Assembly (NCBI RefSeq): GCF_000737315.1
Contig: NZ_JMCB01000010.1
Location: 62,001-126,000, forward strand
DNA: 64,000 bases
Reading direction: 5' to 3'
Origin: Hyalangium minutum
Lineage (GTDB): Bacteria; Myxococcota; Myxococcia; Myxococcales; Myxococcaceae
Below, piece by piece: positions 1 through 64,000 of the stretch (positions are counted from its first letter, which is position 1; each line of letters starts with the position of its first letter). The notes under the pieces are model-generated. The model was not told the origin of the DNA, ran no database searches, and worked only from the letters and a program-made list of their open reading frames with translations. The position numbers and the translations under genes were made by a program.

Positions 1-254
1 TCATTGCCGACCCAGCCGTACTTCGCGCCGATGCCCGCAGCTCCCTCGAAGGTGCGCTTCATGTTCGCATCCATGGCATCCCACGGAGACCACTCGTTCC
101 AGTGGTGGAAGTCATTCACCAGCGCGAACGCGAACTCCGGTGATGCCTGGATCTTGGCCGTGCGCTGCACGGTAAACGTGTCCGGACGGGTGGAGACGAA
201 GCCCACGAAACCGACGATGACGACACCGAGGCTAATGAGGATCTTCTTGAGCAT
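1..254 (-). CDS. SRPBCC/polyketide cyclase-like family protein, partial (runs off the left edge)
   Basis: Not in the ORF track. Manual translation from ATG 254: MLKKILISLGVVIVGFVGFVSTRPDTFTVQRTAKIQASPEFAFALVNDFHHWNEWSPWDAMD. N-terminal TM plus the F..W..WSPW pattern typical of SRPBCC proteins. Confidence 0.8.
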   Translation of the reverse strand, partial: MLKKILISLGVVIVGFVGFVSTRPDTFTVQRTAKIQASPEFAFALVNDFHHWNEWSPWDAMDANMKRTFEGAAGIGAKYGWVGN

Positions 255-487
255 GAGGGGTCCTTGAGTGAAGCGGGGCGCTGCGAGACGAGCGCGTCAT
301 ATGGCGATGAGCGCCCTACCCACAAGGGGGGGGCACCTGCACACCACCGAGAGGGGCGTGCTCGACCCACCGAGCTCCGCCAAGGCCCCTCCAGGGCGAT
401 ACAGGCCCCCCAAAGCCGACGGCCGGCCCCCCGTGAACGCCGCCAGAGGGTACGTGCCGAACATAGCGAGGCCGACACCCGCTCAGA

Positions 488-493
488 TAGTGT
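488..493 (+). promoter_or_regulatory. Candidate -10 box (TAGTGT) 6 nt upstream of ATG 500; possible leaderless transcript
   Basis: TANNNT hexamer, 6-nt spacer, no Shine-Dalgarno in the spacer. Confidence 0.4.
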
Positions 494-499
494 CCGTCC

Positions 500-1450
500 A
501 TGACGAAGGGCGTGAAGATCACCCTTGCAGTGACGGCGGCACTCGTCGGACTGAGCGTCACCTGCTGCTTCGGCACTCTGGCTCTTGGGCTTCTGGGCGG
601 CGAAGAGACTGCCCCAACGGGACCGCGCGCGATCGGAGGCGCAGGCTTCACCTTCGCGCCACCCGCGTCGTTCCAGAAGGCGGGCGAAGACCACTGGCGT
701 CGCGAGCAGCGTGACGACACCGAATTGTACTGGGTCGACGTGCGACGGCTGCCTCCCATCGCGGGGCTCGAGGGCGCCGACGAGAAGCTCTCTGCGCTGT
801 GGCTGAAGCTGCTCAGCGACGCCTATGAGCAGGTCCACGCACCGCTCGTGCAGCGTCGCTTCGTGTCCAACGGAGCCCGCGCGCACTTCGGCCGCGCGCG
901 GCTGCTGAGGCCTGGAAACCCCGAACCGGTGACAGTGAGCCTCTACCTCGTCGAGGCCGATGATCGCCTCGAGCCATTCCTCGTCGTGCAGGGCTGCGAC
1001 ACCACGGCGATGGGTTCCCAGATGATCATCCTCTTCTCCTTCCCGAGGACGCACGTCTTCGTCGAGGAGTTGCTCGCCACTGTCCAGGGCAGCCCCACCG
1101 GCGGGTCGCTCGCCTCCGATGATGAGGTGACTGGCCAGTTCGCGTTCGGCGACACCCATACCGCGCAGTGGATCAACACCGTCACCGGAGCGACCTCGAT
1201 GACCGCGGTGGCGCGCGCCGTCGACTTCACCTTCAACGACGACCACACCTACACGTACTCGTTCACTGGCGGCTCAGGGCAGGTCGGCGCCATCAAGTTC
1301 GGCACCGACAAGGACCAGGGCCACTGGAGGGTGGAGCATGACGTGCTGGTACTCACCGGCGAGAAGTCTACGCGGAAGTACTTCATCACTGGCGCCCCGC
1401 GCGGCCCCGACGGGCAGCAAGTGCTGCTGCTCCAGCCCGAGCCCACGTGA
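500..1450 (+). CDS. Hypothetical membrane-anchored/exported protein (316 aa)
   Basis: N-terminal hydrophobic segment, GC3-rich codons, beta-rich C-terminal region; no family recognised. Confidence 0.75.
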   Translation: MTKGVKITLAVTAALVGLSVTCCFGTLALGLLGGEETAPTGPRAIGGAGFTFAPPASFQKAGEDHWRREQRDDTELYWVDVRRLPPIAGLEGADEKLSALWLKLLSDAYEQVHAPLVQRRFVSNGARAHFGRARLLRPGNPEPVTVSLYLVEADDRLEPFLVVQGCDTTAMGSQMIILFSFPRTHVFVEELLATVQGSPTGGSLASDDEVTGQFAFGDTHTAQWINTVTGATSMTAVARAVDFTFNDDHTYTYSFTGGSGQVGAIKFGTDKDQGHWRVEHDVLVLTGEKSTRKYFITGAPRGPDGQQVLLLQPEPT

Positions 1451-1583
1451 TCCTTCTCGCCGAACGTGGAGAGCGAGGTCTATGTGAGGAAGTAGCCCAT
1501 CACCAACAGCCCCAGCAGTCCGGGGTGCTCGTACCTCTCTCTGCAGCCCCTGACTATGAATCAGGCCTGCCCTCCTTGGCCTG

Positions 1584-1841
1584 GTGCACGCAGAGGCGCA
1601 GCGGCTCGGGTGGCACGATCTCCGGCACAGCTTCGCGTCCCATCTCGTCATGCGCGGAGTGGCGCTCAAGGCCGTCCAGGAGCTGCTCGGCCACGCTACC
1701 ATCGACATGACCATGCGCTACGCGCACCTGAGCCCGGACGTGAAGCGGGATGCCGTGCACGTGCTCGACACGCCAAGCCCCGCCAGGGTCCATACGGGAC
1801 ACATGACGCCTGAAACGCCAGCGGCCGGAACCCTTTGTTGA
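1584..1841 (+). pseudogene. C-terminal remnant of a tyrosine recombinase (phage-type integrase)
   Basis: [40 protein letters not shown] contains H-x-x-R, LGH and the catalytic Tyr. The N-terminal part, including the box I Arg, is missing. Lies next to a tRNA 3' end. Confidence 0.85.
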
Positions 1842-1856
1842 AGGATTCCGGCCGCT
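1820..1856 (-). terminator. Hairpin downstream of tRNA-Gly, probable terminator
   Basis: 15-bp stem AGCGGCCGGAAUCCU/AGGGUUCCGGCCGCU with a 7-nt loop. The single mismatch is a G-U wobble only on the minus strand. U-tract is weak. Confidence 0.55.
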
Positions 1857-1870
1857 TGGACTTCTAAAAT

Positions 1871-1945
1871 TGGAGCGGGAAAAGGGATTTGAACCCTCGA
1901 CCCTCGCCTTGGCAAGGCGATGCTCTACCGCTGAGCTATTCCCGC
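1871..1945 (-). tRNA. tRNA-Gly (anticodon GCC)
   Basis: Reverse complement GCGGGAATAGCTCAGCGGTAGAGCATCGCCTTGCCAAGGCGAGGGTCGAGGGTTCAAATCCCTTTTCCCGCTCCA: cloverleaf, anticodon loop TTGCCAA, GTTCAAATC T-loop, encoded CCA. Confidence 0.97.
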
Positions 1946-2018
1946 ATCTGTCTGCCCCGCCGACTGCGTCGCCGCACCGTCGAAGCGAGGGCGGATATAC
2001 CGACCCGCCTCGGCACCG

Positions 2019-2699
2019 TCAAGCATTCTGTGCGTCGGTTCCTCCTCCTCGCCTGGCCAGCATGGAGAGGAACGCCCGGAAGTACACCACCGCGCTCCAC
2101 ACCGAGAATGCCCCCGACAGGTACACCAACACCTTCCCCACCTTGTTGTAGTCCACCGTCACCACCTCCCACCCCAAGTCCAACGGGTGAACGTAGTGAA
2201 CGCACAGTGAAATCACCCCCACCAGTTGGAGGCTCGTCTTCCACTTCCCCTCCTGCCCCGCCGCGATGACCATGCCCTCGCTCGCCGCGATGGTCCTCAG
2301 GCCGCTGACAATCAGCTCCCGCGCCAGCAGGACGATGACCACCCAGGCCGCAATCCGCCCCAGCCGCACCATCATCACCAGCGCAGCCATCACGATGAGC
2401 TTGTCGGCCAGTGGGTCCATGAACTTCCCCACCACCGTGATGAGGTTCCACTTGCGCGCCAGGTACCCGTCCACCACGTCCGTGATGGAGGCCACCGCGA
2501 ACACCACCGCCGCCATCAGCGAGTAGAACGGGTCCCCGTCGGACGTGAACACCACGAAGACGGGAATCAGCAGGATCCGCCCCAGCGTCAGCATGTTGGG
2601 CAGGTTCCAGAACTCCTGGACCAGCACGCTCGGCTTGCGCGAGGCCCGGCGCTTCGCCCGCTCCTCCTTCTTCCGCTGCTTCCTGGTCGCTCGGTCCAT
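2019..2699 (-). CDS. pgsA: CDP-diacylglycerol--glycerol-3-phosphate 3-phosphatidyltransferase
   Basis: NLPNMLTLGR, TDVVDGYLARK...GKFMDPLADK CDP-alcohol phosphotransferase motif; pgsA next to tRNA-Gly is a common arrangement. Confidence 0.95.
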   Translation of the reverse strand: MDRATRKQRKKEERAKRRASRKPSVLVQEFWNLPNMLTLGRILLIPVFVVFTSDGDPFYSLMAAVVFAVASITDVVDGYLARKWNLITVVGKFMDPLADKLIVMAALVMMVRLGRIAAWVVIVLLARELIVSGLRTIAASEGMVIAAGQEGKWKTSLQLVGVISLCVHYVHPLDLGWEVVTVDYNKVGKVLVYLSGAFSVWSAVVYFRAFLSMLARRGGGTDAQNA

Positions 2700-2711
2700 G
2701 GGCCCCCCGTT

Positions 2712-4793
2712 CTAGCGGACTGGGAGGCAGAGCAGGGCAAATCCTTCGCCGCTCAGCTCCACGGCTGTCTTCAAGATCTCACCTTCCGCCCCCTGCAGGA
2801 GCGAGACCACCCTCGGCGTCAGGCTCCCCTGCCACCCCACCAAGTGCGTCAACGGCACCGTGGCCGGCTCCTCCTGCGTCACCGGCACCGAGCGCAGTGG
2901 CCCCGCCAGGTTCAGCAGCACCTTCCCGTTGCCCCGCAGGTGCACCAGGTCCAGGTCCGGCGCCACGTCCGAGGGCACCCGGCCGTTCTCGAACATCACC
3001 GGCTCCTCGAAGGCGAACACGCACTCGTCCCGGAAGTACGCCGACTCGTCGCCGAGATCGATCGCCTGGAAGGTCCGTTTCTCCCCCGGCTCGATGAAGA
3101 GCGTCCCCCGCCCCGTGGCCCGCACCATCCGCGCGAAGCCGTCCCCAAAGGGCTTGTCCGTCATCCGCCCCCGGAACCGCTTCATCTCCGGCTGGAACAG
3201 CAGCTGTCCCGTGAAGGCCACCAGCCCCTCCAGCCGTGTGAGCAGTTCTCCCTCCACCCGCGCCGCCAGCCCTCCCGCGCCCACCGTGAAGGGAGTCTCC
3301 GCGTTGGCGCCTCCAAGAGCCATCGCCGGAGCGAACTCCCCCAGGAGCGGCACTTCCCCCTCTCGCCGGAAGCCCCGCCCTGCTGGGACCCGCCCGGCCC
3401 CCGGCTCAGGGGGCACCGAGACCACCGCCGCAGCAGGCACCTCGGCAGGCACAGGCGCCTGCGCCGAGACCTCGGACTCCTGAGCTTGCGGCGTCTCCGC
3501 AGCCACCTCCTCCACGAGCGGCTGCGGCGGAGCCTCCAGGGGCGCCTCCACCGAAGCTTCAGCAAGGGCTTCCACCGAAGCCTCAGCAGGAGCCTCCACC
3601 GGAGCAGCCGCCTCCGCGGCCACCTGCGTCCTGTCCGCAGGCTGCTCCTCGTGCTGCGCGATGGCGGCCAGATCCTCCGGGTTCTCGGGCTCCGCCGTCA
3701 GCTCCGGCAGCCCGTCCAGCGTGAGCTCCTCGATGGGCAGCACCGGCATCTCCGGCTCTGCCTCAAGAGGCGCTACTGGCGCCGGGGCCACGGATACCTC
3801 GGGCGGAACCTCCTCGGTGATGGGAAAATCCTCGGCCGCAGCCTGCGAGGACGCGTTGGAGGTGGCCACCACCGGGCCCTCGGCGCCGGAGAACTCCACC
3901 TCGGTCGCCTCGGGAATCTCGCTCGCCGAGGCGGAAACCCCATACGCCGAGCCCGCAGCCTGCGCCTCGGCAGCCGCTGCGTCCTCGGCCGGTTGCGACT
4001 CATCCAGCCCGAACTGCGCGCCCCAGTCCTCTTCGGCGGCCAGCGGCGCTGAGGGAGGAGGCTGCGGAGATGCCACCCCAGGCGCGGCCTCGGCCACCGG
4101 CTCCTGCGAAGGCTGAGACTCCACAGGCGCCACAGCCTGCGCAGGCTCCTCCTCCGTGACGGAGATCTCCTCGACTGGGGGAATCTGGGGTGGAGGCGGC
4201 GCCTCGCGCACCGGCGCCCCGCCCTGCTCCCGTCCGCCCTCGGAGCCCTCGAGCTCCGCGGAGCCTCGCGCCTTGGCCACCGGCGCCGGCGTGGGCCGGC
4301 TGAAGCCCTCGCCCGCGATGGTCCGCGCCATCTTCTCCGCCATGGCGTCGCTGCCGGCCAGCAGGAAGTGCTCGCGCGCCCGGCCGTACTCGCCTGCCTG
4401 CGCCAGCGCCAGCCCCAGGTAGTTGTGCGCCTTCTGGTGCTCGGGCGACAAGTCCACCGCCACCTCGAACTCGCGCACCGCGCGCTTCAGTGCGTTCGTC
4501 TTCAGGTACACGAGGCCCAGGTTCACCCGCAGCGTGGCGTCCACCGGGTTGTCGCGCACCAGCTGCTCATAGAGCTCGGCGGCCCGGTCGAACTGCCCCA
4601 GCTTGAAGTACGTCAGCCCGAGCAGGTTCTGCGCCTTCTCGTTCTTCGGCTGCATTGCGTAGGCGCGCTCGAGGAAATCCTTGGCCTCGATCACCTTGCC
4701 CGCAGCCAGCAGTTCCCCTCCCCGGTACAGGAGGTTCAGGAACTCGTCGTCAACGGGGGTCGTCTCCCGCCCCGTCGCTCGCGTCGTCGCCAT
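2712..4793 (-). CDS. TPR protein with a long acidic Ala/Glu/Pro linker and a C-terminal AIM24-like domain
   Basis: Probable start ATG 4793 (MATTRATG); the longer ORF to 4931 overlaps the SLT gene. TPR motifs (AQNLLGLTYFKLGQFDRA, AHNYLGLALAQAGEY), about 300 aa of low complexity, then a beta-rich AIM24-like C-terminus. Confidence 0.75.
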   Translation of the reverse strand: MATTRATGRETTPVDDEFLNLLYRGGELLAAGKVIEAKDFLERAYAMQPKNEKAQNLLGLTYFKLGQFDRAAELYEQLVRDNPVDATLRVNLGLVYLKTNALKRAVREFEVAVDLSPEHQKAHNYLGLALAQAGEYGRAREHFLLAGSDAMAEKMARTIAGEGFSRPTPAPVAKARGSAELEGSEGGREQGGAPVREAPPPPQIPPVEEISVTEEEPAQAVAPVESQPSQEPVAEAAPGVASPQPPPSAPLAAEEDWGAQFGLDESQPAEDAAAAEAQAAGSAYGVSASASEIPEATEVEFSGAEGPVVATSNASSQAAAEDFPITEEVPPEVSVAPAPVAPLEAEPEMPVLPIEELTLDGLPELTAEPENPEDLAAIAQHEEQPADRTQVAAEAAAPVEAPAEASVEALAEASVEAPLEAPPQPLVEEVAAETPQAQESEVSAQAPVPAEVPAAAVVSVPPEPGAGRVPAGRGFRREGEVPLLGEFAPAMALGGANAETPFTVGAGGLAARVEGELLTRLEGLVAFTGQLLFQPEMKRFRGRMTDKPFGDGFARMVRATGRGTLFIEPGEKRTFQAIDLGDESAYFRDECVFAFEEPVMFENGRVPSDVAPDLDLVHLRGNGKVLLNLAGPLRSVPVTQEEPATVPLTHLVGWQGSLTPRVVSLLQGAEGEILKTAVELSGEGFALLCLPVR
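3544..3615. repeat. Three imperfect 24-bp in-frame tandem repeats inside the linker
   Basis: gcctccaccgaagcttcagcaagg / gcttccaccgaagcctcagcagga / gcctccaccggagcagccgcctcc; encodes ...APVEAPAEASVEALAEASVEAP. Confidence 0.7.
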
Positions 4794-5433
4794 CGCTGCT
4801 CGCTTCGCGGGGCTCGTTCTGGGCGAGCCGCTCGCGCTCTTTGTAGTGGTAGTAGAGCTGGAGGACCTTGCGCACGTACTCCTGCGTCTCCTCGTACGGC
4901 GGGATGTTCCCCTTGTACTTGCGGACCGCATCCGGGCCCGCGTTGTACGCGGCGATCATCTTCACCATGTCCCCCTCGAACTGATTGGCGAGCACCCGCA
5001 GGTACCTCACCCCTCCTTCGATGTTCTCTTTCTCGTCGAAGATGTCCTTGACGTACATCTCCGTGGCCGTGGCGGGCATCAGCTGCATCAGCCCGCAGGC
5101 GCCCTTGGGAGACACGGCGTTCGCGTCGAAGTTGCTCTCCGCGTGCATGATGGCCCGCACCAGCGGAGCGGGGACCTTGTAGCGCTTGGAGGCGGTGACG
5201 ATGTGCGGATCCAGCCCCGAGGGGATGCTGGCACGGCCGCGCACCGGAGCTGCGGGGGCCTGGGCCGCGGTGAAGGTGCCCTTGAGCTTCTTGGCCCGCT
5301 TGCCCCCGGGCGGAGGCACGTTCGTATAGATGATGGTCCCGTCCTTCTCCACGTACCGGTAGATGCCCTCGGAGGCCGAGGCCGCCACGGGGAACATCAG
5401 CAGGGCTGTCAGGACGGCGAGGGTGGGACGCAT
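4750..5433 (-). CDS. Soluble lytic transglycosylase (DUF4124-like N-terminus plus SLT domain)
   Basis: Probable start ATG 5433 with a signal peptide. IYRYVEKDGTIIYTN; AIMHAESNFD (catalytic Glu), GACGLMQLMP, AAYNAG. Confidence 0.92.
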   Translation of the reverse strand: MRPTLAVLTALLMFPVAASASEGIYRYVEKDGTIIYTNVPPPGGKRAKKLKGTFTAAQAPAAPVRGRASIPSGLDPHIVTASKRYKVPAPLVRAIMHAESNFDANAVSPKGACGLMQLMPATATEMYVKDIFDEKENIEGGVRYLRVLANQFEGDMVKMIAAYNAGPDAVRKYKGNIPPYEETQEYVRKVLQLYYHYKERERLAQNEPREASSDGDDASDGAGDDPR

Positions 5434-5518
5434 CGGCCCCCAAACCTTAGACGGCCAGCCGAAAGTCCTCAAGAAAACGCCTTGTTTCCAGCACTTACAG
5501 CCATTAAGGCTGTGGGCC

Positions 5519-7108
5519 ATGCCCCAGCGCTTCGATTTTCTCGTTCTGGGGGGCGGCGTCGCCGGCCTCTCGTTCGCCCTCCAAGCAGCTCGGCACGGTT
5601 CGGTCGCCATTCTCACCAAGCGTGAGCGCTACGAGAGCAACACGCAATACGCCCAGGGGGGCATCGCCAGCGTGCTGGCCCCTACGGACACCTTCGAGTC
5701 CCACGTCGAGGACACCCTGGTGGCAGGCGCGGGCCTCAACCACCAGGACGCAGTGGAGGTGACGGTGCGCGAGGGGCCGGACCGCATCCGCGAGCTGGTG
5801 GCGCTCGGGGCGGAGTTCAACCGGAGCACCTCGGGCGAGTTCGACCTGACGCGCGAGGGTGGCCACTCCGCCCGGCGCATCATCCACGCCGGCGACATTA
5901 CAGGCCGCGAGGTGCAGCGCGCGCTCATCGCCGCGTGTGACGAGCAGAAGAACATCACCTTCTTCCAGAACACGGCGGCCATCGATCTGATCCTCGATCG
6001 GCGCCCGAGCCCGGGGCGGGCCAGCCGGTGCCTGGGCACCTACGCGCTGCTGGAGAACGGCCACATCGAGACGTTCCTGGGCAAGGTGACGGTGCTGGCC
6101 ACGGGCGGAGCAGGCAAGGTGTACCTGTACACCTCGAACCCGGACGTGGCGACGGGGGACGGGGTGGCCATGGCGTACCGGGCGGGCGCGCAGGTGGCCA
6201 ACATGGAGTTCTACCAGTTCCACCCCACGTGCCTGTACCACCCGGAGGCCAAGAGCTTCCTGATCAGCGAGGCCCTGCGCGGTGAGGGCGGCAAGCTGCG
6301 GCTGCGCAACGGGCAGGCGTTCATGGAGCGCTACCACCCGATGGGGGCGCTGGCGCCGCGCGATGTGGTGGCCCGCGCCATCGACGCGGAGCTCAAGCGC
6401 ACGGGCGATGACTGCGTCTTCCTGGACATGACGCACCTGGGCCGCGCCTTCCTCACCGAGCGCTTCCCCAACATCTACGCCACCTGCAAGGCCTTCAACA
6501 TCGACATGGCCGTGCAGCCCATCCCCGTGGTGCCCGCGGCCCACTACATGTGCGGCGGCGTGGTGACGGACTTGTCCGGCCGCACCTCGGTGGCGGGCCT
6601 GTACGCCATTGGCGAGGTGGCCTCCACGGGCCTGCACGGGGCCAACCGGCTGGCCTCGAACTCGCTGCTCGAGGGGCTGGTGTTCGGCCACCGGGCCGCC
6701 CAGGCGACGGCCGAGGAGATCCGCTCGCTCGGCGCGCCTCAGCAGGAGCCGCCGGAGTGGGATCCGGGCAGCGCGGTGGACTCGGACGAGAGCGTCGTCG
6801 TCACCCACAACTGGGACGAGATCCGCCGCCTCATGTGGAACTACGTGGGCATCGTCCGCACGGACAAGCGGCTGATGCGCGCCCGGCGCCGGCTGGATCT
6901 GCTGCGCGAGGAGATCCGCGACTACTACTGGCGCTTCAAGGTGACCCGGGACGTCATCGAGCTGCGCAACATCGCGGACGTGGCCCACCTCATCGTCGAC
7001 TGCGCCAGCCGCCGCAAGGAGAGCCGAGGCCTGCACTTCACGCTCGACTACCCGAACACGGATGATCACCACTGGAAGCGCGACACTGTCGTCTCCCGGG
7101 AGCTCTGA
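5519..7108 (+). CDS. nadB: L-aspartate oxidase
   Basis: Start ATG 5519 (MPQRFDFLVLGGGVAG); AQGGIA, REGGHSARRIIHAGD, QFHPT, HGANRLASNSLLE, ESRGLH. Confidence 0.97.
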   Translation: MPQRFDFLVLGGGVAGLSFALQAARHGSVAILTKRERYESNTQYAQGGIASVLAPTDTFESHVEDTLVAGAGLNHQDAVEVTVREGPDRIRELVALGAEFNRSTSGEFDLTREGGHSARRIIHAGDITGREVQRALIAACDEQKNITFFQNTAAIDLILDRRPSPGRASRCLGTYALLENGHIETFLGKVTVLATGGAGKVYLYTSNPDVATGDGVAMAYRAGAQVANMEFYQFHPTCLYHPEAKSFLISEALRGEGGKLRLRNGQAFMERYHPMGALAPRDVVARAIDAELKRTGDDCVFLDMTHLGRAFLTERFPNIYATCKAFNIDMAVQPIPVVPAAHYMCGGVVTDLSGRTSVAGLYAIGEVASTGLHGANRLASNSLLEGLVFGHRAAQATAEEIRSLGAPQQEPPEWDPGSAVDSDESVVVTHNWDEIRRLMWNYVGIVRTDKRLMRARRRLDLLREEIRDYYWRFKVTRDVIELRNIADVAHLIVDCASRRKESRGLHFTLDYPNTDDHHWKRDTVVSREL

Positions 7109-7114
7109 GGCCTG

Positions 7115-7858
7115 ATGGTCCGCGACCCTCGCATTCTTGACGATCCGTCTCCCTCTCCCGGGCCCGGGCAGCCTCCGCCAGAGCCCCAGGAGCCCCAGGA
7201 GCAGCCCCGGCAGCGCTGGCCGGTGGTGTGCGGCACGGTGCTGGTGGGCGCCGTCATCCTGTACTTCGCGGGCCGGGCCCAGATGCTGCCCGCGCTCTCC
7301 CAGAAGGCGGACGGGCTCGAGCTGGCTCGCCTGGGGATGCCGCTGGCGCTCTATGGGCCGCTCGTGCAGCAGGGCGAGTACTGGCGGATGCTCAGCTGCG
7401 TTTTCGCGCACGGCAGCCCCATCCACCTGCTCTTCAACATGTCCGTCGTCTACACGCTGGGCTTCATGCTGGAGCGTGCCATCGGCAGCTTGCGCTTCCT
7501 GGGCCTGTGCGCCGTCACGGCCCTGGGCTCCTCCGCCTTCGCCCTCATCTTCAACTTCGAGGTGCCCATGGTGGGGGCCTCGGGGATGATCCTCGGCTGG
7601 GCGGGGGCCATGCTCCCCATCGCCACCGATCAGGGCCGCAAGGAGCTGGGCGTGTGGCTGATCCAGGTGGTGGTCATCAGCCTGCTGCCCGGCGTGAGCT
7701 GGGCGGGGCACCTGGGCGGCTTCCTCTTCGGCCTGCCGTGTGGCGTGGCCCTGCGGCTGGGAGGGCCCGTCTACAACAAGGCGCTCCCGCTCATCCTCTT
7801 CATCACCGGCGTGGTGGCGGTGTTCGCCGCTCACCCGGAGCGTCACTGGGGGTTCTGA
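7115..7858 (+). CDS. Rhomboid family intramembrane serine protease
   Basis: EYWR, HLLFNM, GASG (catalytic Ser), SWAGHLGG (catalytic His). Confidence 0.92.
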   Translation: MVRDPRILDDPSPSPGPGQPPPEPQEPQEQPRQRWPVVCGTVLVGAVILYFAGRAQMLPALSQKADGLELARLGMPLALYGPLVQQGEYWRMLSCVFAHGSPIHLLFNMSVVYTLGFMLERAIGSLRFLGLCAVTALGSSAFALIFNFEVPMVGASGMILGWAGAMLPIATDQGRKELGVWLIQVVVISLLPGVSWAGHLGGFLFGLPCGVALRLGGPVYNKALPLILFITGVVAVFAAHPERHWGF

Positions 7859-7859
7859 C

Positions 7860-8453
7860 GTGGAACTGAAAACCGTCTGTGTCTTCTGCGGCTCCCGCCC
7901 GGGCGCCCGCCCCGAGTTCCTCGCCGCGGCCAAGGCGCTCGGCGAGGAGCTGGCACGCCGCAAGCTCACGCTCATCTATGGAGGCGCCAGTGTGGGCCTC
8001 ATGGGTGCCGTGGCGGATGCCACCCTGGCGGGTGGAGGCCGGGCGGTGGGCGTGCTCCCCGTCAGCCTGCAGCAGCGGGAGATTGGCCACGTGGGGCTGC
8101 ACGAGCTGCACCTGGTGAACTCCATGCACGAGCGCAAGGCGCTCATGGTCAAGCGCGCGGACGCCTTCATCGCCCTGCCCGGCGGCTTTGGCACCTTCGA
8201 CGAGCTGTTCGAGGTCATCACCTGGGGGCAGTTGGGCCTGCACACCAAACCCATTGGGCTCCTGGACGTGGGCGGCTACTTCCAGCCGCTGGTGTCCATG
8301 GTGCTCAGGGGCGTGGAGGACGGCTTCATCCCCGAGGCACAGGCCCGGCCCTACGCCGTGAGCGCCTCGGTGACCGAGCTCATGGACCGGCTCGCGGCCG
8401 GACCGACGATGCAGGTGACGGAGAAGTGGATTCGCCGGACCGACGAGACGTGA
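7860..8453 (+). CDS. LOG family nucleotide phosphoribohydrolase (TIGR00730-like)
   Basis: GTG 7860 start (MELKTVCVFCGS); YGGASVGLMG, SMHERK, PGGFGTFDE signature. Confidence 0.93.
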   Translation: MELKTVCVFCGSRPGARPEFLAAAKALGEELARRKLTLIYGGASVGLMGAVADATLAGGGRAVGVLPVSLQQREIGHVGLHELHLVNSMHERKALMVKRADAFIALPGGFGTFDELFEVITWGQLGLHTKPIGLLDVGGYFQPLVSMVLRGVEDGFIPEAQARPYAVSASVTELMDRLAAGPTMQVTEKWIRRTDET

Positions 8454-8468
8454 GACAGGGGGCCTGCC

Positions 8469-8881
8469 TCACAGCTCGAGTGGGTCTCCAGCCAACTTGA
8501 GTTCCTGCTTCAACCAGTCCTGCACAAGACGGGAGTACGTGTTCATGCACGTCGAGGAACTCTTGGCTGGGGCCCCACCTGAGACCATCACCCCTACCAA
8601 CTCGGGCCCACGGGAGGTCTCACGGATGCAGGCGCCCCCACTGTCCGCCGGCATCAGGTGAGAGCCTGGTCTTCCGAACTGAAACTTCTCCCTATCCACC
8701 GCAGTCACGGAGTTCGGCCCGAAGCGGCGCTCGCCGATTCGCTGACGGTCCTCCTCGAAGTAGCCATACCCCACAGGACACGGATTCTCTCCCCCTCCAC
8801 AGAGACCGGCTCATGGGCCAAGCGGCTGCCGCACGCCAGGAGCAACACCATGAGCACCAGAGACTCCCAGGAACCGTGCAT
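8469..8881 (-). pseudogene. Internally deleted, frameshifted trypsin-like protease paralog
   Basis: ATG 8881 frame gives a lipoprotein signal (LLLACGS) and then VEGERIRV. A shifted frame continues VGYGYFEEDR...RRFG...PADSGGACI...LVQDWLKQEL, collinear with the C-terminal half of the neighbouring protease. The His/Asp catalytic region is absent. Confidence 0.7.
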
Positions 8882-8903
8882 CGGGCCCCTCTCCTTCAGG
8901 AGG

Positions 8904-9866
8904 CTACTCAAGCCGCCTGGCGCGCTCCAACTCCGCTGCAATCCAGTCTCGGTGGAAGTAAGTGCTCACAAACGTGGCCTCCTCCCCCAAAGCGGCCGTT
9001 GAAATTCCACCGAGGCGAGACTTGCCCTCATGAACAACGAGAACGGGCCCACCGCTATCGCCTTTGAAGAGCCCTCGGTCCGGTTGTTCGAACACGAACT
9101 GCCCCGGCTCTGAAGACAGAACTCGTACGGCCTTGAAGGCCTTGAATCGCCGTTGTCCTTCGAGGCCGCCCAGGACTTCGTCATAGCCGTAACTGACGAC
9201 GACGACGATTTCACCCTCCTTGGCTTCAACCTCCGCCAGACGCGGGACGTCCGTCCCCTCGACTCGCTGGCTCAGGACCACCGTCGCCAGATCGGCCTCG
9301 CTCGACACGACCTTGCCTTGGCTGTCCACCACGACCTGGAGCTTCGGATGAGGCCGGACATCGCCCCTGACTAGCTGCGTCCGGGTGGTCAGGACAGCAC
9401 CGCGCTGGCCTGCACTCTTCTCATAGTTGACGACGACCACCGCCGCTTTCTCGCTACACGCAGAACCATCGATGACAAAGCGTGCCTCTGAATCTGGGGT
9501 AACACCCTTGCGCCGGACACATACGCAATGCCCTGCCGTCAGCACGAGATTGGGGCTGATGAGCACACCGCTGCATTCCCCCTGCACTCCTGCCTCCATG
9601 GGTGCACGGGTCTTGACCATGACGGCAAACGGATAGCGGTTGCTGTCATCCTTTTCGCCGGCCAGCTGAAACAGCCGCGTATCCACCGGCCGACTCCACC
9701 CCAGCTCGCTGGCGGGGAGGCCACCGTCCTCCTCCGAACCTCCGTCCAGGTTAGCGCCCGGACGGGTCCCTTGGACAGAAGCCGGAGGCGGTGAGCACCG
9801 GCCGCATCCTGCCGCCAACCCCCAGAGCCCCAGGAGCACGGCGGCCAGTCTGCGAGAGCACCGCAT
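8904..9866 (-). CDS. Trypsin-like (S1) serine protease, lipoprotein
   Basis: Lipobox LAAGC; CSGVLISPNLVLTAGHC (His), ADLA (Asp), GDSGGP (Ser). Confidence 0.92.
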   Translation of the reverse strand: MRCSRRLAAVLLGLWGLAAGCGRCSPPPASVQGTRPGANLDGGSEEDGGLPASELGWSRPVDTRLFQLAGEKDDSNRYPFAVMVKTRAPMEAGVQGECSGVLISPNLVLTAGHCVCVRRKGVTPDSEARFVIDGSACSEKAAVVVVNYEKSAGQRGAVLTTRTQLVRGDVRPHPKLQVVVDSQGKVVSSEADLATVVLSQRVEGTDVPRLAEVEAKEGEIVVVVSYGYDEVLGGLEGQRRFKAFKAVRVLSSEPGQFVFEQPDRGLFKGDSGGPVLVVHEGKSRLGGISTAALGEEATFVSTYFHRDWIAAELERARRLE

Positions 9867-9869
9867 GTC

Positions 9870-10502
9870 TCAGCGCGCGTGGACGCGCAGCTCGACATGG
9901 CCCAGCGTGGAGGCCAGCCGCAGCGTCACGTACGAGACATTCTCGGGGATGATGGGCGTGCCGTCCTGCTTCACCTTCGGGAAGCGCACGCGGTAGGCCA
10001 CCCAGAACACCCCCAGGTAGGGGTACATGGCCCGCATGTCCAGGTTGGACCGGCCAATGCGCTCCACGCTCAGCGGCTCCACCTCTCCCTGCGGCGTCAC
10101 CATGACGACGCGCCAGATGGAGCGCTTGCGGTCGGCGAAGTCCTCGAAGCGGTGATCGTTGAGGTGCACCCCGAGGTGGAACTCGTTGAACTGCGCCTCC
10201 TCGGTGTGCTCCTTGGCCAGCATCTCCTCCACCCGAGGCTTCGGGAGGATCTGGAACTGGCTCTGCCGCCGCACCCGCGCCTCGCGGAACTCCAGCGACT
10301 GGAACGTGGCCCCGGCGAACAGGCGCGTGTCGAAGCCGTCGTAGATCTCCGCCCGATCCGAGTACTTCGCGAGGAGTTCCTGGTACGCCTGCTCGGCCCG
10401 GCGGTCGTTCAGCTGCGGTGCCGAATCGCCAATGGTGGGAGGAGTGGTGGTGCAGCCGGAGAGCAGCCCCAGCAGTGCCGCGACGCGGAGGCCCTTCTTC
10501 AC
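9870..10502 (-). CDS. Hypothetical lipoprotein (210 aa)
   Basis: GTG 10502 overlaps the pyrE stop (GTGA); MKKGLRVAALLGLLSGC lipobox. Confidence 0.8.
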   Translation of the reverse strand: MKKGLRVAALLGLLSGCTTTPPTIGDSAPQLNDRRAEQAYQELLAKYSDRAEIYDGFDTRLFAGATFQSLEFREARVRRQSQFQILPKPRVEEMLAKEHTEEAQFNEFHLGVHLNDHRFEDFADRKRSIWRVVMVTPQGEVEPLSVERIGRSNLDMRAMYPYLGVFWVAYRVRFPKVKQDGTPIIPENVSYVTLRLASTLGHVELRVHAR

Positions 10503-11065
10503 GGGATGAAGTCCTTGCGGTTGAAGAGCGTAAAGAGCCGGTGGCCCGAGGCCTCGACAGCCTCGCGTCCACCCTCGAGCCGGTCCACCAGCGCGAACGC
10601 CCCGAGCACCTTCAGGCCCTCGGAGTGCGCCCGCTCGATGGCCTTGAGCGTGGAGGCGCCCGTGGTCACCACGTCCTCCACAATCGCCACTGGCGCGTGC
10701 TGCCCCAGCGCGGCCAGGCCCTCGATCCACTGGCCCGTGCCGTGGCCCTTGGGCTCCTTGCGGACGATGAAGGCCTCCAGCGGCGTGCCCGCCAGGTAGC
10801 TCGTGAGGCTCACCGCCGAGGCGATGGGATCAGCGCCCAGCGTCAGCCCGCCCACGCCCACGGCGAGCGGAGCCTCGCGGGTGATGACGTCCAGCAGCAG
10901 GCGGCCAATGAGGAAGTGTCCCTCGGCCAGCAGCGCCGTGCGCTTGCAGTCGATGTAGAAGTCCGACTCCTTGCCGGAGGAGAGCACCACCTTGCGCCGC
11001 TCGAAGGAGCGCTCGGTGAGCAGCTCCAAGAGCCGCTGCCGGTCCCGAGCGAGCGCGCTGTTCAT
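10499..11065 (-). CDS. pyrE: Orotate phosphoribosyltransferase
   Basis: LSSGKESDFYIDCK, VRKEPKGHGT, PRPP-binding IVEDVVTTGAS. Confidence 0.96.
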   Translation of the reverse strand: MNSALARDRQRLLELLTERSFERRKVVLSSGKESDFYIDCKRTALLAEGHFLIGRLLLDVITREAPLAVGVGGLTLGADPIASAVSLTSYLAGTPLEAFIVRKEPKGHGTGQWIEGLAALGQHAPVAIVEDVVTTGASTLKAIERAHSEGLKVLGAFALVDRLEGGREAVEASGHRLFTLFNRKDFIP

Positions 11066-11971
11066 CTAGAGTCCCTCCAGGTAGGCCACCAGCTCCGCCG
11101 AGTACCGCAGCTGCATCAGCAGCTCCGCCCGGCGCGACTCATCCAGGGACGCGAACACGTCCGCTAGCAGCGACAGATCCTGGTTCAGCGCGCCCAGCCG
11201 CTGCGCCGCGTCCGCCGCCAGCTCGTCCGCATCCACTTCTTCCTCGGTGGACTCGGGGGCCAGCGCGTCGTCCGTCGCCAGCGCCTTCTCCAGCATGTCT
11301 CGGATGGGAGCCGTCAGGCGGCCCTCGGCCTCGAGCTGCTCGCGGCGGGCCTCCAGTTCCTCGCGGTCCACGGGGCTGGCGTGGATGGCCGCCGCCAGCG
11401 CCAGCAGCAGCGAGTCCTCGTCCGAGATGCCCCGGTGCACGCGCGCCTGCACCTTGTCCCGCTTCAGGAAGCGCAGCGCCGCCACACGGCGGAATCCGCA
11501 GAGGATTTGGTAGCGGTCCTCGCCCACGGGGCGCACGTCCACCGGGAAGAGCTGCCCCAGGCGCGCGATGTCCGTGGCCAGCGGGGTGATTTCCCCCTCC
11601 GGACGCATCCGGAAGGTGGAGTCCCCAAGCACTTGATCCAGGGGAAGCGTGGTCAAGCTCACCTCGCCCATCAGGCGTGGGGTGAACTCGGGGATGGTCT
11701 CGGAGGGCTCCGTCTCATCCTCTTCGCCCTCACCCTCCTCGCCCTCACCCTCTTCGTCCTGGGCTTGCTCGCCCTCGGCCGCACTCGCGGACGCTGGAGG
11801 CGCCTCCGGCACGGGCTCACCCATGCCCAGCAGGATGGGCTGCCCCGGGGACTGCTCGGTATGAGGCTCGGGGCTCGAAGGCACGCCTTCGCCCTGAGCC
11901 GGCGCTGGGGACGACTCTCCCTGCGCGTCCGGCATCCCGTCCTCTCCGTCGACCCTATTCTCGGCGTCCAT
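11066..11971 (-). CDS. padC: ParB/Srx-like adaptor PadC
   Basis: Probable start ATG 11971. Acidic disordered N-terminus, ParB-like core ([13 protein letters not shown]), directly downstream of three bactofilin genes as in M. xanthus. Confidence 0.85.
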
Positions 11972-12038
11972 CGGCACCCCTGGCTCGGTCAGGCACTGGA
12001 CCGCGCATATCACCAGCGCGGCCCAGCGAGAGCCCGTT

Positions 12039-12689
12039 CTAGCGGGCCTTCTTCTTCACCACGACCTTCTTCTTTGCTCCAGCCCCTACCACCGGAGGAA
12101 CCGGGGCGGCGGGCTCTCCCTTGGCCGGCGTCCCAGCAGGCCCCCCGGCGGCGGCACCGGCGGGCGGAGGCGGGGGCGGCGGCACGGGCTTGGCAGCCGG
12201 CCGGGCGGCAGGAGGCGGCGGCGGCACCGGACGGCCCCGAGTCGCGACGGGAGCCGTGGGGCGCGCGGGCACCGAGGGAGCCGGGCGAACCGTGGGCCGG
12301 GTGATCGTCGGGCGCGCGGTGGTCGGAACCCGTCCAGGCTCCACCTCGCCCATGTCCACGCGACCGCGGAAGCTGGCGCCATCCACGATGATGACGCGGG
12401 GGGCGCGAATGTCGCCCACCATGCGGCCCTCGCGGGTCAGCTCCACGCTCTCGGTGGCGTTGATGTTGCCCACCACCACGCCGCTGACGATGGCGTTCTT
12501 CACCGCCACGTTCGCCTTCACCACGCCCGTGGTCTCCACGATGAGGGTCTTGCTGAGCGTCAGTTCACCCTCGACGCGGCCCCGGACCGTGAGGTCCTCA
12601 TCGCCCGTCAGCTTGCCGCTGATGAGGATGGAGGGCCCCACCACCGTGTTGTTCCCGGCCGAGCCGGTAACGTCCTTAGCGATGGCCAC
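12039..12689 (-). CDS. bacP: Bactofilin with a Pro-rich C-terminal tail (BacP)
   Basis: Bactofilin beta-helix ([27 protein letters not shown]), about 100-aa Pro/Ala tail ending [11 protein letters not shown]. Confidence 0.9.
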
Positions 12690-12692
12690 CGG

Positions 12693-13016
12693 TCAGCGCT
12701 CCTTCTGATCCATGTCGACGTTGCCCTTGAAGGACGCGCCGTCGGCAATGAGGATGCGCGGAGCCTTGATGTCGCCCACCACGCGGCAGTCCTGCTTGAG
12801 CTCGACCTTGTCGCTGGCGACGATGTTGCCCGTCACCCGGCCGGCGATCTCCACGTTCTGCGTCTCGATGTCCGCCTCGACGACGCCGCTGCCCTCTACG
12901 AAGAGGCTCTCCTTGAGGGAGATCTTCCCCTTCACCGTTCCCTGGATGACCAGATCCTCGTCACCGGAGATCTCCCCGTCGATGACGATGCTCGAACCAA
13001 TGACCGTGTTCGCCAT
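12693..13016 (-). CDS. bacO: Bactofilin BacO
   Basis: TVIGSSIVIDGEISGDEDLVIQGTVKG; middle gene of the bactofilin trio. Confidence 0.9.
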   Translation of the reverse strand: MANTVIGSSIVIDGEISGDEDLVIQGTVKGKISLKESLFVEGSGVVEADIETQNVEIAGRVTGNIVASDKVELKQDCRVVGDIKAPRILIADGASFKGNVDMDQKER

Positions 13017-13073
13017 GAGTGTTGCACCCCTCCGAAGGGTTGTGCTGCGAAGTCCCTGTTCGCCAGGGGCTCG

Positions 13074-13415
13074 TTAGATGTCGTCCGGCAGCTTCACTTC
13101 CATCTCGATGGAGCCGTTGAACACGGCACCGTCCTCGATGACGACGCGCGGAGCTTTGATGTCGCCGGCCACCTTGGCCGAGGCGTTGATGGAGACACGC
13201 GCTGACGCGTCGATGTTGCCGCTGGCCTCGCCATTGATGGTCAGCTCCTCGGCGCGGATGTCCGCCTGGACCTTGCCAGTGCTCTCGATGGTGAGGTGGT
13301 TCTTCAAGGCGATCTGCCCCTCCACCCGCCCCTCGATGACGAGATCGCCGCCGCCGGTGAGGCTGCCCCTGATGACGATGCCCTTGCCGATGATGCCCGT
13401 TTCGCTCTGTGCCAT
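13074..13415 (-). CDS. bacN: Bactofilin BacN
   Basis: Start ATG 13415 (MAQSETGIIGKGIVIRG); bactofilin repeats; first gene of the trio. Confidence 0.88.
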   Translation of the reverse strand: MAQSETGIIGKGIVIRGSLTGGGDLVIEGRVEGQIALKNHLTIESTGKVQADIRAEELTINGEASGNIDASARVSINASAKVAGDIKAPRVVIEDGAVFNGSIEMEVKLPDDI

Positions 13416-13468
13416 GCGGTGACCCTCGGAAACCGCCAATCGCGGAGAAGACCGCGGTGCTGATTATG

Positions 13469-14308
13469 TCAGAGATGCGCCGAGATCCAGCCGGAGATAT
13501 CCCGGAAGACTTCCTCGCGCCCCACCTCGTTGAGAGGCTCGTGCAACATGCCGGGATACTCCTTGAACTTCTTGTCCGAGGAGCCCACGGTCTCGAAGAA
13601 GGACCTGGCCGCCGCCGGAGCGGCCACCCCGTCGTGGGATCCGCAGAAGATGAAAATGGGTGCTGTCACCCGAACGGCCTCGGCCAGCGCCTCCGTCTGA
13701 GCCTGGGTGGACTCGATGAACCAGCGCGGGGTGACGGTGCGGATGTAGAGCGGATCCTCGGAGGTGGCCTTCACGATGGCCGGATCCCGCGAGAGGTGCT
13801 CGGGCTTGAGCTCGTTGGGGATGGGCAGCCACGGAATCACCTTGCCGGCCAGCTTCGCCGCCATGAGCTTCGCGGTGGGAGGAACGATGGCCAGTTTGAG
13901 GTAGGGGGCTGACAGCACCAGGCCCGCCGCGCCCTCCAGGCCGCCCTTCTCCGCCAGCCGCGCCGCCATGAGCCCGCCGTGGCTGTGCCCGAGCAGGAAC
14001 GCCTTCTGGCCGCCCGCGGCCTTGCGCACCCGCTCCCAGAAGAGGGCCATGTCGTCCAGGTAGTCCGGCCACTTGTCGCAGAAGCCCCGCCGCCCATCCG
14101 CGCGGCCGTGGCCCCGGTAGTCGAAGCCGTGGACGGCGAAGCCGTCAGCCACCAGCGCGTCGATGACGGGGCGGTAACGGCCAATGTGGTCCGCATAGCC
14201 GTGCGCCACCGCGACGTGCGCGCGGGGAGGCGTGTCCGGCAGATCCAACGTCCAGAACAGCCGGAGGTGGTCCTTCGCGGTGAAGAAGCCCTCGTCGTGG
14301 CGCGCCAT
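13469..14308 (-). CDS. agmH: Lysophospholipase-like alpha/beta hydrolase (AgmH by synteny)
   Basis: Start ATG 14308; HGYADH, GFDYRGHG, GHSHG nucleophile elbow, HEPLNE. Position upstream of bacNOP matches my recollection of M. xanthus agmH. Confidence 0.82.
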   Translation of the reverse strand: MARHDEGFFTAKDHLRLFWTLDLPDTPPRAHVAVAHGYADHIGRYRPVIDALVADGFAVHGFDYRGHGRADGRRGFCDKWPDYLDDMALFWERVRKAAGGQKAFLLGHSHGGLMAARLAEKGGLEGAAGLVLSAPYLKLAIVPPTAKLMAAKLAGKVIPWLPIPNELKPEHLSRDPAIVKATSEDPLYIRTVTPRWFIESTQAQTEALAEAVRVTAPIFIFCGSHDGVAAPAAARSFFETVGSSDKKFKEYPGMLHEPLNEVGREEVFRDISGWISAHL

Positions 14309-14322
14309 AGCGAGCCAGGAAC

Positions 14323-16206
14323 TTAGCGGCCCGCAGGCTCCGTGGACAGTTTCTTCAGCTTCCGCTCCAGCTGCAGGCGCTGGGTGGGGGGATCGGCCGC
14401 CTCCGGGTCCGCCACCAGCACCTCGACGGCGCGGCGCCAGGCGGAGGCCGCGTCCTCGGGGCGGGAGACCTCCCGGTAGGCATCTCCCAGGTGTTCCAGG
14501 ATGACGGGCTCGTCGGGTTCGAGCAGCGAGGCGCGCTCCAGGGCCTCTACGGCACGCTGGTACTCCCCTCGCTGGAAGTAGACCCACCCGAGCGAGTCCA
14601 GGAAGGCCCCGGTATCCGGCCGCAGCTCCAGCGCGCGGAGCACGAGGCGCTCGGCCTCGGGGAGGTCCTTGCGCCGCTGAGCCAGCAGGTAGCCCGCGAA
14701 GTTCATGGCGGCGGCATGGTCCCCCTTGAGGGCCAGCACCGCGCGCATCTGCGCGAGCGCCGAGTCCGAGTCCCCCTGCTGCTCGTAGGCGGCACCCAGC
14801 GTATAGAGGAGAGTCTCGTCCCGAGGCTGGCGAGAGCTGGCCTCGCGCAGAATCGTCAGGCCCTCCACTCCCCGGCCGCTGCGGTGGAGGGTGGCGGCCA
14901 GCGCCTCGTACAGATCGGACGAGGGGGTGCGCGCCAGTGCTTCCTTGAGGGTGGCCACGGCCCGCTCTCTTGCCCCGTTGCGCTCGAGCGCCCGGGCGTA
15001 CTGCACGCGAAGGCTCGCATCGTCGGCCTTGTCGGCCAAGGCGGCCTCGTAGAGCGCGAGCGCCTTGGCGTGCTGGCCGGACCGGGACAGGCACGCGGCG
15101 AGGCGCACGCGCACCTCCTCGAACAGCTCGGAGGACTCGGGCACCTCGGCATAGGCGGTGGCGGCGGCGGCGAAGTTGCGGCGGCGCTCGTGCACCAGCC
15201 CGGCGTAATAGGAGATGCGGGGCTCATTGGAGCGCCCTGCCCTCCGAGCCATGTCCAGCACCTCGGCCGCGGCGGACGTCTCCCGCGAGGCCAGGAACGC
15301 GAAGGCCACCCGGACCGTCAGCTCGGGATCATCCGTCAGCGACAGGAGCCGGTCGAAGTACGCGCGGGCCCGCGTGGCGGAGCCCAGCTTGAGGGCAATG
15401 CGCCCCGCTGACAGCAGCACCTCACGGTTGTCGGGATCGTGCTCCAGCGCTTGCGCCAGGGACTCCTCGGCATCGGCGGCACGCCCCGCGGCCTCGTACA
15501 GCCGGGCCAGCGCCACGCGCACGTCCACGTCTCCAGGGTCCCGCTCCACGGCGCGTTCGAGCAGCTTCTGCGCCCGGGCCTTGTCCCCACGCTCGGCCAG
15601 GGCCAGCCCCAGGCGGCGGTAGCCGGAGGCCTCGCCTGGAAGCGCCGTGGCCAGTTCCTCGACGACCTTCACGGCGTCGTCCGACTGCCGCTGCTCCAGG
15701 TGGAGCTGGGCGAGGACGAGGTACGCCTCGGGCTCGCGCGGCTTCAGGGTGATCGCGCGGCGCAGATGCATCTTGGCGCGGGGGTACTTGCCGGCCTCCA
15801 GCAGCACGCGCCCCATCATCACGTGCGCCGGGTAGTACGGAGGCGAGGCCTCCACGGCCTTGCGCAGCTCGGCCTCGGCCTTGGCGAGGTCTCCCAGCCG
15901 GGCGTACTCCTCGCCGAGCTGGGTGAGCAGGTACGGGTTGCCCTCATCCGTGGCGATCGCCAGCCGCAGCTCGTCCACGGCGGCACGGTGGTTCCCGGCA
16001 TGGTGGTAGCGCCGGGAGACGAGGAAATGCGCGTAGCTGGCGGGAGAGGCGAAGTCTTCGCTCTCTCCGCTGGAGTCGATGGCCTCGCGCATGGCCTCGC
16101 GGTCCACCTTTGGGCGCTTCGGTGGCGCGGCGGCCACTGGCAAGGCCACGAGGAGGAGCAGCGGGACAGCTCGGATGGCACGGAGGGAGCGCACGCCAGG
16201 GTTCAT
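14323..16206 (-). CDS. Exported multi-TPR protein
   Basis: Signal peptide, many TPR motifs, C-terminal AAMNFAGY...AFLDSLGWVYFQRG. True start may be GTG 16194. Confidence 0.88.
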   Translation of the reverse strand: MNPGVRSLRAIRAVPLLLLVALPVAAAPPKRPKVDREAMREAIDSSGESEDFASPASYAHFLVSRRYHHAGNHRAAVDELRLAIATDEGNPYLLTQLGEEYARLGDLAKAEAELRKAVEASPPYYPAHVMMGRVLLEAGKYPRAKMHLRRAITLKPREPEAYLVLAQLHLEQRQSDDAVKVVEELATALPGEASGYRRLGLALAERGDKARAQKLLERAVERDPGDVDVRVALARLYEAAGRAADAEESLAQALEHDPDNREVLLSAGRIALKLGSATRARAYFDRLLSLTDDPELTVRVAFAFLASRETSAAAEVLDMARRAGRSNEPRISYYAGLVHERRRNFAAAATAYAEVPESSELFEEVRVRLAACLSRSGQHAKALALYEAALADKADDASLRVQYARALERNGARERAVATLKEALARTPSSDLYEALAATLHRSGRGVEGLTILREASSRQPRDETLLYTLGAAYEQQGDSDSALAQMRAVLALKGDHAAAMNFAGYLLAQRRKDLPEAERLVLRALELRPDTGAFLDSLGWVYFQRGEYQRAVEALERASLLEPDEPVILEHLGDAYREVSRPEDAASAWRRAVEVLVADPEAADPPTQRLQLERKLKKLSTEPAGR

Positions 16207-16237
16207 TCTAGCGCGCGTCCGTCCGCGGCGCAGGTTG

Positions 16238-18742
16238 CTAGCTCAGGATACCGATGGGAGCCCCGAGCTTGTCGAGGATGCGGTCCACCGGGTCGCTGTC
16301 CTGGCTCACGTCGGCGACCGCCTGCTGGTAGGCGACGCCCGTCACGTTCTGCAGGTCCGGCAGCAGGCGCTGGAAGACGGCGCGCGCACCCGCCACATCG
16401 CACTCGGGGAGCATGATGGCGAACACGCCGGCGCCCATGTGGGCCACGGCATCCGGGGTCCGCAGCTGCTTGCGCAGCACATCGTTCGAGCCCTTGGGCA
16501 TGTCGGGCAGCGGACGCTCCGGCCGCAGCACGGCCACGCACATGGGCCGGTGGTAGCGGCGGCTCTTGGACACCTCCACCTCCAGCTTCACCAGCAGGCC
16601 GCGCTTGTCGTACACGTTGGTGCCCGGATCGCCGCTGGCGCGCAACGCCACCGAGGCTGCCCGGTCGCCCTCCGAAGAGGAGGCCGACGGAGCCTTGAGA
16701 GCGCGCTCGGTGCGATTGAGCAGCTCCATCGCATTGAAGGGCTTGCTCATGTAGTCCACGGCGCCCAGGTTGAGCGCGCGGACCTTCTCGGCCACGCCCT
16801 GGTGCGCGGACAGGAGGATGACGGGGATGTGCGCCGTGTCCGTGGAGGACTTGAGCGCCACCGTGGCCTCCAGGCCGTCCAGCTTGGGCAGGAACACGTC
16901 CATCACCACGAGGTCCGGCCGCATGTTGCGCGCCTTGGCCACGCCCTCCTGGCCGTCGCGGGCTACCTCCACGCGGTAGCGCGAGCGCAGCACCTCGGCG
17001 AGCACCGCGGCGATCTCCGCCTCGTCCTCCACCACCAGCACGCGGGCCTGCTGCGGCTCGGTCACCACAGGGGCCTGGCTCTTGCGCAGCGCCTCCTGGG
17101 CCATGGGCAGGGTGAACACGAAGACGCCGCCGCTTTCGGGCGGGCTCTCCGCCCAGATCTCGCCACCGTGCAGCTCCACGAACTCCTTGCAGATGGCCAG
17201 CCCCAGCCCGGTGCCCTTCGGCCCGTGGCGGTAGCGGTCAAACACGAGGTGCAGCTCGTCCGGAGGGATGCCCGGCCCGTCGTCCTGCACGGTGATCTTC
17301 ACCGCGTCGCCATCCGGCCGCGTCAACCGCACGGCACGCACCACCACATTGCCGTTGTCACGCGCGTGGTGGATGGCGTTGGTGATGAGGTTCTGCAGAA
17401 CCTCATGCAGCTTCACCTCGTCGCCGATGAGCATCAGGCTCTCGGAGGTCTCCGAGCGCAGGGTGATGCCGCGCTGCGCGGCGAGGATGTTCAGCTCGGT
17501 GACGCTCTCCTTGCACAGCACGGAGACGTCCAGCTTGCGCGGCTCGATGGACAACCGGGCCGCCTCGCCCTTGCCCTTCTCCAGCAGCGACTCGACCAGG
17601 CCGAGGATCTTCTTGCCCTGGCGGATCATCGCCTCGACGGACTGCTTCTGGTCCGCCGCCAGCGCGCCATCCAGCAGCAGCCGCCCATGGCCCAGCAGCA
17701 CCTGCAGCGGCGCGCGCAAGTCATGACTGCACACCGCGATGATCTCGTCCTTGAGCCGGTTGAGCTCCTTGAGACGTCGGTTGGCGTCCGACAGCTCGCG
17801 GTAGCGCTCCACGTACGCGAGCTCCAGGTCCTCGCGCTTGCGCTTCACCGCCGTGTGCAGGCGCGCGTTGCGGATGGAGTTGGCCAGCACGCCAGCCACC
17901 GCCTGAGCGAAAGCCTGCTCATCGCGCCCGAACGTGGTGCCCGCGCGCGAGTGCCGCAGGAAGAGCGCGCCCAGCAGCTCGTCCTGGCACACCAGCGGCT
18001 GCACCAGCACCGAGTGCACGCCCACCGCGACAATGTTGGGCCGCACCTCGGCCATCAGCGGATCATTCTCCGCGCGCTCGATGAGGACCGGCTGGCGCGT
18101 CTCCAGGGCGCGGCGCAGCTCGGGGTAGCGGGCGATCTCGATCTCCAGATGGACCAGCGAGGGATCCTCCTGCGTGGCCACCACGGTGCCAGTGCGAGCG
18201 TGCGCGCCCTCCACCAGCACCACCGAGCACCGGTCCGAGCCGGTGACGCGGCCCACCTTGTCCACGGCGATCCGGAGGATGGCCTCGAGCTCCAGCGAGC
18301 TGGTGGCCGCCTCGGTGATCTCCAGGAGCATGCCCATGCGCAGGCGGGTGCGCTCCTCGGTCTCACGCAGGCGGCCCGCGCGAAGGGCGGCCTCCAGGCG
18401 AGGCACCATCTCCTCGGCTCCGCGGATGACGCCGTCCACGGCGAGCTTCTTCAGGGCTTCGGCCGAGCGCACGCGCGTGGCATCCGCCACCACCGGCACG
18501 TTGCGCAGGTGGGCGATACCGCGCAGGCCTTCGAGCGTCTCCGCCACGCGCTTGGCGGCGGTGGCCAACAGGATGACCTCGGGCTGTAAGCTGCTGGTGG
18601 CCTGGGGGACGCCCTCGACGTCCTCCGCGACGGCACACTCGAAGCCATTGTCCGTGAGGCGCGAGGCCAGCGACTCGCTGGCGGTCCGTGCTCCGATCAC
18701 CAGGACACGGCCGCGCTGCTCCGGCGATACGGGGACTCTCAA
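16238..18742 (-). CDS. sgmT: Hybrid histidine kinase: pseudo-receiver, GAF, HisKA/HATPase, receiver, degenerate GGDEF (SgmT)
   Basis: SHDLRAPL H-box, N/G boxes, receiver DLVVMD...KPF, C-terminal RTPD I-site five residues before GAGVF. Architecture and locus match SgmT. Confidence 0.85.
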   Translation of the reverse strand: MRVPVSPEQRGRVLVIGARTASESLASRLTDNGFECAVAEDVEGVPQATSSLQPEVILLATAAKRVAETLEGLRGIAHLRNVPVVADATRVRSAEALKKLAVDGVIRGAEEMVPRLEAALRAGRLRETEERTRLRMGMLLEITEAATSSLELEAILRIAVDKVGRVTGSDRCSVVLVEGAHARTGTVVATQEDPSLVHLEIEIARYPELRRALETRQPVLIERAENDPLMAEVRPNIVAVGVHSVLVQPLVCQDELLGALFLRHSRAGTTFGRDEQAFAQAVAGVLANSIRNARLHTAVKRKREDLELAYVERYRELSDANRRLKELNRLKDEIIAVCSHDLRAPLQVLLGHGRLLLDGALAADQKQSVEAMIRQGKKILGLVESLLEKGKGEAARLSIEPRKLDVSVLCKESVTELNILAAQRGITLRSETSESLMLIGDEVKLHEVLQNLITNAIHHARDNGNVVVRAVRLTRPDGDAVKITVQDDGPGIPPDELHLVFDRYRHGPKGTGLGLAICKEFVELHGGEIWAESPPESGGVFVFTLPMAQEALRKSQAPVVTEPQQARVLVVEDEAEIAAVLAEVLRSRYRVEVARDGQEGVAKARNMRPDLVVMDVFLPKLDGLEATVALKSSTDTAHIPVILLSAHQGVAEKVRALNLGAVDYMSKPFNAMELLNRTERALKAPSASSSEGDRAASVALRASGDPGTNVYDKRGLLVKLEVEVSKSRRYHRPMCVAVLRPERPLPDMPKGSNDVLRKQLRTPDAVAHMGAGVFAIMLPECDVAGARAVFQRLLPDLQNVTGVAYQQAVADVSQDSDPVDRILDKLGAPIGILS

Positions 18743-18891
18743 GGTGATCCTCGACAGACCGGGGATGCAGCCCCGGAGGTGAATGGACTCATGCCCTGGC
18801 AGACGTGAGCCGTCGTGTTGGTGATCCGAATCATGCCGTTGAACCCATTCAATGGACTAGCGGACCTCTTGCTGCGCCTGGCCGTGGAAAA

Positions 18892-18919
18892 TTGAGAGGG
18901 TAGGCGCGCAGCGTATACT
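18892..18919 (+). promoter_or_regulatory. Sigma70-type promoter TTGAGA-N16-TATACT for the OmpA gene
   Basis: Near-consensus hexamers; GTG start 8 nt after the -10 box. Confidence 0.6.
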
Positions 18920-18927
18920 CGGCCGCT

Positions 18928-21183
18928 GTGCGTCCCTCGCGAATCTTCCCGCCGCTCGCCCTCCTGCGTGCCTCTCTCCTGACGGCGACCCTTGCCGCGA
19001 GCACTGCCCACGCTCAGGCCACCGAAGAGTGGAATACCTTTCCACCGACTTCCACACCCAACACTCCTGCAGCGCCACCAGTAAAATCCGCTCCGGCTGT
19101 CAGTGACAAGCAGCCAGCCACGCAGCCGTCCGCTGCTTCTCCTGCCACGGCCCCCGCGCCTGCCCCGGCCCAGCCCTCTTCCACCTCGGCCGCCTCTCCT
19201 GCTCCGACCCAGCAGCAGCCCACGCCGGCCAGCTCCGCGTCCAAGAGCGCTCCCGCCGCACCCGCCGAGCCGGAGCCTGTCGTCGTCTCCACACAGGAGC
19301 GCTTTCAGCCGGGCAGCGAGCCGCGCACTCCTTCCACCCTGCACAACGCGTGGACGGATCCGAAGAACCTGCGCCACACCTCCAGTGCGGTGGGCGGCGT
19401 AGGCCTGCTGCGCGTAGCGGGCGCGGACCTCGGAGCCAAGGGCGTGCTGCGCTTCTCCGTCACGGGCGAGTACTTCAAGAACGCCAACTTCCCCGTGCAG
19501 AGCGCGGAGGATACGCGCACGGCGGGCACCTTCGCGCTCTCCTATGTACCGCTGGAGTTCCTCGAGGTCTTCGCCGCTTATGGCGTCTCGGCCAACACCA
19601 ACTCGCGCTCGTCCCCCAACCTGATTCAGGCACTCGGGGACATCACGCTGGGCGTCCGGGGCTCGCGCCAGTGGGCCAAGGGCTTCTGGGCCGGTGTGGA
19701 TCTCCGGGCCATGTCCTTCTCGGGCGTGGGCAACCAGGACGTGAGCCGGTACGCGCTTGGCTTCGCGCCGCGGGTGCTCGCCACCTATGACCTGCGGCAA
19801 ATCAACGCGAAGCTGCCCCTCCGGGTGCACGGCAACCTGGGCCTCATCCTCGATGGGACGGGCGACCTGGTGACCACCACCCGCCTGAATGCCGCCGAGG
19901 AGTTCGCGCTCAACGTCAACCGCTTCAACCGTCTGGGGCTCGGACTCGGGGTCGAGGCGCCGCTGCCCGCGGTGACGCCGTTCCTGGAGTTCAACCTGGC
20001 CTACCCGCTGGGCGTCGGGGGCGAGGGCCTCGTGGCTCCGAACGGGGAGACCGTGTCCGCCGCCAGCGCCGCGTACAAGACGTTCAACGTGGGCGCGAAG
20101 ATCACCGCCCTTCGGGACGTCACCTTCACTGTGGGCGCCGAGATTGGCCTCACGCGCGTGGTGGGCCTGGGCGTCCCGGCCACCCCACCTCTCAACCTCT
20201 TCTTTGGCGCCGCCTACAGCGTGGACCTGCTCGGGAGCAGCACGACGCGCATCATCGAGACGATCCGCGAGCGCAAAGTGGAGGGCGCCGCTTCGGCCGC
20301 TCCCCAGACGGCACAGGTGTCGGGCGTGATCCTGGACTCGGCCACGCGCAAGCCCATCCCTGGCGTGCTGGTGACGGTGCCCGGCGCGGGGCTGCCCCCA
20401 GTGGCCACGGAGGCCGAGACGGGTCGCTTCCTCACTCACCCACTGCCCGCGGGCCCTGTGCGGATCGCCGCGCAGAAGGACGGCTACCGGCTCGTCGAGC
20501 ACGACATGAAGCTCACCGCCGGGGAGACCTCGACAGTGGAGCTGACGATGGAGGCCATGGCGCGTCCGGCCCTCTTCAATGTCTCCACCACCTCGAAGAA
20601 GAAGCCGGTGGCAGCGACGCTGCGCCTGCAGGGTCCGAAGAACCAGGAGTTCGCCACCTCCGAGTCCGCCACCGGTCCCTCGAAGCTCGAAGTCCCAGCG
20701 GGCCGCTACACGGTGAATGTGACGTCTCCGGGCTACCTGGCGCAGACGCGGGACGTGCAAGTCTCCGAAGGAGGTACCCTGGACCTGGCCTTCGAGCTGG
20801 AGCCCGAGCCCAAGAAGAAGCTGGTGGAGGTGAAGGAGAACAAGATCGAGATCCTCCAGCAGGTGCACTTCGGCACGGGCAAGGCCGTCATCCTGGCGGA
20901 CAGCTACCCGCTGCTGGCGCAGGTGGTGGACGCCATCGTTCGCAACGACATCAAGCGCGTGCGCATCGAGGGCCACACGGACAACCAGGGCCCGGCGGAC
21001 TTCAACCTGCAGCTCTCGAAGGATCGGGCGCAGGCGGTGGCGACGCACCTCATCAAGGCGGGCATCGATCCGGCGCGCATCGAGGTCGAGGGCTTTGGAG
21101 ACACGCGGCCCATCGCTCCCAACCTCACGCCCCGTGGCAGGGAACTGAACCGGCGCGTGGAGTTCGTCATCCTGGAGCGGTGA
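18928..21183 (+). CDS. OmpA-family protein: signal, P/A/S linker, putative beta-barrel, carboxypeptidase-regulatory/PEGA-like domains, OmpA peptidoglycan-binding domain
   Basis: C-terminal VHFGTGKA...IEGHTDNQG...NLQLSKDRAQAV...NRRVEF. Confidence 0.9.
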   Translation: MRPSRIFPPLALLRASLLTATLAASTAHAQATEEWNTFPPTSTPNTPAAPPVKSAPAVSDKQPATQPSAASPATAPAPAPAQPSSTSAASPAPTQQQPTPASSASKSAPAAPAEPEPVVVSTQERFQPGSEPRTPSTLHNAWTDPKNLRHTSSAVGGVGLLRVAGADLGAKGVLRFSVTGEYFKNANFPVQSAEDTRTAGTFALSYVPLEFLEVFAAYGVSANTNSRSSPNLIQALGDITLGVRGSRQWAKGFWAGVDLRAMSFSGVGNQDVSRYALGFAPRVLATYDLRQINAKLPLRVHGNLGLILDGTGDLVTTTRLNAAEEFALNVNRFNRLGLGLGVEAPLPAVTPFLEFNLAYPLGVGGEGLVAPNGETVSAASAAYKTFNVGAKITALRDVTFTVGAEIGLTRVVGLGVPATPPLNLFFGAAYSVDLLGSSTTRIIETIRERKVEGAASAAPQTAQVSGVILDSATRKPIPGVLVTVPGAGLPPVATEAETGRFLTHPLPAGPVRIAAQKDGYRLVEHDMKLTAGETSTVELTMEAMARPALFNVSTTSKKKPVAATLRLQGPKNQEFATSESATGPSKLEVPAGRYTVNVTSPGYLAQTRDVQVSEGGTLDLAFELEPEPKKKLVEVKENKIEILQQVHFGTGKAVILADSYPLLAQVVDAIVRNDIKRVRIEGHTDNQGPADFNLQLSKDRAQAVATHLIKAGIDPARIEVEGFGDTRPIAPNLTPRGRELNRRVEFVILER

Positions 21184-21217
21184 TCCGAGGGGCCAGCACG
21201 CGGTAGAGTCGGGGGCC

Positions 21218-22819
21218 ATGAAGGAACTCCTCCGCCTGACGCTGTCGCGTGCCGCGCTGCTCCCGCTGTCGCTCCTGGCTCTCTCCTGTGGAGGGGGCAC
21301 CACCAAGCCTCCGCAGAAGGATCCGCCCCAGGCCACCCTGTCGGTCCCCAAGCCGAACGTGGCCGGGCCGAAGATCACGGTCAACGTGGGCGCCACGGGC
21401 TGTGACGCGATCCAGACCTTGCAGATCCTCGACCGGGACGATCTGCTCAAGACCGTGCCCTACAGCGGGCCGGGCACCGTGCCGGTGGATCTGGCGGCCA
21501 ACGAGGTGAAGTACACCCGAGGCATCGCCGTGCAAATGTCGCTCAAGGCGCGCGTGACGTGCGCAGACGGGCGCTCGAACGACTCGCAGCCGCAGCCGGC
21601 CACCTTCTTCCCGGCGGCCGAGGTGATTGATCCCCCGCCCACCGGCGGCCAAGTGGTGACGGACAACTTCGTCACCGAGGGCACCCTGCCACTCATCTAC
21701 TTCATCGGGTGCGGCAACGCGGTGGGCGGCTTCCCCAAGCTCTACAAGGTGGAGAAGAACAACACCTCCACGCAGGAGCCCCTGTCGGTCAACATGCCGT
21801 TCATCTGCACCCAGTCGACGGTCATCACCCCGAAGCACCCGGCCACGGGCAAGCGCTGGGTGTGGACGCCGGACGCGGGCGCCATGGCGATCGACGCGAA
21901 CCTGAACATCACTGGGCAGGTGCTTGCTCCGATCGATCTGCTGGTGGTCGGGGCGGACGGGGATGCCATCGTCTATGACGCGGGCTCGAGTGGCGCCATC
22001 GTGGGCGTGTCGCGCGTCAGCCACGTGAACGGCGCCGTCAAGTGGTCCCGTTCCCCCGAGGGCCTGCTCATCAACGCTCCCGCGGCCAGTTCCAATGAAG
22101 TGATGGTCGCTTCCATCACGGCCAACAATGCTCCCTCGGGGCGGGCCAACATCCTCGTCACGAGGCTGGACTATGCCAACGGGGCGCCGCTGGGTGTCGC
22201 CACGGTCCTGCAAGTGGCGAGCGACAATCCCATTCCCTCCACCGCTCCGCCGACCGTCTTCAGCCCGAATGGAGACCTGCTCTTCGTTGCCTCCACGGGC
22301 ATAGGGGGCATTACCACCGTGTTGGCGTGCCTCACGAATGCGAACAACTGCTCCCCCAACTCTCAGCGGTGGACCACCTCCCCCGTGCTGAGCGCCCCTC
22401 TGGCGGCCCTGGTGCCCTACGCCGCGGGCAGCCGGGTGGCGGCCGTCGCGTCCCAGCAGGTGTGGTTCCTGGACGCGGGCACCGGCGCGGTGACGAACAA
22501 GGGCGGCTTGGACGGAGCGCTGAGCCCCGAGGGCGGGCTGGTGGTGCTCCAGGTGCAGCCGGGCGCTCCGCCGTACCCGCAGAGCTTCTACATCCTGAGC
22601 GGGCCGCCTCCGCAGCAGAACCTGCCCGCGCCGCAGCCCCTGGAGATCATCGCCACGGATGATCCCACCAAGGGCGAGCTCTACCGCTACCAGATCAACG
22701 CGGGCAGCCTCTCGGTGGCGATGGATGACGCGGGCACGCTCTGGATGCGGGCGGGCGGCAGCCTCGTGCGGCCACTTTCCCTGGGCGAGTACCGCCAGGT
22801 GCGGCCCGTCACGCCGTAG
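21218..22819 (+). CDS. Hypothetical lipoprotein, probably beta-propeller-rich (533 aa)
   Basis: Lipobox LALSC; repeated short beta-strand units with W/Y; TAGAGT 8 nt upstream of the ATG. Confidence 0.8.
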   Translation: MKELLRLTLSRAALLPLSLLALSCGGGTTKPPQKDPPQATLSVPKPNVAGPKITVNVGATGCDAIQTLQILDRDDLLKTVPYSGPGTVPVDLAANEVKYTRGIAVQMSLKARVTCADGRSNDSQPQPATFFPAAEVIDPPPTGGQVVTDNFVTEGTLPLIYFIGCGNAVGGFPKLYKVEKNNTSTQEPLSVNMPFICTQSTVITPKHPATGKRWVWTPDAGAMAIDANLNITGQVLAPIDLLVVGADGDAIVYDAGSSGAIVGVSRVSHVNGAVKWSRSPEGLLINAPAASSNEVMVASITANNAPSGRANILVTRLDYANGAPLGVATVLQVASDNPIPSTAPPTVFSPNGDLLFVASTGIGGITTVLACLTNANNCSPNSQRWTTSPVLSAPLAALVPYAAGSRVAAVASQQVWFLDAGTGAVTNKGGLDGALSPEGGLVVLQVQPGAPPYPQSFYILSGPPPQQNLPAPQPLEIIATDDPTKGELYRYQINAGSLSVAMDDAGTLWMRAGGSLVRPLSLGEYRQVRPVTP

Positions 22820-23555
22820 GCTTGTCGGCGACGAGGAGCGCTTCCACGTTGCCGGCAGGCCCAGGCACCGGTGAGTCCATCACCCCACGCACCGTGAGCC
22901 CCTGCTCGCGGGCGAAGGCCAACACCGTGTCGATGGCCTCCTGGCGAGCGGCGGCGTCTCGCACCACGCCGCCCTTGCCGATCCGCTCCCGCCCCACCTC
23001 GAACTGAGGCTTCACCAGGGCCACCAGCAGCCCGCCGGGCTCCAGGAACGGCAGCACCGCGGGCAGCACCTGGGTGAGCGAGATGAAGCTCACGTCGATG
23101 ACGGCGACGCCCACCTTCTCCGGCAGATCCTCGTCCGTCAGGTAGCGCGCGTTCACCCGCTCGCGTGAGCGCACCCGCGGGTCCGTCCTCAGCTTCTCGT
23201 GGAGCTGGCCGTAGCCCACGTCGATGGCGTGCACGCGGACCGCCCCATGTTGCAGGAGACAGTCCGTGAAGCCGCCCGTGCTCGCACCGATGTCCGCGCC
23301 CACCCGGCCGCGCACGTCCAGCCCGAAGCGATCCATGGCCGCCTTGAGCTTGAGCCCTCCGCGAGAGACGTACGGGAGGACCTCGCCCTTGAGCCGCAGT
23401 TCCGCGTCCACGGACACCTGGGCACCAGGCTTGTCCACCCGCTGATCGTCCACCACCACCTGGCCCGCGAGAATGAGCGCCTGCGCCTTGGCGCGGGATT
23501 CGGCCAGCCCTCGCTCCACCACCAGGATGTCAACACGCTCCTTGCGCGACTTCAC
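22809..23555 (-). CDS. tlyA: TlyA-family RNA methyltransferase (S4 plus FtsJ domain)
   Basis: YVSRGGLKL, DIGASTGGFTD, IDVSFISL, LVKPQFE, GPAGNVE. Confidence 0.95.
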   Translation of the reverse strand: MKSRKERVDILVVERGLAESRAKAQALILAGQVVVDDQRVDKPGAQVSVDAELRLKGEVLPYVSRGGLKLKAAMDRFGLDVRGRVGADIGASTGGFTDCLLQHGAVRVHAIDVGYGQLHEKLRTDPRVRSRERVNARYLTDEDLPEKVGVAVIDVSFISLTQVLPAVLPFLEPGGLLVALVKPQFEVGRERIGKGGVVRDAAARQEAIDTVLAFAREQGLTVRGVMDSPVPGPAGNVEALLVADKPTA

Positions 23556-25300
23556 CGCCCCGCCTCCAGCAGCTCACGCCCCACGCGCCGCAGGCCCTCG
23601 GCGTCCAGCCCCAGCTCCGCGCGCTGCACCCGTGCATCTCCATGCGGAACGAAGGTGTCCGGCATCCCCATCAGCCGCACGCGCGGCGAGCGCCTGTGCA
23701 CCGCGTACAGCTCCAGCACCGCGCTCCCCAGCCCTCCCCGCGTCGTCCCTTCCTCCGCCACCACCACGTTTCCGCAGGCCGCAGCCTCCAGCAGCGCCGG
23801 AGCATCCAGCGGGCTCACGGACCGCGCATCCAGCACGCTCCACCCAGGCTCTGCTCGCGCCGCCGCCAGCGCAGCCAGCCCCAGCGGCCCCAGCGTCACC
23901 AGCGTGAGGCGCGGCGCCTCCGCTCTCAGCAGCCAGCGCGCACCCTGAATCGGAGCCTCCCCGGGGCTCAGCTCGGACGGCACGGCAGGCAGGGTGCCTC
24001 GCGGGAAGCGGATAACTGTGGCCCCCTGGGCCTCCAGCGCCGTGGCCAGCATGGGAGCCATGTCCTCACCCACCACCGGCGCCATGATCGACAGCCCCGG
24101 CAACGCACGGAGCGAAGAGACGTCATACGTGCCCTGGTGCGTGGCCCCGTCCGCGCCCACCAGCCCCGCCCGATCCACCGCGAAGACGACGGACAGCCCA
24201 GGCAGGCACACGTCGTGGATGACCTGATCGTACGCGCGCTGGAGGAACGTGGAGTAGATGGCACAGACGGGCCGCAGGCCTACGGCCGCCAGTCCCGCGC
24301 AGAAGGTGACAGCGTGCTGCTCGGCGATGCCCACGTCGTAGACACGGTCCGGGTAGCGGAGCTTCAGGTCCACCAGCGCGGAGCCCTCCAGCATGGCCGG
24401 AGTGACGGCCACCACGCGCTCATCCCGCGCCATCGCATCCTCGAGCGCTGCGGCGAAAGCCTCGCTGAAAGTGCGCTGGCCTCCGCGCGAGCGCACCAGC
24501 TTTCCATCACGCCACTCGTATGGGCCCATGGCGTGGCCGCGCGTCTGCGTGTCCGCCTCAGCGGGCGGAAAGCCCCGGCCCTTCTGCGTCAGCGCGTGCA
24601 CCACCACCGGCCGAGACGAGGCGCGGGCCTCCCGCAACGCCGCAATCAGTGGCTCCAGCGCATGCCCATCCACCGGGCCCAGGTACGTGAAGCCCAAACC
24701 CTCGAAGAAGCCTCGAGCCTCGCGGGTCCGCAGCAGCGCGGGAATGGCGCCCACGTTGGCGGAGATGGACATCTGGTTGTCGTTGAGCACCACCACCAGC
24801 GGCAGCGGCGAGCCGCCCGCGTTGTTGAGGCCCTCGAAGGTCAGCCCGCCCGTGAGCGCCCCATCCCCCACCACCGCCACCACGTGGCTCTTGCGCCCCT
24901 GCAGGCGCCAGCCCTCGAGCATCCCCAGCCCTGCCGACACCGCCGTGCACGCATGCCCTGCCGCGAGCGGATCATGCGGGCTCTCGCGGGGATCCAGGAA
25001 CGGAGCAATGCCCCCCGCCTGCCGCAGCGAGTTCATGCGATCGCGCCGCCCGGTAAGCAGCTTGTGCGCGTACGCCTGGTGGCCCACGTCGAAGAGGATC
25101 GCGTCCTGGGGCGAGTGGAACACCCGGTGCAGCGCCACCACCAGCTCCACCGCTCCGAGCGAGGCGCCCAGGTGGCCGCCCACCCGCCCGCAGATGTTGA
25201 TGATGTCGTCGCGCAGCTCCTCGCACAGGCGCGGCAGCTCCGCCTCGGGCAGGGCCCTCACGTCCACGGGCCCTTGGATGCCCGGGAGGAGTGGTGTCAC
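23552..25300 (-). CDS. dxs: 1-deoxy-D-xylulose-5-phosphate synthase (short form)
   Basis: GTG 25300 overlaps the ispA stop; GGHLGASLG, FDVGHQAYAHK, GDGALTGG...NDN, IAEQHA, DRAGLVGADGATH. Confidence 0.95.
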   Translation of the reverse strand: MTPLLPGIQGPVDVRALPEAELPRLCEELRDDIINICGRVGGHLGASLGAVELVVALHRVFHSPQDAILFDVGHQAYAHKLLTGRRDRMNSLRQAGGIAPFLDPRESPHDPLAAGHACTAVSAGLGMLEGWRLQGRKSHVVAVVGDGALTGGLTFEGLNNAGGSPLPLVVVLNDNQMSISANVGAIPALLRTREARGFFEGLGFTYLGPVDGHALEPLIAALREARASSRPVVVHALTQKGRGFPPAEADTQTRGHAMGPYEWRDGKLVRSRGGQRTFSEAFAAALEDAMARDERVVAVTPAMLEGSALVDLKLRYPDRVYDVGIAEQHAVTFCAGLAAVGLRPVCAIYSTFLQRAYDQVIHDVCLPGLSVVFAVDRAGLVGADGATHQGTYDVSSLRALPGLSIMAPVVGEDMAPMLATALEAQGATVIRFPRGTLPAVPSELSPGEAPIQGARWLLRAEAPRLTLVTLGPLGLAALAAARAEPGWSVLDARSVSPLDAPALLEAAACGNVVVAEEGTTRGGLGSAVLELYAVHRRSPRVRLMGMPDTFVPHGDARVQRAELGLDAEGLRRVGRELLEAGR

Positions 25301-26190
25301 GAGTTCCGCTCCAGCACGTAACGCGCGATCACCGACAACGGGCCTCCCGCACCCTCCAGCGGCTCCACGGCGGCCACGGCGTCGGCCACCTTGCGCTCGG
25401 CCAGCATCCACGAGGCCTCCAGGCCGATCACGGCCGGGTACGTGTGCCGGCCCGCCGCGGCGTCCGCATGCACGGGCTTGCCCATCTTCTCGGGGGTGCT
25501 GATCACATCCAGGATGTCGTCGGCGATCTGGAACGCCAGCCCGATGGAGTCGCCGTAGGTGTCCGCCCGCTGGAGCGCGTCCGCATTCCCGCCCGCGGCC
25601 AGCACGCCCATGCGGCACGCGGCACGAATCAGCGCGCCCGTCTTCAGGCTGTGCATGCGCGACAGGTAGTCGATCTGCGCGGGCCGATCCTCGGCGATGT
25701 CCAGCACCTGCCCGCCCACCATGCCTGCGGAGCCAGCGGCCACGGCCAGCTCGCGGCAGAGCGCGCCCCGCACCGGCTCCGGTCCCGAGGCCAGCACGTT
25801 GAAAGCCTCCGTGAGCAGCGCATCGCCCGCGAGGATGGCCATGGCCTCGCCGAACACCTTGTGCGAGGTGGGCCGCCCTCGGCGGTAGTCGTCATTGTCC
25901 ATGGCGGGCAGGTCGTCATGGATCAGCGAATAGGTGTGGATGTACTCGAGCGCGCACGCGGCGTCATCGGCGGGAGACAGCGAGCCGCTCTGCTTGCGCA
26001 CGGAGTCCGAGAACACCAGGCAGAGGATGGGGCGCAGGCGCTTGCCGCCGGCCAGCAGCGAGTAGCGCATGGCCTCGGCCAGGCGCGGCGGCGTGCCCGT
26101 GGACTCCAGCCGGTTGGCGCGCGAGAGCAACAAGCTCTCCACCCGCGTCTGCTGCACACTGAGGAAGTCTTTCAGGTCGAAGGTACTCAC
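25297..26190 (-). CDS. ispA: Polyprenyl (farnesyl/geranylgeranyl) diphosphate synthase
   Basis: GGKRLRP, HTYSLIHDDLPAMDNDDYRRG, KTGAL, FQIADD. Confidence 0.93.
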   Translation of the reverse strand: MSTFDLKDFLSVQQTRVESLLLSRANRLESTGTPPRLAEAMRYSLLAGGKRLRPILCLVFSDSVRKQSGSLSPADDAACALEYIHTYSLIHDDLPAMDNDDYRRGRPTSHKVFGEAMAILAGDALLTEAFNVLASGPEPVRGALCRELAVAAGSAGMVGGQVLDIAEDRPAQIDYLSRMHSLKTGALIRAACRMGVLAAGGNADALQRADTYGDSIGLAFQIADDILDVISTPEKMGKPVHADAAAGRHTYPAVIGLEASWMLAERKVADAVAAVEPLEGAGGPLSVIARYVLERNS

Positions 26191-26195
26191 GGGCT

Positions 26196-26591
26196 TCAGT
26201 GCTCCTCCGGCACCGGGGCCGGAACCGGGACCAGCTCACGTATACGCGCCAGCAGCTGGTTGAGATCCAGCGGCTTGACGAAGTAGTCCGCTGCCCCCGC
26301 CTCCAGCCCCTTGCGCCGGTCCTCCGGCTCTCCGCGCCCGCTGACGAACACGACGGGGATGTCCCGGAAGTGGGGGTTCTTCTTCACGGCCTTGCACAGC
26401 TCGAAGCCGTCGATCCAGGACATGTTCACGTCCAGGAGGATGAGGTGCGGGCGGTGCAGCTCCAGCGAGGAGATCAGCCGCAGGCCATTGGCCGCGCTCG
26501 ACACCTCGAAGCCCTCGGTCTCCAGGGCCAGGGCGAGCAGCTCCCGCGTATCGCGATCGTCATCGACGATGATGATTCTGGGCTTTTCCAT
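26196..26591 (-). CDS. Single-domain response regulator
   Basis: IVDDD, LLDVNM (phospho-Asp), FVSG, VKP; no output domain. Confidence 0.93.
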   Translation of the reverse strand: MEKPRIIIVDDDRDTRELLALALETEGFEVSSAANGLRLISSLELHRPHLILLDVNMSWIDGFELCKAVKKNPHFRDIPVVFVSGRGEPEDRRKGLEAGAADYFVKPLDLNQLLARIRELVPVPAPVPEEH

Positions 26592-26614
26592 GGCTGACCC
26601 CCACGCCGCGACCG

Positions 26615-26938
26615 TCAGAATGGAACATCGTCTTCTGGAGGAGGCTTGTTCGCCGTGGCCTTGGGGGCAGCCGCGGGCGCGGGCCGGTTCCCCACCGACA
26701 ACGGGGCCACGGTGTCCCGGCCCTCCTCGTCCACCAGGAGCTGCTCGATGCGCTGCTCGGCCTCGTTGAGGAGCTTCTCGCCCTTGCGGACCAGACGGAT
26801 GCCCTCCTCGAACGCCTTGAGCGACTCCTCGAGCGACAGCGAGCCGCCCTCCAGCTTCGCCACCATCTCCTCCAGGCGCGCTACCACGTCCCCGTACTGC
26901 TCGGGCGCTGGCTCCCCTGCCTTGGCTGCCTTCGACAC
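26615..26938 (-). CDS. xseB: Exodeoxyribonuclease VII small subunit (copy 1)
   Basis: GTG 26938 with GGAGGT RBS; LEEMVAKLEGGSLSLEESLKAFEEGIRLVRKGEKLLNEAEQRIEQL; extended tail ending EDDVPF. Confidence 0.95.
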   Translation of the reverse strand: MSKAAKAGEPAPEQYGDVVARLEEMVAKLEGGSLSLEESLKAFEEGIRLVRKGEKLLNEAEQRIEQLLVDEEGRDTVAPLSVGNRPAPAAAPKATANKPPPEDDVPF

Positions 26939-27021
26939 GTCCAACACCTCCACCCCGTGAAGAGGGGGCGGGCGACTCTAAAGGACGCCCTTTCCGGGAG
27001 CCAGCGCGGACTGCCAGTGCG

Positions 27022-28773
27022 TCAGCAGTCGACCGGACCCTTGATGGCGGTCACCGTGGCCTCGATCTCCTCACAGCCCTCTAACGTCTTTGCCCCGGCA
27101 CTGGCGAGCCTGATGCCGAGCAACTCGCCCGGCTGCACATCTCCCACGGTGCGCACCACCGCCCCATCGCGCTTGCGGAAGGTTACAGCGTACCCACGGC
27201 CCATGACCTTCAGCGGACTCATCGCATCCAGGCGGACAGCCAGGCGCTGGAACCGCTGCTGGGCCTCCGAGAGGGCCTGCCGCTGCAGGGCCTCCAGCCG
27301 GGACTTCTTCTCGGCCAGCTGGGCCCGCTCGGCCGCCACCCGGGCCGCCGGAGAGGCCCGCTGCAACCCGAGCTCCCCTCTGGCCAGCTCCGCCCGCCGG
27401 GTGGTGATGCTCGCGCGGGCCGCTTCCTGGAGCCGCGCCGCCAGCTTCAGCAGGTTCGCGCGCTGCTCCCCGAGCCGGGCCTGGGGCCGTGCCCGCTGGA
27501 GCCGCTCCTGCAGCCCTCGCAGCTTCTCGCGGCGCTCGCGCTGGGCGGGCCGGAGGGACCGCATCATCAGCTCGAGCTGTTCGGAGAGGAACAGCCGCTC
27601 CTGCCCCATGCGCCGCCGGGGATCCACCAGCCGCCCGGCCAGGCTGCCCAGCCGCTCGCGCAGCTCCGACTGCCGCCGCATCACCGCCTGGCGCAGCCGC
27701 GAGCCATGGGTGGCCAGCGTCAGCTCCAGGTCGCTCAGCACCGGCGAGAGCCGCTCCGCCGCCGCGCTGGGCGTGGCCGCGCGCCAGTCCGCCACGAAGT
27801 CCGCGATGGTGAAGTCGATCTCGTGGCCAATGGCCGACACCACCGGCACGGGCGAGGCGTGAATCGCCCGCGCGACGAGCTCCTCGTTGAAGGTCCAGAG
27901 GTCCTCCACCGAGCCACCGCCGCGCGTCACGACGATGACGTCCACGTCCGTGTGGCTCAGGCGCTCGAGGGCGTTGGCCACCTCCAGCGCCGCGCCATCG
28001 CCCTGCACGCGCGCGTCGGCCAGCAGCACGCTCAGCCGGGGGTTGCGCGAGTGCAGCACGCGCAGGAAGTCCTGGAGCGCCGCGCCGGTGCGGCTCGTCA
28101 CCACGCCGATGCGCCGGGGCAGGAACGGCAGCGGGCGCAGCGGGCGGATGCGCCGGTCTCCAATCAGCCCCTCGGCGGCCAGCCGCTCCTTGAGCTGCTC
28201 GAAGGCGAGCGCGCGAGCGCCCTCCCCCACCGGCTCCAGCTTGCTGATGATGAGGCTGTAGCGACCCTGGGGCGCGTAGACGTCCACGCTGCCCTCGGCC
28301 ACCACCTCCAGGCCATCCCGCAGGGCAAAGCGCAGCCGCCCCGCCTGCGAGGCCCACACCTTCGCGTCGATGCAGGCGTCCGCATCCTTCAGGGTAAAGT
28401 ACAGGTGGCCTCGGGCGTTGGCGCCCCGGAAGCCGGACACCTCACCTCGGACGAGCACGCGCGGGTAGCGCGCCTCGATGGTCTCTTTGAGCTGCCGCGT
28501 GAGCTCGCCCACGGACATCACCGTGCGCGAGGGCCGGATCGGAGCGCCAGGCAGTGACGCCAGCGGCACCGACACCTCCTGCACGGGGGCGGGCCGCTCC
28601 ATAGCCACGGGCCGCTCCACCTGAGAAACCCCCAGGGGAGCCTTCTCCGGGGCCGGGGGCGGCTTGGGCGGAGCCACGGCAGCCGGAGGCTTGGGCGCCT
28701 CGGCGGCGCCAAAGAGATCCCCCTGCACAGTGGCAGCGGGGATCTCCTCACCCGCCTTGCGGCGCTTCTTCAT
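27022..28773 (-). CDS. xseA: Exodeoxyribonuclease VII large subunit (copy 1)
   Basis: VRGEVSGF...GHLYFTLKD OB fold; VVTSRTGAALQD, RGGGSVEDL, SAIGHEID, ATPSAAAE; long coiled coil; about 85-aa N-terminal extension. Confidence 0.96.
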   Translation of the reverse strand: MKKRRKAGEEIPAATVQGDLFGAAEAPKPPAAVAPPKPPPAPEKAPLGVSQVERPVAMERPAPVQEVSVPLASLPGAPIRPSRTVMSVGELTRQLKETIEARYPRVLVRGEVSGFRGANARGHLYFTLKDADACIDAKVWASQAGRLRFALRDGLEVVAEGSVDVYAPQGRYSLIISKLEPVGEGARALAFEQLKERLAAEGLIGDRRIRPLRPLPFLPRRIGVVTSRTGAALQDFLRVLHSRNPRLSVLLADARVQGDGAALEVANALERLSHTDVDVIVVTRGGGSVEDLWTFNEELVARAIHASPVPVVSAIGHEIDFTIADFVADWRAATPSAAAERLSPVLSDLELTLATHGSRLRQAVMRRQSELRERLGSLAGRLVDPRRRMGQERLFLSEQLELMMRSLRPAQRERREKLRGLQERLQRARPQARLGEQRANLLKLAARLQEAARASITTRRAELARGELGLQRASPAARVAAERAQLAEKKSRLEALQRQALSEAQQRFQRLAVRLDAMSPLKVMGRGYAVTFRKRDGAVVRTVGDVQPGELLGIRLASAGAKTLEGCEEIEATVTAIKGPVDC

Positions 28774-30521
28774 CGCTGGATCTTGTCGAGCCAGGTCTGC
28801 GCCTTCTGGTGGGTCTCGTCATCCGCCGGCGTCATGGCGATCACCTCCCGGAACTTCGGGGCGGCGTCCTCCGGGTTGGCGTCCTTGAGGGCGTACGCCT
28901 GGAGGTAGAGATCCTTCGCCTTCTGGCGCAGCTCGGTGAGGATGTTGCTGGCGCCGGCGTGGCCGGGGTCCGCCTGGATGGTGCGCTTGGCGTACTCCAC
29001 CGCGCGAGCCCACTGGCCAGCGGCGCGGGCCGCCGAGGCGCTCTTGTAGAAGATGTTCGCCGCGCGAGTGCCGGCGTTCCTGGCCATCTTGCTGGGGCCG
29101 CGCGAACCGGAGATTTCCTTGTCCAGCGCGAGCAGCCGGGCCAGCCCCTTGGCGTCCAGGTCCTCCATCTTCTTGTAGAGGTTGCCGAACTCCGTCATGT
29201 CCTTGAGCATCTCCTTGCACTTGGGCTTGGAGACGCACGCATTGGCCAGCGCCACGGCGCCCGACAGATCGCCGTCCACGAAGCGCGCGGAGGCCTGCTC
29301 CCAGGGCGGCGCGGTGGGAGGCGGCGGAGGCGGCGCCACCGGCGTGTCACGGATGCGGATGAGGCGCACGGCCTCCTCGTTGATGAGCTTGCCGTCGCGG
29401 CTCTCCGGGTAGATGGCGAGCACGTCGTCGGAGATGGCCTTGGCCTGATCCAGTTGCTTGTTGTCCAGCAGCGTCCGGGCCACCTTGGACTGAGCGTCGG
29501 CGGCGTCCTGCAGGCCGCGCTTGAGCGCGTTCACCTGCTCGAACATCGTCGTCTCGGCGGTGATCTTGTCCACCTCGGACTTGGCCAGGGCCAGCTTCTT
29601 CTCCGCCAGCGCCGCCTGGGCCGCCTTGAGGTGCTCCTGGTTGGGGATCTCCTTGTCCACCTGCTGCAGGTAGTCCGACAGGCCCGGGTAGTCCGCCGCC
29701 AGTGCCTGCAGTTCCAGCAGCTTCGACTTGGCCTCGGTGTAGCGGCCCTCGCGGATGTGGTTCTTGGCATCCTGGAACATGATGGCCAGCGCTTTGCGCT
29801 GCTCGGCGTTCAACTGCTGCTCGGCGATGAGCCGCTGGCGCTCCTTCTCCTTGCCAGACTGAATCACCACGAGCCCCGCGATCAGTACGACCGCCATCAC
29901 GCCGCCGCCGATCATCATCATCTTCCGCTTCTTCAGCGTCGCCGGATCGACTTCCTTCTTCGCCGCGCGCCCAGGCCGCACGCGCTCGGGCCGGCCGGGC
30001 CGCACCGGCGCGCCACCACCCCCGGGAGAGGGCGCACGAGAACGAGCCGAGGCGGCGCTCGCGGTGATGTCCACCATCATCGTGGCGTTGGACACGTCGG
30101 TGTACGTCACCTCGGTGTCGCCCATGGTGATGATGTCGCCGTTGGCCAGCACCGTCTCGTCGGTGATCTGCTCACCATTGACGAGCGTGCCGTTGCCCGA
30201 GCCCAGATCGCTCACCGTCCAGCCATTGCCCACGCGGCGCAGCGAGATGTGCTTGCGCGAGACAGAGGTGTCCTGGATGCAGATCGGGTTGTCCGTGGAG
30301 CGCCCGATGACGTACTCGTCGTCCTCGAGCTGGAACTCCTCACCCTCCTTGGGCCCCGCGGTGACGACCAGCTTGGGACCGTTGTAGGGCAGCGGTGCCG
30401 AGCGGACCGCTGGAGCAGTGGTCCCGGTCTTGCGCACGGGCCGGGACGAGCCCGAGCCCGAGGGAGGTCCACCCGAACCAGCAGAGGTGGGACGGCGTCG
30501 TGCCGGAGGAGAGTTCGCCAT
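28770..30521 (-). CDS. FHA domain + TM + periplasmic TPR protein (Kil cluster 2 accessory)
   Basis: VIGRS...DTSVSRKH...DLGSGNGT intact FHA motif; one TM helix; helical/TPR C-terminus. Confidence 0.88.
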   Translation of the reverse strand: MANSPPARRRPTSAGSGGPPSGSGSSRPVRKTGTTAPAVRSAPLPYNGPKLVVTAGPKEGEEFQLEDDEYVIGRSTDNPICIQDTSVSRKHISLRRVGNGWTVSDLGSGNGTLVNGEQITDETVLANGDIITMGDTEVTYTDVSNATMMVDITASAASARSRAPSPGGGGAPVRPGRPERVRPGRAAKKEVDPATLKKRKMMMIGGGVMAVVLIAGLVVIQSGKEKERQRLIAEQQLNAEQRKALAIMFQDAKNHIREGRYTEAKSKLLELQALAADYPGLSDYLQQVDKEIPNQEHLKAAQAALAEKKLALAKSEVDKITAETTMFEQVNALKRGLQDAADAQSKVARTLLDNKQLDQAKAISDDVLAIYPESRDGKLINEEAVRLIRIRDTPVAPPPPPPTAPPWEQASARFVDGDLSGAVALANACVSKPKCKEMLKDMTEFGNLYKKMEDLDAKGLARLLALDKEISGSRGPSKMARNAGTRAANIFYKSASAARAAGQWARAVEYAKRTIQADPGHAGASNILTELRQKAKDLYLQAYALKDANPEDAAPKFREVIAMTPADDETHQKAQTWLDKIQR

Positions 30522-30552
30522 GGGAATTCACCACTTCTCTTAGAGAGCACGA

Positions 30553-30558
30553 ATTATA
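30553..30558 (-). promoter_or_regulatory. Perfect TATAAT overlapping the upstream gene's stop; possible internal promoter
   Basis: TATAAT about 32 nt upstream of ATG 30521; no clear -35 found. Confidence 0.3.
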
Positions 30559-32251
30559 GCGGAAGCTCGTACTCGGTCGCCTTCTCTATTGCCAGATTGT
30601 GGCAGCGATGTTCAGTCGTAGGGAAGCGCCGGATAACCTCTTGCACGGTCGCTAGGGCCTTATCCCCGTCCCGGTATTGAATGCTGCGTTGGAAATCGAG
30701 CATCAACTTCCGGCACGTCTGATCCATCTCCCCTGCTGTGCGAGCAAGCATGTACCGCACGTCCTCGTACAGGTCCTCAGGCTTACGCTCCATGGCCTCC
30801 AGGGTGATCCAGGAGGAGCGGAACAGCTTCCACGACTTGTAGAGGTTCTCGGAACCTACATCCTTCTGCTCGTAGAAGCGGCGGGCCGTGGCCGCTTCCT
30901 TGTTCGCATTGGCCATCAGCTGCGCCTGGGGCAGCTCCGGTACGGGGATGACCTCCACGTACACGTTCCACACCCGCCACCGGTCCTCGGCGGGAGGGTT
31001 GAGCACGTTGTCGAAGGTGACCCGATTGGTTTCCCCGCGGCGCAGCATCGCCAGCGGGAGCAGCAGCTGCAGCTCGCGCTCCTCCGACTCCTGGCTGTCA
31101 GTGGGCACCCAGCCCAGGTCCACGCCGTTGAGGCTGATGCTCACCTCGCGCGACTGGGAGATGTCCCGCGCCTGGTAGTGTAGGACAGCCAGCGCCCGGG
31201 TAGGTGAAGCGAACTGGAACTCGAAGCCCTTCGCGTCCGGCTGCTTCCAGGTGACGCCATCGCCCAGGCCGAAGGAGTCCGAGACAGGCGAAGCCCCCAG
31301 CTCGGTGGGCTCGGGTCCCGAGGGCCTCGCGGGCCCCTTCACCGACCGGGTCGAGCTGAGCAGCCCCAGCACCACCATCAGGATGAACAGTCCCGTCACC
31401 ACGCCCGCGACGGCGCGGAGCCTCGGAGGCAGCTCCCGCCACTTCACCAGGAGCTGGCCCTGGAGGGAGGTCATCTGCTGGCGGCGGAGCCGGGCGCGCT
31501 CGGCGGCGGATGGAGCCGTGGCCTTCGGGGAGGCCTTCATGTTGACCGTGGAGACGTCCGTGTCTCCCGTCGCGTCCAGGGGCGCGGCAGCGGCCTTCGC
31601 GAGCTGCGCGGGCATGCGGATCACCGTGGGGATCGGCATCTCGGCGATCGTCGCTGGCGCATGGAGCGCCCGGGGAGCGTTGATGGCGGTCGCTTCCGAA
31701 GGCGCCTGGGACTCCGGCCCCGGCTTGTTGAGGACCGTGGCCATCTCGAAGTCGGAGAAAGCGCTCGAGGCGGCGCCCTTGGGCAGCGGAGCCAGCACGG
31801 ACATCTCCGGGAGCGTGCGAAACCGGCCGGTGTCCTCCGACTCGATGGCCTGCATCTCCTGCTGAGTCTCCGCCCGGGTGATGAGGGTACTCGAGCGGCC
31901 GCGCTTGCCCAGCGGCGGAGCCGGAACTGCTGGGCGCTCCTTCTCCGTGGGATTCAGGGCAGTGAAAAGGAACTCGATCGGCCCGACGGCGAGCCGATCG
32001 CCGCTGCGCAGCTCGTGCTCCTTGTCGCGAGCGAGCGGCTTGCCGTTGACGGAGGTGCCCTTGGCGCTGCCCAGATCGATGACGTAGTGCCTGCCGCCAC
32101 GCGAGAGGATGCGCGCATGGCGGCGGGACACGCCTTGATCGTGCAGCACCACATCGTTCTCCGAGGCGCGGCCGATCTGGATCTCATCATCCTCGAAGGT
32201 GATCTCGCGTCCTTCCTGGATCCCCTTCGAGATGGCCAGCCTGAACCCCAG
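30554..32251 (-). CDS. FHA domain + TM + periplasmic protein, probable CTG start
   Basis: The FHA fold (GFRLAISKG...IQIGRASENDVVLHDQGVSRRH) begins upstream of the first canonical start (GTG 32152). In-frame CTG 32251 lies 6 nt after GGAGG. Confidence 0.82.
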   Translation of the reverse strand: MGFRLAISKGIQEGREITFEDDEIQIGRASENDVVLHDQGVSRRHARILSRGGRHYVIDLGSAKGTSVNGKPLARDKEHELRSGDRLAVGPIEFLFTALNPTEKERPAVPAPPLGKRGRSSTLITRAETQQEMQAIESEDTGRFRTLPEMSVLAPLPKGAASSAFSDFEMATVLNKPGPESQAPSEATAINAPRALHAPATIAEMPIPTVIRMPAQLAKAAAAPLDATGDTDVSTVNMKASPKATAPSAAERARLRRQQMTSLQGQLLVKWRELPPRLRAVAGVVTGLFILMVVLGLLSSTRSVKGPARPSGPEPTELGASPVSDSFGLGDGVTWKQPDAKGFEFQFASPTRALAVLHYQARDISQSREVSISLNGVDLGWVPTDSQESEERELQLLLPLAMLRRGETNRVTFDNVLNPPAEDRWRVWNVYVEVIPVPELPQAQLMANANKEAATARRFYEQKDVGSENLYKSWKLFRSSWITLEAMERKPEDLYEDVRYMLARTAGEMDQTCRKLMLDFQRSIQYRDGDKALATVQEVIRRFPTTEHRCHNLAIEKATEYELPL

Positions 32252-32253
32252 AG

Positions 32254-33147
32254 CTAGCCTCCGACGTTGCCGAACATGAACTGGAACACGATGGGCCCGA
32301 ACAGCACCATGAACACCGTGGGGAAGATGCAGGCGATCAGCGGGAAGAGCATCTTCACCGGAGCCTCGCCGGCGAGCTTCTCGGCGCGCTGGGTGCGGTC
32401 GATGCGCATCTGCGTGGACTGAATCCGGAGCACCTTACCGAGGCTCGTACCCATCTTGTCCGCCTGGATGAGCGCGGTGACGAAGGTGGTGAGCGGCGGC
32501 AGATCCACGCGGACGATCATGGCCTTGAGGGCCTCTTCACGCGTCTTGCCCATCTTCAGCTGCTTGAGCACCAGGGCCAGCTCCTCCTTGAGCGGACCGG
32601 CCTTGCCCTTCTCCACCACCTTGGCGAGCGCGCCCGTGAAGTCCAGACCCGCCTCCACCGACAGCGTGAGCAGGTCCAGGTTGTAGGGCAGCGCGCGGGA
32701 GATGAGCAGGTGGCGCTTCTTCACCTGATCGCTCACCCAGATCTGCGGGTAGAACATGCCGAACAGGGCCATGACCAACGACCAGGCCAGGTTCAGCCCC
32801 AGGCCGTTGGCCAGGATGAGGCCGCCGATGAGCCCGAAGAACGCACCCACCTCCTGCAGGGCCATGATGTCCTCGGGCTTGTAGCCCGACGGATCACCGG
32901 CCTTGATGAGGCTCTTGCGCATCTTGGCCTCGTACCCAGGCCACATGATGTACTGGCGGTTGAGCGCGCCCATCTTGCGGATGGCCACCGAGCCAATGCC
33001 GCGCATACCGCCCGCGGACTCCTCGGCGACCTCCGAGACGAAGCGCTCGAAGACGTTGTTGTAGATGCCGATGCCAAAGAAGGCCATGGCCGCGGCGGCG
33101 AACAACGCCGATCCACCCAGCAGCAGTGAAGTGATGACCTCTTGCAC
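32254..33147 (-). CDS. tadC: TadC-type inner-membrane platform protein (KilH by synteny)
   Basis: T2SSF-like domain: LDLLTLSVEAGLDF, ALIQADKMGTSLGKVLRIQS, AEKLAGEAPVKMLFPL. Confidence 0.92.
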   Translation of the reverse strand: MQEVITSLLLGGSALFAAAAMAFFGIGIYNNVFERFVSEVAEESAGGMRGIGSVAIRKMGALNRQYIMWPGYEAKMRKSLIKAGDPSGYKPEDIMALQEVGAFFGLIGGLILANGLGLNLAWSLVMALFGMFYPQIWVSDQVKKRHLLISRALPYNLDLLTLSVEAGLDFTGALAKVVEKGKAGPLKEELALVLKQLKMGKTREEALKAMIVRVDLPPLTTFVTALIQADKMGTSLGKVLRIQSTQMRIDRTQRAEKLAGEAPVKMLFPLIACIFPTVFMVLFGPIVFQFMFGNVGG

Positions 33148-33156
33148 GGTGGTTCC

Positions 33157-34002
33157 TCAGATATCGATGTTGACGATACGCCGGATGATCAGAATGCCCA
33201 GCACTTCCATGACGGCGATCACCGTGACGAGGATGTAGCCGAACAGGTGATTCATCATCGGCTCCATCAGGTCGGGGCGCATGGAGTTGAGCACCATGCC
33301 GAGCACTGCGGGCATGGACGCCACGATCCACCCCTGCAGCTTGCCCTGGGAGGTAAGCGCGTCGATCTTGCCCTCGAGGCGGAAGCGCTCGCGGATCACG
33401 GTGGAGATCGTCTCGAACATCTCCGCCATGTTGCCGCCCAGCTGGCGCGCGATGTTGGTGGACACGACGACCAGCTCCAGGTCGTCACTGCCCACGCGCT
33501 TGGCCATGTTGATGAGCGCCTCCTCCAGCGGAACGCCCAGCTTCACTTCCTTCACGAAGAGGCCGAACTCCTGCGACAGCGGCGGCAGGGCCTCCTTGGA
33601 CACGTGCTCGATGGCCTGCGGGAACGTGAGGCCCGCCTTGAACGCGTTGGCCATGGCCTGCAGGGCGTCCACCAGCTGGATGTTGAACTTCTTGATGCGG
33701 CGCTTGCGGTAGTACTTCACCAGCAGCATCGGCAGGAAGAAGCCGAAGATCGTCATTCCCACGCAGAGGATGGGATTGAAGATGATGTAGCTGAGGATGC
33801 CCAGAAGGCACATCGACGCGATGTTGAGCACCAACATCTGCCGCGGGTCGATGAACAGGAACATGTCGGACAAGTCGTTCATCGACTTGGCGACGTAGCG
33901 CTCCTGATATTGCTCGTAGGCCTTCGCGAGCACGGTGAAGATCACCAAGCTGAAGAAGAAAACCGAGCCGGTGACGAGGAGTAGGACGATTCCTGGCAGC
34001 AT
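33157..34002 (-). CDS. tadB: TadB-type inner-membrane platform protein (KilG by synteny)
   Basis: QLVDALQAMANAFKAG, GGNMAEMFETIS, ALTSQGKLQG. Confidence 0.92.
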   Translation of the reverse strand: MLPGIVLLLVTGSVFFFSLVIFTVLAKAYEQYQERYVAKSMNDLSDMFLFIDPRQMLVLNIASMCLLGILSYIIFNPILCVGMTIFGFFLPMLLVKYYRKRRIKKFNIQLVDALQAMANAFKAGLTFPQAIEHVSKEALPPLSQEFGLFVKEVKLGVPLEEALINMAKRVGSDDLELVVVSTNIARQLGGNMAEMFETISTVIRERFRLEGKIDALTSQGKLQGWIVASMPAVLGMVLNSMRPDLMEPMMNHLFGYILVTVIAVMEVLGILIIRRIVNIDI

Positions 34003-34049
34003 TCGACTTCGCTCCCTGGGGGGCTGAACTCAGGACGGCGAGAGGACGG

Positions 34050-34865
34050 CTACTGGCCAGCCGCGGCGCTCTTCTCGGCGCCGCTGCCCTTGATGATCTG
34101 GATGATCTCCTGGCGCTTCTTCTCGAGCACGCGGGTGCGCTCACCGGAGAGCAGCGTGCTGATGGTGGCGCGGCCGCGCTCCTCGATGATGTCCACGTCG
34201 TCCTCGTTGCGGAGCGACAGGGTGAGGTTGCCGAGCTCTTGCGCCAGCACCAGGATCTCCGCCTCCTCCGGGATGACGAGCAGCGAGATGTTGGAGTAGT
34301 CGCGCTGGTTCTCCGGGATGAGGTTCACGTTGGTGGTACCGGTGATCTTACCGGTAGCCAGAACGATGACGTTCTGGAGCAGCGTCACGGCGACGTTCTC
34401 GTCCGTCTGCGGATCGCGGAAGGTGCCGATGAGGTCCACGTGGTCGTTCGGGCGAATCCAGCCGCCCACCGCCGTGGTGGCCTTGGCCTCGATGGTGATG
34501 GCGCGGCCCTTCTTCTGGACCTTGGTGGAGAGGCGCTCGGCGGCCTTCGTCGTCTCGAACTGGCTCCAGAGCAGCGGGTCACCGGCCTGCAGCGGCACCA
34601 GCACCTTCTGGTTCACCACGTAGGAGGCCGAGTCCGGCTTCACCACGGACGAGGTGACGAACTGCTCCGGCACGGAGCGCTGGGAGATCATGTCGAAGTT
34701 GACGACGGTGCCTTCAGGAATGTCCTGGGACGCCACCACCACCGGCACCAGGTTCCAGCCCCGGCGTACGTCCGCTTCCTTCTTCTTGATCGCGGAGTAC
34801 GCGACGACACCGGCCAGCAGACCGAGAACCAGTGCGACGATGAGTGGAGTCTTACCCTTCAACAT
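34050..34865 (-). CDS. cpaB: Flp pilus assembly protein CpaB/RcpC (KilB by synteny)
   Basis: N-terminal TM, SAF domain (VVVASQDIPEG), GGWIRPNDHVDL, LLQNVIVLATG, LTLSLRN. Confidence 0.93.
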   Translation of the reverse strand: MLKGKTPLIVALVLGLLAGVVAYSAIKKKEADVRRGWNLVPVVVASQDIPEGTVVNFDMISQRSVPEQFVTSSVVKPDSASYVVNQKVLVPLQAGDPLLWSQFETTKAAERLSTKVQKKGRAITIEAKATTAVGGWIRPNDHVDLIGTFRDPQTDENVAVTLLQNVIVLATGKITGTTNVNLIPENQRDYSNISLLVIPEEAEILVLAQELGNLTLSLRNEDDVDIIEERGRATISTLLSGERTRVLEKKRQEIIQIIKGSGAEKSAAAGQ

Positions 34866-34972
34866 TGCTCAAGACCTCCCAAGGGGAATAAGGGAACGCC
34901 AGGTGGGTTCAGCTTGAAAACTTGTCGCGGGAACGGAACACGAGTGTGTCCGCAGGTACAAAACGAGGTGTG

Positions 34973-35002
34973 ATGTTATCCGCTTGACGCACCGGGTGTC
35001 AA
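34973..35002 (-). promoter_or_regulatory. Sigma70-type promoter TTGACA-N18-TAACAT for cpaB-tadB-tadC, overlapped by palindrome TTGAC-N9-GTCAA (34984-35002)
   Basis: Perfect -35, TANNNT -10; the inverted repeat covers the -35 box and spacer. Confidence 0.6.
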
Positions 35003-35108
35003 AGCGACCACCCGAGACAAGCCTGTAATCTCGGGACATCCTGAGGGATCTCCTGGGGATCGGCGGCGACACCCTACCTGCTAGGGCACACGGCGGACGA
35101 CACCCGGA

Positions 35109-35837
35109 CTACGGGCCAGAGGAGGCAGGCAAGTTCGGATTGTAGAGGCCGCGCAGCACCACGGGCCCGCCGGTGTCGTCGCGGAGCACCTGGGGGAGGC
35201 CCTCGGAGAGCCCCACGAGGCGCAGTTCGAACGAGGCCCCATCCGGAGAGACGAAGAGCAGCAGCGCCCCCGGGAGGAGCGTCTGCGGCACGGCCTCGGG
35301 CGTCTGCACGGGGATGACCTGGGGTGGCACCCGCTGGAAGGTCCGCGTGAAGAACAGGCGCTGGGCCTGGGTGGCGCGATCGAGCGCCTCCTGCCAGGGG
35401 CCGGGCGACACAGGCACCTCGCCGCGCTCCTGGAGCCGGTCCACCATGGTCAGCTGCACACGCTGGCCCGTCACAATCAGAGCGGTGTTGGCGGAGAGCT
35501 CAGAGGGGCGCTCGGGATGACTGCTCCCGGCGGCGCCCATCAGCGCGGCGCCCGCACCTCCGAGGATGAGCCAGGAGACGGCCAGGGGGGCGGAGCGGCC
35601 TCGGACCAGGGCCCCGAGCAGCGCCGCGGCACCAGCAACGGCCACCACCGAGCCCAGGACGAGGAGCACTCGGGGCGGCGAGCCGACATGGAAGGGGCGC
35701 CCGAGCGCGAACACCGCGTGCTGCCACTCCGGGACGGCCGCGGCCACCACCCCCGCCGCGAAGGCGAGGAAGACGGCCGCGTGAATCAGGCGCAGGGCCA
35801 GCGGGGAGCGGCCTGCGGCCTCACGGCGAACCGTCAC
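35109..35837 (-). CDS. Hypothetical membrane protein (about 3 TM plus a soluble domain)
   Basis: Hydrophobic N-terminal helices; GTGA overlap with the pilin stop. Confidence 0.75.
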   Translation of the reverse strand: MTVRREAAGRSPLALRLIHAAVFLAFAAGVVAAAVPEWQHAVFALGRPFHVGSPPRVLLVLGSVVAVAGAAALLGALVRGRSAPLAVSWLILGGAGAALMGAAGSSHPERPSELSANTALIVTGQRVQLTMVDRLQERGEVPVSPGPWQEALDRATQAQRLFFTRTFQRVPPQVIPVQTPEAVPQTLLPGALLLFVSPDGASFELRLVGLSEGLPQVLRDDTGGPVVLRGLYNPNLPASSGP

Positions 35838-36061
35838 GGGAACGGCAGGTTCAGCACGAAGTAATAGGAGTCGTAGTAGATCTGATACGCCTCGAAGAAC
35901 AGGTCGAAGATGTTCTGCTTCTGAGCGCCGCCCCAGTCCATCTTCACGGACGAGCTGATGATCAGGGCGACGACGAGCACCCAGTTGATCATGGAGTACT
36001 CGACCATGGCCTGGCCTCGCTCACGGCGGCTGCGGCTGCGGGTCTTCTTGAGGTCACTCAT
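35834..36061 (-). CDS. kilK: Flp/Tad-type pilin (KilK by synteny)
   Basis: Start ATG 36061; basic leader, G/QAMVEY cleavage site with E+5 and Y+6, hydrophobic helix; 59-aa mature form. Symbol from recalled synteny. Confidence 0.8.
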   Translation of the reverse strand: MSDLKKTRSRSRRERGQAMVEYSMINWVLVVALIISSSVKMDWGGAQKQNIFDLFFEAYQIYYDSYYFVLNLPFP

Positions 36062-36825
36062 GGGTTCTGCTCCTCCCACGGAAGCTGGGGGAAAGCCTTA
36101 TCGACATACTCCATCTTGACGGTCGGTGTCTTGGGGTCGGGAAGCAACATCCGGGACTTGGCATTCACCCCGAACTCGAAGACCTCCAGGGAGTGGGCAA
36201 TGCGGGGGATCTCCACCTTGGCCAGCTGGAGGATGGGAATCTCCCGGCTCATCCACGTCCGCTTGATGACCGTGCTGCGGTACATGACTTCGATGGGGAC
36301 CGCCGTCACGGTGCCCGCCGGAGTCATCAGCCGCGTCTCCTTGCCCGAGCGTACCACTGGAGGCTCCCCGGCTTGACGCGGGCGGGCGGCCGGCTTGGGC
36401 TGGGACGAGGGATGCTTCGTCAGCGCCCAGTCGAGCGCCTCCTGCGAGTACTCCTGCGGCTTGTCGAAGCCCATGGCGACGATGAGGCGGGTGACGCCGT
36501 TCGGATCGAAGGCCGCTCCCCCACCCTGCCCTCGGGCAATCAGCATGCGGATCTGCGACAGCGGCGCGCGCATGGCCGGGTGGGTGCCCATCTCCATCTC
36601 GAGCCAGAGCGCGTCGCGCCCGAGCTTGTCCTTCTCCTCGCCCACCACCGCCAGCCGCCAGTAGTGGACGCGGGCACCGCCGCCATCGAGCTTGTACGTC
36701 ACCCAGTCGCCGACCTGGGTGGTGCGGAGGCCCTTCGCGAGGTGATCGAGCAGCTCCCGACTCGGCATGGCCGCCGAGGCCGGAACCGACACGAGCAGCA
36801 GGAGCGCGAGCGCCAGCCCCCTCAT
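36058..36825 (-). CDS. Hypothetical secreted protein
   Basis: Signal peptide ending PASA; beta-rich, contains a TPAGT motif; overlaps neighbouring genes by 4 nt. Confidence 0.8.
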   Translation of the reverse strand: MRGLALALLLLVSVPASAAMPSRELLDHLAKGLRTTQVGDWVTYKLDGGGARVHYWRLAVVGEEKDKLGRDALWLEMEMGTHPAMRAPLSQIRMLIARGQGGGAAFDPNGVTRLIVAMGFDKPQEYSQEALDWALTKHPSSQPKPAARPRQAGEPPVVRSGKETRLMTPAGTVTAVPIEVMYRSTVIKRTWMSREIPILQLAKVEIPRIAHSLEVFEFGVNAKSRMLLPDPKTPTVKMEYVDKAFPQLPWEEQNP

Positions 36826-37622
36826 GGCGCGGCCTCCTTGGCGGCCTTCTTCGCGCGCTGCTCACGCTCGTAGGCGGCGCGGCTCTGGCGCACGGCCTCG
36901 CCGTTGGGCAGGGCGTCCGGCCGATCCGAGCCCACCCACATCTGAAGCACCGCCGTGGTCTCGTCGTCCACGTGGCTGAGCGTCGTCACCACCTGCTCGC
37001 CCTTGCGAGCATGCTCCAGGGTGAAGCGCTGTTCACCGGCCACCTTCACGCCTGCCTCGCGCACCAGGGAGAAGCCCTGCTGTGTCATGGTGTCTGAGAC
37101 CCGCTGACGCACCTCATTCAGGCTGCCCTGCACCAACGAAGAGCGGTGCTGCGAGCCGCCGGGATCATCGCGCGTGGTGATGTCCTGGCTGAACAACGTG
37201 CCCTCCAGCTTCACCGGGCCGGCGCCGGGCTTCTTGGGAGCGCGGACCCACAGGTCGCGCAGCGCGCAGAAGCCCACCGTCTTGCCCAAGTACCGGCGCA
37301 CCACCACGCCACGCTGCAGGCCCTCGCGCGTGTAGAGGGCGGACACCACCGCCTCGTCCTGCAGGTCGCCCTCCACCACCGTGGGGTAACCCAGCCCGCG
37401 CCAGTGCTTGGCGAAGTAGTCGACCACCTTGTCCAGCGAGTCGTCCGTGGTGAAGTACGCGAGCCGGTAGTACTCGCCGGCGATCACCAGATCGTTGCCA
37501 ATGCGCGTGTGCACAGCGCCCGGGTAGACGGGCAGCTCCTGCTCGGCGCCCGCGGACAGGGCCACGAGCAGCACGCCCAGCAGTCCGGCTCGGGCCAGCG
37601 CTCTACTCGCAGTTGACGACAT
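36822..37622 (-). CDS. Hypothetical secreted protein
   Basis: Probable start ATG 37622; signal peptide; LPVYPGA and TDDSLDKVVDYF alpha/beta repeat-like pattern. Confidence 0.78.
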   Translation of the reverse strand: MSSTASRALARAGLLGVLLVALSAGAEQELPVYPGAVHTRIGNDLVIAGEYYRLAYFTTDDSLDKVVDYFAKHWRGLGYPTVVEGDLQDEAVVSALYTREGLQRGVVVRRYLGKTVGFCALRDLWVRAPKKPGAGPVKLEGTLFSQDITTRDDPGGSQHRSSLVQGSLNEVRQRVSDTMTQQGFSLVREAGVKVAGEQRFTLEHARKGEQVVTTLSHVDDETTAVLQMWVGSDRPDALPNGEAVRQSRAAYEREQRAKKAAKEAAP

Positions 37623-38808
37623 TGGTGTTCTTGTCACCCTTGGTGGACTCGGCGCTGCGAGGCGCGGAGGGATCCTCGGCCTGCGGGTTCTTGCAGCCCA
37701 TGAAGTTCTCGCCGCGCGCCTTGAAGATCTTGATGTACTGCGAACGATCGTACGGCTGGTCCCGGAACGGCGCCGTGTCGAAGCACATGGGCCGCGGCCA
37801 GTCGATCTGCGAGAACTTGCCCAGGTTGTTCAGGCCGCCCTCGGCCTCGGAAGGATAGGACTCGATGCCGGTGTCCTCGCCGATGCACTCGCGGCCCCAC
37901 TCGCCCGCAGCGTCTCCACCGGGGCTTGGGCCGTAGTTGTGCGAGACGACGAAGGCGCCCAGAAAGTCCGGAGCGAAGTTGCTGAGGAACTGCCGGAAGC
38001 TGCCAATGCCACCCACGGCGTTCTCCAGCTGGCTGCGCACGCCGAGGAACACCATCCGGTCCACCTGCTTGTAGAGGCCGTGCGGCATGTCCGTGGGGCC
38101 ACTGCGGTGCGCACCCGCGCGCCGTCCGCGCATGGTGGCATCCGCGCCGTCCTCCATGTTCCAGGCGTCCGCGTACATGGAGAAGCGGGACTTGAGCCCC
38201 AGACTGCGGATGCTCTTGCCGCCGAACGGATCCACCTTGAAGAAGCCGCCCTGCTCGCGCTGGAGGTACTCGCGGGGGATGAGCACGTCATTGAACTTCA
38301 TGCTCATCTCCGCCTCGACCCAGCCCTTGGTGTTGAACTTCCAGAAGCCCAGCACCGCGTTGGCGCCGCCGTTCACCTGGTTGACGATCTCGCTGGCGTA
38401 GCCCTCACCGCCGTTGCCGAGCACCAGCCCGGCCTCGATGAGCGGCACCTCCTTGTTCGTCAGCGTGCCCGCCACGTCCGAGTACCGCGCGACGAAGTTG
38501 CCCCGCGGCGCATTGGGCTCCACCGAGTCCAGATCCTTGTAGCGCTCGGTGGCCTCCTCCATGGCCTCTCGCTGGGCGTCCGTGAAGGCCTTGTCGTGCT
38601 CGGCCTTGGCAAAGTCGCTCAGCGTGTAGCTCGTCATCTCCCAGACGGCGTAGCGCGAGAACTCCTGGAGCTTGATCTTCGCCCGCACCAACTCCGTCAG
38701 GTACATGCTGAACAGCAGGATCATCACCAACACGGGGGCGATGATGGCGAACTCCACCGTGGCGGAGCCGCGCCGTGCGAAGCGGAACTGGAGCGCTGAG
38801 GGTCTCAT
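37603..38808 (-). CDS. kilL: TadE-like minor pilin with a large C-terminal domain (KilL by synteny)
   Basis: RRG/SATVEFAII prepilin motif followed by a TM helix. Symbol from recalled synteny. Confidence 0.78.
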   Translation of the reverse strand: MRPSALQFRFARRGSATVEFAIIAPVLVMILLFSMYLTELVRAKIKLQEFSRYAVWEMTSYTLSDFAKAEHDKAFTDAQREAMEEATERYKDLDSVEPNAPRGNFVARYSDVAGTLTNKEVPLIEAGLVLGNGGEGYASEIVNQVNGGANAVLGFWKFNTKGWVEAEMSMKFNDVLIPREYLQREQGGFFKVDPFGGKSIRSLGLKSRFSMYADAWNMEDGADATMRGRRAGAHRSGPTDMPHGLYKQVDRMVFLGVRSQLENAVGGIGSFRQFLSNFAPDFLGAFVVSHNYGPSPGGDAAGEWGRECIGEDTGIESYPSEAEGGLNNLGKFSQIDWPRPMCFDTAPFRDQPYDRSQYIKIFKARGENFMGCKNPQAEDPSAPRSAESTKGDKNTNVVNCE

Positions 38809-38817
38809 CGGCCGGGC

Positions 38818-40893
38818 TCAGTGGGTGATGATCTTCGGCGGGATGTCCTTCAGCACGCCGGGCAGCCGGTCGGCCAGCTCGCCCACGAAGGGCAGCGAGT
38901 GCCGCCCCTGGTAGACCGAGGCGAGCCGGGGCCGCCAGTAGGGGTTGAAGAAGTTGGGCTGCTCGGCCCAGTTGCCGGGGCGGTGGTAGTACGTCTGCCC
39001 GCGGGAGATGACGTTGAGCCCCTCGATGGCGCTGAGGAACTTCATCCGGTTGTTCTTCATCTCCAGGGCGGAGTTGTAGCTAGAGAACTTCAGCTGCACC
39101 TTGCCGCCCGCGTTCAGCTCCGCGATGGCGTTGGAGCCCGTGCCCTCGTGGTCGGAGTGGTTCGCGTTCCGTACCTGATCAGGCGTCTTGTTGAGCGCCA
39201 CCCAGGTGGAGGGCTGGTTGAAGTCGTGCTTGTAGCGGGTGGCGGCCTCCTCGTTGGCCGCGCCGCCGCACGTGTCGCCGTACTGGCCGGGCTCGAAGTG
39301 CATGAACGGCACGATGCCCTTCCATGGGTGGTTGCCGTCCTGCGCAGGCATGACGTTGGCCGTGTACACGTCGATCTCGGGCACCAGCGGCGGGCAGAAC
39401 CCGAGGACCTCCTTCACGCACACCTCGCTGCGGTGGACTCCCACCTCCGACTCGGGGCCTTCCGGCCGGTACAGCCGCAGCCAGTTGTCCCCGGCGGGCT
39501 CGGTCTCGTGGTGGATGCGCCAGTGCACGCCGCCGTTCTTGTACGAGCCCTCGGTCTCGTTCATGGCCCAGATGCTGGTCTTCGTCACGTGCTTGAAGGC
39601 CAGCTTGCTGCTCCCCGTGTCCTTGTAGCCCTTGCGCGGATCGCCCCAGCACTCGCGAGGGTTGTCGTCGTCCTCGCACGCGAACGGGTTGCGGAAGCCA
39701 GCGAAGCCCTCGGGGCCGAACTTGATCCAGTACACGTCGTCCGAGCCCAGGTTGTCGCCCTGCGCGAGCCGGCCGAGCATGGGCTCGATGCCGTCGTTCC
39801 AGTCGCGGATCGTGTTACGCGGGGTGTACGGCTTGCCCGTCTGGCTGATCTTCGAGGAGTTGGGGTTGTTCGAGGTGAGGAAGCGCGTCTGCCCGTACTT
39901 GGCGAACTTGAAGATGGGCGTGTCGATGTCCGAGCTGAGCAGGTCGCGGATGACGCCCAGGCCGTCCGGCAGCGGGAGCAGGTCACCCAGCTTGCGCGAG
40001 GTGACGAAGCCCTCGGGGCAGGCCCCGCCGCCCGAGTCGCAGGCATAGCGGGTCGCGTTGGTGATGGCGCCCATGACACGCTTGGCCCGCGCCTCTTTCT
40101 CCGAGTGCTTGTTCTTCTTCGGATCAATGGGCTCCCAGGGCGTCTTCGGAACGCCCAGCGGGCGGCCGCCAGCCTCGCGGAAGTGGGCCTGATCGAAGAG
40201 GCACGCGCTCACCACGCCCGCGGCGAGCTGCCCCAGCTTCGAGTCCACGTTCTTGTCGTTGGCGGCGATGACCGAGTCCGTGGTCTGCCCCACCTGAGTG
40301 AGCGTGGCCATCATCACCACCTGGGAGGCGAAGAACATGGCCGAGTTCAGCGTCCGGTGGGTGGGGATGACGTACTGGCCTATCAATCTGTCGGGGTTGA
40401 GGTTCCTCAAGACCCGTTGGAACGTCATGATCAGGTTCTTGAACGTGGTCATGAACCGGTCGATCACCCGCATGATCTGACTGAGGTACGGCACCAGGTT
40501 CTCGAGGATGGGACAGGCCACGGTCCAGAACAGCCCGTCTGGGTCTCCCGCGCAGGGGTTGATGGTGCGCATGAAGCCGTAGATGTCCGTGACGAAGGCC
40601 TCGGCGAAGTAGATGAGCGACAGCAGCGACTGCCACATCATCGCCGACACGTAGTGCGAGACCTGGGTGCGGTTGGCGTACGCGTAGAAGTTGAAGGTGC
40701 GCGCCTCCATGGCGGCCATGGAGTAGGCGGCGGCGTCCGCGGTGTTCTGCAGCCGGACGCGCTCGTGGATGGTGTGGCCCAGGTTCACCGTGGTGAGCAC
40801 GGCGATGGACATGATGAGCACGAGCAGCGCGGCCACGACGAGGGCCTGGCCCTCCTGGCGGCGGAAGCTCTGTCTCAGGACGCGGGTGAACAT
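38818..40893 (-). CDS. TadG-like minor pilin/tip protein (691 aa)
   Basis: EG/QALVVAALL, RLQNTADAAAYS TadG-type N-terminus; large Cys-containing C-terminal domain. Confidence 0.85.
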   Translation of the reverse strand: MFTRVLRQSFRRQEGQALVVAALLVLIMSIAVLTTVNLGHTIHERVRLQNTADAAAYSMAAMEARTFNFYAYANRTQVSHYVSAMMWQSLLSLIYFAEAFVTDIYGFMRTINPCAGDPDGLFWTVACPILENLVPYLSQIMRVIDRFMTTFKNLIMTFQRVLRNLNPDRLIGQYVIPTHRTLNSAMFFASQVVMMATLTQVGQTTDSVIAANDKNVDSKLGQLAAGVVSACLFDQAHFREAGGRPLGVPKTPWEPIDPKKNKHSEKEARAKRVMGAITNATRYACDSGGGACPEGFVTSRKLGDLLPLPDGLGVIRDLLSSDIDTPIFKFAKYGQTRFLTSNNPNSSKISQTGKPYTPRNTIRDWNDGIEPMLGRLAQGDNLGSDDVYWIKFGPEGFAGFRNPFACEDDDNPRECWGDPRKGYKDTGSSKLAFKHVTKTSIWAMNETEGSYKNGGVHWRIHHETEPAGDNWLRLYRPEGPESEVGVHRSEVCVKEVLGFCPPLVPEIDVYTANVMPAQDGNHPWKGIVPFMHFEPGQYGDTCGGAANEEAATRYKHDFNQPSTWVALNKTPDQVRNANHSDHEGTGSNAIAELNAGGKVQLKFSSYNSALEMKNNRMKFLSAIEGLNVISRGQTYYHRPGNWAEQPNFFNPYWRPRLASVYQGRHSLPFVGELADRLPGVLKDIPPKIITH

Positions 40894-40896
40894 GAC

Positions 40897-41874
40897 CTAG
40901 AGGCCCCAGTCGGGGTTGAAGTGCAGGATCCACTTCCGGTGGAAGTTGGACTGCATGCGGATGGTGTACGTGGCCGTCAGCGGCAGGAAGTAGCGCTTGC
41001 CCACCAGGTCCGAGATGAGCGGGATGCTGCCCGTGGCCAGCCCCCAGAGGACCCACATCTCCGGGGCGTACACGGTGCTGTAGCCCCGCTCGTGGTCGAT
41101 CTCCCGGGCCCGGCCCACGAGCCCGGACACGTTCGCCGTGCGGTTGAGCATGTTGCCCCGCAGCAGCGTGGGCCGATCAATGGCGCCGTAGAGCGCCGTC
41201 TGCGCGTTGGAGGCGTACCACGCGGTGAAGATGATCCAGTTGGCGAACGGGACCCGCATCTCGTACCAGTAGCGCAGGCGAATCGTGAGGCGCGTGGCCT
41301 TGCGGTACACCGTCTCCGAGTCGTCCGGCTCCGGCAGGTTGAAGAACTTGCGGATGTTGTCCTCGAGCTCGGGCACCTCGGGGAAGCTGGCGGCGCCGTC
41401 GAAGTCCAGCTCCTGCCAGTCCTTGCCCGGGCGCAGCTTCCAGATGCTGTCGATGGGCGTGAAGTAGGCCGGGTTGATGGTGTCCACCCGGATCATCCCG
41501 AACAGGTTCGCGCCGTTGAACGAGGCCGGCGGCCGCACCTTGGTGGCGTTCCACGCCAGGTTGCTCAGGGCCTCGTCATAGAGCTTGTGCGTGCCCCACG
41601 TCACCGCCAGCTTGTCCAGCGAGTCCGTGCGCCCCATCGTCGGCAGCAGCGCCACGATGGCCGCGTCGTGCATGCGCTCGTTGTTGCCATTCCACACGCT
41701 GCCAGCGCGCGCCGCCTGATACGCCGCGTACTCCGTCATCAGCTTCGCGTGCTGGATCATGGTCAGCTGGATGATGCCCAGCGCCATGAACACCATGAGC
41801 GGCATGATCAACGCCGCCTCGACAGCGACCTGACCCGACTCCCGACCTGACTCCCCAGAATCCATTTGGTCCAT
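40897..41874 (-). CDS. kilM: TadE-family minor pilin (KilM by synteny)
   Basis: SG/QVAVEAALIMP, YAAYQAARAG. The start may instead be ATG 41865. Symbol from recalled synteny. Confidence 0.8.
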   Translation of the reverse strand: MDQMDSGESGRESGQVAVEAALIMPLMVFMALGIIQLTMIQHAKLMTEYAAYQAARAGSVWNGNNERMHDAAIVALLPTMGRTDSLDKLAVTWGTHKLYDEALSNLAWNATKVRPPASFNGANLFGMIRVDTINPAYFTPIDSIWKLRPGKDWQELDFDGAASFPEVPELEDNIRKFFNLPEPDDSETVYRKATRLTIRLRYWYEMRVPFANWIIFTAWYASNAQTALYGAIDRPTLLRGNMLNRTANVSGLVGRAREIDHERGYSTVYAPEMWVLWGLATGSIPLISDLVGKRYFLPLTATYTIRMQSNFHRKWILHFNPDWGL

Positions 41875-41875
41875 T

Positions 41876-41901
41876 ATCGGAAATCGGGAGCACAGGTTTC
41901 A
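41876..41901 (-). promoter_or_regulatory. Candidate ECF-type promoter TGAAAC-N16-CGAT upstream of the minor-pilin operon
   Basis: AAC-containing -35 and CG-containing -10 with 16-nt spacing, directly downstream of an ECF sigma/anti-sigma pair. Confidence 0.35.
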
Positions 41902-41959
41902 TCGGTCAATTGGACCGGCGTTCTGGGCTTCCCTTCCGTCAGGACTGGAATCAGGGCCC

Positions 41960-43654
41960 TCATTGGCTGAGGGCGGAGTCCGGGGCCGACATCTTCTTCT
42001 CAGCGGGAGCCGCCTTCACGGGGCCCCGGGAGCCGGGCTTGGAGCTGTCTGCCTCCATGCCCTCCTTGCGCAGGCGGTTGCGGGCAAGCTGCGCGGCGCT
42101 GGAGTTGGGATCCTCCTCCAGCACCAAGGCGCAGGCCTCGAGCGCCTCCTGGCGGCGGCCAATGGCAAACTCGGCCTCACAGAGGCGGTTGAGCAGACCG
42201 AGCCGCTCCTTGCCTGTCACCGCCGCCAGCGCCTGACGCAGCAGTTGGGCCTCCAGCACCCGGTTCCCCGAGCGCTGCGCGTCCTGCGCCAGCTTGGACA
42301 GCTCGGCGGCAGAGGGCTCGGAAGAGTCTCCCCGAGGCTCGGCGCGAGCCCCGGACTTCGAGGGCTTCCGAGTGGCCTCGGTGGACACCGAGGGCATGGG
42401 CGCCGCAGCGGCCGTCGAAGGCGGAGGCGGAGGCGGAGGCGCGGACGGAGCAGAAGACGGCGCGCTCTGCTCGCGCTTCGCGGTGGACGTCTTGCCCCCG
42501 AACAGATCATCGAAGTCTTCGTTGGGAGCAGGGCTCGCGGTCTTGCCCGAAGCGCTTCCCCTGCTCCGGCCCTCTTTCACGCGGAGCGAGAGACGCGAGG
42601 GCTCATCCTGCTGCACCTGGGCCTCGCTCTCGGCGGCGAGTCCGTCCGCGGGAGCCTCCATCACGGGCGCCTGAGCCTGCGCGGGCGTGGACGGCTGCTG
42701 GGGCACGGCGGCGCCCGCAGAGGCCTCCTGCGGCGGAGACACCAGGATGGGCTTCGGCTTGGAGAACGCGCCCGACTGGGTCATCGCGTCGCGACGATCG
42801 TATTGATAGCGCTGCTTCAGAGCACTCTCCTCAGCGAGAGCCTCGCCGCTGGCCGCGTCATCGGCCGCCCGGGATTCATCCTGGGCATCTCGGGGGCCGA
42901 AGCCGGTGCCCACGTTGCTCCACTCGGAGCGCGAGCCCTTCGTGCCTGCCTCGAACGGCTTCTTCTCGAGAGCCACCTTCTCCTGCGGGGAGGGGTCCAG
43001 CTTCGCGGCCGGAGCGGGCGGCGGCGGGGTGATGCCCTGCAAGGCGTTGCTGCGCTCCTCGTCCTGAGAGTCGCCCGCGCCCAAAGAGCCCAGGGTGTTG
43101 TCCTTGTCCGCGGCCGTGGGCGGCACCATCTGGGCCTGAGGCGCGGCCTTCTGCATCGCGGACGACGGCAGCGCCACGGGAGTTCGCGGGGCGTTCGGCT
43201 CTCGGTACGACTCGTCCGGGCTGGGCGCAGCGCTGGGAAGAGGCAAGGCCTCGGCGCTCTTCTTCTGCACGCTCTGCGACGCGACCTCATCCTTGAGGTG
43301 CAGGTTCTGGTTCACCGTGACGGAGACGACGCCGAAGGCGCATACCGCGGCGACACCCATCACTGGCACCAGCCAGCGCCGCCACCACACCGGCTTCGGA
43401 GCAGGCCCCGCCGCCGCGTTGCGAGCGGCCTGCTGCGCGTAGGCGAGCAGGGACTCCAGGCCCGCGTCGGGAGCGGGCTCCATGGGCAGCTGCGCCATGG
43501 TGGCGCGCACACCGCCGATGCCCGCGAGCAGCTCGCTGCACCGGGTGCAGCCCTCGAGGTGGGACTGAACCGCCTGGGCCTCCTGGGGCGGTAGCTCGCC
43601 GTAAGCGAAGTCGAGGAGCCGGTCCTCGTGCGCGTGCAGGGCCTGGGGCTTCAT
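41960..43654 (-). CDS. zf-HC2 (ZAS) anti-sigma factor with TM, long disordered region and C-terminal TPR
   Basis: HLEGCTRC (HxxxCxxC), TM WLVPVMGVAAVCAFG, 4-nt overlap with the sigma gene. Confidence 0.88.
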   Translation of the reverse strand: MKPQALHAHEDRLLDFAYGELPPQEAQAVQSHLEGCTRCSELLAGIGGVRATMAQLPMEPAPDAGLESLLAYAQQAARNAAAGPAPKPVWWRRWLVPVMGVAAVCAFGVVSVTVNQNLHLKDEVASQSVQKKSAEALPLPSAAPSPDESYREPNAPRTPVALPSSAMQKAAPQAQMVPPTAADKDNTLGSLGAGDSQDEERSNALQGITPPPPAPAAKLDPSPQEKVALEKKPFEAGTKGSRSEWSNVGTGFGPRDAQDESRAADDAASGEALAEESALKQRYQYDRRDAMTQSGAFSKPKPILVSPPQEASAGAAVPQQPSTPAQAQAPVMEAPADGLAAESEAQVQQDEPSRLSLRVKEGRSRGSASGKTASPAPNEDFDDLFGGKTSTAKREQSAPSSAPSAPPPPPPPSTAAAAPMPSVSTEATRKPSKSGARAEPRGDSSEPSAAELSKLAQDAQRSGNRVLEAQLLRQALAAVTGKERLGLLNRLCEAEFAIGRRQEALEACALVLEEDPNSSAAQLARNRLRKEGMEADSSKPGSRGPVKAAPAEKKMSAPDSALSQ

Positions 43655-44286
43655 CCCGCCACCGTCCTTCCGTCATCGGCGAGATCGCCATCCACGCCCA
43701 GTTCGGCCAGCCGCCGACGCAGGCCCTCCAGGGCGTAGCGCATCCGGCTCTTCACCGTGTTCTCGGGGACCCCCGTCACCTCGGCGATCTCCTTGAAGGC
43801 AATTCCACTGTACTCACGCAGGAGGAAGACCTCGCGCTGCTCTTCCGGGAGGCTGGCCAGGGCGCGCTCGATGAGGGGCCTCAAGCGGGCGTTGTAGGCA
43901 CCGCGCTCCGGGCTGGCGCCGGTGTCCGGGAGTGACTCTCCCAGCGCCCGGCCCTCGTCGCCGCCGGCCCCATTGCCCGTGGGTGCCTCCAGGGAGGAGG
44001 CCTGCCGGTAGCTCTCTTTGCGCGCGCTGTCCACGCAGAGGTTCCTCGCAATCGTGTAAAGCCACGTCGTGAACTTGGCCTTGGCCTCGTACTCCCGTGC
44101 GCTGCGTACCACCTTCAGCCACGTCTCCTGCAGCACGTCCTCCGCCCGTGCCCGGTGCCCCGTGAAGCGGAGGATGAAGTTGAAGACCGGCGTCCGGTGC
44201 CGCTGCACCAGCTTCTCGAACGCACGGGCATCCCCCGCCTTGAAGGCGAGCATCAGCCCCTCGTCTGAGGTTTCCGGTCCCACCAC
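43651..44286 (-). CDS. ECF RNA polymerase sigma factor
   Basis: AEDVLQETW, FTTWLYTIARNLCVD, LPEEQREVFLLRE, TVKSRMRYA. Confidence 0.95.
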   Translation of the reverse strand: MVGPETSDEGLMLAFKAGDARAFEKLVQRHRTPVFNFILRFTGHRARAEDVLQETWLKVVRSAREYEAKAKFTTWLYTIARNLCVDSARKESYRQASSLEAPTGNGAGGDEGRALGESLPDTGASPERGAYNARLRPLIERALASLPEEQREVFLLREYSGIAFKEIAEVTGVPENTVKSRMRYALEGLRRRLAELGVDGDLADDGRTVAG

Positions 44287-44362
44287 TCCCCCATCACGAG
44301 GCCACGGGTCATCCCCGTCCCCCTCCCACCCTCGCCTTCAACGGGCGAGCACGCAGTTGGGT

Positions 44363-44770
44363 CTAGCCGGGGCGTGGCCTTCGGTAAGTGGCGAGAATGA
44401 CAGGGACCGCGACGGCTGTCACGAGGGCGGCCTGGGCCAGCAGGACGGTGGGCAGGGGCCGCTGAAAGTGGACGTAAAGCGAGCGGCCAAGCGCCAGCCC
44501 CAGAAAAACCCCCGTGAACGTCCGCACAAAGTTGGAACCGCCCGCGGGCCGGAAGCGTCCGAGCGCCCAGTCCACGAGCGCCGGCAAGGTAAGGCCGAGC
44601 ACCACCGGCACATCCCACTCCCACTGGAGGGGCGCCCGGAGGACGAACAGTCCCACGAGGGCGACGACCAGCACCGGGTAGGTGCCCAGGCAGCGGGCGC
44701 AGACACGCACCCCGCCGAGCACATAGGTGCGGTTGTACTCATCCTCCCGATGGTGGCTGAGCCAGAACAC
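44363..44770 (-). CDS. DUF2085-like membrane protein
   Basis: Probable start GTG 44770 (MFWLSHH); VCARCLGTY motif followed by TM helices. Confidence 0.7.
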
Positions 44771-45797
44771 CTGGGTCTCCTCCGCTGTGCGGGGCCGGGG
44801 TTGGGGACTCCACAGTACCCCGGGCGTCGGGCTCCGCCAGGAAGCAGGCAGCGGTGTGGCCATTGCCCAGCGCATATAAAGGAGGTGTCTCGCGCCGGCA
44901 GCGGTCGAAGGCGTAGGGGCAGCGCGGATGGAAGGCGCACCCTGGCGGGGGAGCCAAAGGAGACGGAACATCGCCCTGGAGGATGATCCGCGTCTTCTTG
45001 TGCTCCGGATCCGGCACCGGCACGGCGGACAGCAGCGCCTGGGTGTACGGGTGGCGCGGGCGTCGGTACAGCTCGGCCGAGTCCGCCAGCTCGACGATCT
45101 TCCCCAGGTACATCACCGCCACGCGGGTGGAGATGTACTCGACGATCTTGAGGTCGTGCGCGATGAAGACGTAGGTGAGCTTCAGCTCTCGCTGCAGATC
45201 CACGAGCAGGTTGACGATCTGCGCCTGGATGGAGACATCGAGCGCGCTGATGGGCTCGTCGGCGATGACCAGGTCCGGCCGCATGGCGATGGAGCGCGCG
45301 ATGCCGATGCGCTGGCGCTGGCCGCCGGAGAACTCGTGCGGATAGCGCTCCATGGCCTCTCGGGGCAGGCCCATCAGCTCCAGCAGGGCGAGCACCTTCT
45401 CCTCGCGCTCGCGGCCCCGGGCCAGCCCGTGGATGGCGAACGGCTCGCCGATGATGTCGCGCACCGTCATGCGCGGATTCAGCGAGGCGTACGGATCCTG
45501 GAAGATGAGCTGCATCCGGCGGCGCAGGGGACGCAGCTCTCGCTGGGAGAGGCCCGTGAGCTCGCGGCCCTCGAAGCGGATGGAGCCGGAGGTGGGATCA
45601 ATGAGGCGCAGGAGCGTCCGGCCCAGGGTGCTCTTGCCGCAGCCACTCTCGCCCACCAGCCCGAGCGTCTCGCCGCGCATCACCTCGAAGCTCACCCCGT
45701 CCACGGCCTTCACGGTGCCGCGCACCCGGCCCAGCAGGCCACCGCGCACGGGGAAGTGCGTCTTGAGGTCCCTCACCTGGAGAAGGGGCTCGGTCAT
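44739..45797 (-). CDS. oppF: Oligopeptide ABC transporter ATP-binding subunit (OppF type)
   Basis: Start ATG 45797; [33 protein letters not shown]...C.F.PRC tail. Confidence 0.92.
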
Positions 45798-46786
45798 GGC
45801 ACGGGCACCGGGTTGTGGCAGGCGGCGGACTGGCCGTCGCGCTTCGCCTCCAGCGGTGGATCCACCCGGGCGCAGACCTCGAGGGCGCGCTCGCAGCGGT
45901 CGCGGAAGCGGCATCCGGTCGGCAGGCGGCGCAGGCTCGGCACCATGCCGGGGATGGTCTTCAACCGCTCGCGCCCTTCCCCACTCTGCACCGCATGGAA
46001 GGACGGAATGGAGCGCAGCAAGCCCGCCGTGTACGGGTGCGCGGGCTGACGGAACAGCGTGCGCACCGAGGCCTGCTCCACCACGCGGCCGGCGTACATC
46101 ACCACCACCGCGTCGCAGCTCTCGGCCACCACGCCCAGATCGTGGGTGATGAGCATCACGGCCATGCCACGCTCGGCCTGGAGCCGCTTGAGCAGGTCGA
46201 GGATCTGCGCCTGGATCGTCACGTCCAGCGCCGTGGTGGGCTCATCCGCGATGACCAGCTCCGGGTTGCACGCCAGAGCCATGGCGATCATCACCCGCTG
46301 GCGCATGCCGCCCGAGAGCTGGTGTGGATACGCGTCCACGCGCTGCTCGGGAGCGGGGATGCCCACCTGCCGCAGCATCTCCACGGCGCGCTCCTTCGCC
46401 TTCTTCCGATCGAGGCCCTGGTGCAGCCGGGCCACTTCGCCGATCTGCTCGCCCACCGTGTAGACGGGGTTCAGCGACGTCATCGGCTCCTGGAAGATCA
46501 TCGAGAGGTGATGGCCGCGAATGCGGCGCATCTCCGGCTCGGAGAGCGCGAGCAGGTTCTTCCCCTTGAAGCGGATCTCCCCACCCACCACCCGGCCCGG
46601 AGGATCCGGCACCAGCCGCATGATGGAGAGCGCGGTGACGCTCTTGCCGCAGCCGCTCTCGCCCACCACTCCGAGCGTGCCCCCAGGAGGAATGGAGAAC
46701 GAGACGTCGTCCACGGCGAGCACCGGTCCCCCCTCCAGGGAGAACCGGGTCTTCAGGCCGCGGACTTCGAGGAGGGGCTCGCTCAT
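45794..46786 (-). CDS. oppD: Oligopeptide ABC transporter ATP-binding subunit (OppD type)
   Basis: [32 protein letters not shown]. Confidence 0.93.
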
Positions 46787-46802
46787 GGGCCCGCCATTCC
46801 GC

Positions 46803-47774
46803 TCACTTCTGGGAGAGCTCGTCCAGGAACTCCTCCTCCTGGATGACGCGCTTCTTGATGAGCAGCCGGACGAGCGCCGCCACCATCTGGGCGGGCATGA
46901 TCTTCTGCATGGGCGCCAGCGGCTCTTCGCCGTGCGACAGGCGCTCGAGGTTGTCGAGCACCTGCAAATCCTCCTCCGAGAAGTTCGGCGGGAGGTTCGG
47001 ATCGGGCGGCTTCACGTTCTTGGCCGCGCCGCCGAACATGATCACCGGCACCTTGGGCTTGTCCGGATCGGGCGGAGGCGGAGGCGGAGGCTGCGCCGCC
47101 GGGCGCTTCTTCGTCCCGAGCAGATCATCGATGAAGTCCGTGGCCGCTTCCTTGGGAGGAGGCGGCGGGGTGGCGGGCGCAGGCGTCAGGATGGGAGGCC
47201 GGGGCCGAGGCGTGGGCGGAGTGACTTCATCCTCCTCGTTGACGACGTGCCCCTGAAGGATCTGCGCGCCGCGCTCGATCTTCATGCCGCCGACGTCGTC
47301 CTCCTCTCCCAGCGGGACCGCCTGGACGATGTCGAGCTTCTCCCCTCGCGCCGCCATGATCGCCTGGTCGATGTCGTCCGAGGCGGCCACGTACACCTTC
47401 AGCGCCTTGTGGAGCTGGAAGCGCAGCTCATCGATGAGGGAGAGGTCCGCCGGATCCTCCACGGCCACGTGGAGCCGCTCGGTCTTGCCGTCGGTCTCGA
47501 GCTTGAAAGGGACGATGCGGTGCTCGGCCTGGAAGTCCACCGAGACGAGCGTGGCGATCCCGAGGGGGACCTCCGGCAGCTCCACGAAGGGCATGTCGAA
47601 CTGCTGGGCCAGCACGCGCGCGAGCTGCTTGGGGGAGATCATCCCCATGGACACCATCACCGAGCCCAGCCGCGTCCCCTTGCCATACGAGCGCTTCTGG
47701 CCGAGCGCCGTGCGGAGCTGCGCCTCCGTGACGTAACCGGCCTGGACCAGCATCTCGCCAATCTTCTTGCGCAT
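46803..47774 (-). CDS. MshEN/GspE N-terminal domain protein without an ATPase domain (A)
   Basis: [21 protein letters not shown] and [24 protein letters not shown] tandem motifs; VAVEDP; no Walker A. Confidence 0.85.
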
Positions 47775-47783
47775 GACGGGATG

Positions 47784-48551
47784 TTACCGCTTGACCTTGG
47801 CGAGGTACTCCTCGCGAGTGAAGACGCCCTTCTCGATGAGAAGCTCCACCATGGCCTTGAGGGCGGCGACCTCTTTGCGCTGCACCTCCTCGACCGTCTT
47901 CAGCAGCTCGGCGGGACTACCACCCCCGCCCACCGAGGGCATGCCCCCCGTCGAAGGCCGAGCCGGAGCCGCCGCGGGCCGTGCCGGAGGAGGAGGAGGA
48001 GGAGCCGCAGCCGGAGCCGCCCCGGGTTGCGGCGCGTTGCGCATGTCCTTGACGACAGTCCGGCCCTGGGCGTCCAGCACCTTGAAGTTGGTGTCCGCCT
48101 CGCCCAGCTCCGCGTTCTCCTCATAGAGGCGCTGGTAGGCGCGGGCGATGGAGGTGCGGCCCGCCACGTTGGGAACGATGCGGCACTTGGTGATGGCGCG
48201 CAGTTCGTCCAGGTGGCGCACGTTGAGGGGGTCCGCCACGGCGACCACCAGCGTCTTGCCGTCGTCGCGCAGCTGCAGCGGCAGCACCGCGAAGTCGCGG
48301 GCCGTCTGCGAGGGAATCTTGGAGCGCACGTGCGGTGGAATTACCTGCACGGCGTCCAGGTTGACGGCGGGGATGTTGAGCTGCTTGGACAGCGCCCGGA
48401 CGAGGATGTCCTCGGACACCATGCTCATGCGGACCAGGATCTCTCCCAGCTTGCCGCCCCACTTTGCCTGCTCCGCCAGAGCCGCCTTGAGCTGGCTCTC
48501 CTGGAGCACGTTCGCCTTGATCAGCAGTTCACCGAGCTTGATCTGTGCCAT
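47784..48551 (-). CDS. MshEN/GspE N-terminal domain protein without an ATPase domain (B)
   Basis: KLGELLIKANVLQESQLKAALAEQ and KLGEILVRMSMVSEDILVRALSKQ; VAVADP; no Walker A. Confidence 0.85.
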   Translation of the reverse strand: MAQIKLGELLIKANVLQESQLKAALAEQAKWGGKLGEILVRMSMVSEDILVRALSKQLNIPAVNLDAVQVIPPHVRSKIPSQTARDFAVLPLQLRDDGKTLVVAVADPLNVRHLDELRAITKCRIVPNVAGRTSIARAYQRLYEENAELGEADTNFKVLDAQGRTVVKDMRNAPQPGAAPAAAPPPPPPARPAAAPARPSTGGMPSVGGGGSPAELLKTVEEVQRKEVAALKAMVELLIEKGVFTREEYLAKVKR

Positions 48552-48639
48552 GTCGCATCCGGGGGGAAACCCGACTGTCCCCGTAAGGGGGCCATTTTAG
48601 ACAGAGTTTGTCGTTTGGGGCGCATTTCCGGACGCCTTT

Positions 48640-49467
48640 TCAGGAGCCGGGCGGCCCAGGGGACGGGGAAGCAGGCGCGGGACTCACTTCCCGGCCCTTG
48701 GCGTCCACCTCCACCACGCGTGCGCCCTCGGGGGGAGCCAGCTCGTAGAGGGTCAGGTCCGGGGGGGCGTTCAGTGCCACATCGCTGTAGCGCAGCCGGA
48801 GTTCCGTCTCAGCCGCCTGGGCGATGAGCTTCACCTCCTTGGGGAAGAGCGCCGCGCCCTCCTGCTTGAAGTTGCCGAAGGCCAGATCGTACCCCGGCAC
48901 GCCGCGGACCTCACTGCGTACCACCCGGTAGAACTTGGTGTGAACCTGGAGCGTCTGCGTCACCGAGCCCCGGAAGAGCTTGAGGACGTAGACGCCCTCG
49001 CCCCGGTCCAGCTCCAGCGTCTTGCGCTCGGCGGGGATGAACGGCACCTGCCCGAGCATCACGGCCACCAGTTCCTCGCTCGGCAGCACCACCGGCAGGA
49101 AGCGCGAGACGTTCTCCGGGCTCGCGGGGCCTTGATAGAAGGTGTTGCCCTCCGTCTGGTAGAGCCCGAAGCGTTGGCCGTCCGACACCAGCGCCGCCAC
49201 GGGCCGGTTGAAGAAGTCGAAAGTCTCCATGTGGAGCAGCCCCGGGCGGGAGATGGCCAGGAACATGGAGAGGGTGCCGCTGCCCTGGGGGGTGCTCACG
49301 TGGAGCTTGGCGTCTCCCTGGATGGTGATGAGGTTGGCCTGAGCCTGGCTCACCAGGCTGAAGAGCTTCTCCGGGTCATCAATGGGGCCCTCGGGGCCGA
49401 ATTCGATGCGGTGAGGACAGCCTGAACAGACGACTGCCAGGAAGATTGCTGCGGCCAGGCGGTTCAT
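48640..49467 (-). CDS. DUF4292/LolB-like lipoprotein
   Basis: Start ATG 49467; lipobox VCSGC; LolA/LolB-like beta-sheet pattern. The longer 687-aa ORF is a shadow of exbB/exbD. Confidence 0.72.
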   Translation of the reverse strand: MNRLAAAIFLAVVCSGCPHRIEFGPEGPIDDPEKLFSLVSQAQANLITIQGDAKLHVSTPQGSGTLSMFLAISRPGLLHMETFDFFNRPVAALVSDGQRFGLYQTEGNTFYQGPASPENVSRFLPVVLPSEELVAVMLGQVPFIPAERKTLELDRGEGVYVLKLFRGSVTQTLQVHTKFYRVVRSEVRGVPGYDLAFGNFKQEGAALFPKEVKLIAQAAETELRLRYSDVALNAPPDLTLYELAPPEGARVVEVDAKGREVSPAPASPSPGPPGS

Positions 49468-49509
49468 GGCGTAAGTCTCGGCTTTGCTGAGCTTCCTGGC
49501 CACCATTCC

Positions 49510-50223
49510 ATGAGCTTGAACGAACTTCTCCACTATCTGCGCCTGGGCGGGGTCACCCTCGCCATCCTCTTGCTGGCCTCCGTGGTGGCGCTGGGGGTGG
49601 CCATCGAGCGCCTCATCGCCTTGTGGGGGGTGAGCGAGCGCTCCCGGACCCTGGGCGAGACGGTCCACAAACACCTGCTGCGCGGGGATGTGGCCGCGGC
49701 CCGGACGGCCTCGGAGCGCTCGGACGCGGTGGTGGCGGACATCTTCCTGGCCGGCTTCGACCGGATGGAGCGCGCGAGGGCCAACGGGGGCAGCGGTGTG
49801 GAGTCCGCGGTGGAGCGAGAGCGGGCCCAGGTGGGCCTGAAGCTGCGGCGCAACCTGTGGATCCTGGCGACCATCGGCTCGATTACGCCGTTCGTAGGCC
49901 TGTTCGGCACGGTGGCGGGCATCATGCGGTCCTTCAAGGACCTGGGCATCGACGTGGAGTCGGGCGGCACGGGCGGCACGGCGACGGTGATGACGGGCAT
50001 CTCCGAGGCGCTGGTGGCCACGGCGGTGGGCATCCTCGTGGCGGTACAGGCGATGGTCTTCTACAACTACTTCCAGGCGCGGCTGTCGCGGGTGTTCGTG
50101 GAGCTGCGGCTGCTGGGGGACGAGTTCGTGGAGCTCCTGAAGGAGCGCCCGGCCTCGCCCGTACCCGCTCCTGCCCCCTCCCCTTCCGAGCCCGCCGTCC
50201 GCGGCGACGCCCCTCACGCCTGA
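49510..50223 (+). CDS. exbB: MotA/TolQ/ExbB proton-channel protein
   Basis: TIGSITPFVGLFGTVAGIM, GISEALVATAVG. Confidence 0.9.
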   Translation: MSLNELLHYLRLGGVTLAILLLASVVALGVAIERLIALWGVSERSRTLGETVHKHLLRGDVAAARTASERSDAVVADIFLAGFDRMERARANGGSGVESAVERERAQVGLKLRRNLWILATIGSITPFVGLFGTVAGIMRSFKDLGIDVESGGTGGTATVMTGISEALVATAVGILVAVQAMVFYNYFQARLSRVFVELRLLGDEFVELLKERPASPVPAPAPSPSEPAVRGDAPHA

Positions 50224-50238
50224 GCCGAGGTTCCTCCG

Positions 50239-50694
50239 ATGGCCATGGGAAAGACCCCAGGGAACCGGGACGACGAGGGCGATGAGGGTGTCTTCGCGGA
50301 GATCAACATCACTCCGCTCACGGACATCTTCCTGGTGCTGCTCATCATCTTCATGGTGACGAGCACCGTGATCGTCCAGCAGGGCCCTGGCGGCGGCGCG
50401 AAGGCGGGCCTGAAGGTGAACCTGCCCAAGGGCGGCGCCACGGATGTCACGGCGCGGTCTACGGATCTCTCGGTGGCCGTGCTGGCGGATGGACGGTACG
50501 TGCTGAGCGGGAACGTCGTCACCACGGACGAGCTGAAGGCGGCGTTCGACAAGGCGAGGACGGAGAACCCGGAGACGCTGGTCATCGTCCAGGCGGACGA
50601 GGGCGTGCCACACGGCACCGTGGTCCAGGTGATGGAGCTGGCCAAGAAGGCAGGCTTGGCACAGCTGGCCATCGGCGTGCGCGACGGCGAGTAG
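50239..50694 (+). CDS. exbD: ExbD/TolR family protein
   Basis: EINITPLTDIFLVLLIIFMV with the conserved Asp; IVQADE. Confidence 0.9.
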   Translation: MAMGKTPGNRDDEGDEGVFAEINITPLTDIFLVLLIIFMVTSTVIVQQGPGGGAKAGLKVNLPKGGATDVTARSTDLSVAVLADGRYVLSGNVVTTDELKAAFDKARTENPETLVIVQADEGVPHGTVVQVMELAKKAGLAQLAIGVRDGE

Positions 50695-50707
50695 TCCCTG
50701 CACACGC

Positions 50708-52531
50708 TCACTGCAGGGTCACGTTCGCAGCGGCCTGGGTGGCCGGGGCGGAGTTGACCGGCATCTCCGCGTCCTTGAAGCCCTCCTTGCGGACGCGGAC
50801 CTTGTACTCGCCCTTGTCCACGCTCTTGAAGCGATACTGGCCGGTCTCGTTGCTCCGGGTGGACTGGACGATGCGGCCCTTCTCGTCCACCAGCTCGACC
50901 ACGGCGTTGGAGGCCTGCTGGCCATTGCCCAGCGCGAGCCCGCCCGCCACCTCGCCATACTGGGCGTACTGGCTCTCCGGTGTGTCGTGCGTGAACAGCA
51001 GGCGCTCCTGCTGCAACACCGCGCCCTTCTCGTCCACGAAGGAGAACTCGGCGAAGTAACGGCCCGTGCGGAACGGCTTGCCGTCCTGGCCCTTGCCGCC
51101 GAAGGTGAACGTCATCGGTCCCTGGGCGCTCGGCCGCGTCTCCTGGAACATCTGGGTGCCAGGCTGCGGCTGGCCGTCCTTCATGTCTGCGATGCGCACG
51201 CGCAGTTCCACCCGGCCGGAACGCTCCTTCGGGGCGATGTTGCGCGCGGCCAGCTCCGTCCCACTGCTGGTGAAGCGCGAGCCCAGCGAGGTGAGGAACA
51301 CGTTGCCCGCGTACACCTCCAGCCGCCGCCGGCTCACCTGCCCCTGGGTGTTGGTGGCCACCACGTCCACGGTGTGCTTGCCGTCGCTCAGGCCCTTCGT
51401 GTCCCAGGTGTAGCTGAGCTTGCCGCCCTGCGCCTTCTGCGCGGAGCGATCATCGATGAGCAGTTCCACCTTCTGGATGCCCTTGCCCGTGTTGTCGCGG
51501 GCATCCACCTGGATCGTCTGAGAGGGAGCGACGTGCTCGCCGTCCCGGAGGCCACTCACGGCCACGCTCACCACATCCACGGAGACGAGCCCGAGCACTG
51601 CCCACAGCGCCTCGGCCTTGCCGCTGCCCGCCGCGCCCCAGCCTCCGTCCTTCTGCTGATGGGACACCAACCAGCGGATGCCGCGAGACACGGGGGTGTC
51701 CTCCTCGGTGAAGCCCGCCTGCCGGAGCGCATACACGGTCTGCCCCGTGGCGAACGGATCCGAGGTGCCAGCCGAGAAGCCCCAGCCCCCATCCTTCTGC
51801 TGGAGCGAGACGAGGTAGCGCGCCACCTTCCCCGCGACATCCTCCGAGCGGCTCGCGCCCGCGGCGGTGAGCCCCAGCAGAGCGTAGTTCACGTCTTGCA
51901 GATAAATGCCCTCGGGCTTGCCCTCCCACGAGGCCGCCTTCTGGGCGATGAACTCCTCCGCCCTGCGGATGGGCGCCAGCCACGCATCATCCGCCGTGCG
52001 CGCATAGGCCTGCCGCCAGGTCTGCATGGCCTGATAGGTGGCCTGCATGAGGCCTGCGGTCACCGGGCGCGACTCGTGATCACCCTGCACCGAGCCATCC
52101 TTCTGCTGGTACTCCAAGAGGGTCCGCGCCAGCTTGAGCAGGTCGTCGCGCAGCTTGGAGTCCACGTACTGGTCATAGCGGGCAAAGGCCACGCCACCGA
52201 AGGTGCGCGCAGTGCGCGGGAAGAGGCTCTGGCTCAGGCCGCCTGCGGTGCGCGCTCCGCCCTGCGAGTGAAGGACGCCCTCCAGGATGATGCCCAGCTC
52301 CTTCTGGGGGACGTTGTATTGGTTCTGCTTGCCCACCGCGAGGCCCTCCAGGGTCACCGCCTGGACGTGGCAGCCGTAGCACTGGTGTTGCTGCTGCCAT
52401 GCGGCGGTCGAGCGCGCCAGGAAGGTGATGCCACGCTGGGCGGCCTCGCGAACCTTGGGGTCGCCCTGGGCTGCCAAGGCAGGTAGGGCGAAGAGAAGAG
52501 ACACGACCAGGGTAAGCCGGGACGACGGCAT
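50708..52531 (-). CDS. Secreted prenyltransferase/squalene-cyclase-like alpha/alpha barrel with a CxxCH motif, Ig-like domains and a carboxypeptidase-regulatory-like C-terminus
   Basis: Signal peptide; CYGCH; QQKDGS and two QQKDGGW (QW-type) repeats; YTWDTKGLSDGKHTV Ig domain; TRSNETGQYRF...GEYKVRV Cna-B-like domain. Confidence 0.8.
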   Translation of the reverse strand: MPSSRLTLVVSLLFALPALAAQGDPKVREAAQRGITFLARSTAAWQQQHQCYGCHVQAVTLEGLAVGKQNQYNVPQKELGIILEGVLHSQGGARTAGGLSQSLFPRTARTFGGVAFARYDQYVDSKLRDDLLKLARTLLEYQQKDGSVQGDHESRPVTAGLMQATYQAMQTWRQAYARTADDAWLAPIRRAEEFIAQKAASWEGKPEGIYLQDVNYALLGLTAAGASRSEDVAGKVARYLVSLQQKDGGWGFSAGTSDPFATGQTVYALRQAGFTEEDTPVSRGIRWLVSHQQKDGGWGAAGSGKAEALWAVLGLVSVDVVSVAVSGLRDGEHVAPSQTIQVDARDNTGKGIQKVELLIDDRSAQKAQGGKLSYTWDTKGLSDGKHTVDVVATNTQGQVSRRRLEVYAGNVFLTSLGSRFTSSGTELAARNIAPKERSGRVELRVRIADMKDGQPQPGTQMFQETRPSAQGPMTFTFGGKGQDGKPFRTGRYFAEFSFVDEKGAVLQQERLLFTHDTPESQYAQYGEVAGGLALGNGQQASNAVVELVDEKGRIVQSTRSNETGQYRFKSVDKGEYKVRVRKEGFKDAEMPVNSAPATQAAANVTLQ

Positions 52532-52583
52532 GGAGACCTCGCGGGGGTTGGCGCCCCTGGAACGCGCGAGGTTCCCAAAGGTT

Positions 52584-53360
52584 TTATTCTCGCATCACGA
52601 GACTGCAGCAGGTGACCGCGCCTTCGGCCTTCTGCAGCTCCGACACATCCACGGGGGTGACGGAGATCCCCGCGTCCTCGAGCCGCCGCTGCGTGCGCGG
52701 GAAACAAGCCGGATATACCACCCCTCCCCCGAGCCACAGTGCATTGGCGGCGTGCTCCTCGCCCGGATCGGCTTCGATCAGGCGGAAGCTCGCGAACGCA
52801 GCGGAATCCACCCACGCCGGCTGCACCAGCAGCGTGTCATCCGCGACCTGGGTGACCGCGGACTTCAGGTGCAGACAGCCACGGATGGGCACGGATTGCA
52901 CCGAGTACCCGAACTCGGCGGTATGAGCGCGCAGCTGGGCGATCCCCACCGGGTTGCTGCGCGCCGACTGGCCGACATACAGCGAGCGGCCCACGCGCAG
53001 CACATCGCCACCATCCAGCGTGCCCGGCGCTTCGAGTGTGCGCAGCGGGCGATGGCGCGCCAGCACCTCCGCCACCGAAGAGACCTCCGCGCGGCGTGAC
53101 TCCGCACCCGGCCGCGTCAGGATCGCGACCTCATCCAACACCACCGCCACGTCCTCGACGAAGACGGCATCGGGCAAGGCGTCCTCAGCCGGGAGCGCCA
53201 GCACTTGGCACCCGAGCGACTCGAGCGCCTTCCGGTAGGCCTCATGCTGCGTGGCGGCCACGGAGACATCGATCGCACTGCGCTGCACGAATGACAGCTC
53301 GCAGCCTCCGAGACTGGAACTCACATCACGGGTGATCGCAATGAGCTTGGGACCTGGCAT
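52584..53360 (-). CDS. ddaH: N(G),N(G)-dimethylarginine dimethylaminohydrolase
   Basis: AVFVED (Asp), LDGGDVL, CLHLKS (His), GAVTCCS (Cys) amidinotransferase-fold triad. Confidence 0.88.
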   Translation of the reverse strand: MPGPKLIAITRDVSSSLGGCELSFVQRSAIDVSVAATQHEAYRKALESLGCQVLALPAEDALPDAVFVEDVAVVLDEVAILTRPGAESRRAEVSSVAEVLARHRPLRTLEAPGTLDGGDVLRVGRSLYVGQSARSNPVGIAQLRAHTAEFGYSVQSVPIRGCLHLKSAVTQVADDTLLVQPAWVDSAAFASFRLIEADPGEEHAANALWLGGGVVYPACFPRTQRRLEDAGISVTPVDVSELQKAEGAVTCCSLVMRE

Positions 53361-53366
53361 GGTGCC

Positions 53367-54194
53367 TCACGCCGGCTTCCGGCCCGAGCTGATGGGCACG
53401 TGCCACACCGCGTACTGGGGCGGAGTCTCGATCGCCGAGACCATGGTGTTGAAGTCGGCGGTGACCTCGGACTGGGAGCGACCACTGGCCTCGGCCAGAG
53501 GCTTCACATAGCCATCCCTCCAGGCCTTGAGGATGCCAGCGAAGGTGGCTCGCGGCACGCGCAGCGTGTCCACGGTCACGTAATCCATCGCGATGTCGAG
53601 GTATCCGAATCGATCCAGCAAAGGAGGCGAATGGCGGCCGATGCGGACATCGCAGCCGATGCGGCCTCCGAAAGGAACCAAGTGCGTGTTCCAGAACCGG
53701 TCCGGATCGAAGGATCCCCCGGGCGGAGCAGGCATGTGCAACATGCCGTAGTCCTCGGACAGCAGGTGCAGCCATCCACCAGGCTTGAGCACGCGGGTGA
53801 TCTCGGCCAGCACCTGAGGGAAGTCGGGCACCGCCTGAGACACGTGCCGACACACCACGAGCTCGAAGCTGGAATCCGGGTGCTTCAGCGCGAAGGCATC
53901 GCCCTGCTCGTAGCGAATGCGCCCACCGAACACGTCCCCCTGACGAGCGATCGCGAGGTTCGACTCCAAGATGTCGATGCCAATCAGGCGCGCCTGCGGA
54001 TAGCGGGAGGCCAGCCGCCGGGTGATCTCGCCGGTGCCACAGCCGAGATCGAGGATGCTCAGCGGGCCCGACAGGCCATAGCGATCGAAGAGGCGCTGTT
54101 CCTGCGGCCAGATGGCCCCGGCTTGATGAGCGAGGGTGCGCGTCATCGACTCGTCGCCCATCTGCTCGGCCTGCGGATTGCGATCATTCTCCAT
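53367..54194 (-). CDS. Class I SAM-dependent methyltransferase
   Basis: ILDLGCGTGE motif I, QGDAFAL, EITRVLKPGG. Confidence 0.92.
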   Translation of the reverse strand: MENDRNPQAEQMGDESMTRTLAHQAGAIWPQEQRLFDRYGLSGPLSILDLGCGTGEITRRLASRYPQARLIGIDILESNLAIARQGDVFGGRIRYEQGDAFALKHPDSSFELVVCRHVSQAVPDFPQVLAEITRVLKPGGWLHLLSEDYGMLHMPAPPGGSFDPDRFWNTHLVPFGGRIGCDVRIGRHSPPLLDRFGYLDIAMDYVTVDTLRVPRATFAGILKAWRDGYVKPLAEASGRSQSEVTADFNTMVSAIETPPQYAVWHVPISSGRKPA

Positions 54195-54238
54195 GCAGAA
54201 TGTCCTTCTATGGCCTGTTCCGGTGCTCTTGAGCGCAC

Positions 54239-54538
54239 CTACTTGGCGTCATCTTCGTCGGTTCCGGGGTCAGGGGCTTCACGCTCGAGTTGCTCGGCGA
54301 TGGTCCTCACCTGCATCTCCGCCGCTTGGATCTTCCCGCGGCAAAGTGTCACGAGCTCGGCGGCTTCCTTCACCAGCCCGGAGAGCGCGTCGACGTCGAC
54401 CTCGCCTTCCTCGATCTCCCGCAGGATCGCCTCCAGACGTGACGCAGCCTCACCATAGGAAGGCTCGCTCGTCGACCGCTTCTGCTTCGCCATGTCCCCG
54501 CCAGGAGCCTTCTTCATCGAGTGCTTGGACTTTGCCAT
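54239..54538 (-). CDS. xseB: Exodeoxyribonuclease VII small subunit (copy 2)
   Basis: SYGEAASRLEAILREIEEGEVDVDALSGLVKEAAELVTLCRGKIQAAEMQV. Confidence 0.9.
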   Translation of the reverse strand: MAKSKHSMKKAPGGDMAKQKRSTSEPSYGEAASRLEAILREIEEGEVDVDALSGLVKEAAELVTLCRGKIQAAEMQVRTIAEQLEREAPDPGTDEDDAK

Positions 54539-54542
54539 ACGC

Positions 54543-56141
54543 CTATTTCTTTTCCGGTCCTTCCGAGCGAAGCCTCAACGCGCCCAGCTTCAACTCGGCC
54601 GAGAGCGTGGTTCCGCTGGGAGCATGTGCTGGATCCTTGAGGACCGCCCCCGTCTCCGTGCGCAAGATGGCATACCCGCGCTCCACCACGCGCCGTGGAT
54701 CCAGGAGGAGCAGGAGCCGCCCGCGCGCTTCGACGCGCTCGCTTTCGCGCACGAGGTGCCTGGAGGCGCTCCGGCCCAGCCGAGAAGCGATCTCGTCGAC
54801 TCGACGCGACGCGGAGGAGAGGTCGCGCCCCGCGCCCAGGTGGAGCCGCCGAGCCGCATCCTGAAGAGTCCGAGTGCTCTGCTCGAGCAAGTCATTGGCC
54901 ACGAGTGGGATCTGGCGGGCCTGCTCCTCGAGTTCCGACGAGGTGCCCTCGAGGATTTCCCTGGCGTGCTCGAGAATCCTTTCCAGGCGCGATTCGATCA
55001 CCTCCCGGGCCTCCAGGACGCGCTCGACGAGCAGGCCGGCCGCCGCTGTTGGGGTCTTGGCTCTCCAGCCCACGAAGTCGAGCAGAGACATGTCCCGCTC
55101 ATGGCCGATTCCCACCACGACCGGAATGGGGAATGTCGCGATCGCCCGGGCGATGGCCTCCGAGTCGAACCAGGCGAGATCCGTCCGCGAGCCGCCCCCC
55201 CGGCAGATGAGCAGAACATCGAACTCCCCGGCATGGGCTCGGAACCAGTCCAGCGCATTCAGGACCGAGGGCTCCGTCTGTCGTCCCTGGACACGCGCGC
55301 CATGAACCATGACATCAAAGGCGAGCCCAGACTCTTCCAGCGTACGCAGCACGTCATGGTAGGCATCCGAGTTCAGGCTCGTCACGAGGCCCACACGCAT
55401 GGGCAGCAGTGGAAAGGGCAACGCGCGGTTCCGCTCGAGGAGTCCCTCCTCGGCAAGTCGTCGGCGAAGCTCCTCTTGTCGCCGGGCGGCCTCTCCCAGC
55501 GTGTAGTTCAGGTCGAGATCCTCGATCACGAACTGGTACGAGCCCCATGGGACGTAGAGATCGACGCGCCCACACACCCTGATCTGGATTTCGTCCTCGA
55601 GTTGAAAGGGCGCTCCCGCCTGGGCGAGCCGGTCCTCCAGCTCTCGCAGCGTGCGCCCGAAAAGGACCGCCTTGAGCCTGGAGGACTCCTTTCCCCACGC
55701 ATCTCGCTCGACGAGCTCGAAGCCGACGACGCTCCTGTGCCGGGCCTTGTTGAACCCGGAGATCTCCCCCACGAGCCACAGGGAGTTCGGAAATGCCCTT
55801 TGGATCGCCCCTTGGACCTTCTCATTGAGCTGAGAGACGGTGAGGTCGGTCGCCGCTCCCAGCTGCCTCGGTGAAGCACCAGGCTCGCGCCCATTCGTGT
55901 CGAGGGCGAGCTCACCGCCGCGTTCACGATACAGGCGCCGCGTGTTCTCGCAGAAGTCGAAACCCTCTGCGTGCAGTTGGTCCACCACCGCCACCACGTT
56001 CTTCTCGGGAACCGACCAGTATTTTTCGGTGCCGTTCCAGTGGCGGGAAGGGAGCGCTTTGACGACGTCCACGAGCCTGCGATCGAAAGGGAAGCGGATC
56101 TGGAGCGTCCCGAGACTGTCGTTGGTGACCCGCCGACTCAT
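54543..56141 (-). CDS. xseA: Exodeoxyribonuclease VII large subunit (copy 2) with an N-terminal HARP-like domain
   Basis: WLVGEISGF OB fold, VTSLNSDAYHD, RGGGSRTDL, GIGHERD, KTPTAAA, VERGYAI; extra residues 12-63 resemble HARP. Confidence 0.9.
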   Translation of the reverse strand: MSRRVTNDSLGTLQIRFPFDRRLVDVVKALPSRHWNGTEKYWSVPEKNVVAVVDQLHAEGFDFCENTRRLYRERGGELALDTNGREPGASPRQLGAATDLTVSQLNEKVQGAIQRAFPNSLWLVGEISGFNKARHRSVVGFELVERDAWGKESSRLKAVLFGRTLRELEDRLAQAGAPFQLEDEIQIRVCGRVDLYVPWGSYQFVIEDLDLNYTLGEAARRQEELRRRLAEEGLLERNRALPFPLLPMRVGLVTSLNSDAYHDVLRTLEESGLAFDVMVHGARVQGRQTEPSVLNALDWFRAHAGEFDVLLICRGGGSRTDLAWFDSEAIARAIATFPIPVVVGIGHERDMSLLDFVGWRAKTPTAAAGLLVERVLEAREVIESRLERILEHAREILEGTSSELEEQARQIPLVANDLLEQSTRTLQDAARRLHLGAGRDLSSASRRVDEIASRLGRSASRHLVRESERVEARGRLLLLLDPRRVVERGYAILRTETGAVLKDPAHAPSGTTLSAELKLGALRLRSEGPEKK

Positions 56142-56147
56142 CAGGTC

Positions 56148-56156
56148 ACCTTACCA
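56148..56156 (-). promoter_or_regulatory. Extended -10 (TGGTAAGGT) 6 nt upstream of the xseA2 ATG
   Basis: TGn-TANNNT geometry typical of leaderless starts; AAGGTG could instead act as an RBS. Confidence 0.4.
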
Positions 56157-56214
56157 CCGTCCAAACGCTTCAGTCCCCGCATTGCCGGGCTCGGCTCCCC
56201 GCCGTCTCCCTTGC

Positions 56215-58608
56215 TCAGTAGGCGAGCCCCTCGTACTTATAGGAGAGCTGAGCGAAGCCCATGATGCCACCCGGCGGCGAGCCCAGCTGATCCACGCCGT
56301 GGTCATTGAGGACGTTGAGCACGTTGGCGCTCACCGCAAGGCCATTGGAGAAGGTGTAACCGGCCGAGACGTCCGCCACGAAGCGCGCCGGCACCTTACC
56401 CTCCTGCACCAGCAGGGCGCTGTCCCACCGGCCCGACCGGAACTCGAAGGCGTCCTGGTACCGGCCGAAGACGCGCACGAACGAGTTCTGCACCCACAGG
56501 TTCTGCACCGTGACGGTGGCCTTGAACTTCAGATCCGGCACGTTCAGCAGCAGCGCCGGCTGGCCCGAGCTTCCAGTGCTGAACTTGATCAGCTTCATGT
56601 ACGAGGCGCTGCCGCTGAGCGTGACGTTCGGGTTGAGCTGGTACTCGAGCCCGACGTCCGTCCCCGCCACGCGTGAACGGCCGAAGTTCGCATAGGTGGA
56701 GAGCGTCCCCTCCACCGGAGTCCCCGCCGCCACCGGCGTGCCGTCCGGGAAGAAGGCGAAGGTGCCGTTGGCGGGGTTGGCTCGCGACGTCAACGCGCTG
56801 ATGAAGTTCCGGTACCACGAGTGGTACGCCACCACGTCCACCAGGAGCCGATCCGCGAACGTCGCCTTGTAGCCGACCTCCACCGAGTCCACGCTCTCGG
56901 GCACCAGCGGCGCGATCTCCGAGACGACATTCCCCTCTGCATCCTTGATGATGAAGCCCGTGCGGTTGCCCACCAGTGTGTTGCTGATGAGCAGGTAGTT
57001 CTCGAGGATGGTGGGGCTCTTGAACGCGCGGTTGTAGCCCAGGCGCACGTGCTGGTTGCGCTCCGGGCTGTAGACCACGGCGGCCTTCGGACTGAACTGC
57101 GCCGAGTAGTTGGAGTGCGTATCCACCCGCGCCGCGGCCACCAGCCGCAACCGGTCGCGCAGCAGCGAGTAGTCCCCCTGCAGGTAGCCGCCGAACTCGG
57201 TGGCGTTCAGCGTCTTGCCATCGACGTCGGCCAGGTACGTGCCCTTGGAGCTGGGGTTGTAGTACCGGAGCTGCACGCCGGTGATGAGCTTCAGCCCGCC
57301 GAACGCGTTCTGGTACTGCACCTCCGAGTCGATGAGCTGACTCTGGTCGACGAACTTGATCTGCTCCTTGATCTCATCCAACGAGGACACGTCCTCCGGC
57401 GCCCCGCCGTTGTTCTGCACGACGCTCGCCAGCCGGTCCATCTGGTACGTGCCGCCCGCGTTGCTGTAGGTGCGAGACACCTGCACGAACCAGTTCGGGT
57501 GGCTGGCCGAGATCGTCTGCTGGTGCACCTGCCACCCGCGCAGCTGGTTCCGTCCCGAGTTGGTGAGCGACATCCCATCCGTCAGCGAGAAGCCGTAGCC
57601 CGCCTTGAAGTTCCAGTCGCCCCGCCGGAGGTACGCGTAGGCCTCCGCCTTGGCGGAGAGCACGTCGTAGTTCTCGATCATATCGCCCTCGAACACGAGC
57701 GGCTTTGAGGCGGCCCCGTAGTAGTGCGTCGGCAGGTTCCGGTCCGGCGAGAAGTCCCGGCCGCGGACGAACTGACCGTTGATCTTGTAGCCGAAGTCCT
57801 GCTTAGCGGTGCCCGCCACGCGCCCGGACACGTCCACGAGCTGCTGCGAGCCGCCGCGCAGCACCACCGAGGCGCCCGACTCATCCCAGGGCGTCTTCGT
57901 CAGCACGTTGATTACCCCCGCGTGGGCGTTGGCACCATAGAGCGCAGACGCCGGGCCAATCACCGCCTCCACCGACTTGACGTCGATGTTCGGGGTCGGC
58001 AGCTGGGCGTTCAGCGGCAGGCCGTTGCCGGGCAGCTGCGCCAGCCGGCCATCCACCATGGTGATCATCCGCGAGTTGAACTGCGTGTTGAAACCGCGCG
58101 TGGAGACACGCTTCTCGTTCAAGCCCGTGTCCGCGTAGTCGATGCCCTTCACGGACGAGAGCGCCGCCATGTACGAGGTACCGCCGGTCATCTGCAGCGT
58201 CTTCGAGGAGACAGACTCCACGGTGACGGGGGACTCGAGCCGCTTCTCCCCGAACTTGGAGCCCGTCACGACGATCTCTTCACCGAACTGCTCGTCCAGC
58301 TGCAGGTCCGCCTCCAGCGAGGTCGTCTTTCCCGCGATCACCTCCACCTGCTGGGTGAAGTCCTTGTAGCCAGGGAAGGAGATCTTCAGCTCATGCTTCG
58401 CGGCCGGAACGTTGTTCAGCTCGAACTTCCCATCGGCGTTCGTGGTGGCCGACAACACCGTACCCACCACCGCCACCTGGGCTTCTGGCAGCGGCTCATT
58501 CCCACCGACGTAGACCGTGCCTCGAATCGTGCCGCCCTCCTGCGCCCAGGCAGCCGCGGCCACCAGCCACAGTGAAACAGCAAGTCCCCAACGCATTGCG
58601 TTACGCAT
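56215..58608 (-). CDS. TonB-dependent receptor with an N-terminal carboxypeptidase-regulatory-like domain
   Basis: Probable start ATG 58608 with RBS; EEIVVTGS, RITMVDG-like plug region, GPASALYGANA, C-terminal beta strand ending YKYEGLAY. Confidence 0.92.
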   Translation of the reverse strand: MRNAMRWGLAVSLWLVAAAAWAQEGGTIRGTVYVGGNEPLPEAQVAVVGTVLSATTNADGKFELNNVPAAKHELKISFPGYKDFTQQVEVIAGKTTSLEADLQLDEQFGEEIVVTGSKFGEKRLESPVTVESVSSKTLQMTGGTSYMAALSSVKGIDYADTGLNEKRVSTRGFNTQFNSRMITMVDGRLAQLPGNGLPLNAQLPTPNIDVKSVEAVIGPASALYGANAHAGVINVLTKTPWDESGASVVLRGGSQQLVDVSGRVAGTAKQDFGYKINGQFVRGRDFSPDRNLPTHYYGAASKPLVFEGDMIENYDVLSAKAEAYAYLRRGDWNFKAGYGFSLTDGMSLTNSGRNQLRGWQVHQQTISASHPNWFVQVSRTYSNAGGTYQMDRLASVVQNNGGAPEDVSSLDEIKEQIKFVDQSQLIDSEVQYQNAFGGLKLITGVQLRYYNPSSKGTYLADVDGKTLNATEFGGYLQGDYSLLRDRLRLVAAARVDTHSNYSAQFSPKAAVVYSPERNQHVRLGYNRAFKSPTILENYLLISNTLVGNRTGFIIKDAEGNVVSEIAPLVPESVDSVEVGYKATFADRLLVDVVAYHSWYRNFISALTSRANPANGTFAFFPDGTPVAAGTPVEGTLSTYANFGRSRVAGTDVGLEYQLNPNVTLSGSASYMKLIKFSTGSSGQPALLLNVPDLKFKATVTVQNLWVQNSFVRVFGRYQDAFEFRSGRWDSALLVQEGKVPARFVADVSAGYTFSNGLAVSANVLNVLNDHGVDQLGSPPGGIMGFAQLSYKYEGLAY

Positions 58609-58747
58609 GTAGACCCCCTCCGACACGTTCATCCGACCTGAAGGATGATTCATGTTTCAGCGCGGCGAGTAGCATTCACTTTCTGTTACTGTCAATGCGC
58701 GCTGGGTCAAAACGTGGCCCGGTACGTCCCCTCCCGGAGCCCAACCC

Positions 58748-59587
58748 ATGGCGTCTTTCGCCCACGTGAATGGCCTGCGGCTGCACTACCTCGATCATGC
58801 CGGGGGCGAGCCGCTCCTGGTGCTCATGCACGGGCTGTCGGCCAACGCCCACTGCTTCGATGGGCTCGTCCGAGCGGGCCTGAGCCCCCGCTACCGGGTG
58901 ATCTCGGTGGACCTGCGGGGGCGAGGCCTCAGCGACAAGCCCGCGAGCGGCTATTCCATGGCCGACCACGCCGCGGACATCCTCGGGCTGCTGGACACGC
59001 TGGGCACCGGGCCGGTGGTGCTCGGGGGGCACTCCTTCGGCGGGCTGCTCACGTTCTACATCGCCGCGCACTGGCCGGAGCGAGTCTCCCGCATGCTCAT
59101 CTTCGATGCGGGCTCCATGCACCCGCGGGTGCGCGAGCTGCTCAAGCCTTCGCTGGCCCGGCTGGGAAAGCTCCTCCCCTCGGTGGACGCGTACCTCAAC
59201 GCGGCGCGGCTCGCTCCGTACCTCAACGGCCTGTGGGACGAATCCGCGGAGGCGTATTTCCGCGCGGATGTGCAGGCGAATCCGGATGGCACCGCGCAGT
59301 CCCGCTCCTCGCCCGAGGCCATTACCGAGGCCATGGAGCGCGTCCTCTCCGAGCCCTGGTCCGAATATCTGCCCCGCGCCCGTGCCCCCGCCCTCCTCCT
59401 CAACGCCGTCGAGGGCTTTGGCCCCCCGGGCACGCCCCCCATCGTCCCGCCCGAGCTGGCACAGGAGACAGCCCGCGCCCTGCCCCATTGCCGCTACCTC
59501 GTGGTGCCTGGCAACCACACCACCATGCTCTTCGGAGGCAACGCCAGCCACACGGTGAAGGCCATCACGGACTTCCTGTCCACCTGA
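58748..59587 (+). CDS. Alpha/beta hydrolase
   Basis: MHGLSA, VDLRGRGLS, GGHSFGG nucleophile, PGNH His. Confidence 0.92.
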   Translation: MASFAHVNGLRLHYLDHAGGEPLLVLMHGLSANAHCFDGLVRAGLSPRYRVISVDLRGRGLSDKPASGYSMADHAADILGLLDTLGTGPVVLGGHSFGGLLTFYIAAHWPERVSRMLIFDAGSMHPRVRELLKPSLARLGKLLPSVDAYLNAARLAPYLNGLWDESAEAYFRADVQANPDGTAQSRSSPEAITEAMERVLSEPWSEYLPRARAPALLLNAVEGFGPPGTPPIVPPELAQETARALPHCRYLVVPGNHTTMLFGGNASHTVKAITDFLST

Positions 59588-59611
59588 GGGAGGGCCTGCC
59601 ACAAAAGCCAA

Positions 59612-59643
59612 GGGCCTGGCTGGAACATGTCCAGGCCAGGCCC
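59612..59643 (-). terminator. Hairpin between convergent genes, probable terminator of the TBDR-lipoprotein operon
   Basis: GGGCCTGGCTGGA-ACATG-TCCAG(G)CCAGGCCC, 13-bp stem with one bulge; followed on the minus strand by TTGGCTTTTGT. Confidence 0.65.
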
Positions 59644-59674
59644 CAGGGACTTCAAGAAGGCTCGGCAGACCGGC

Positions 59675-61018
59675 TCAGCTCTCCGGGAAGGCCGTCCACC
59701 CGTCCAGCCAGTTGACGTCGCCCACCGCGCCCCGGAAGGTGGCGCTGGCGTCGAAGAAGCCATCCGCCGGCGGAGCGCCGCCCACGAGGGCCGCGTCCGG
59801 CTTGAAGTTCGGAGCCGTGTTGGCCTTGTAGAGGGCCTTGGTCAGCTTCGGATCCTCCACCCTGTTGCTGGCCTCAGCCTCCGTGCCGAACTTCGTCCAC
59901 TCGCTGAAGTCGCTGCCGTCGCTGCTGGACTTCACGAAGAAGGTGCTGGAGTCGTACGCCACCTTGGAGGACCAGAAGCTGGCGTTCTTCACCGACAAGG
60001 TGCCCGCGTTGGCCTGCGCGATGGACTCCGGGCCCGCGACGTCGAAGGCGAAGTCATTGAAGTAGGTGATGATGGCGTTGTTGATGCTGCCCGCAGTGCC
60101 CACGCGGAGGATGGCTCCGCCCTGCGTCTGCGCCGCGTTGCCCTTGGGCAGGTCCGAGCCCACCAGCGTCACGTTCCACAGGGTGGGGTTGGAGCGCGGC
60201 AGCGCGTTCGGAGAGGACGCGCTGTTGTCCGCCTCGATGCCGTGGTTGCCCACCAGCCGGTTCTGCTGGACGACCACGAACTGGGCCTTGCCCGTCCAGC
60301 CCTGATCCCAGTCCAGGCCGTCGTCGTCCGGCAGGGTGATGACGATGTGCTTGAGGTTGGCGGTACCGCCGAACATCTCCACCCCGTCATCCAGACCGCG
60401 GTGCACCTGCACGTAGTCGATAACCGTCGCGCTGCCGCAGCCGCCCAGCGTCAGGCCGTTCAGCTCGTTGTTGCCGCCCAGGCGGAAGCCAGCGAACTCG
60501 ATGCGGGTGTACTTGAGGGTGCCGCAGTTGTGCGACGCATCCTCGCCGCCGTACTGAGTGTCCACGCTCTCCGGGTAGCCCTCGATGTTGTCCACGCCGC
60601 CCTGCACGTTGATGGGCGCCTTGCCCAGCAGGACGAGGCCACCCCAGTTGCCCGCCTGGCGCGAGCCCGGATCGATCACACTGGTGAACACGATGGGCGC
60701 CGCCGCCGTGCCCTGCGCGTCGATCTTCGCGCTGCTCGTGATGGCCAGCGAGGTGTTGTAGTTGCCCTTGATCACCGTGCCCGCCTCGATCTTCAGCGTG
60801 GCGTCCTTCACGAAGACGTTCGCCTTGAGGACGTAGGTGTGATCCTTCGTCCACGTGGTGCCGGAGGTGATGTTCTGGGTGACTTCGCAGACCTCCTGGC
60901 CTGCCTCGCACTTGTCGCCCTGGGCTGTGTTGGGGTCATCGGCCGGCTTCTCGTCATCACCACAGGCGGTGAGCACCGACAGGGCGCACACGCAGGCCCA
61001 AGTCCACACTGATCTCAT
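59675..61018 (-). CDS. Lipoprotein with a right-handed beta-helix-like fold (TBDR-associated family)
   Basis: Start ATG 61018; lipobox LTAC; GNWGGLVLLGKA, CGTLKYTRIEFAG, ELNGLTLGGCG, DDGVEMFGG, DDDGLDWDQGW, GWTAF. Confidence 0.85.
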   Translation of the reverse strand: MRSVWTWACVCALSVLTACGDDEKPADDPNTAQGDKCEAGQEVCEVTQNITSGTTWTKDHTYVLKANVFVKDATLKIEAGTVIKGNYNTSLAITSSAKIDAQGTAAAPIVFTSVIDPGSRQAGNWGGLVLLGKAPINVQGGVDNIEGYPESVDTQYGGEDASHNCGTLKYTRIEFAGFRLGGNNELNGLTLGGCGSATVIDYVQVHRGLDDGVEMFGGTANLKHIVITLPDDDGLDWDQGWTGKAQFVVVQQNRLVGNHGIEADNSASSPNALPRSNPTLWNVTLVGSDLPKGNAAQTQGGAILRVGTAGSINNAIITYFNDFAFDVAGPESIAQANAGTLSVKNASFWSSKVAYDSSTFFVKSSSDGSDFSEWTKFGTEAEASNRVEDPKLTKALYKANTAPNFKPDAALVGGAPPADGFFDASATFRGAVGDVNWLDGWTAFPES

Positions 61019-61056
61019 GACGGCTCCATCGAAAGGGTACTGCGGGGTTGAAGGGA

Positions 61057-63768
61057 TTAGAGGGGGCTCCACTCCACCTGCGCCGTGGCCGTGAGGCCGG
61101 GCCGGTAGCGGAACACGTCCGTGCCGAGCTGCCGGAAGACCGCCGCCTGGTTGAGCAGGTTGGTCCCCGTCAGCTTCAGGCGAAGCTGCTGCGACAGTTG
61201 CTGGGTGAGCGCCAGGTCCACGCGGTGGAACGGCTGCTCGTAGGTGTCCGGCAACCGGTTGAAGCCCACCTCGGAGATGCGGCGCCCGAACACGTTATAG
61301 AGCACCGACACCTCAGTGCCCGAGCTCTCCCGGGTATAGGAGACGTTCACGTTGGCCACGTAGGGAGACTGGCCTTGCAGCGGGCGGCTCTCGCTCGTGC
61401 TGATCTGCTGGTTGCTGCCCAGGTTCACTCGCGAGGCGATCAGGCTCAGGTTGGCGCCGACCCGCAGGGGGCTCAGCACCGGGCTCACGCGCCCGAGCGA
61501 GGCGCGGCCCTCGAGCTCGAGGCCCAGCGCGTCCGCGCCGTCCGCGTTGCGATAGCCCACGTCTCCCTGGATGGAGCTCACCACCACCTGCTCGATGGGA
61601 TCGATGAAGTGCTTGTAGAAGCCCCCCACCGAGAAGACCTCGCTCTCCGTGGGGAACCACTCCCAGCGGAGGTCGGCATTGTGGATGCGCGAGGAGACCA
61701 GGTCTGGGTTGCCGCTCACGCTGCGGCGCCGGATGGCGTCGTAATAGAGGAAGGGCGCGATCTCGCGGAACTGCGGCCGGGCCACCGTGAAGCTGTAGCC
61801 CGCGCGCAGATTCGCCTTGTCCGTCAGCCCATAGACCAGGTTCAGCGCGGGCAACGGGTTGACGGTGGTGCGATCCGTGGACTCGGGCGCTTGCCCCTGA
61901 GCAAAGGGGCTCCCTGAATCCACCTGCTGCGAGAACACCTCGACGCGCACCCCCGCCACGGCGCGCAGGCGCTCGGCCAGAGGCAGCTCCGCGCTGGCGA
62001 AGCCCGCGTAGAGGGACTGGAAGCCGTCATACCGATCCGTGAGGAAGGTGCGCTCCTCGGCCAGGAACGAGGGGCCCAGGTTCTCCGCCGAGAACATCTC
62101 CTCGGCCGGCAGCGACAGGAGCGCGGGGTCCTCCCCGACGAACAGGAAGGCGAAGCGCCGCGCGTCGAAGCGCCGTTGAGACAGCTGTGCCGAGGCGCCC
62201 GTGGTGAACTCCACGCGCCCCACCGGCACGCGCAGCGAGACGCTGGCGCCTCCGCTCGTGTCGCTGAGGGTGGAGAAGAACCGCTCACCGCTGTTGGCCG
62301 CCTGGCGGAAGCGCCGCACACCGTCATCCTCCAGGTACAGCAGGTCGCGCGTGTCGGGCTCCTCGGCGTGGGTCACGGACACGTTCCCCTGCCACCGCAA
62401 CACCGCGCCCTCCGTGCCGAAGCGGTGCGTGCCTCGGAGCTGGTTGAAGCTGAGCATGCGCTGGGCGAACTTCAGGCGCGTGGCGTCGAAGTTGGCCCCA
62501 TCCGTGTCGGAGAAGCCGCTGAGGTATTGCGCCGAGTCCTCCGTGGACCGGCTGAAGAGCGCCAGGAGGCTCACGTCATTCAGCGCGTCCCACTGGTAGC
62601 CCGCGTTGAGGAGCGCTCCCAGGTTCGTGTTCGTCGCCCCGAACTCCGAGCGGTAGAGGTCCTTGGGAATCAGCTCCTGCTCGTCAATGCGGAAGGTCTG
62701 CACGTCAGCGTTCGTCGCCGCCGCGCTCCGAGAGAACGTCGCGCTGGCCAGATAGCCGAAGGCCCGCCCCCCACCCCACTGGTGGGTGTTGCCCACCGAG
62801 ACGCTCAGGCCGCCGTTGGGCAGGCCGCCGGACCTGCGGCTGCTCCAGACGTTGGAGAAGCTCTCGCTCACCTCCTCGGCCTGGGAATCCCGCGTGGTGA
62901 GCGCCCGGTCTTCGGGGACGCTCTCGGGCAGCCCGCGGCTGCCGTCGTCGATGCCCAGCCCGTCCAGGCTCCCGCCCTCATAGCTGCGGCGCGAGTGGAA
63001 GGTGGACTCACTGTTGACGCCCAGCGACAGCTTCACCTGCGCCTGGAAGGTGGCGGGATAGGAGTTGGTCTCGATGCCCAGCACGCCGCCCGCGAAGGCA
63101 CCGCCCAGCTCCGCCGAGTAGGTCTTCTGCACCGTGAGCGTGGACAGGAGCGCGTTGGGGAAGAGGTCCAGCGGCGCCTGATGGCCATCCGGATCCGTGC
63201 TCGGCAGGCTGACCCCGTTGACGACGGTGGCGGCGTAGCGCCCGCCCAGGCCCCGCAGGAAGACGTTGCGCCCCACCACCGTGGCCGACGTCACGCGCTT
63301 GACCGCGTCCCCGGCGTTCGAGTCCGGCGAGCGGGAGATCTGCTCGCTGCCGATCGAGTCCTGCACCGTGTTCGCCATCTTCCGCTGGAGCAGCAGCCCG
63401 CTCTCGCTCTGGGTGTCCACCGTCCCGATGACGACGACCTCTTCGACGAACGAGCCCTCCACCGGCTTGAGCGCGAGATCTCGCTGCAGGAAGCCGTCCG
63501 CCACCTTCACGCCCTTCACGTCCACGCCCTCGTACTGGTCGCACCAGAAGCGCACGTCATAGGTGCCAGGCGGCAGGGACAGCTCGTAGTTCCCCTCCAG
63601 ATCCGTCTCCACGAACGTGTTGCCGCCGGAGATCACCGAGACCGGGCACACCAGCAGCGGCTCGCCCGTCTTGGCATCCGTGAGCCGCCCTCGAAGCCCC
63701 GCCCCCGCCTGAGCGAAGGCGGTACCACTGACGGCGGCCAAAACCACTGCAAACGCGGAGCGACTCAT
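61057..63768 (-). CDS. TonB-dependent receptor with an N-terminal carboxypeptidase-regulatory-like domain
   Basis: EEVVVIG, DAVKRVTSATV, LRGLGGRY, PLDLFP, KTYSAELGGAFAGG, GNPDL, NADLRWEWFP; ends VEWSPL. Confidence 0.93.
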   Translation of the reverse strand: MSRSAFAVVLAAVSGTAFAQAGAGLRGRLTDAKTGEPLLVCPVSVISGGNTFVETDLEGNYELSLPPGTYDVRFWCDQYEGVDVKGVKVADGFLQRDLALKPVEGSFVEEVVVIGTVDTQSESGLLLQRKMANTVQDSIGSEQISRSPDSNAGDAVKRVTSATVVGRNVFLRGLGGRYAATVVNGVSLPSTDPDGHQAPLDLFPNALLSTLTVQKTYSAELGGAFAGGVLGIETNSYPATFQAQVKLSLGVNSESTFHSRRSYEGGSLDGLGIDDGSRGLPESVPEDRALTTRDSQAEEVSESFSNVWSSRRSGGLPNGGLSVSVGNTHQWGGGRAFGYLASATFSRSAAATNADVQTFRIDEQELIPKDLYRSEFGATNTNLGALLNAGYQWDALNDVSLLALFSRSTEDSAQYLSGFSDTDGANFDATRLKFAQRMLSFNQLRGTHRFGTEGAVLRWQGNVSVTHAEEPDTRDLLYLEDDGVRRFRQAANSGERFFSTLSDTSGGASVSLRVPVGRVEFTTGASAQLSQRRFDARRFAFLFVGEDPALLSLPAEEMFSAENLGPSFLAEERTFLTDRYDGFQSLYAGFASAELPLAERLRAVAGVRVEVFSQQVDSGSPFAQGQAPESTDRTTVNPLPALNLVYGLTDKANLRAGYSFTVARPQFREIAPFLYYDAIRRRSVSGNPDLVSSRIHNADLRWEWFPTESEVFSVGGFYKHFIDPIEQVVVSSIQGDVGYRNADGADALGLELEGRASLGRVSPVLSPLRVGANLSLIASRVNLGSNQQISTSESRPLQGQSPYVANVNVSYTRESSGTEVSVLYNVFGRRISEVGFNRLPDTYEQPFHRVDLALTQQLSQQLRLKLTGTNLLNQAAVFRQLGTDVFRYRPGLTATAQVEWSPL

Positions 63769-63855
63769 GGGCCCTCGAGATTCCTTGGGGGAGAAATTCG
63801 GGGCACCTTCTACGCGCTCAATATTGCAACTCCGTCACTGCTCCTGGCCAAGTGC

Positions 63856-63871
63856 GTGAAGTGACGGTGAC
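63856..63871 (-). promoter_or_regulatory. Pho-box-like direct repeat (GTCAC-N6-TTCAC, 11-bp period) upstream of the TBDR
   Basis: Two pentamers spaced 11 bp apart, about 90 nt upstream of the start; weak match. Confidence 0.25.
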
Positions 63872-64000
63872 GAATCCCGGGAGGCCCTCCCCTCTGGCAC
63901 CCGAAGCTTTGTTCCGGGGATGCAACTTTTTCCGGGTTCAGGCGATAATTACCGCACCATGAAGACCTCCCGGACTGATCCGCGCCCTGCCCCACTCCGC

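Follow-up and report, generated by a model that had tools for sequence, protein, structure and literature searches.

Bacterial genome maintenance has two general hubs for recruitment, the C-terminal tip of SSB (SSB-Ct) and the beta clamp. In the usual view the partner enzymes carry the pocket and SSB carries the peptide: a protein that is recruited by SSB evolves a pocket, whereas a carrier of the peptide is instead recognised by the proteins that recognise SSB. The SSB-Ct is recognised through the side chain and the alpha-carboxylate of its last Phe, which are bound by a hydrophobic pocket and a basic residue, and through its Asp residues, which are held by a basic ridge; the Pro-to-Ser change of ssb113 disrupts the binding (PMC3159472). 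B. subtilis XseA, the large subunit of exonuclease VII (ExoVII), co-purifies with SSB, and its foci are lost when the C-terminus of SSB is deleted (PMC3000357). E. coli ExoVII is an XseA4.XseB24 complex (PDB 8TXR) with six XseB subunits per XseA, the C-termini of which are disordered and exposed on the stalk; the autoinhibited enzyme opens once DNA is bound (PMC10835039). A precedent for a non-SSB enzyme with a tail like that of the cognate SSB is found in phage T7, where the helicase-primase gp4 and the SSB gp2.5 use the same docking site on the polymerase, and the gp4 tail peptide DTDF on T7 DNA polymerase (PDB 6P7E) is the template for the gp2.5 tail (PMC12339929).

Here we describe an ExoVII small subunit, XseB1, that ends in an SSB-type tip. 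It is encoded in a stretch of 64 kb from Hyalangium minutum, which we call the window and which carries two xseA/xseB pairs (Table 1). The first pair belongs to a run of minus-strand genes in the order FHA-domain membrane protein (28770-30521), xseA1, xseB1, receiver, ispA (25297-26190), dxs and TlyA-like methyltransferase. This makes the locus similar to that of E. coli ExoVII, with the same two gene families, the same xseA-xseB-ispA-dxs neighbourhood and the same predicted XseB hairpin. The xseB1 gene lies 69 bases downstream of xseA1 on the same strand, and the xseA-xseB order is the same in related loci wherever xseA is readable. Directly upstream of xseA1 there are two genes for FHA-domain proteins, each with a predicted transmembrane segment (28770-32152, minus strand); the stop codon of the nearer gene overlaps the xseA1 start codon (ATGA), and this gene is found in synteny with xseA1 in almost all loci with a tailed XseB. 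The small subunit of the second pair, XseB2, has an acidic C-terminus (...GTDEDDAK) without the Pro-Phe tip. The N-terminal domain of XseA2, of about 100 residues, weakly matches the HARP domain (PF07443) of annealing helicases, with a score below the threshold (E 0.0025).

Table 1. Features of the two ExoVII loci in the window, with residues counted in the encoded protein
Feature	Position	Strand	Basis
xseA1, exonuclease VII large subunit, 583 aa, partner of XseB1	27022..28773	-	PF02601 E 1e-101; PF13742 OB fold
Q-G-D-L-F of XseA1, residues 17-21, beta-clamp-binding-motif-like	28711..28725	-	likeness to the consensus; ortholog conservation
Pro/Ala-rich N-terminal linker of XseA1, residues 22-85, from the clamp-like motif to the OB fold	28519..28710	-	sequence; orthologs
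xseB1, exonuclease VII small subunit, 112 aa	26615..26953	-	ORF list; Pfam PF02609; named orthologs
Helical-hairpin core of XseB1, residues 20-76	26726..26896	-	AlphaFold2
Pro/Ala-rich predicted-disordered linker of XseB1, residues 77-106	26636..26725	-	composition; AlphaFold2
C-terminal tip E-D-D-V-P-F of XseB1, residues 107-112	26618..26635	-	translation; ortholog conservation; same hexapeptide on OB-fold SSBs
TGA stop making Phe112 the free C-terminus	26615..26617	-	DNA; orthologs stop at the same place
Single-domain response-regulator receiver, between xseB1 and ispA	26196-26591	-	Pfam
xseA2, 532 aa	54543-56141	-	PF02601 E 2e-66
xseB2, 99 aa	54239-54538	-	PF02609 E 1e-11

XseB1 matches the Pfam family Exonuc_VII_S (PF02609) over residues 24-71 with E 2.3e-17 and 63.2 bits (cutoff 24), and orthologs at 86-90% identity carry the name exodeoxyribonuclease VII small subunit. 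The open reading frame is listed with a GTG start; the orthologs suggest that the true start is perhaps a few codons downstream. AlphaFold2, run with an alignment of 30 sequences, predicts two helices at residues 20-36 and 41-76 with pLDDT above 90, a fold like the helical hairpin of E. coli XseB (PMC10835039). This hairpin core is the part that grips the XseA stalk. The C-terminal part after the hairpin (residues 77-112) has no predicted secondary structure, and the block-mean pLDDT over residues 71-112 is 52-66. Within it, residues 77-106 read EGRDTVAPLSVGNRPAPAAAPKATANKPPP and include 7 Pro and 7 Ala in 30 residues (47% Pro+Ala). The last 12 residues of E. coli XseB are also disordered, but that protein has 80 residues and neither a long linker nor a Pro-Phe terminus.

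The minus strand of 26615-26650 is read as AAC AAG CCT CCT CCA GAA GAC GAT GTT CCA TTC TGA, i.e. N K P P P E D D V P F stop. Codons and peptide are thus as the sequence-only reading had written them, its linker of roughly 30 Pro/Ala-rich residues is an accurate description, and its name XseB1 is justified because of the second xseA/xseB pair at 54239-56141. In the tip, four codons out of six have A or T in the third position (GAA, GAT, GTT, CCA) despite the 68% G+C of the window, which looks like drift rather than a signal, since orthologs mostly use G/C-ending synonyms. Across the six frames of the 64-kb window xseB1 is the only open reading frame that ends in [ILVMF]PF-stop, and a search of the DNA with the degenerate pattern for [DE]DDVPF-stop gave one match, compared with 0.00 expected from shuffles.

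The tip is conserved in the Myxococcus/Archangium lineage. Relatives were collected by a word-indexed search, which gave at least 120 proteins, and separately by a GTDB scan with one genome per species, which gave 80 loci. Among the matches listed in the first search, the closest ~60 belong to Hyalangium, Stigmatella, Corallococcus, Pyxidicoccus, Myxococcus and Myxococcaceae MAGs and nearly all terminate in E[DE]DVPF, and no tail is present on the shorter XseB (72-80 residues) of other Deltaproteobacteria-like lineages. Untailed XseB in the GTDB scan come from Syntrophales, Nitrospiria, Oceanospirillum, one Polyangia MAG and one low-GC Cystobacterineae MAG. Conservation was counted over 58 of the 80 species-level loci, those in which XseB is complete and its tail ends in [VI]PF. 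In this set F at position -1, P at -2 and D at -4 are each present in 58/58, V occupies -3 in 55 and I in 3, and the residue at -5 is acidic in 55/58, that at -6 in all 58. The dependence of the claim on ortholog conservation had been spelled out in advance, and all 58 complete tailed orthologs retain D-[V/I]-P-F-COOH behind a divergent linker. The tip codons vary synonymously among these loci (GTT/GTC/GTG; CCA/CCG/CCC/CCT; TTC/TTT), and the stop codon at the same position is TGA, TAG or TAA across the orthologs. Over the 58 XseB the mean pairwise identity amounts to 0.87 in the tip (six residues), 0.71 in the helical core (58 residues) and 0.31 in the linker, which is 26-58 residues long with 44% Ala+Pro.

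Judged by this pattern, the tip is under strong purifying selection. An invariant short motif that ends a drifting disordered linker is, at the level of sequence, the signature of a functional short linear motif, and the tail of SSB has the same architecture. On this conservation pattern we reject chance or artefact as the origin of the tail.

Outside this lineage tailed XseB are found as well. The sequence-only reading had proposed a survey of XseB C-termini for SSB-like endings. When 1.84 billion cluster representatives were searched exhaustively with a profile, 19,123 XseB-like proteins were found at E up to 0.001, and about 70 of the best 150 of these bear tails ending in [DE]x[DE][VIL]PF. 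These ~70 represent distinct 50%-identity clusters; V, I and L all occur at -3, which are the alternatives found in SSB tips. A separate XseB subgroup ends in ELPF (alignment A2). The search with the alignment of this subgroup revealed 112 new proteins (P0263-P0374), 108 of which end in ELPF, mostly as GEGELPF or SAGELPF. The few of the ELPF-tailed XseB that have organism names are from Candidatus Eisenbacteria/Eiseniibacteriota. In Eisenbacteria the XseB gene (L203, 6001-6390) stands in the order xseA-xseB-ispA...dxs-nadK-recN, and the tip of the protein is a strict ELPF with only one or two acidic residues. As tailed XseB are found in at least two distant lineages, they are not peculiar to one family.

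Two tailed XseB relatives, P0060 and P0068, have an insertion of 27 residues in the hairpin loop (alignment A1, columns 50-76) with two CxxCxGxG repeats (e.g. VPCKACDGTGTIDGHSCTSCGGQG), resembling the zinc-finger repeats of DnaJ.

The idea that the tail has no specific function, being a tolerated low-complexity extension or the product of annotation or read-through, is hardly credible to us in view of these data. Pro/Ala-rich low-complexity extensions are indeed common in high-GC genomes, and a few database entries are frameshifted or fused versions of XseB (P0054, P0141 and P0144, the last of which reads as an XseB-receiver fusion). However, such an extension does not account for four end residues that are invariant or nearly so in 58 species against synonymous codon turnover, three different stop codons and a drifting linker, nor for the recurrence of the tip in so many distinct clusters.

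The next question is whether the tip is of the SSB type. By sequence it has every feature on which recognition of the SSB-Ct depends, namely the terminal Phe with its free carboxylate, the penultimate Pro, the upstream acidic residues, a hydrophobic residue at -3 and a variable, predicted-disordered linker. As in the E. coli SSB-Ct (...MDFDDDIPF), the hydrophobic-Pro-Phe-COOH ending follows three acidic residues at the extreme C-terminus, and as in bacterial SSBs generally the tip follows a disordered, low-complexity linker whose length and sequence vary; by analogy with E. coli ExoVII, the tip of XseB1 would also be expected to be presented many times over on an elongated assembly, as it is in bacterial SSB. 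The differences are Val instead of Ile/Leu at -3 and the Pro/Ala-rich composition of the linker.

A scan of viral contigs for [DE]DDVPF followed by TGA gave at least 120 matches. All 120 of the matches listed are ends of open reading frames, usually after Pro/Ala/Gln-rich stretches, and 35 of the 120 are OB-fold SSBs (phmmer against E. coli SSB, E down to 7e-51), several of them with a typical SSB core of the alphaproteobacterial type. These SSBs end in DDDVPF or EDDVPF, i.e. in a hexapeptide identical to the XseB1 tip. Since the same hexapeptide terminates viral OB-fold SSBs, DDVPF is a natural variant of the SSB tip, and the likeness of the XseB1 tail to that tip, on which the sequence-only reading was built, is borne out. 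Among the non-SSB viral proteins with the same ending are five SF2 helicases of the DEAD/ResIII type (L097, L114, L131, L190, L198), one DnaB-like helicase (L105) and one Gp3-like protein (L113). Because viral helicases end in DDDVPF, SSB-type tips do exist on replication proteins other than SSB. Many of the [DE]DDVPF-ending viral proteins (loci L081-L200) have about 200 residues and no Pfam match.

XseB1 itself is not an SSB as judged from its predicted fold, which is a helical hairpin and not an OB fold, and shares with SSB the tail alone. Unlike in SSB, the carrier of the tip is a nuclease subunit with no recognisable SSB similarity: phmmer over all open reading frames of the window gave only noise between XseB1 and E. 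coli SSB (E 2.2). No SSB gene was found in the 64-kb window, the 80 related loci or phage Mx8. To see whether V and I tips are interchangeable in one host, we also searched E. coli genomes for a VPF-tipped, E. coli-like viral SSB and found no match there; among annotated phage SSBs the closest are those of Salmonella phage S9-5 and Xanthomonas phage PBR31, which end in DDDIPF.

One property of the XseB1-type tips might point away from SSB partners. Position -3 is nearly fixed as V (55/58), in comparison with I/L in the canonical SSB tips compared, such as those of E. coli and of phages. This could mean a distinct partner. We regard it as unlikely that the tip docks a lineage-specific partner outside the SSB interactome, such as the adjacent receiver protein or another myxobacterial factor, its SSB likeness being convergent. 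Both in the window and in loci of the crown Myxococcaceae/Archangiaceae the response regulator is indeed encoded by the next gene after xseB1. However, it is missing in many deeper tailed loci (L030, L034-L040, L043, L045-L049 and others), so that the receiver protein is an improbable partner of the tail. The upstream FHA/TPR-like protein was also considered as the tail receptor and rejected, as a transmembrane segment separates its FHA domain from the weak TPR-like part; by its inferred topology this part is probably outside the cytoplasm, because it lies beyond that segment. A partner of this kind is further at odds with the presence of the same tip on bona fide SSBs and with the same class of tip having evolved, or been kept, in an unrelated lineage at phylum level.

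The partner subunit XseA1 carries a second terminal peptide. XseA1 is similar to E. coli XseA (8TXR_A, E 2e-75), with a helical stalk that is ~41 residues longer, and the two are aligned only from XseA1 residue 82; E. coli XseA therefore has no counterpart of the N-terminal extension of XseA1. The N-terminal 85 residues of the latter are Pro/Ala-rich and begin with MKKRRKAGEEIPAATVQGDLFG, and the linker within them is variable in length and sequence among orthologs. The consensus of beta-clamp-binding motifs is QL[SD]LF or Q-phi-x-[LM]-[FL], and the internal motif of Pol III alpha is QADMF (bioRxiv 10.1101/2025.08.20.671105). The QGDLF peptide of XseA1 lies near a chain terminus in a putatively disordered region, a setting that is usual for such motifs. 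It differs in having Gly in the aliphatic position 2, as is usual for these XseA peptides, whereas the QADLF of several orthologs fits the consensus fully and resembles the peptide of Pol III alpha.

Q[GA]DLF is found in 47 of the 49 scorable XseA that adjoin a tailed XseB and is absent from 15 of the 16 that adjoin an untailed one, so that 47 loci have both tail and motif, 15 have neither, two have the tail and one the motif alone; this co-occurrence is not independent statistical evidence, because it may stem from a single ancestor. As for the two loci with a tail and no motif, the XseA reading frame of one runs off the start of the locus (L065), and in the other (L012) XseA is part of a stop-to-stop reading frame of 1,190 residues, the N-terminal region of which is unaligned. 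Every XseA that is readable to its start and adjoins a tailed XseB has Q[GA]DLF[GS] near the N-terminus (QFDLF in two divergent loci), followed by the variable linker, and XseA adjoining untailed XseB begins directly at the OB fold. Both peptides are kept across a lineage whose XseB cores have diverged to ~45% identity. Eisenbacteria XseA (455 residues) has neither the N-terminal extension nor the clamp-like motif; the tail can therefore exist without it, and the two peptides are not an obligatory pair. From these sequence comparisons the clamp-like peptide of XseA1 and the tail of XseB together seem to wire ExoVII into the DNA-repair hubs.

Many of the more divergent myxobacterial XseA (loci L029-L067) have a second motif, P-A-W-R-[RK], just before the OB fold; XseA of Myxococcus, Archangium and Hyalangium have LPSLPGAPxRP in its place.

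We infer by analogy with the E. coli enzyme that the most likely function of the tail is that of a multivalent docking peptide of the SSB-Ct type along the ExoVII stalk. XseB1 is on this view an ordinary ExoVII small subunit with an acquired flexible tail, made of the disordered Pro/Ala linker and the acidic Pro-Phe-COOH motif. With six or more XseB per XseA stalk and four XseA per holoenzyme, two dozen or more tips would decorate a rod of ~50 nm; homology and the longer stalk suggest that the myxobacterial enzyme exposes ~24-32 tails. Each tip would dock in an SSB-recognition pocket, with its hydrophobic pocket, basic residue and basic ridge. To the partners of SSB, ExoVII-1 would in this way look like SSB, and it would be physically coupled to one or more of them, for example to a helicase that feeds it single-stranded DNA. 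In parallel, QGDLF on the N-terminal extension of XseA1 would tether the complex to a beta sliding clamp left on DNA.

As to where the tips dock, we tentatively prefer the SSB-Ct pockets of other genome-maintenance proteins, which ExoVII-1 would bring along or by which it would be brought; on the sequence features above, the chances of this reading seem to us nearly balanced. It is preferred because a carrier of the peptide is recognised by whatever recognises SSB. The T7 precedent is only partly comparable: the T7 tails are acidic and end in Phe but have no Pro-Phe signature, and gp4 is a phage helicase with one tail per hexamer subunit, not a nuclease accessory subunit with a long array.

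Since B. subtilis XseA is itself an SSB-Ct partner (PMC3000357), the pocket filled by the tails could also lie inside ExoVII; the recruitment or sequestration of repair proteins put forward in the sequence-only reading would fit this fact no better. The tips would then act as pseudo-ligands within the complex, bound either to an SSB-Ct site of XseA, which the B. subtilis data make plausible, or to the OB fold or DNA channel of XseA as a mimic of single-stranded DNA, and would keep the enzyme autoinhibited until SSB-coated or free single-stranded DNA displaces them. We consider this the main alternative, although a rather less likely one. Regulation of this kind, by a protein's own acidic tail, is known for SSB, T7 gp2.5, T4 gp32 and Hfq, and the acidic C-terminal domain of Hfq reportedly mimics nucleic acid. 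Such mimicry by an acidic C-terminus is documented for gp2.5 (PMC12339929), and the autoinhibited state of E. coli ExoVII, which opens on DNA (PMC10835039), also fits this arrangement, as do the OB fold of XseA and the very high local concentration that six or more tails per XseA would produce. However, charge and an aromatic residue are what a pure DNA mimic requires, not an invariant hydrophobic-Pro-Phe, the GELPF tip of Eisenbacteria is barely acidic, an SSB-Ct site has been mapped on no XseA, and 6-8 tails per XseA would be wasteful for a single site. The strict hydrophobic-Pro-Phe ending, together with the barely acidic ELPF of Eisenbacteria, favours recognition by a pocket over a generic polyanionic DNA mimic.

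We add a more speculative view, which we hold to be unlikely: docking on other proteins could go as far as making the XseB-coated stalk a protein imitation of an SSB-coated single strand. A rigid rod with 24-32 tips, anchored to the clamp by the XseA peptide, would assemble helicases and restart and recombination mediators round the nuclease independently of single-stranded DNA, and the idea would have arisen more than once, with VPF in myxobacteria, LPF in Eisenbacteria and the tips of phage helicases.

Neither an SSB-like tail on XseB nor the peptide DDVPF was described in the literature searched, and the same holds for an ExoVII-clamp interaction and for a clamp-binding motif on XseA. Searches on SSB tip mimics, on XseB in Myxococcus and on Myxococcus SSB returned nothing relevant. 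The paper on the E. coli ExoVII structure does not mention SSB (PMC10835039), and the part of the ETfinder paper on SSB C-terminal heptapeptides available to us has no myxobacterial data. The parts are known, i.e. an ExoVII subunit, a motif of the SSB-Ct type and a motif of the clamp-binding type; it is their combination that is not.

Last but not least, the usual division of roles is reversed at this locus. Here a nuclease carries the SSB-type peptide, under clear selection and in at least two distant lineages, and by inference in many copies. If the tails bind SSB partners, ExoVII would be a hub in its own right. The enzyme requires single-stranded ends, and such binding would open a way to study its coupling to helicases in the repair of protein-DNA crosslinks, in mismatch excision or in fork processing. 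Should the tails bind to ExoVII instead, the autoinhibited state of the E. coli structure would have its first known regulatory element.

What the first reader, a model, noticed from the sequence alone, without database searches (positions are those of the whole stretch)
54239..56141. Second, divergent exonuclease VII with an N-terminal HARP-like domain
Seen: a complete second xseA-xseB pair with catalytic motifs kept, a different OB-fold style (WLVGEIS...FELVE), a shorter coiled coil and no clamp or SSB-like motifs. Residues 12-63 (LQIRFPFDRRLVDVVKALPSRHWNGTEKYWSVP) match the F.Y/F...L...K..PS..W/Y....K.W pattern I associate with HARP domains. Established: HARP domains of SMARCAL1 and the related T4 UvsW region recognise ss/ds DNA junctions, and ExoVII trims some retron msDNAs and removes trapped topoisomerase adducts. 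Inference: a structure-targeted nuclease for forks, msDNA, or phage/prey DNA. I know of no description of this fusion.
Basis: partly seen in the sequence, partly recalled or inferred. Interest (0 to 1): 0.8.

Follow-up and report, generated by a model that had tools for sequence, protein, structure and literature searches.

The report
Exonuclease VII with HARP DNA-junction domain
This myxobacterial genome carries, besides its ordinary exonuclease VII, a second two-gene exonuclease VII. Its large subunit starts with a HARP domain, the DNA-fork-recognising module of the human repair protein SMARCAL1. The fusion is real and widespread, we found no paper describing it, and it probably steers the nuclease to single-strand/double-strand DNA junctions.

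Summary
The window encodes two xseA-xseB pairs: pair 1 at 26615-28773 and pair 2 at 54239-56141, both on the minus strand. XseA2 (532 aa) is a full exonuclease VII large subunit. It has the OB fold and the catalytic residues D263/R314/H347/D350, which match E. coli D155/R205/H238/D241. It also has a 116-residue XseB-binding helix and a C-terminal beta domain.

Residues 1-75 form an extra, well-folded domain joined by a disordered linker. Sequence profiles and structure models both identify it as a HARP domain:
- 52 of 56 family members hit Pfam HARP.
- The family profile hits the SMARCAL1 HARP crystal structure.
- The same profile hits bacterial HARP-SNF2 helicases at E 1e-27 to 1e-13.
- The model resembles the XPB damage-recognition domain, SMARCAL1 HARP and phage HARP proteins.

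The fusion is not unique to this genome. At least 120 protein clusters share it, from Hyalangium, Sorangium and Acidobacteriota, and all are named plain "ExoVII large subunit". Every related locus examined has a small gene directly downstream: five encode a close XseB2 homologue, and one (Sorangium) was not tested. Pair 1 is the vertically inherited myxobacterial copy. Pair 2 is a patchy accessory cassette with no conserved neighbours and no link to defence or retron genes.

Most likely function (inferred): a junction-targeted ExoVII. It is a new variant of a known enzyme, of moderate interest.

The parts
54543..56141 (-). xseA2: HARP-domain exonuclease VII large subunit (532 aa, stop codon included)
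   Evidence: ORF. TIGR00237 scores 299 bits against a cut-off of 180. PF02601 and PF13742 both hit. It aligns to E. coli XseA 8txr_A at E 2.9e-33.
56147..56152 (-). Shine-Dalgarno-like AAGGTG, 5 nt upstream of the xseA2 ATG
   Evidence: Read directly from the sequence. It supports translation from residue 1.
55917..56141 (-). HARP domain, residues 1-75 (beta-beta-alpha-beta-beta-alpha-beta-alpha)
   Evidence: Pfam HARP hits residues 14-45 at E 0.0025, or 1.4e-4 for the isolated domain. 52 of 56 homologues hit HARP. The family profile hits SMARCAL1 HARP 4o66 at E 4.6e-4. AF2 pLDDT is 91.7. Foldseek finds XPB DRD and SMARCAL1 HARP in PDB, and phage HARP proteins at TM up to 0.85. The profile finds HARP-SNF2 helicases at E 1e-27 to 1e-13.
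55842..55916 (-). Disordered linker, residues 76-100
   Evidence: pLDDT is below 50 for residues 83-96 in the full-length model. Length varies from 8 to 53 residues and mean identity is 27% across the family.
55515..55841 (-). OB fold, residues 101-209, with a family-specific inserted helix at 162-174
   Evidence: PF13742 covers 100-209. Secondary structure from AF2. The gap relative to E. coli and XseA1 is seen.
55056..55514 (-). Connecting helix and catalytic domain, residues 210-362, with D263, R314, H347, D350 and D355
   Evidence: Alignment to 8txr_A. These residues are invariant in A2. Positions. Their roles in E. coli are from PMC3439923.
54705..55052 (-). Single long helix, residues 364-479 (116 aa): the predicted XseB-binding stalk, shortest length class of the family
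   Evidence: AF2 model. Family helix lengths are exactly 116, 138 or 160 residues. Quantised XseB sites are described in PMC10835039.
54546..54695 (-). C-terminal beta domain, residues 483-532
   Evidence: AF2 strands at 492-525. It aligns with the E. coli C-terminal domain.
54239..54538 (-). xseB2: cognate small subunit (99 aa), starting 4 nt after the xseA2 stop
   Evidence: TIGR01280 scores 45 bits (cut-off 35) and PF02609 hits at E 1.4e-11. It is 61-75% identical to the XseB next to HARP-XseA in other phyla but only 23% identical to XseB1.
27022..28773 (-). xseA1: the canonical, vertically inherited large subunit (583 aa, no HARP domain), listed for comparison
   Evidence: It is 38% identical to XseA2 over the OB and catalytic domains. 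Orthologues are found in Myxococcus, Corallococcus, Archangium, Cystobacter and Melittangium.
26615..26953 (-). xseB1: small subunit of the canonical pair (112 aa)

Best explanation
xseA2-xseB2 encodes a second, complete exonuclease VII from a distinct and widespread lineage, here called HARP-ExoVII. Its large subunit carries an N-terminal HARP domain on a flexible linker 8-53 residues long, ahead of the usual OB fold, nuclease domain, XseB-binding helix and C-terminal domain.

Proposed mechanism. The enzyme probably assembles like E. coli ExoVII, with about five XseB2 per XseA2, giving an XseA4-XseB20 particle. It would cut single-stranded DNA with the conserved D/R/H/D active site. The four tethered HARP domains, which in SMARCAL1 confer binding to forks and ss/ds junctions, would capture the duplex/single-strand junction of overhangs, flaps, gaps or stalled forks. 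That would deliver the adjacent single strand to the sequestered nuclease head, or open the head.

In this Hyalangium-like genome the pair is an accessory, horizontally mobile two-gene cassette. It sits beside the housekeeping pair and has a dedicated small subunit.

Shown here: the domain identities, intact catalytic residues, family conservation, cognate XseB and patchy distribution. Inferred: junction binding, stoichiometry and biological role.
For: ExoVII identity: pass the curated cut-offs. Catalytic residues align with the E. coli residues shown to be essential and are invariant in the family.

HARP identity:
- The Pfam HARP hit is weak for the window protein, but 52 of 56 family members hit it, with a best E of 2.8e-7.
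- The family profile's best PDB hit is the SMARCAL1 HARP structure 4o66, E 4.6e-4, sharing the LPSR[RH][WY]...K.W motif.
- A search of 1.84 billion representatives gives 2506 hits. The top 150 include about 68 SNF2-class hits. The SNF2-class proteins scanned with Pfam carry SNF2 and Helicase_C domains, most with HARP repeats that pass Pfam's own cut-off, for example P0154 at 55.5 bits.
- The AF2 model has pLDDT 91.7, with a beta-sheet packed on helices. This matches the published description of the HARP fold (PMC4666394).
- Foldseek's top PDB hits are the archaeal XPB damage-recognition domain (prob 0.98) and SMARCAL1 HARP (prob 0.94, 24% identity). Phage HARP and helicase proteins match at E down to 5e-6 and TM 0.85.

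Real, selected domain:
- Mean pairwise identity is 56% in HARP, 60% in OB and 27% in the linker.
- The start is conserved and a Shine-Dalgarno sequence is present.

Dedicated pair:
- XseB2 is 61-75% identical to the XseB next to HARP-XseA in four MAG loci (two labelled Acidobacteriota, two of unknown taxonomy), against 23% to XseB1.
- Every related locus examined has a small gene directly downstream of HARP-xseA; five are confirmed XseB2 homologues and the Sorangium one has no Pfam hit and was not compared.

Accessory status:
- XseA1 has orthologues across Cystobacterineae.
- Named relatives of XseA2 are limited to two Hyalangium species, Sorangium and Acidobacteriia.
- The flanking genes differ even in H. 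versicolor.

Architecture: the helix comes in lengths of 116, 138 or 160 residues, in 22-residue steps. This fits the quantised XseB-binding units reported for ExoVII (PMC10835039).
Against: - No DNA-binding or nuclease data exist for any member of this family.
- The window protein alone is below Pfam's HARP gathering score.
- Foldseek E-values against PDB are weak (0.05-0.2), and TM to 4o66 is only about 0.45-0.53.
- T4 UvsW did not appear among the top structural hits.
- HARP in SMARCAL1 works together with an ATP-driven motor. Its behaviour on a motor-less nuclease is unknown.
- E. coli ExoVII needs its OB folds to form a catenated head, and how a 100-residue N-terminal extension fits there was not modelled.
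- I could not determine whether HARP-ExoVII is the only ExoVII in Acidobacteriota. If it is, that would argue for a general housekeeping role rather than a specialised one.
Confidence: 0.6

Rival explanations
1. Redundant housekeeping enzyme. HARP-ExoVII is simply the ordinary ExoVII of another lineage, such as Acidobacteriota, picked up by horizontal transfer. The HARP domain would only add generic DNA affinity and give no distinct substrate class or role.
For: Flanking genes in the related loci are ordinary metabolic and housekeeping genes. The protein passes the xseA equivalog model. The family is large and conserved across phyla. The cassette has a patchy distribution in Myxococcota.
Against: The HARP domain is conserved about as strongly as the OB fold and is retained in all of the roughly 120 closest clusters. 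That argues for a selected, specific function. In SMARCAL1 and UvsW, HARP confers structure specificity rather than generic affinity (PMC4666394; Mason et al. 2014, from memory).
Confidence: 0.22
2. Regulatory or protein-binding module. The HARP domain would not bind DNA here. It would gate the autoinhibited ExoVII head or recruit a partner protein such as SSB, a replisome component or a repair factor.
For: E. coli ExoVII is sterically autoinhibited and is opened by substrate (PMC10835039). The long flexible tether would suit either role.
Against: The domain shares the conserved basic/aromatic motif (R33, W35, K.W) with SMARCAL1 HARP. All other architectures found for this domain are DNA enzymes, namely SNF2 translocases and tyrosine recombinases. 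No conserved neighbouring gene suggests a partner.
Confidence: 0.1
3. Defence or retron-linked nuclease. The pair would process retron msDNA or attack phage or prey DNA as part of an immune or predatory system.
For: ExoVII matures msDNA in some retrons (PMC12640716). Myxobacteria are rich in retrons (from memory). The cassette is accessory and mobile. HARP folds are common in phage proteins.
Against: Neither subunit hits PADLOC. The window has no Rfam match apart from one tRNA, so no retron RNA family was detected; no search for a retron reverse transcriptase gene was run. No defence genes are conserved next to the pair in five loci from different lineages. No HARP-XseA was found in IMG/VR. 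The neighbouring methyltransferase matches the MADS 'mad2' model only over its generic SAM-binding core.
Confidence: 0.05
4. Chance resemblance. The N-terminal domain is an unrelated small alpha/beta domain and the HARP label is spurious.
For: The single-sequence Pfam score is below the gathering cut-off. PDB Foldseek E-values are above 0.05.
Against: Several independent lines agree. The family profile matches the SMARCAL1 HARP crystal sequence at E 4.6e-4. 52 of 56 members hit PF07443. The profile finds HARP-SNF2 proteins at E down to 1e-27 in 1.84 billion sequences, in regions that Pfam itself calls HARP. Phage HARP proteins match structurally at TM 0.6-0.85.
Confidence: 0.03

Closest known systems
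Escherichia coli exonuclease VII (XseA4-XseB24; PDB 8TXR; Liu et al. 2024, PMC10835039; Poleszak et al. 2012, PMC3439923)
   Same: It shares the OB fold, the dehydroquinate-dehydratase-like nuclease domain with the same four essential residues and the RGGG...GHxxDxxxxD motif. It also shares the single long XseB-binding helix whose length changes in 22-residue units, the C-terminal beta domain, and an adjacent small subunit gene.
   Different: XseA2 has an extra 75-residue HARP domain and a disordered linker at the N-terminus. Its OB fold has a roughly 21-residue helical insertion. Its helix is one unit shorter, predicting 5 XseB instead of 6. It is only about 30-38% identical to canonical XseA. 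Its XseB has diverged strongly from the canonical XseB of the same genome (23% identity).
SMARCAL1 (HARP) annealing helicase and prokaryotic or phage HARP-SNF2 proteins (Pfam PF07443; PDB 4O66)
   Same: The N-terminal domain is homologous to their HARP repeats in sequence motif and predicted fold. As in those proteins, it sits N-terminal to a DNA-processing catalytic module.
   Different: XseA2 has one HARP copy instead of two or three. It has no SNF2 ATPase motor, and the effector is an ATP-independent ssDNA nuclease. It therefore shares the domain but is not a member of the SMARCAL1 family.
Archaeal XPB damage-recognition domain, the MutS mismatch-recognition domain and the T4 UvsW N-terminal domain (the 'substrate recognition domain' superfamily of Mason et al. 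2014, recalled from memory)
   Same: The XPB damage-recognition domain is the best structural match in PDB (prob 0.98, TM about 0.5). MutSbeta appears lower in the list (rank 23, prob 0.23).
   Different: There is no detectable sequence similarity to these domains. UvsW was not among the top 50 structural hits.
XseA1/XseB1 of the same window (canonical myxobacterial ExoVII)
   Same: The same enzyme family, gene order and strand.
   Different: XseA1 has no HARP domain. It has a Pro/Ala-rich, low-complexity N-terminal extension of about 85 residues instead, and a much longer helix (TPxAAA-to-RGY distance of 192 residues against 125). It is inherited vertically across Cystobacterineae.

Membership tests
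Exonuclease VII large subunit (XseA; TIGR00237 / PF02601 + PF13742) | Scores above the curated family cut-offs | tested here: met
   TIGR00237 scores 299.4 bits against a cut-off of 180. PF02601 scores 225 bits against 35.9. PF13742 scores 59.6 bits against 27.
Exonuclease VII large subunit (XseA; TIGR00237 / PF02601 + PF13742) | Catalytic residues equivalent to E. coli D155, R205, H238 and D241, and the motif RGGG(x)nGHxxDxxxxD | tested here: met
   D263, R314, H347, D350 and D355 are present and invariant in 56 homologues. Their roles in E. coli are from PMC3439923.
Exonuclease VII large subunit (XseA; TIGR00237 / PF02601 + PF13742) | Long helical XseB-binding region followed by a C-terminal beta domain | tested here: met
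   The AF2 model has helix 364-479 and strands at 492-525. Helix lengths in the family are quantised at 116, 138 and 160 residues.
Exonuclease VII large subunit (XseA; TIGR00237 / PF02601 + PF13742) | Partner small subunit XseB | tested here: met
   xseB2 lies 4 nt downstream. TIGR01280 scores 45 bits against a cut-off of 35. It is conserved next to HARP-xseA in other loci.
Exonuclease VII large subunit (XseA; TIGR00237 / PF02601 + PF13742) | ssDNA-specific bidirectional exonuclease activity | not testable with these tools
   This needs purified XseA2/XseB2.
HARP domain (Pfam PF07443) | Score at or above Pfam's gathering cut-off (25 bits) for this protein | tested here: not met
   17.8 bits for the full-length protein and 21.7 bits for the isolated domain. 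Some close homologues do pass: P0008, P0031 and P0051 carry a precomputed PF07443 hit.
HARP domain (Pfam PF07443) | Family-level sequence homology to bona fide HARP domains | tested here: met
   52 of 56 members hit PF07443, best E 2.8e-7. The profile hits SMARCAL1 HARP 4o66 at E 4.6e-4. The profile hits HARP-SNF2 proteins at E 1e-27 to 1e-13, overlapping Pfam's own HARP calls.
HARP domain (Pfam PF07443) | [quoted passage not shown] | tested here: met
   The AF2 model has pLDDT 91.7 with strands 4-7, 12-16, 34-36, 41-45 and 62-63 and helices 21-28, 46-57 and 65-73. Foldseek gives 4o66 prob 0.94, XPB DRD prob 0.98, and phage HARP proteins TM 0.62-0.85. The fold description is from PMC4666394.
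HARP domain (Pfam PF07443) | Binds forked or ss/ds-junction DNA | not testable with these tools
   This needs EMSA or fluorescence anisotropy with residues 1-75.
SMARCAL1-type annealing helicase | SNF2 ATPase motor C-terminal to the HARP repeats | tested here: not met
   XseA2 has no SNF2 or Helicase_C domain. It shares only the HARP module.
Anti-phage defence or retron-associated system | Match to a known defence protein model, or a conserved defence or retron neighbourhood | tested here: not met
   Neither subunit hits PADLOC. Rfam finds only a tRNA in the window. The neighbourhoods vary and look housekeeping-like.

The most novel reading that the evidence does not exclude
HARP-ExoVII may be a bacterial structure-gated nuclease. 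Binding of its tethered HARP domains to a stalled or reversed fork, a gap, or a protein-blocked end would open the autoinhibited ExoVII head, so that nascent or damaged single strands are resected only at such junctions. This would be a motor-less bacterial counterpart of the eukaryotic link between fork remodelling by SMARCAL1 and nucleolytic processing. HARP would also emerge as a general, portable junction reader reused by translocases, recombinases and nucleases in prokaryotes.
Probability: 0.2. Interest if true: 0.7.

Novelty: new variant of a known kind. Interest (0 to 1): 0.55.

Why it matters
ExoVII is found in most bacteria. It matters for repair of quinolone-trapped gyrase, for mutation avoidance and for retron msDNA maturation. 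How it finds its substrates is still unclear, because in the E. coli structure the active sites are sequestered.

A natural, widespread variant with a recognisable junction-recognition module gives a direct handle on substrate targeting and on how the complex is activated. It also shows that the HARP domain, mostly discussed for human SMARCAL1 and Schimke immuno-osseous dysplasia, is a mobile module in bacteria. It is joined there to at least three kinds of DNA enzyme: SNF2 motors, tyrosine recombinases and ExoVII.

Genomes like this one, with two ExoVII complexes and very different small subunits, are natural test beds for subunit specificity and division of labour.

Tried and rejected
- The genome-contig scan with the N-domain alignment failed because no stretch was conserved enough. 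The taxonomic census is therefore thin. Whether HARP-XseA is the only XseA in Acidobacteriota or Sorangium stays unresolved.
- The listing of cluster members on 10 NCBI-derived homologues returned no organism names.
- The paper on the SMARCAL1 HARP structure (Mason et al. 2014, PNAS) is not in the library. Its content is cited from memory only. A secondary description was taken from PMC4666394.
- The promoter and terminator scan of 53300-56400 found nothing. The tool covers only sigma-70-type consensus, so this is uninformative for a myxobacterium.
- The Rfam gathering scan of the window found only one tRNA.
- PADLOC gave nothing for XseA2 or XseB2.
- The IMG/VR scan found one canonical XseA without HARP and no HARP-XseA.
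- Retron or defence linkage was considered and rejected for lack of any supporting context.
- A second HARP domain elsewhere in the window was searched for with the family HMM over all six frames. None was found.
- No XseA phylogeny was built, because the sequences in hand cover only two clades.
Full report
**What is in the sequence**

The window is about 68% G+C. Its proteins are closest to Hyalangium, with 82-93% identity to Hyalangium or metagenomic sequences.

The reported interval holds two minus-strand ORFs separated by 4 nt: a 532-aa ORF at 54543..56141 and a 99-aa ORF at 54239..54538. A second, different pair lies at 27022..28773 (583 aa) and 26615..26953 (112 aa). So "a complete second xseA-xseB pair" is correct.

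XseA2 passes NCBI's xseA equivalog model (299 bits, cut-off 180). It also passes Pfam Exonuc_VII_L and the OB-fold model tRNA_anti_2. XseB2 passes the xseB models.

**Catalytic competence and architecture**

XseA2 residues 100-521 align to residues 10-437 of E. coli XseA, PDB 8TXR. In that alignment, D263, R314, H347 and D350 stand at the positions of E. coli D155, R205, H238 and D241. Substituting any of those four residues in E. coli abolishes nuclease activity but not DNA binding (PMC3439923). The extended motif RGGG...GHxxDxxxxD is intact. All of these residues are invariant in 56 non-redundant family members.

An AlphaFold2 model built on that alignment has mean pLDDT 84.6. It shows, in order:
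- a compact N-terminal domain (residues 1-75);
- a disordered linker (pLDDT below 50 at 83-96);
- the OB fold (101-209), with an inserted helix at 162-174 that E. coli XseA and XseA1 lack;
- a connecting helix;
- the alpha/beta nuclease domain (249-362);
- one uninterrupted helix (364-479);
- a small C-terminal beta domain.

The helix is 116 residues long. Across 120 homologues it takes exactly three lengths: 116 residues (56 proteins), 138 (23) and 160 (41). These 22-residue steps match the "quantized" gain and loss of XseB-binding units reported for ExoVII (PMC10835039).

The distance from the conserved TPxAAA to RGY is 125 residues in XseA2, 149 in E. coli (six XseB per XseA) and 192 in XseA1. 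I infer about five XseB per XseA2 and about eight per XseA1.

**The N-terminal domain is translated and conserved**

An AAGGTG Shine-Dalgarno sequence sits 5 nt upstream of the ATG at 56141. The start "MSRxV" and the following 75 residues are conserved in essentially all of the 120 best database hits, which cover 99-100% of the query.

Mean pairwise identity in the family is 56% for this domain, 60% for the OB fold, 77% for the nuclease domain and 27% for the linker. Linker length varies from 8 to 53 residues. This is the signature of a folded, selected domain on a flexible tether.

**It is a HARP domain**

For the window protein alone, Pfam HARP (PF07443) matches residues 14-45 at E 0.0025 and 17.8 bits. 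As an isolated domain it scores 21.7 bits. Both are below the 25-bit gathering score, so the single-sequence test is not met. Family-level evidence is consistent and comes from independent sources:

1. 52 of 56 non-redundant N-domains hit PF07443, with a best E of 2.8e-7. No other family comes close.
2. An HMM of the 56 domains, searched against all PDB sequences, finds the crystal structure of the SMARCAL1 HARP domain (4O66) as its best hit at E 4.6e-4. The two share the motif LPSR[RH][WY]....K.W.
3. The same profile was searched against 1.84 billion representative proteins. It finds 2506 proteins at E<=1e-3 and 259 at E<=1e-10.
   - Among the top 150, 27 are XseA-type and about 68 are SNF2-class hits. 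The SNF2-class proteins scanned with Pfam have two or three HARP repeats followed by SNF2 and Helicase_C domains, which is the SMARCAL1 architecture.
   - In these, Pfam itself calls HARP above its cut-off, for example P0154 at 55.5 bits and P0144 at 45.3 bits.
4. The AF2 model of the domain is confident (pLDDT 91.7) and has the topology beta-beta-alpha-beta-beta-alpha-(beta)-alpha. This agrees with the published description of HARP as a small beta-sheet packed against two helices (PMC4666394).
5. Foldseek against PDB ranks the archaeal XPB N-terminal damage-recognition domain first (prob 0.98, TM about 0.5), then SMARCAL1 HARP (prob 0.94, 24% identity). Mfd and MutSbeta appear further down. 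The E-values are weak (0.05-0.2), as expected for a 75-residue query.
6. Foldseek against predicted viral structures gives stronger matches, with E down to 5e-6, TM up to 0.85 and rmsd 1.1 A. These include proteins named "HepA-related protein", "SWI/SNF-related...regulator" and phage helicases.

From memory, Mason et al. 2014 reported that HARP, the XPB damage-recognition domain, the MutS mismatch-recognition domain and the UvsW N-domain form one structural class of substrate-recognition domains. I could not retrieve that paper. UvsW itself was not among my top 50 structural hits.

**A family with its own small subunit**

The fusion is not a one-off. Every one of the 120 best 90%-identity clusters has it. 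The few that carry source names are all labelled "exodeoxyribonuclease VII large subunit". Named sources are Hyalangium versicolor (88% identity), H. gracile, a Myxococcaceae MAG, many Sorangium strains (66%) and an Acidobacteriia MAG (about 51%). The limited genome scan added three Acidobacteriota MAGs and one "Deltaproteobacteria" MAG.

Every related locus examined has a small gene directly downstream. XseB2 is 61-75% identical to the small subunits of four of those loci (two Acidobacteriota MAGs, two MAGs of unknown taxonomy). It is only 23% identical to XseB1 of its own genome. XseA1 and XseA2 share 38% identity over the OB and catalytic domains. HARP-XseA and its XseB thus travel as a co-evolving two-gene unit.

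**Accessory rather than core in Myxococcota**

XseA1 has orthologues at 65-82% identity in Hyalangium, Corallococcus, Myxococcus, Pyxidicoccus, Archangium, Cystobacter, Melittangium and Aggregicoccus. None of these well-sequenced genera except Hyalangium appears among the relatives of XseA2. There, identity drops from 88% (Hyalangium) straight to 66% (Sorangium).

The flanking genes differ between loci:
- In the window, the flanks are a TonB-dependent receptor upstream, and downstream a SAM methyltransferase and an amidinotransferase-fold gene.
- In H. versicolor, they are VWA-domain and hypothetical genes.
- The flanks differ again in Sorangium and in the two long MAG contigs L001 and L002.

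I conclude that pair 1 is the vertically inherited enzyme. Pair 2 is a patchily distributed cassette, probably transferred horizontally.

**No defence or retron signal**

Neither subunit matches any PADLOC model. Rfam finds only a tRNA in the window. Neighbouring genes are ordinary. The IMG/VR scan recovered only one canonical XseA without HARP.

The neighbouring methyltransferase matches the MADS "mad2" model at E 3e-19, but only across its generic SAM-binding core. I do not read this as a defence link.

It is true that ExoVII trims msDNA in some retrons (PMC12640716) and resolves trapped gyrase (PMC7929499). Nothing ties this particular pair to either process.

**How it most likely works**

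This part is inferred. In E. coli, four XseA catalytic domains are sequestered in the head of an XseA4-XseB24 particle, and DNA binding appears to open it (PMC10835039). DNA binding needs the OB fold (PMC3439923).

In HARP-ExoVII, each OB fold carries a HARP domain on a tether of 8-53 residues. In SMARCAL1, HARP confers recognition of forks and ss/ds junctions. The natural substrate of ExoVII is a single strand attached to a duplex.

The simplest model is that the tethered HARP domains dock on the junction. That would raise affinity for overhangs, flaps, gaps or forks and present the single strand to the nuclease head. They might also trigger opening of the head.

Confidence levels:
- about 0.9 that this is a genuine HARP-XseA fusion enzyme;
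- about 0.6 for the explanation as a whole, as entered in the Best explanation section;
- somewhat lower for the junction-targeting step taken on its own.

Rivals, in order of weight: a generic affinity tag on a redundant, horizontally acquired housekeeping enzyme; a regulatory or protein-binding role; a defence or retron role; a chance resemblance.

**Novelty**

Four full-text searches combining HARP, XseA or exonuclease VII found no paper describing the fusion. The structural and biochemical ExoVII papers describe XseA as a four-domain protein with no such extension.

The proteins are, however, already in public databases under the ordinary name, and a few carry an automatic PF07443 hit. I classify the finding as a new variant of a known kind. 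It is a solid, testable lead for DNA-repair biochemistry, but not a new type of system.

**Limits**

- There is no experimental evidence for any member of the family.
- The taxonomic census is thin.
- I could not determine whether HARP-ExoVII is the sole ExoVII in the Acidobacteriota that carry it.
- How the N-terminal extension fits the catenated ExoVII head was not modelled.

Noticed in passing
P0207, P0246, P0261, P0263 (database proteins found with the A1 profile; not in the window): Proteins of about 570-600 aa with three HARP-like repeats, followed by a SAM-like N domain and a tyrosine recombinase (Phage_integrase) catalytic domain. This is a second HARP fusion without a helicase motor.
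   Followed up: partly
P0144, P0148, P0149, P0154, P0162, P0167, P0183, P0192 (database proteins): Prokaryote-type proteins with a SMARCAL1-like architecture: 2-3 HARP repeats plus SNF2 and Helicase_C. Two are interrupted by an intein or LAGLIDADG element (P0167, P0183). They are the closest non-XseA relatives of the XseA2 N-domain.
   Followed up: partly
window 54705-55052 (-) and homologues P0001-P0120: The XseB-binding helix of the HARP-XseA family takes exactly 116, 138 or 160 residues (56, 23 and 41 proteins). These are 22-residue quanta. The window protein is in the shortest class.
   Followed up: yes
window 27022-28773 (-): The canonical XseA1 has a Pro/Ala-rich, low-complexity N-terminal extension of about 85 residues. 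Its helical region is unusually long: the TPxAAA-to-RGY distance is 192 residues against 149 in E. coli, suggesting about eight XseB sites.
   Followed up: partly
window 53367-54194 (-): A class I SAM methyltransferase lies immediately downstream of xseB2. It matches the PADLOC MADS 'mad2' model at E 3.4e-19, but only over the generic methyltransferase core (profile positions 281-400 of 492). It is not conserved next to HARP-xseAB elsewhere.
   Followed up: partly
L009 (Hyalangium versicolor JAHXBF010000044.1) compared with window 52000-59000: The xseA2-xseB2 cassette of H. versicolor encodes an 88% identical protein but sits among entirely different genes. This suggests the two-gene unit relocates or is transferred as a cassette.
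   Followed up: partly
L001 6936-7583 (-) and L002 7304-7894 (-): A PEBP-family gene (PF01161) lies divergently just upstream of HARP-xseA in two unrelated long MAG contigs. It is absent from the window.
   Followed up: no
window 46803-47774 (-) and 47784-48551 (-): Two adjacent genes each encode an MshEN domain (a c-di-GMP-binding module) with no other recognised domain.
   Followed up: no
window 56215-58653 (-) and 61057-63768 (-): Two TonB-dependent receptors have N-terminal CarboxypepD_reg domains. One lies directly upstream of xseA2.
   Followed up: no
L010 6001-7245 (IMGVR_UViG_3300029116_000228): A predicted viral contig encodes a canonical XseA without HARP, 30% identical to XseA2 over residues 98-513.
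   Followed up: no
L008 12935-17641 (Sorangium sp. CP150355.1): About 3 kb downstream of the Sorangium HARP-xseAB pair lie an AAA_16 ATPase gene and a PDDEXK_1 + DUF87/HerA-like gene. They could be a defence or repair module, but are separated from xseAB by unrelated genes and are not seen in other loci.
   Followed up: no
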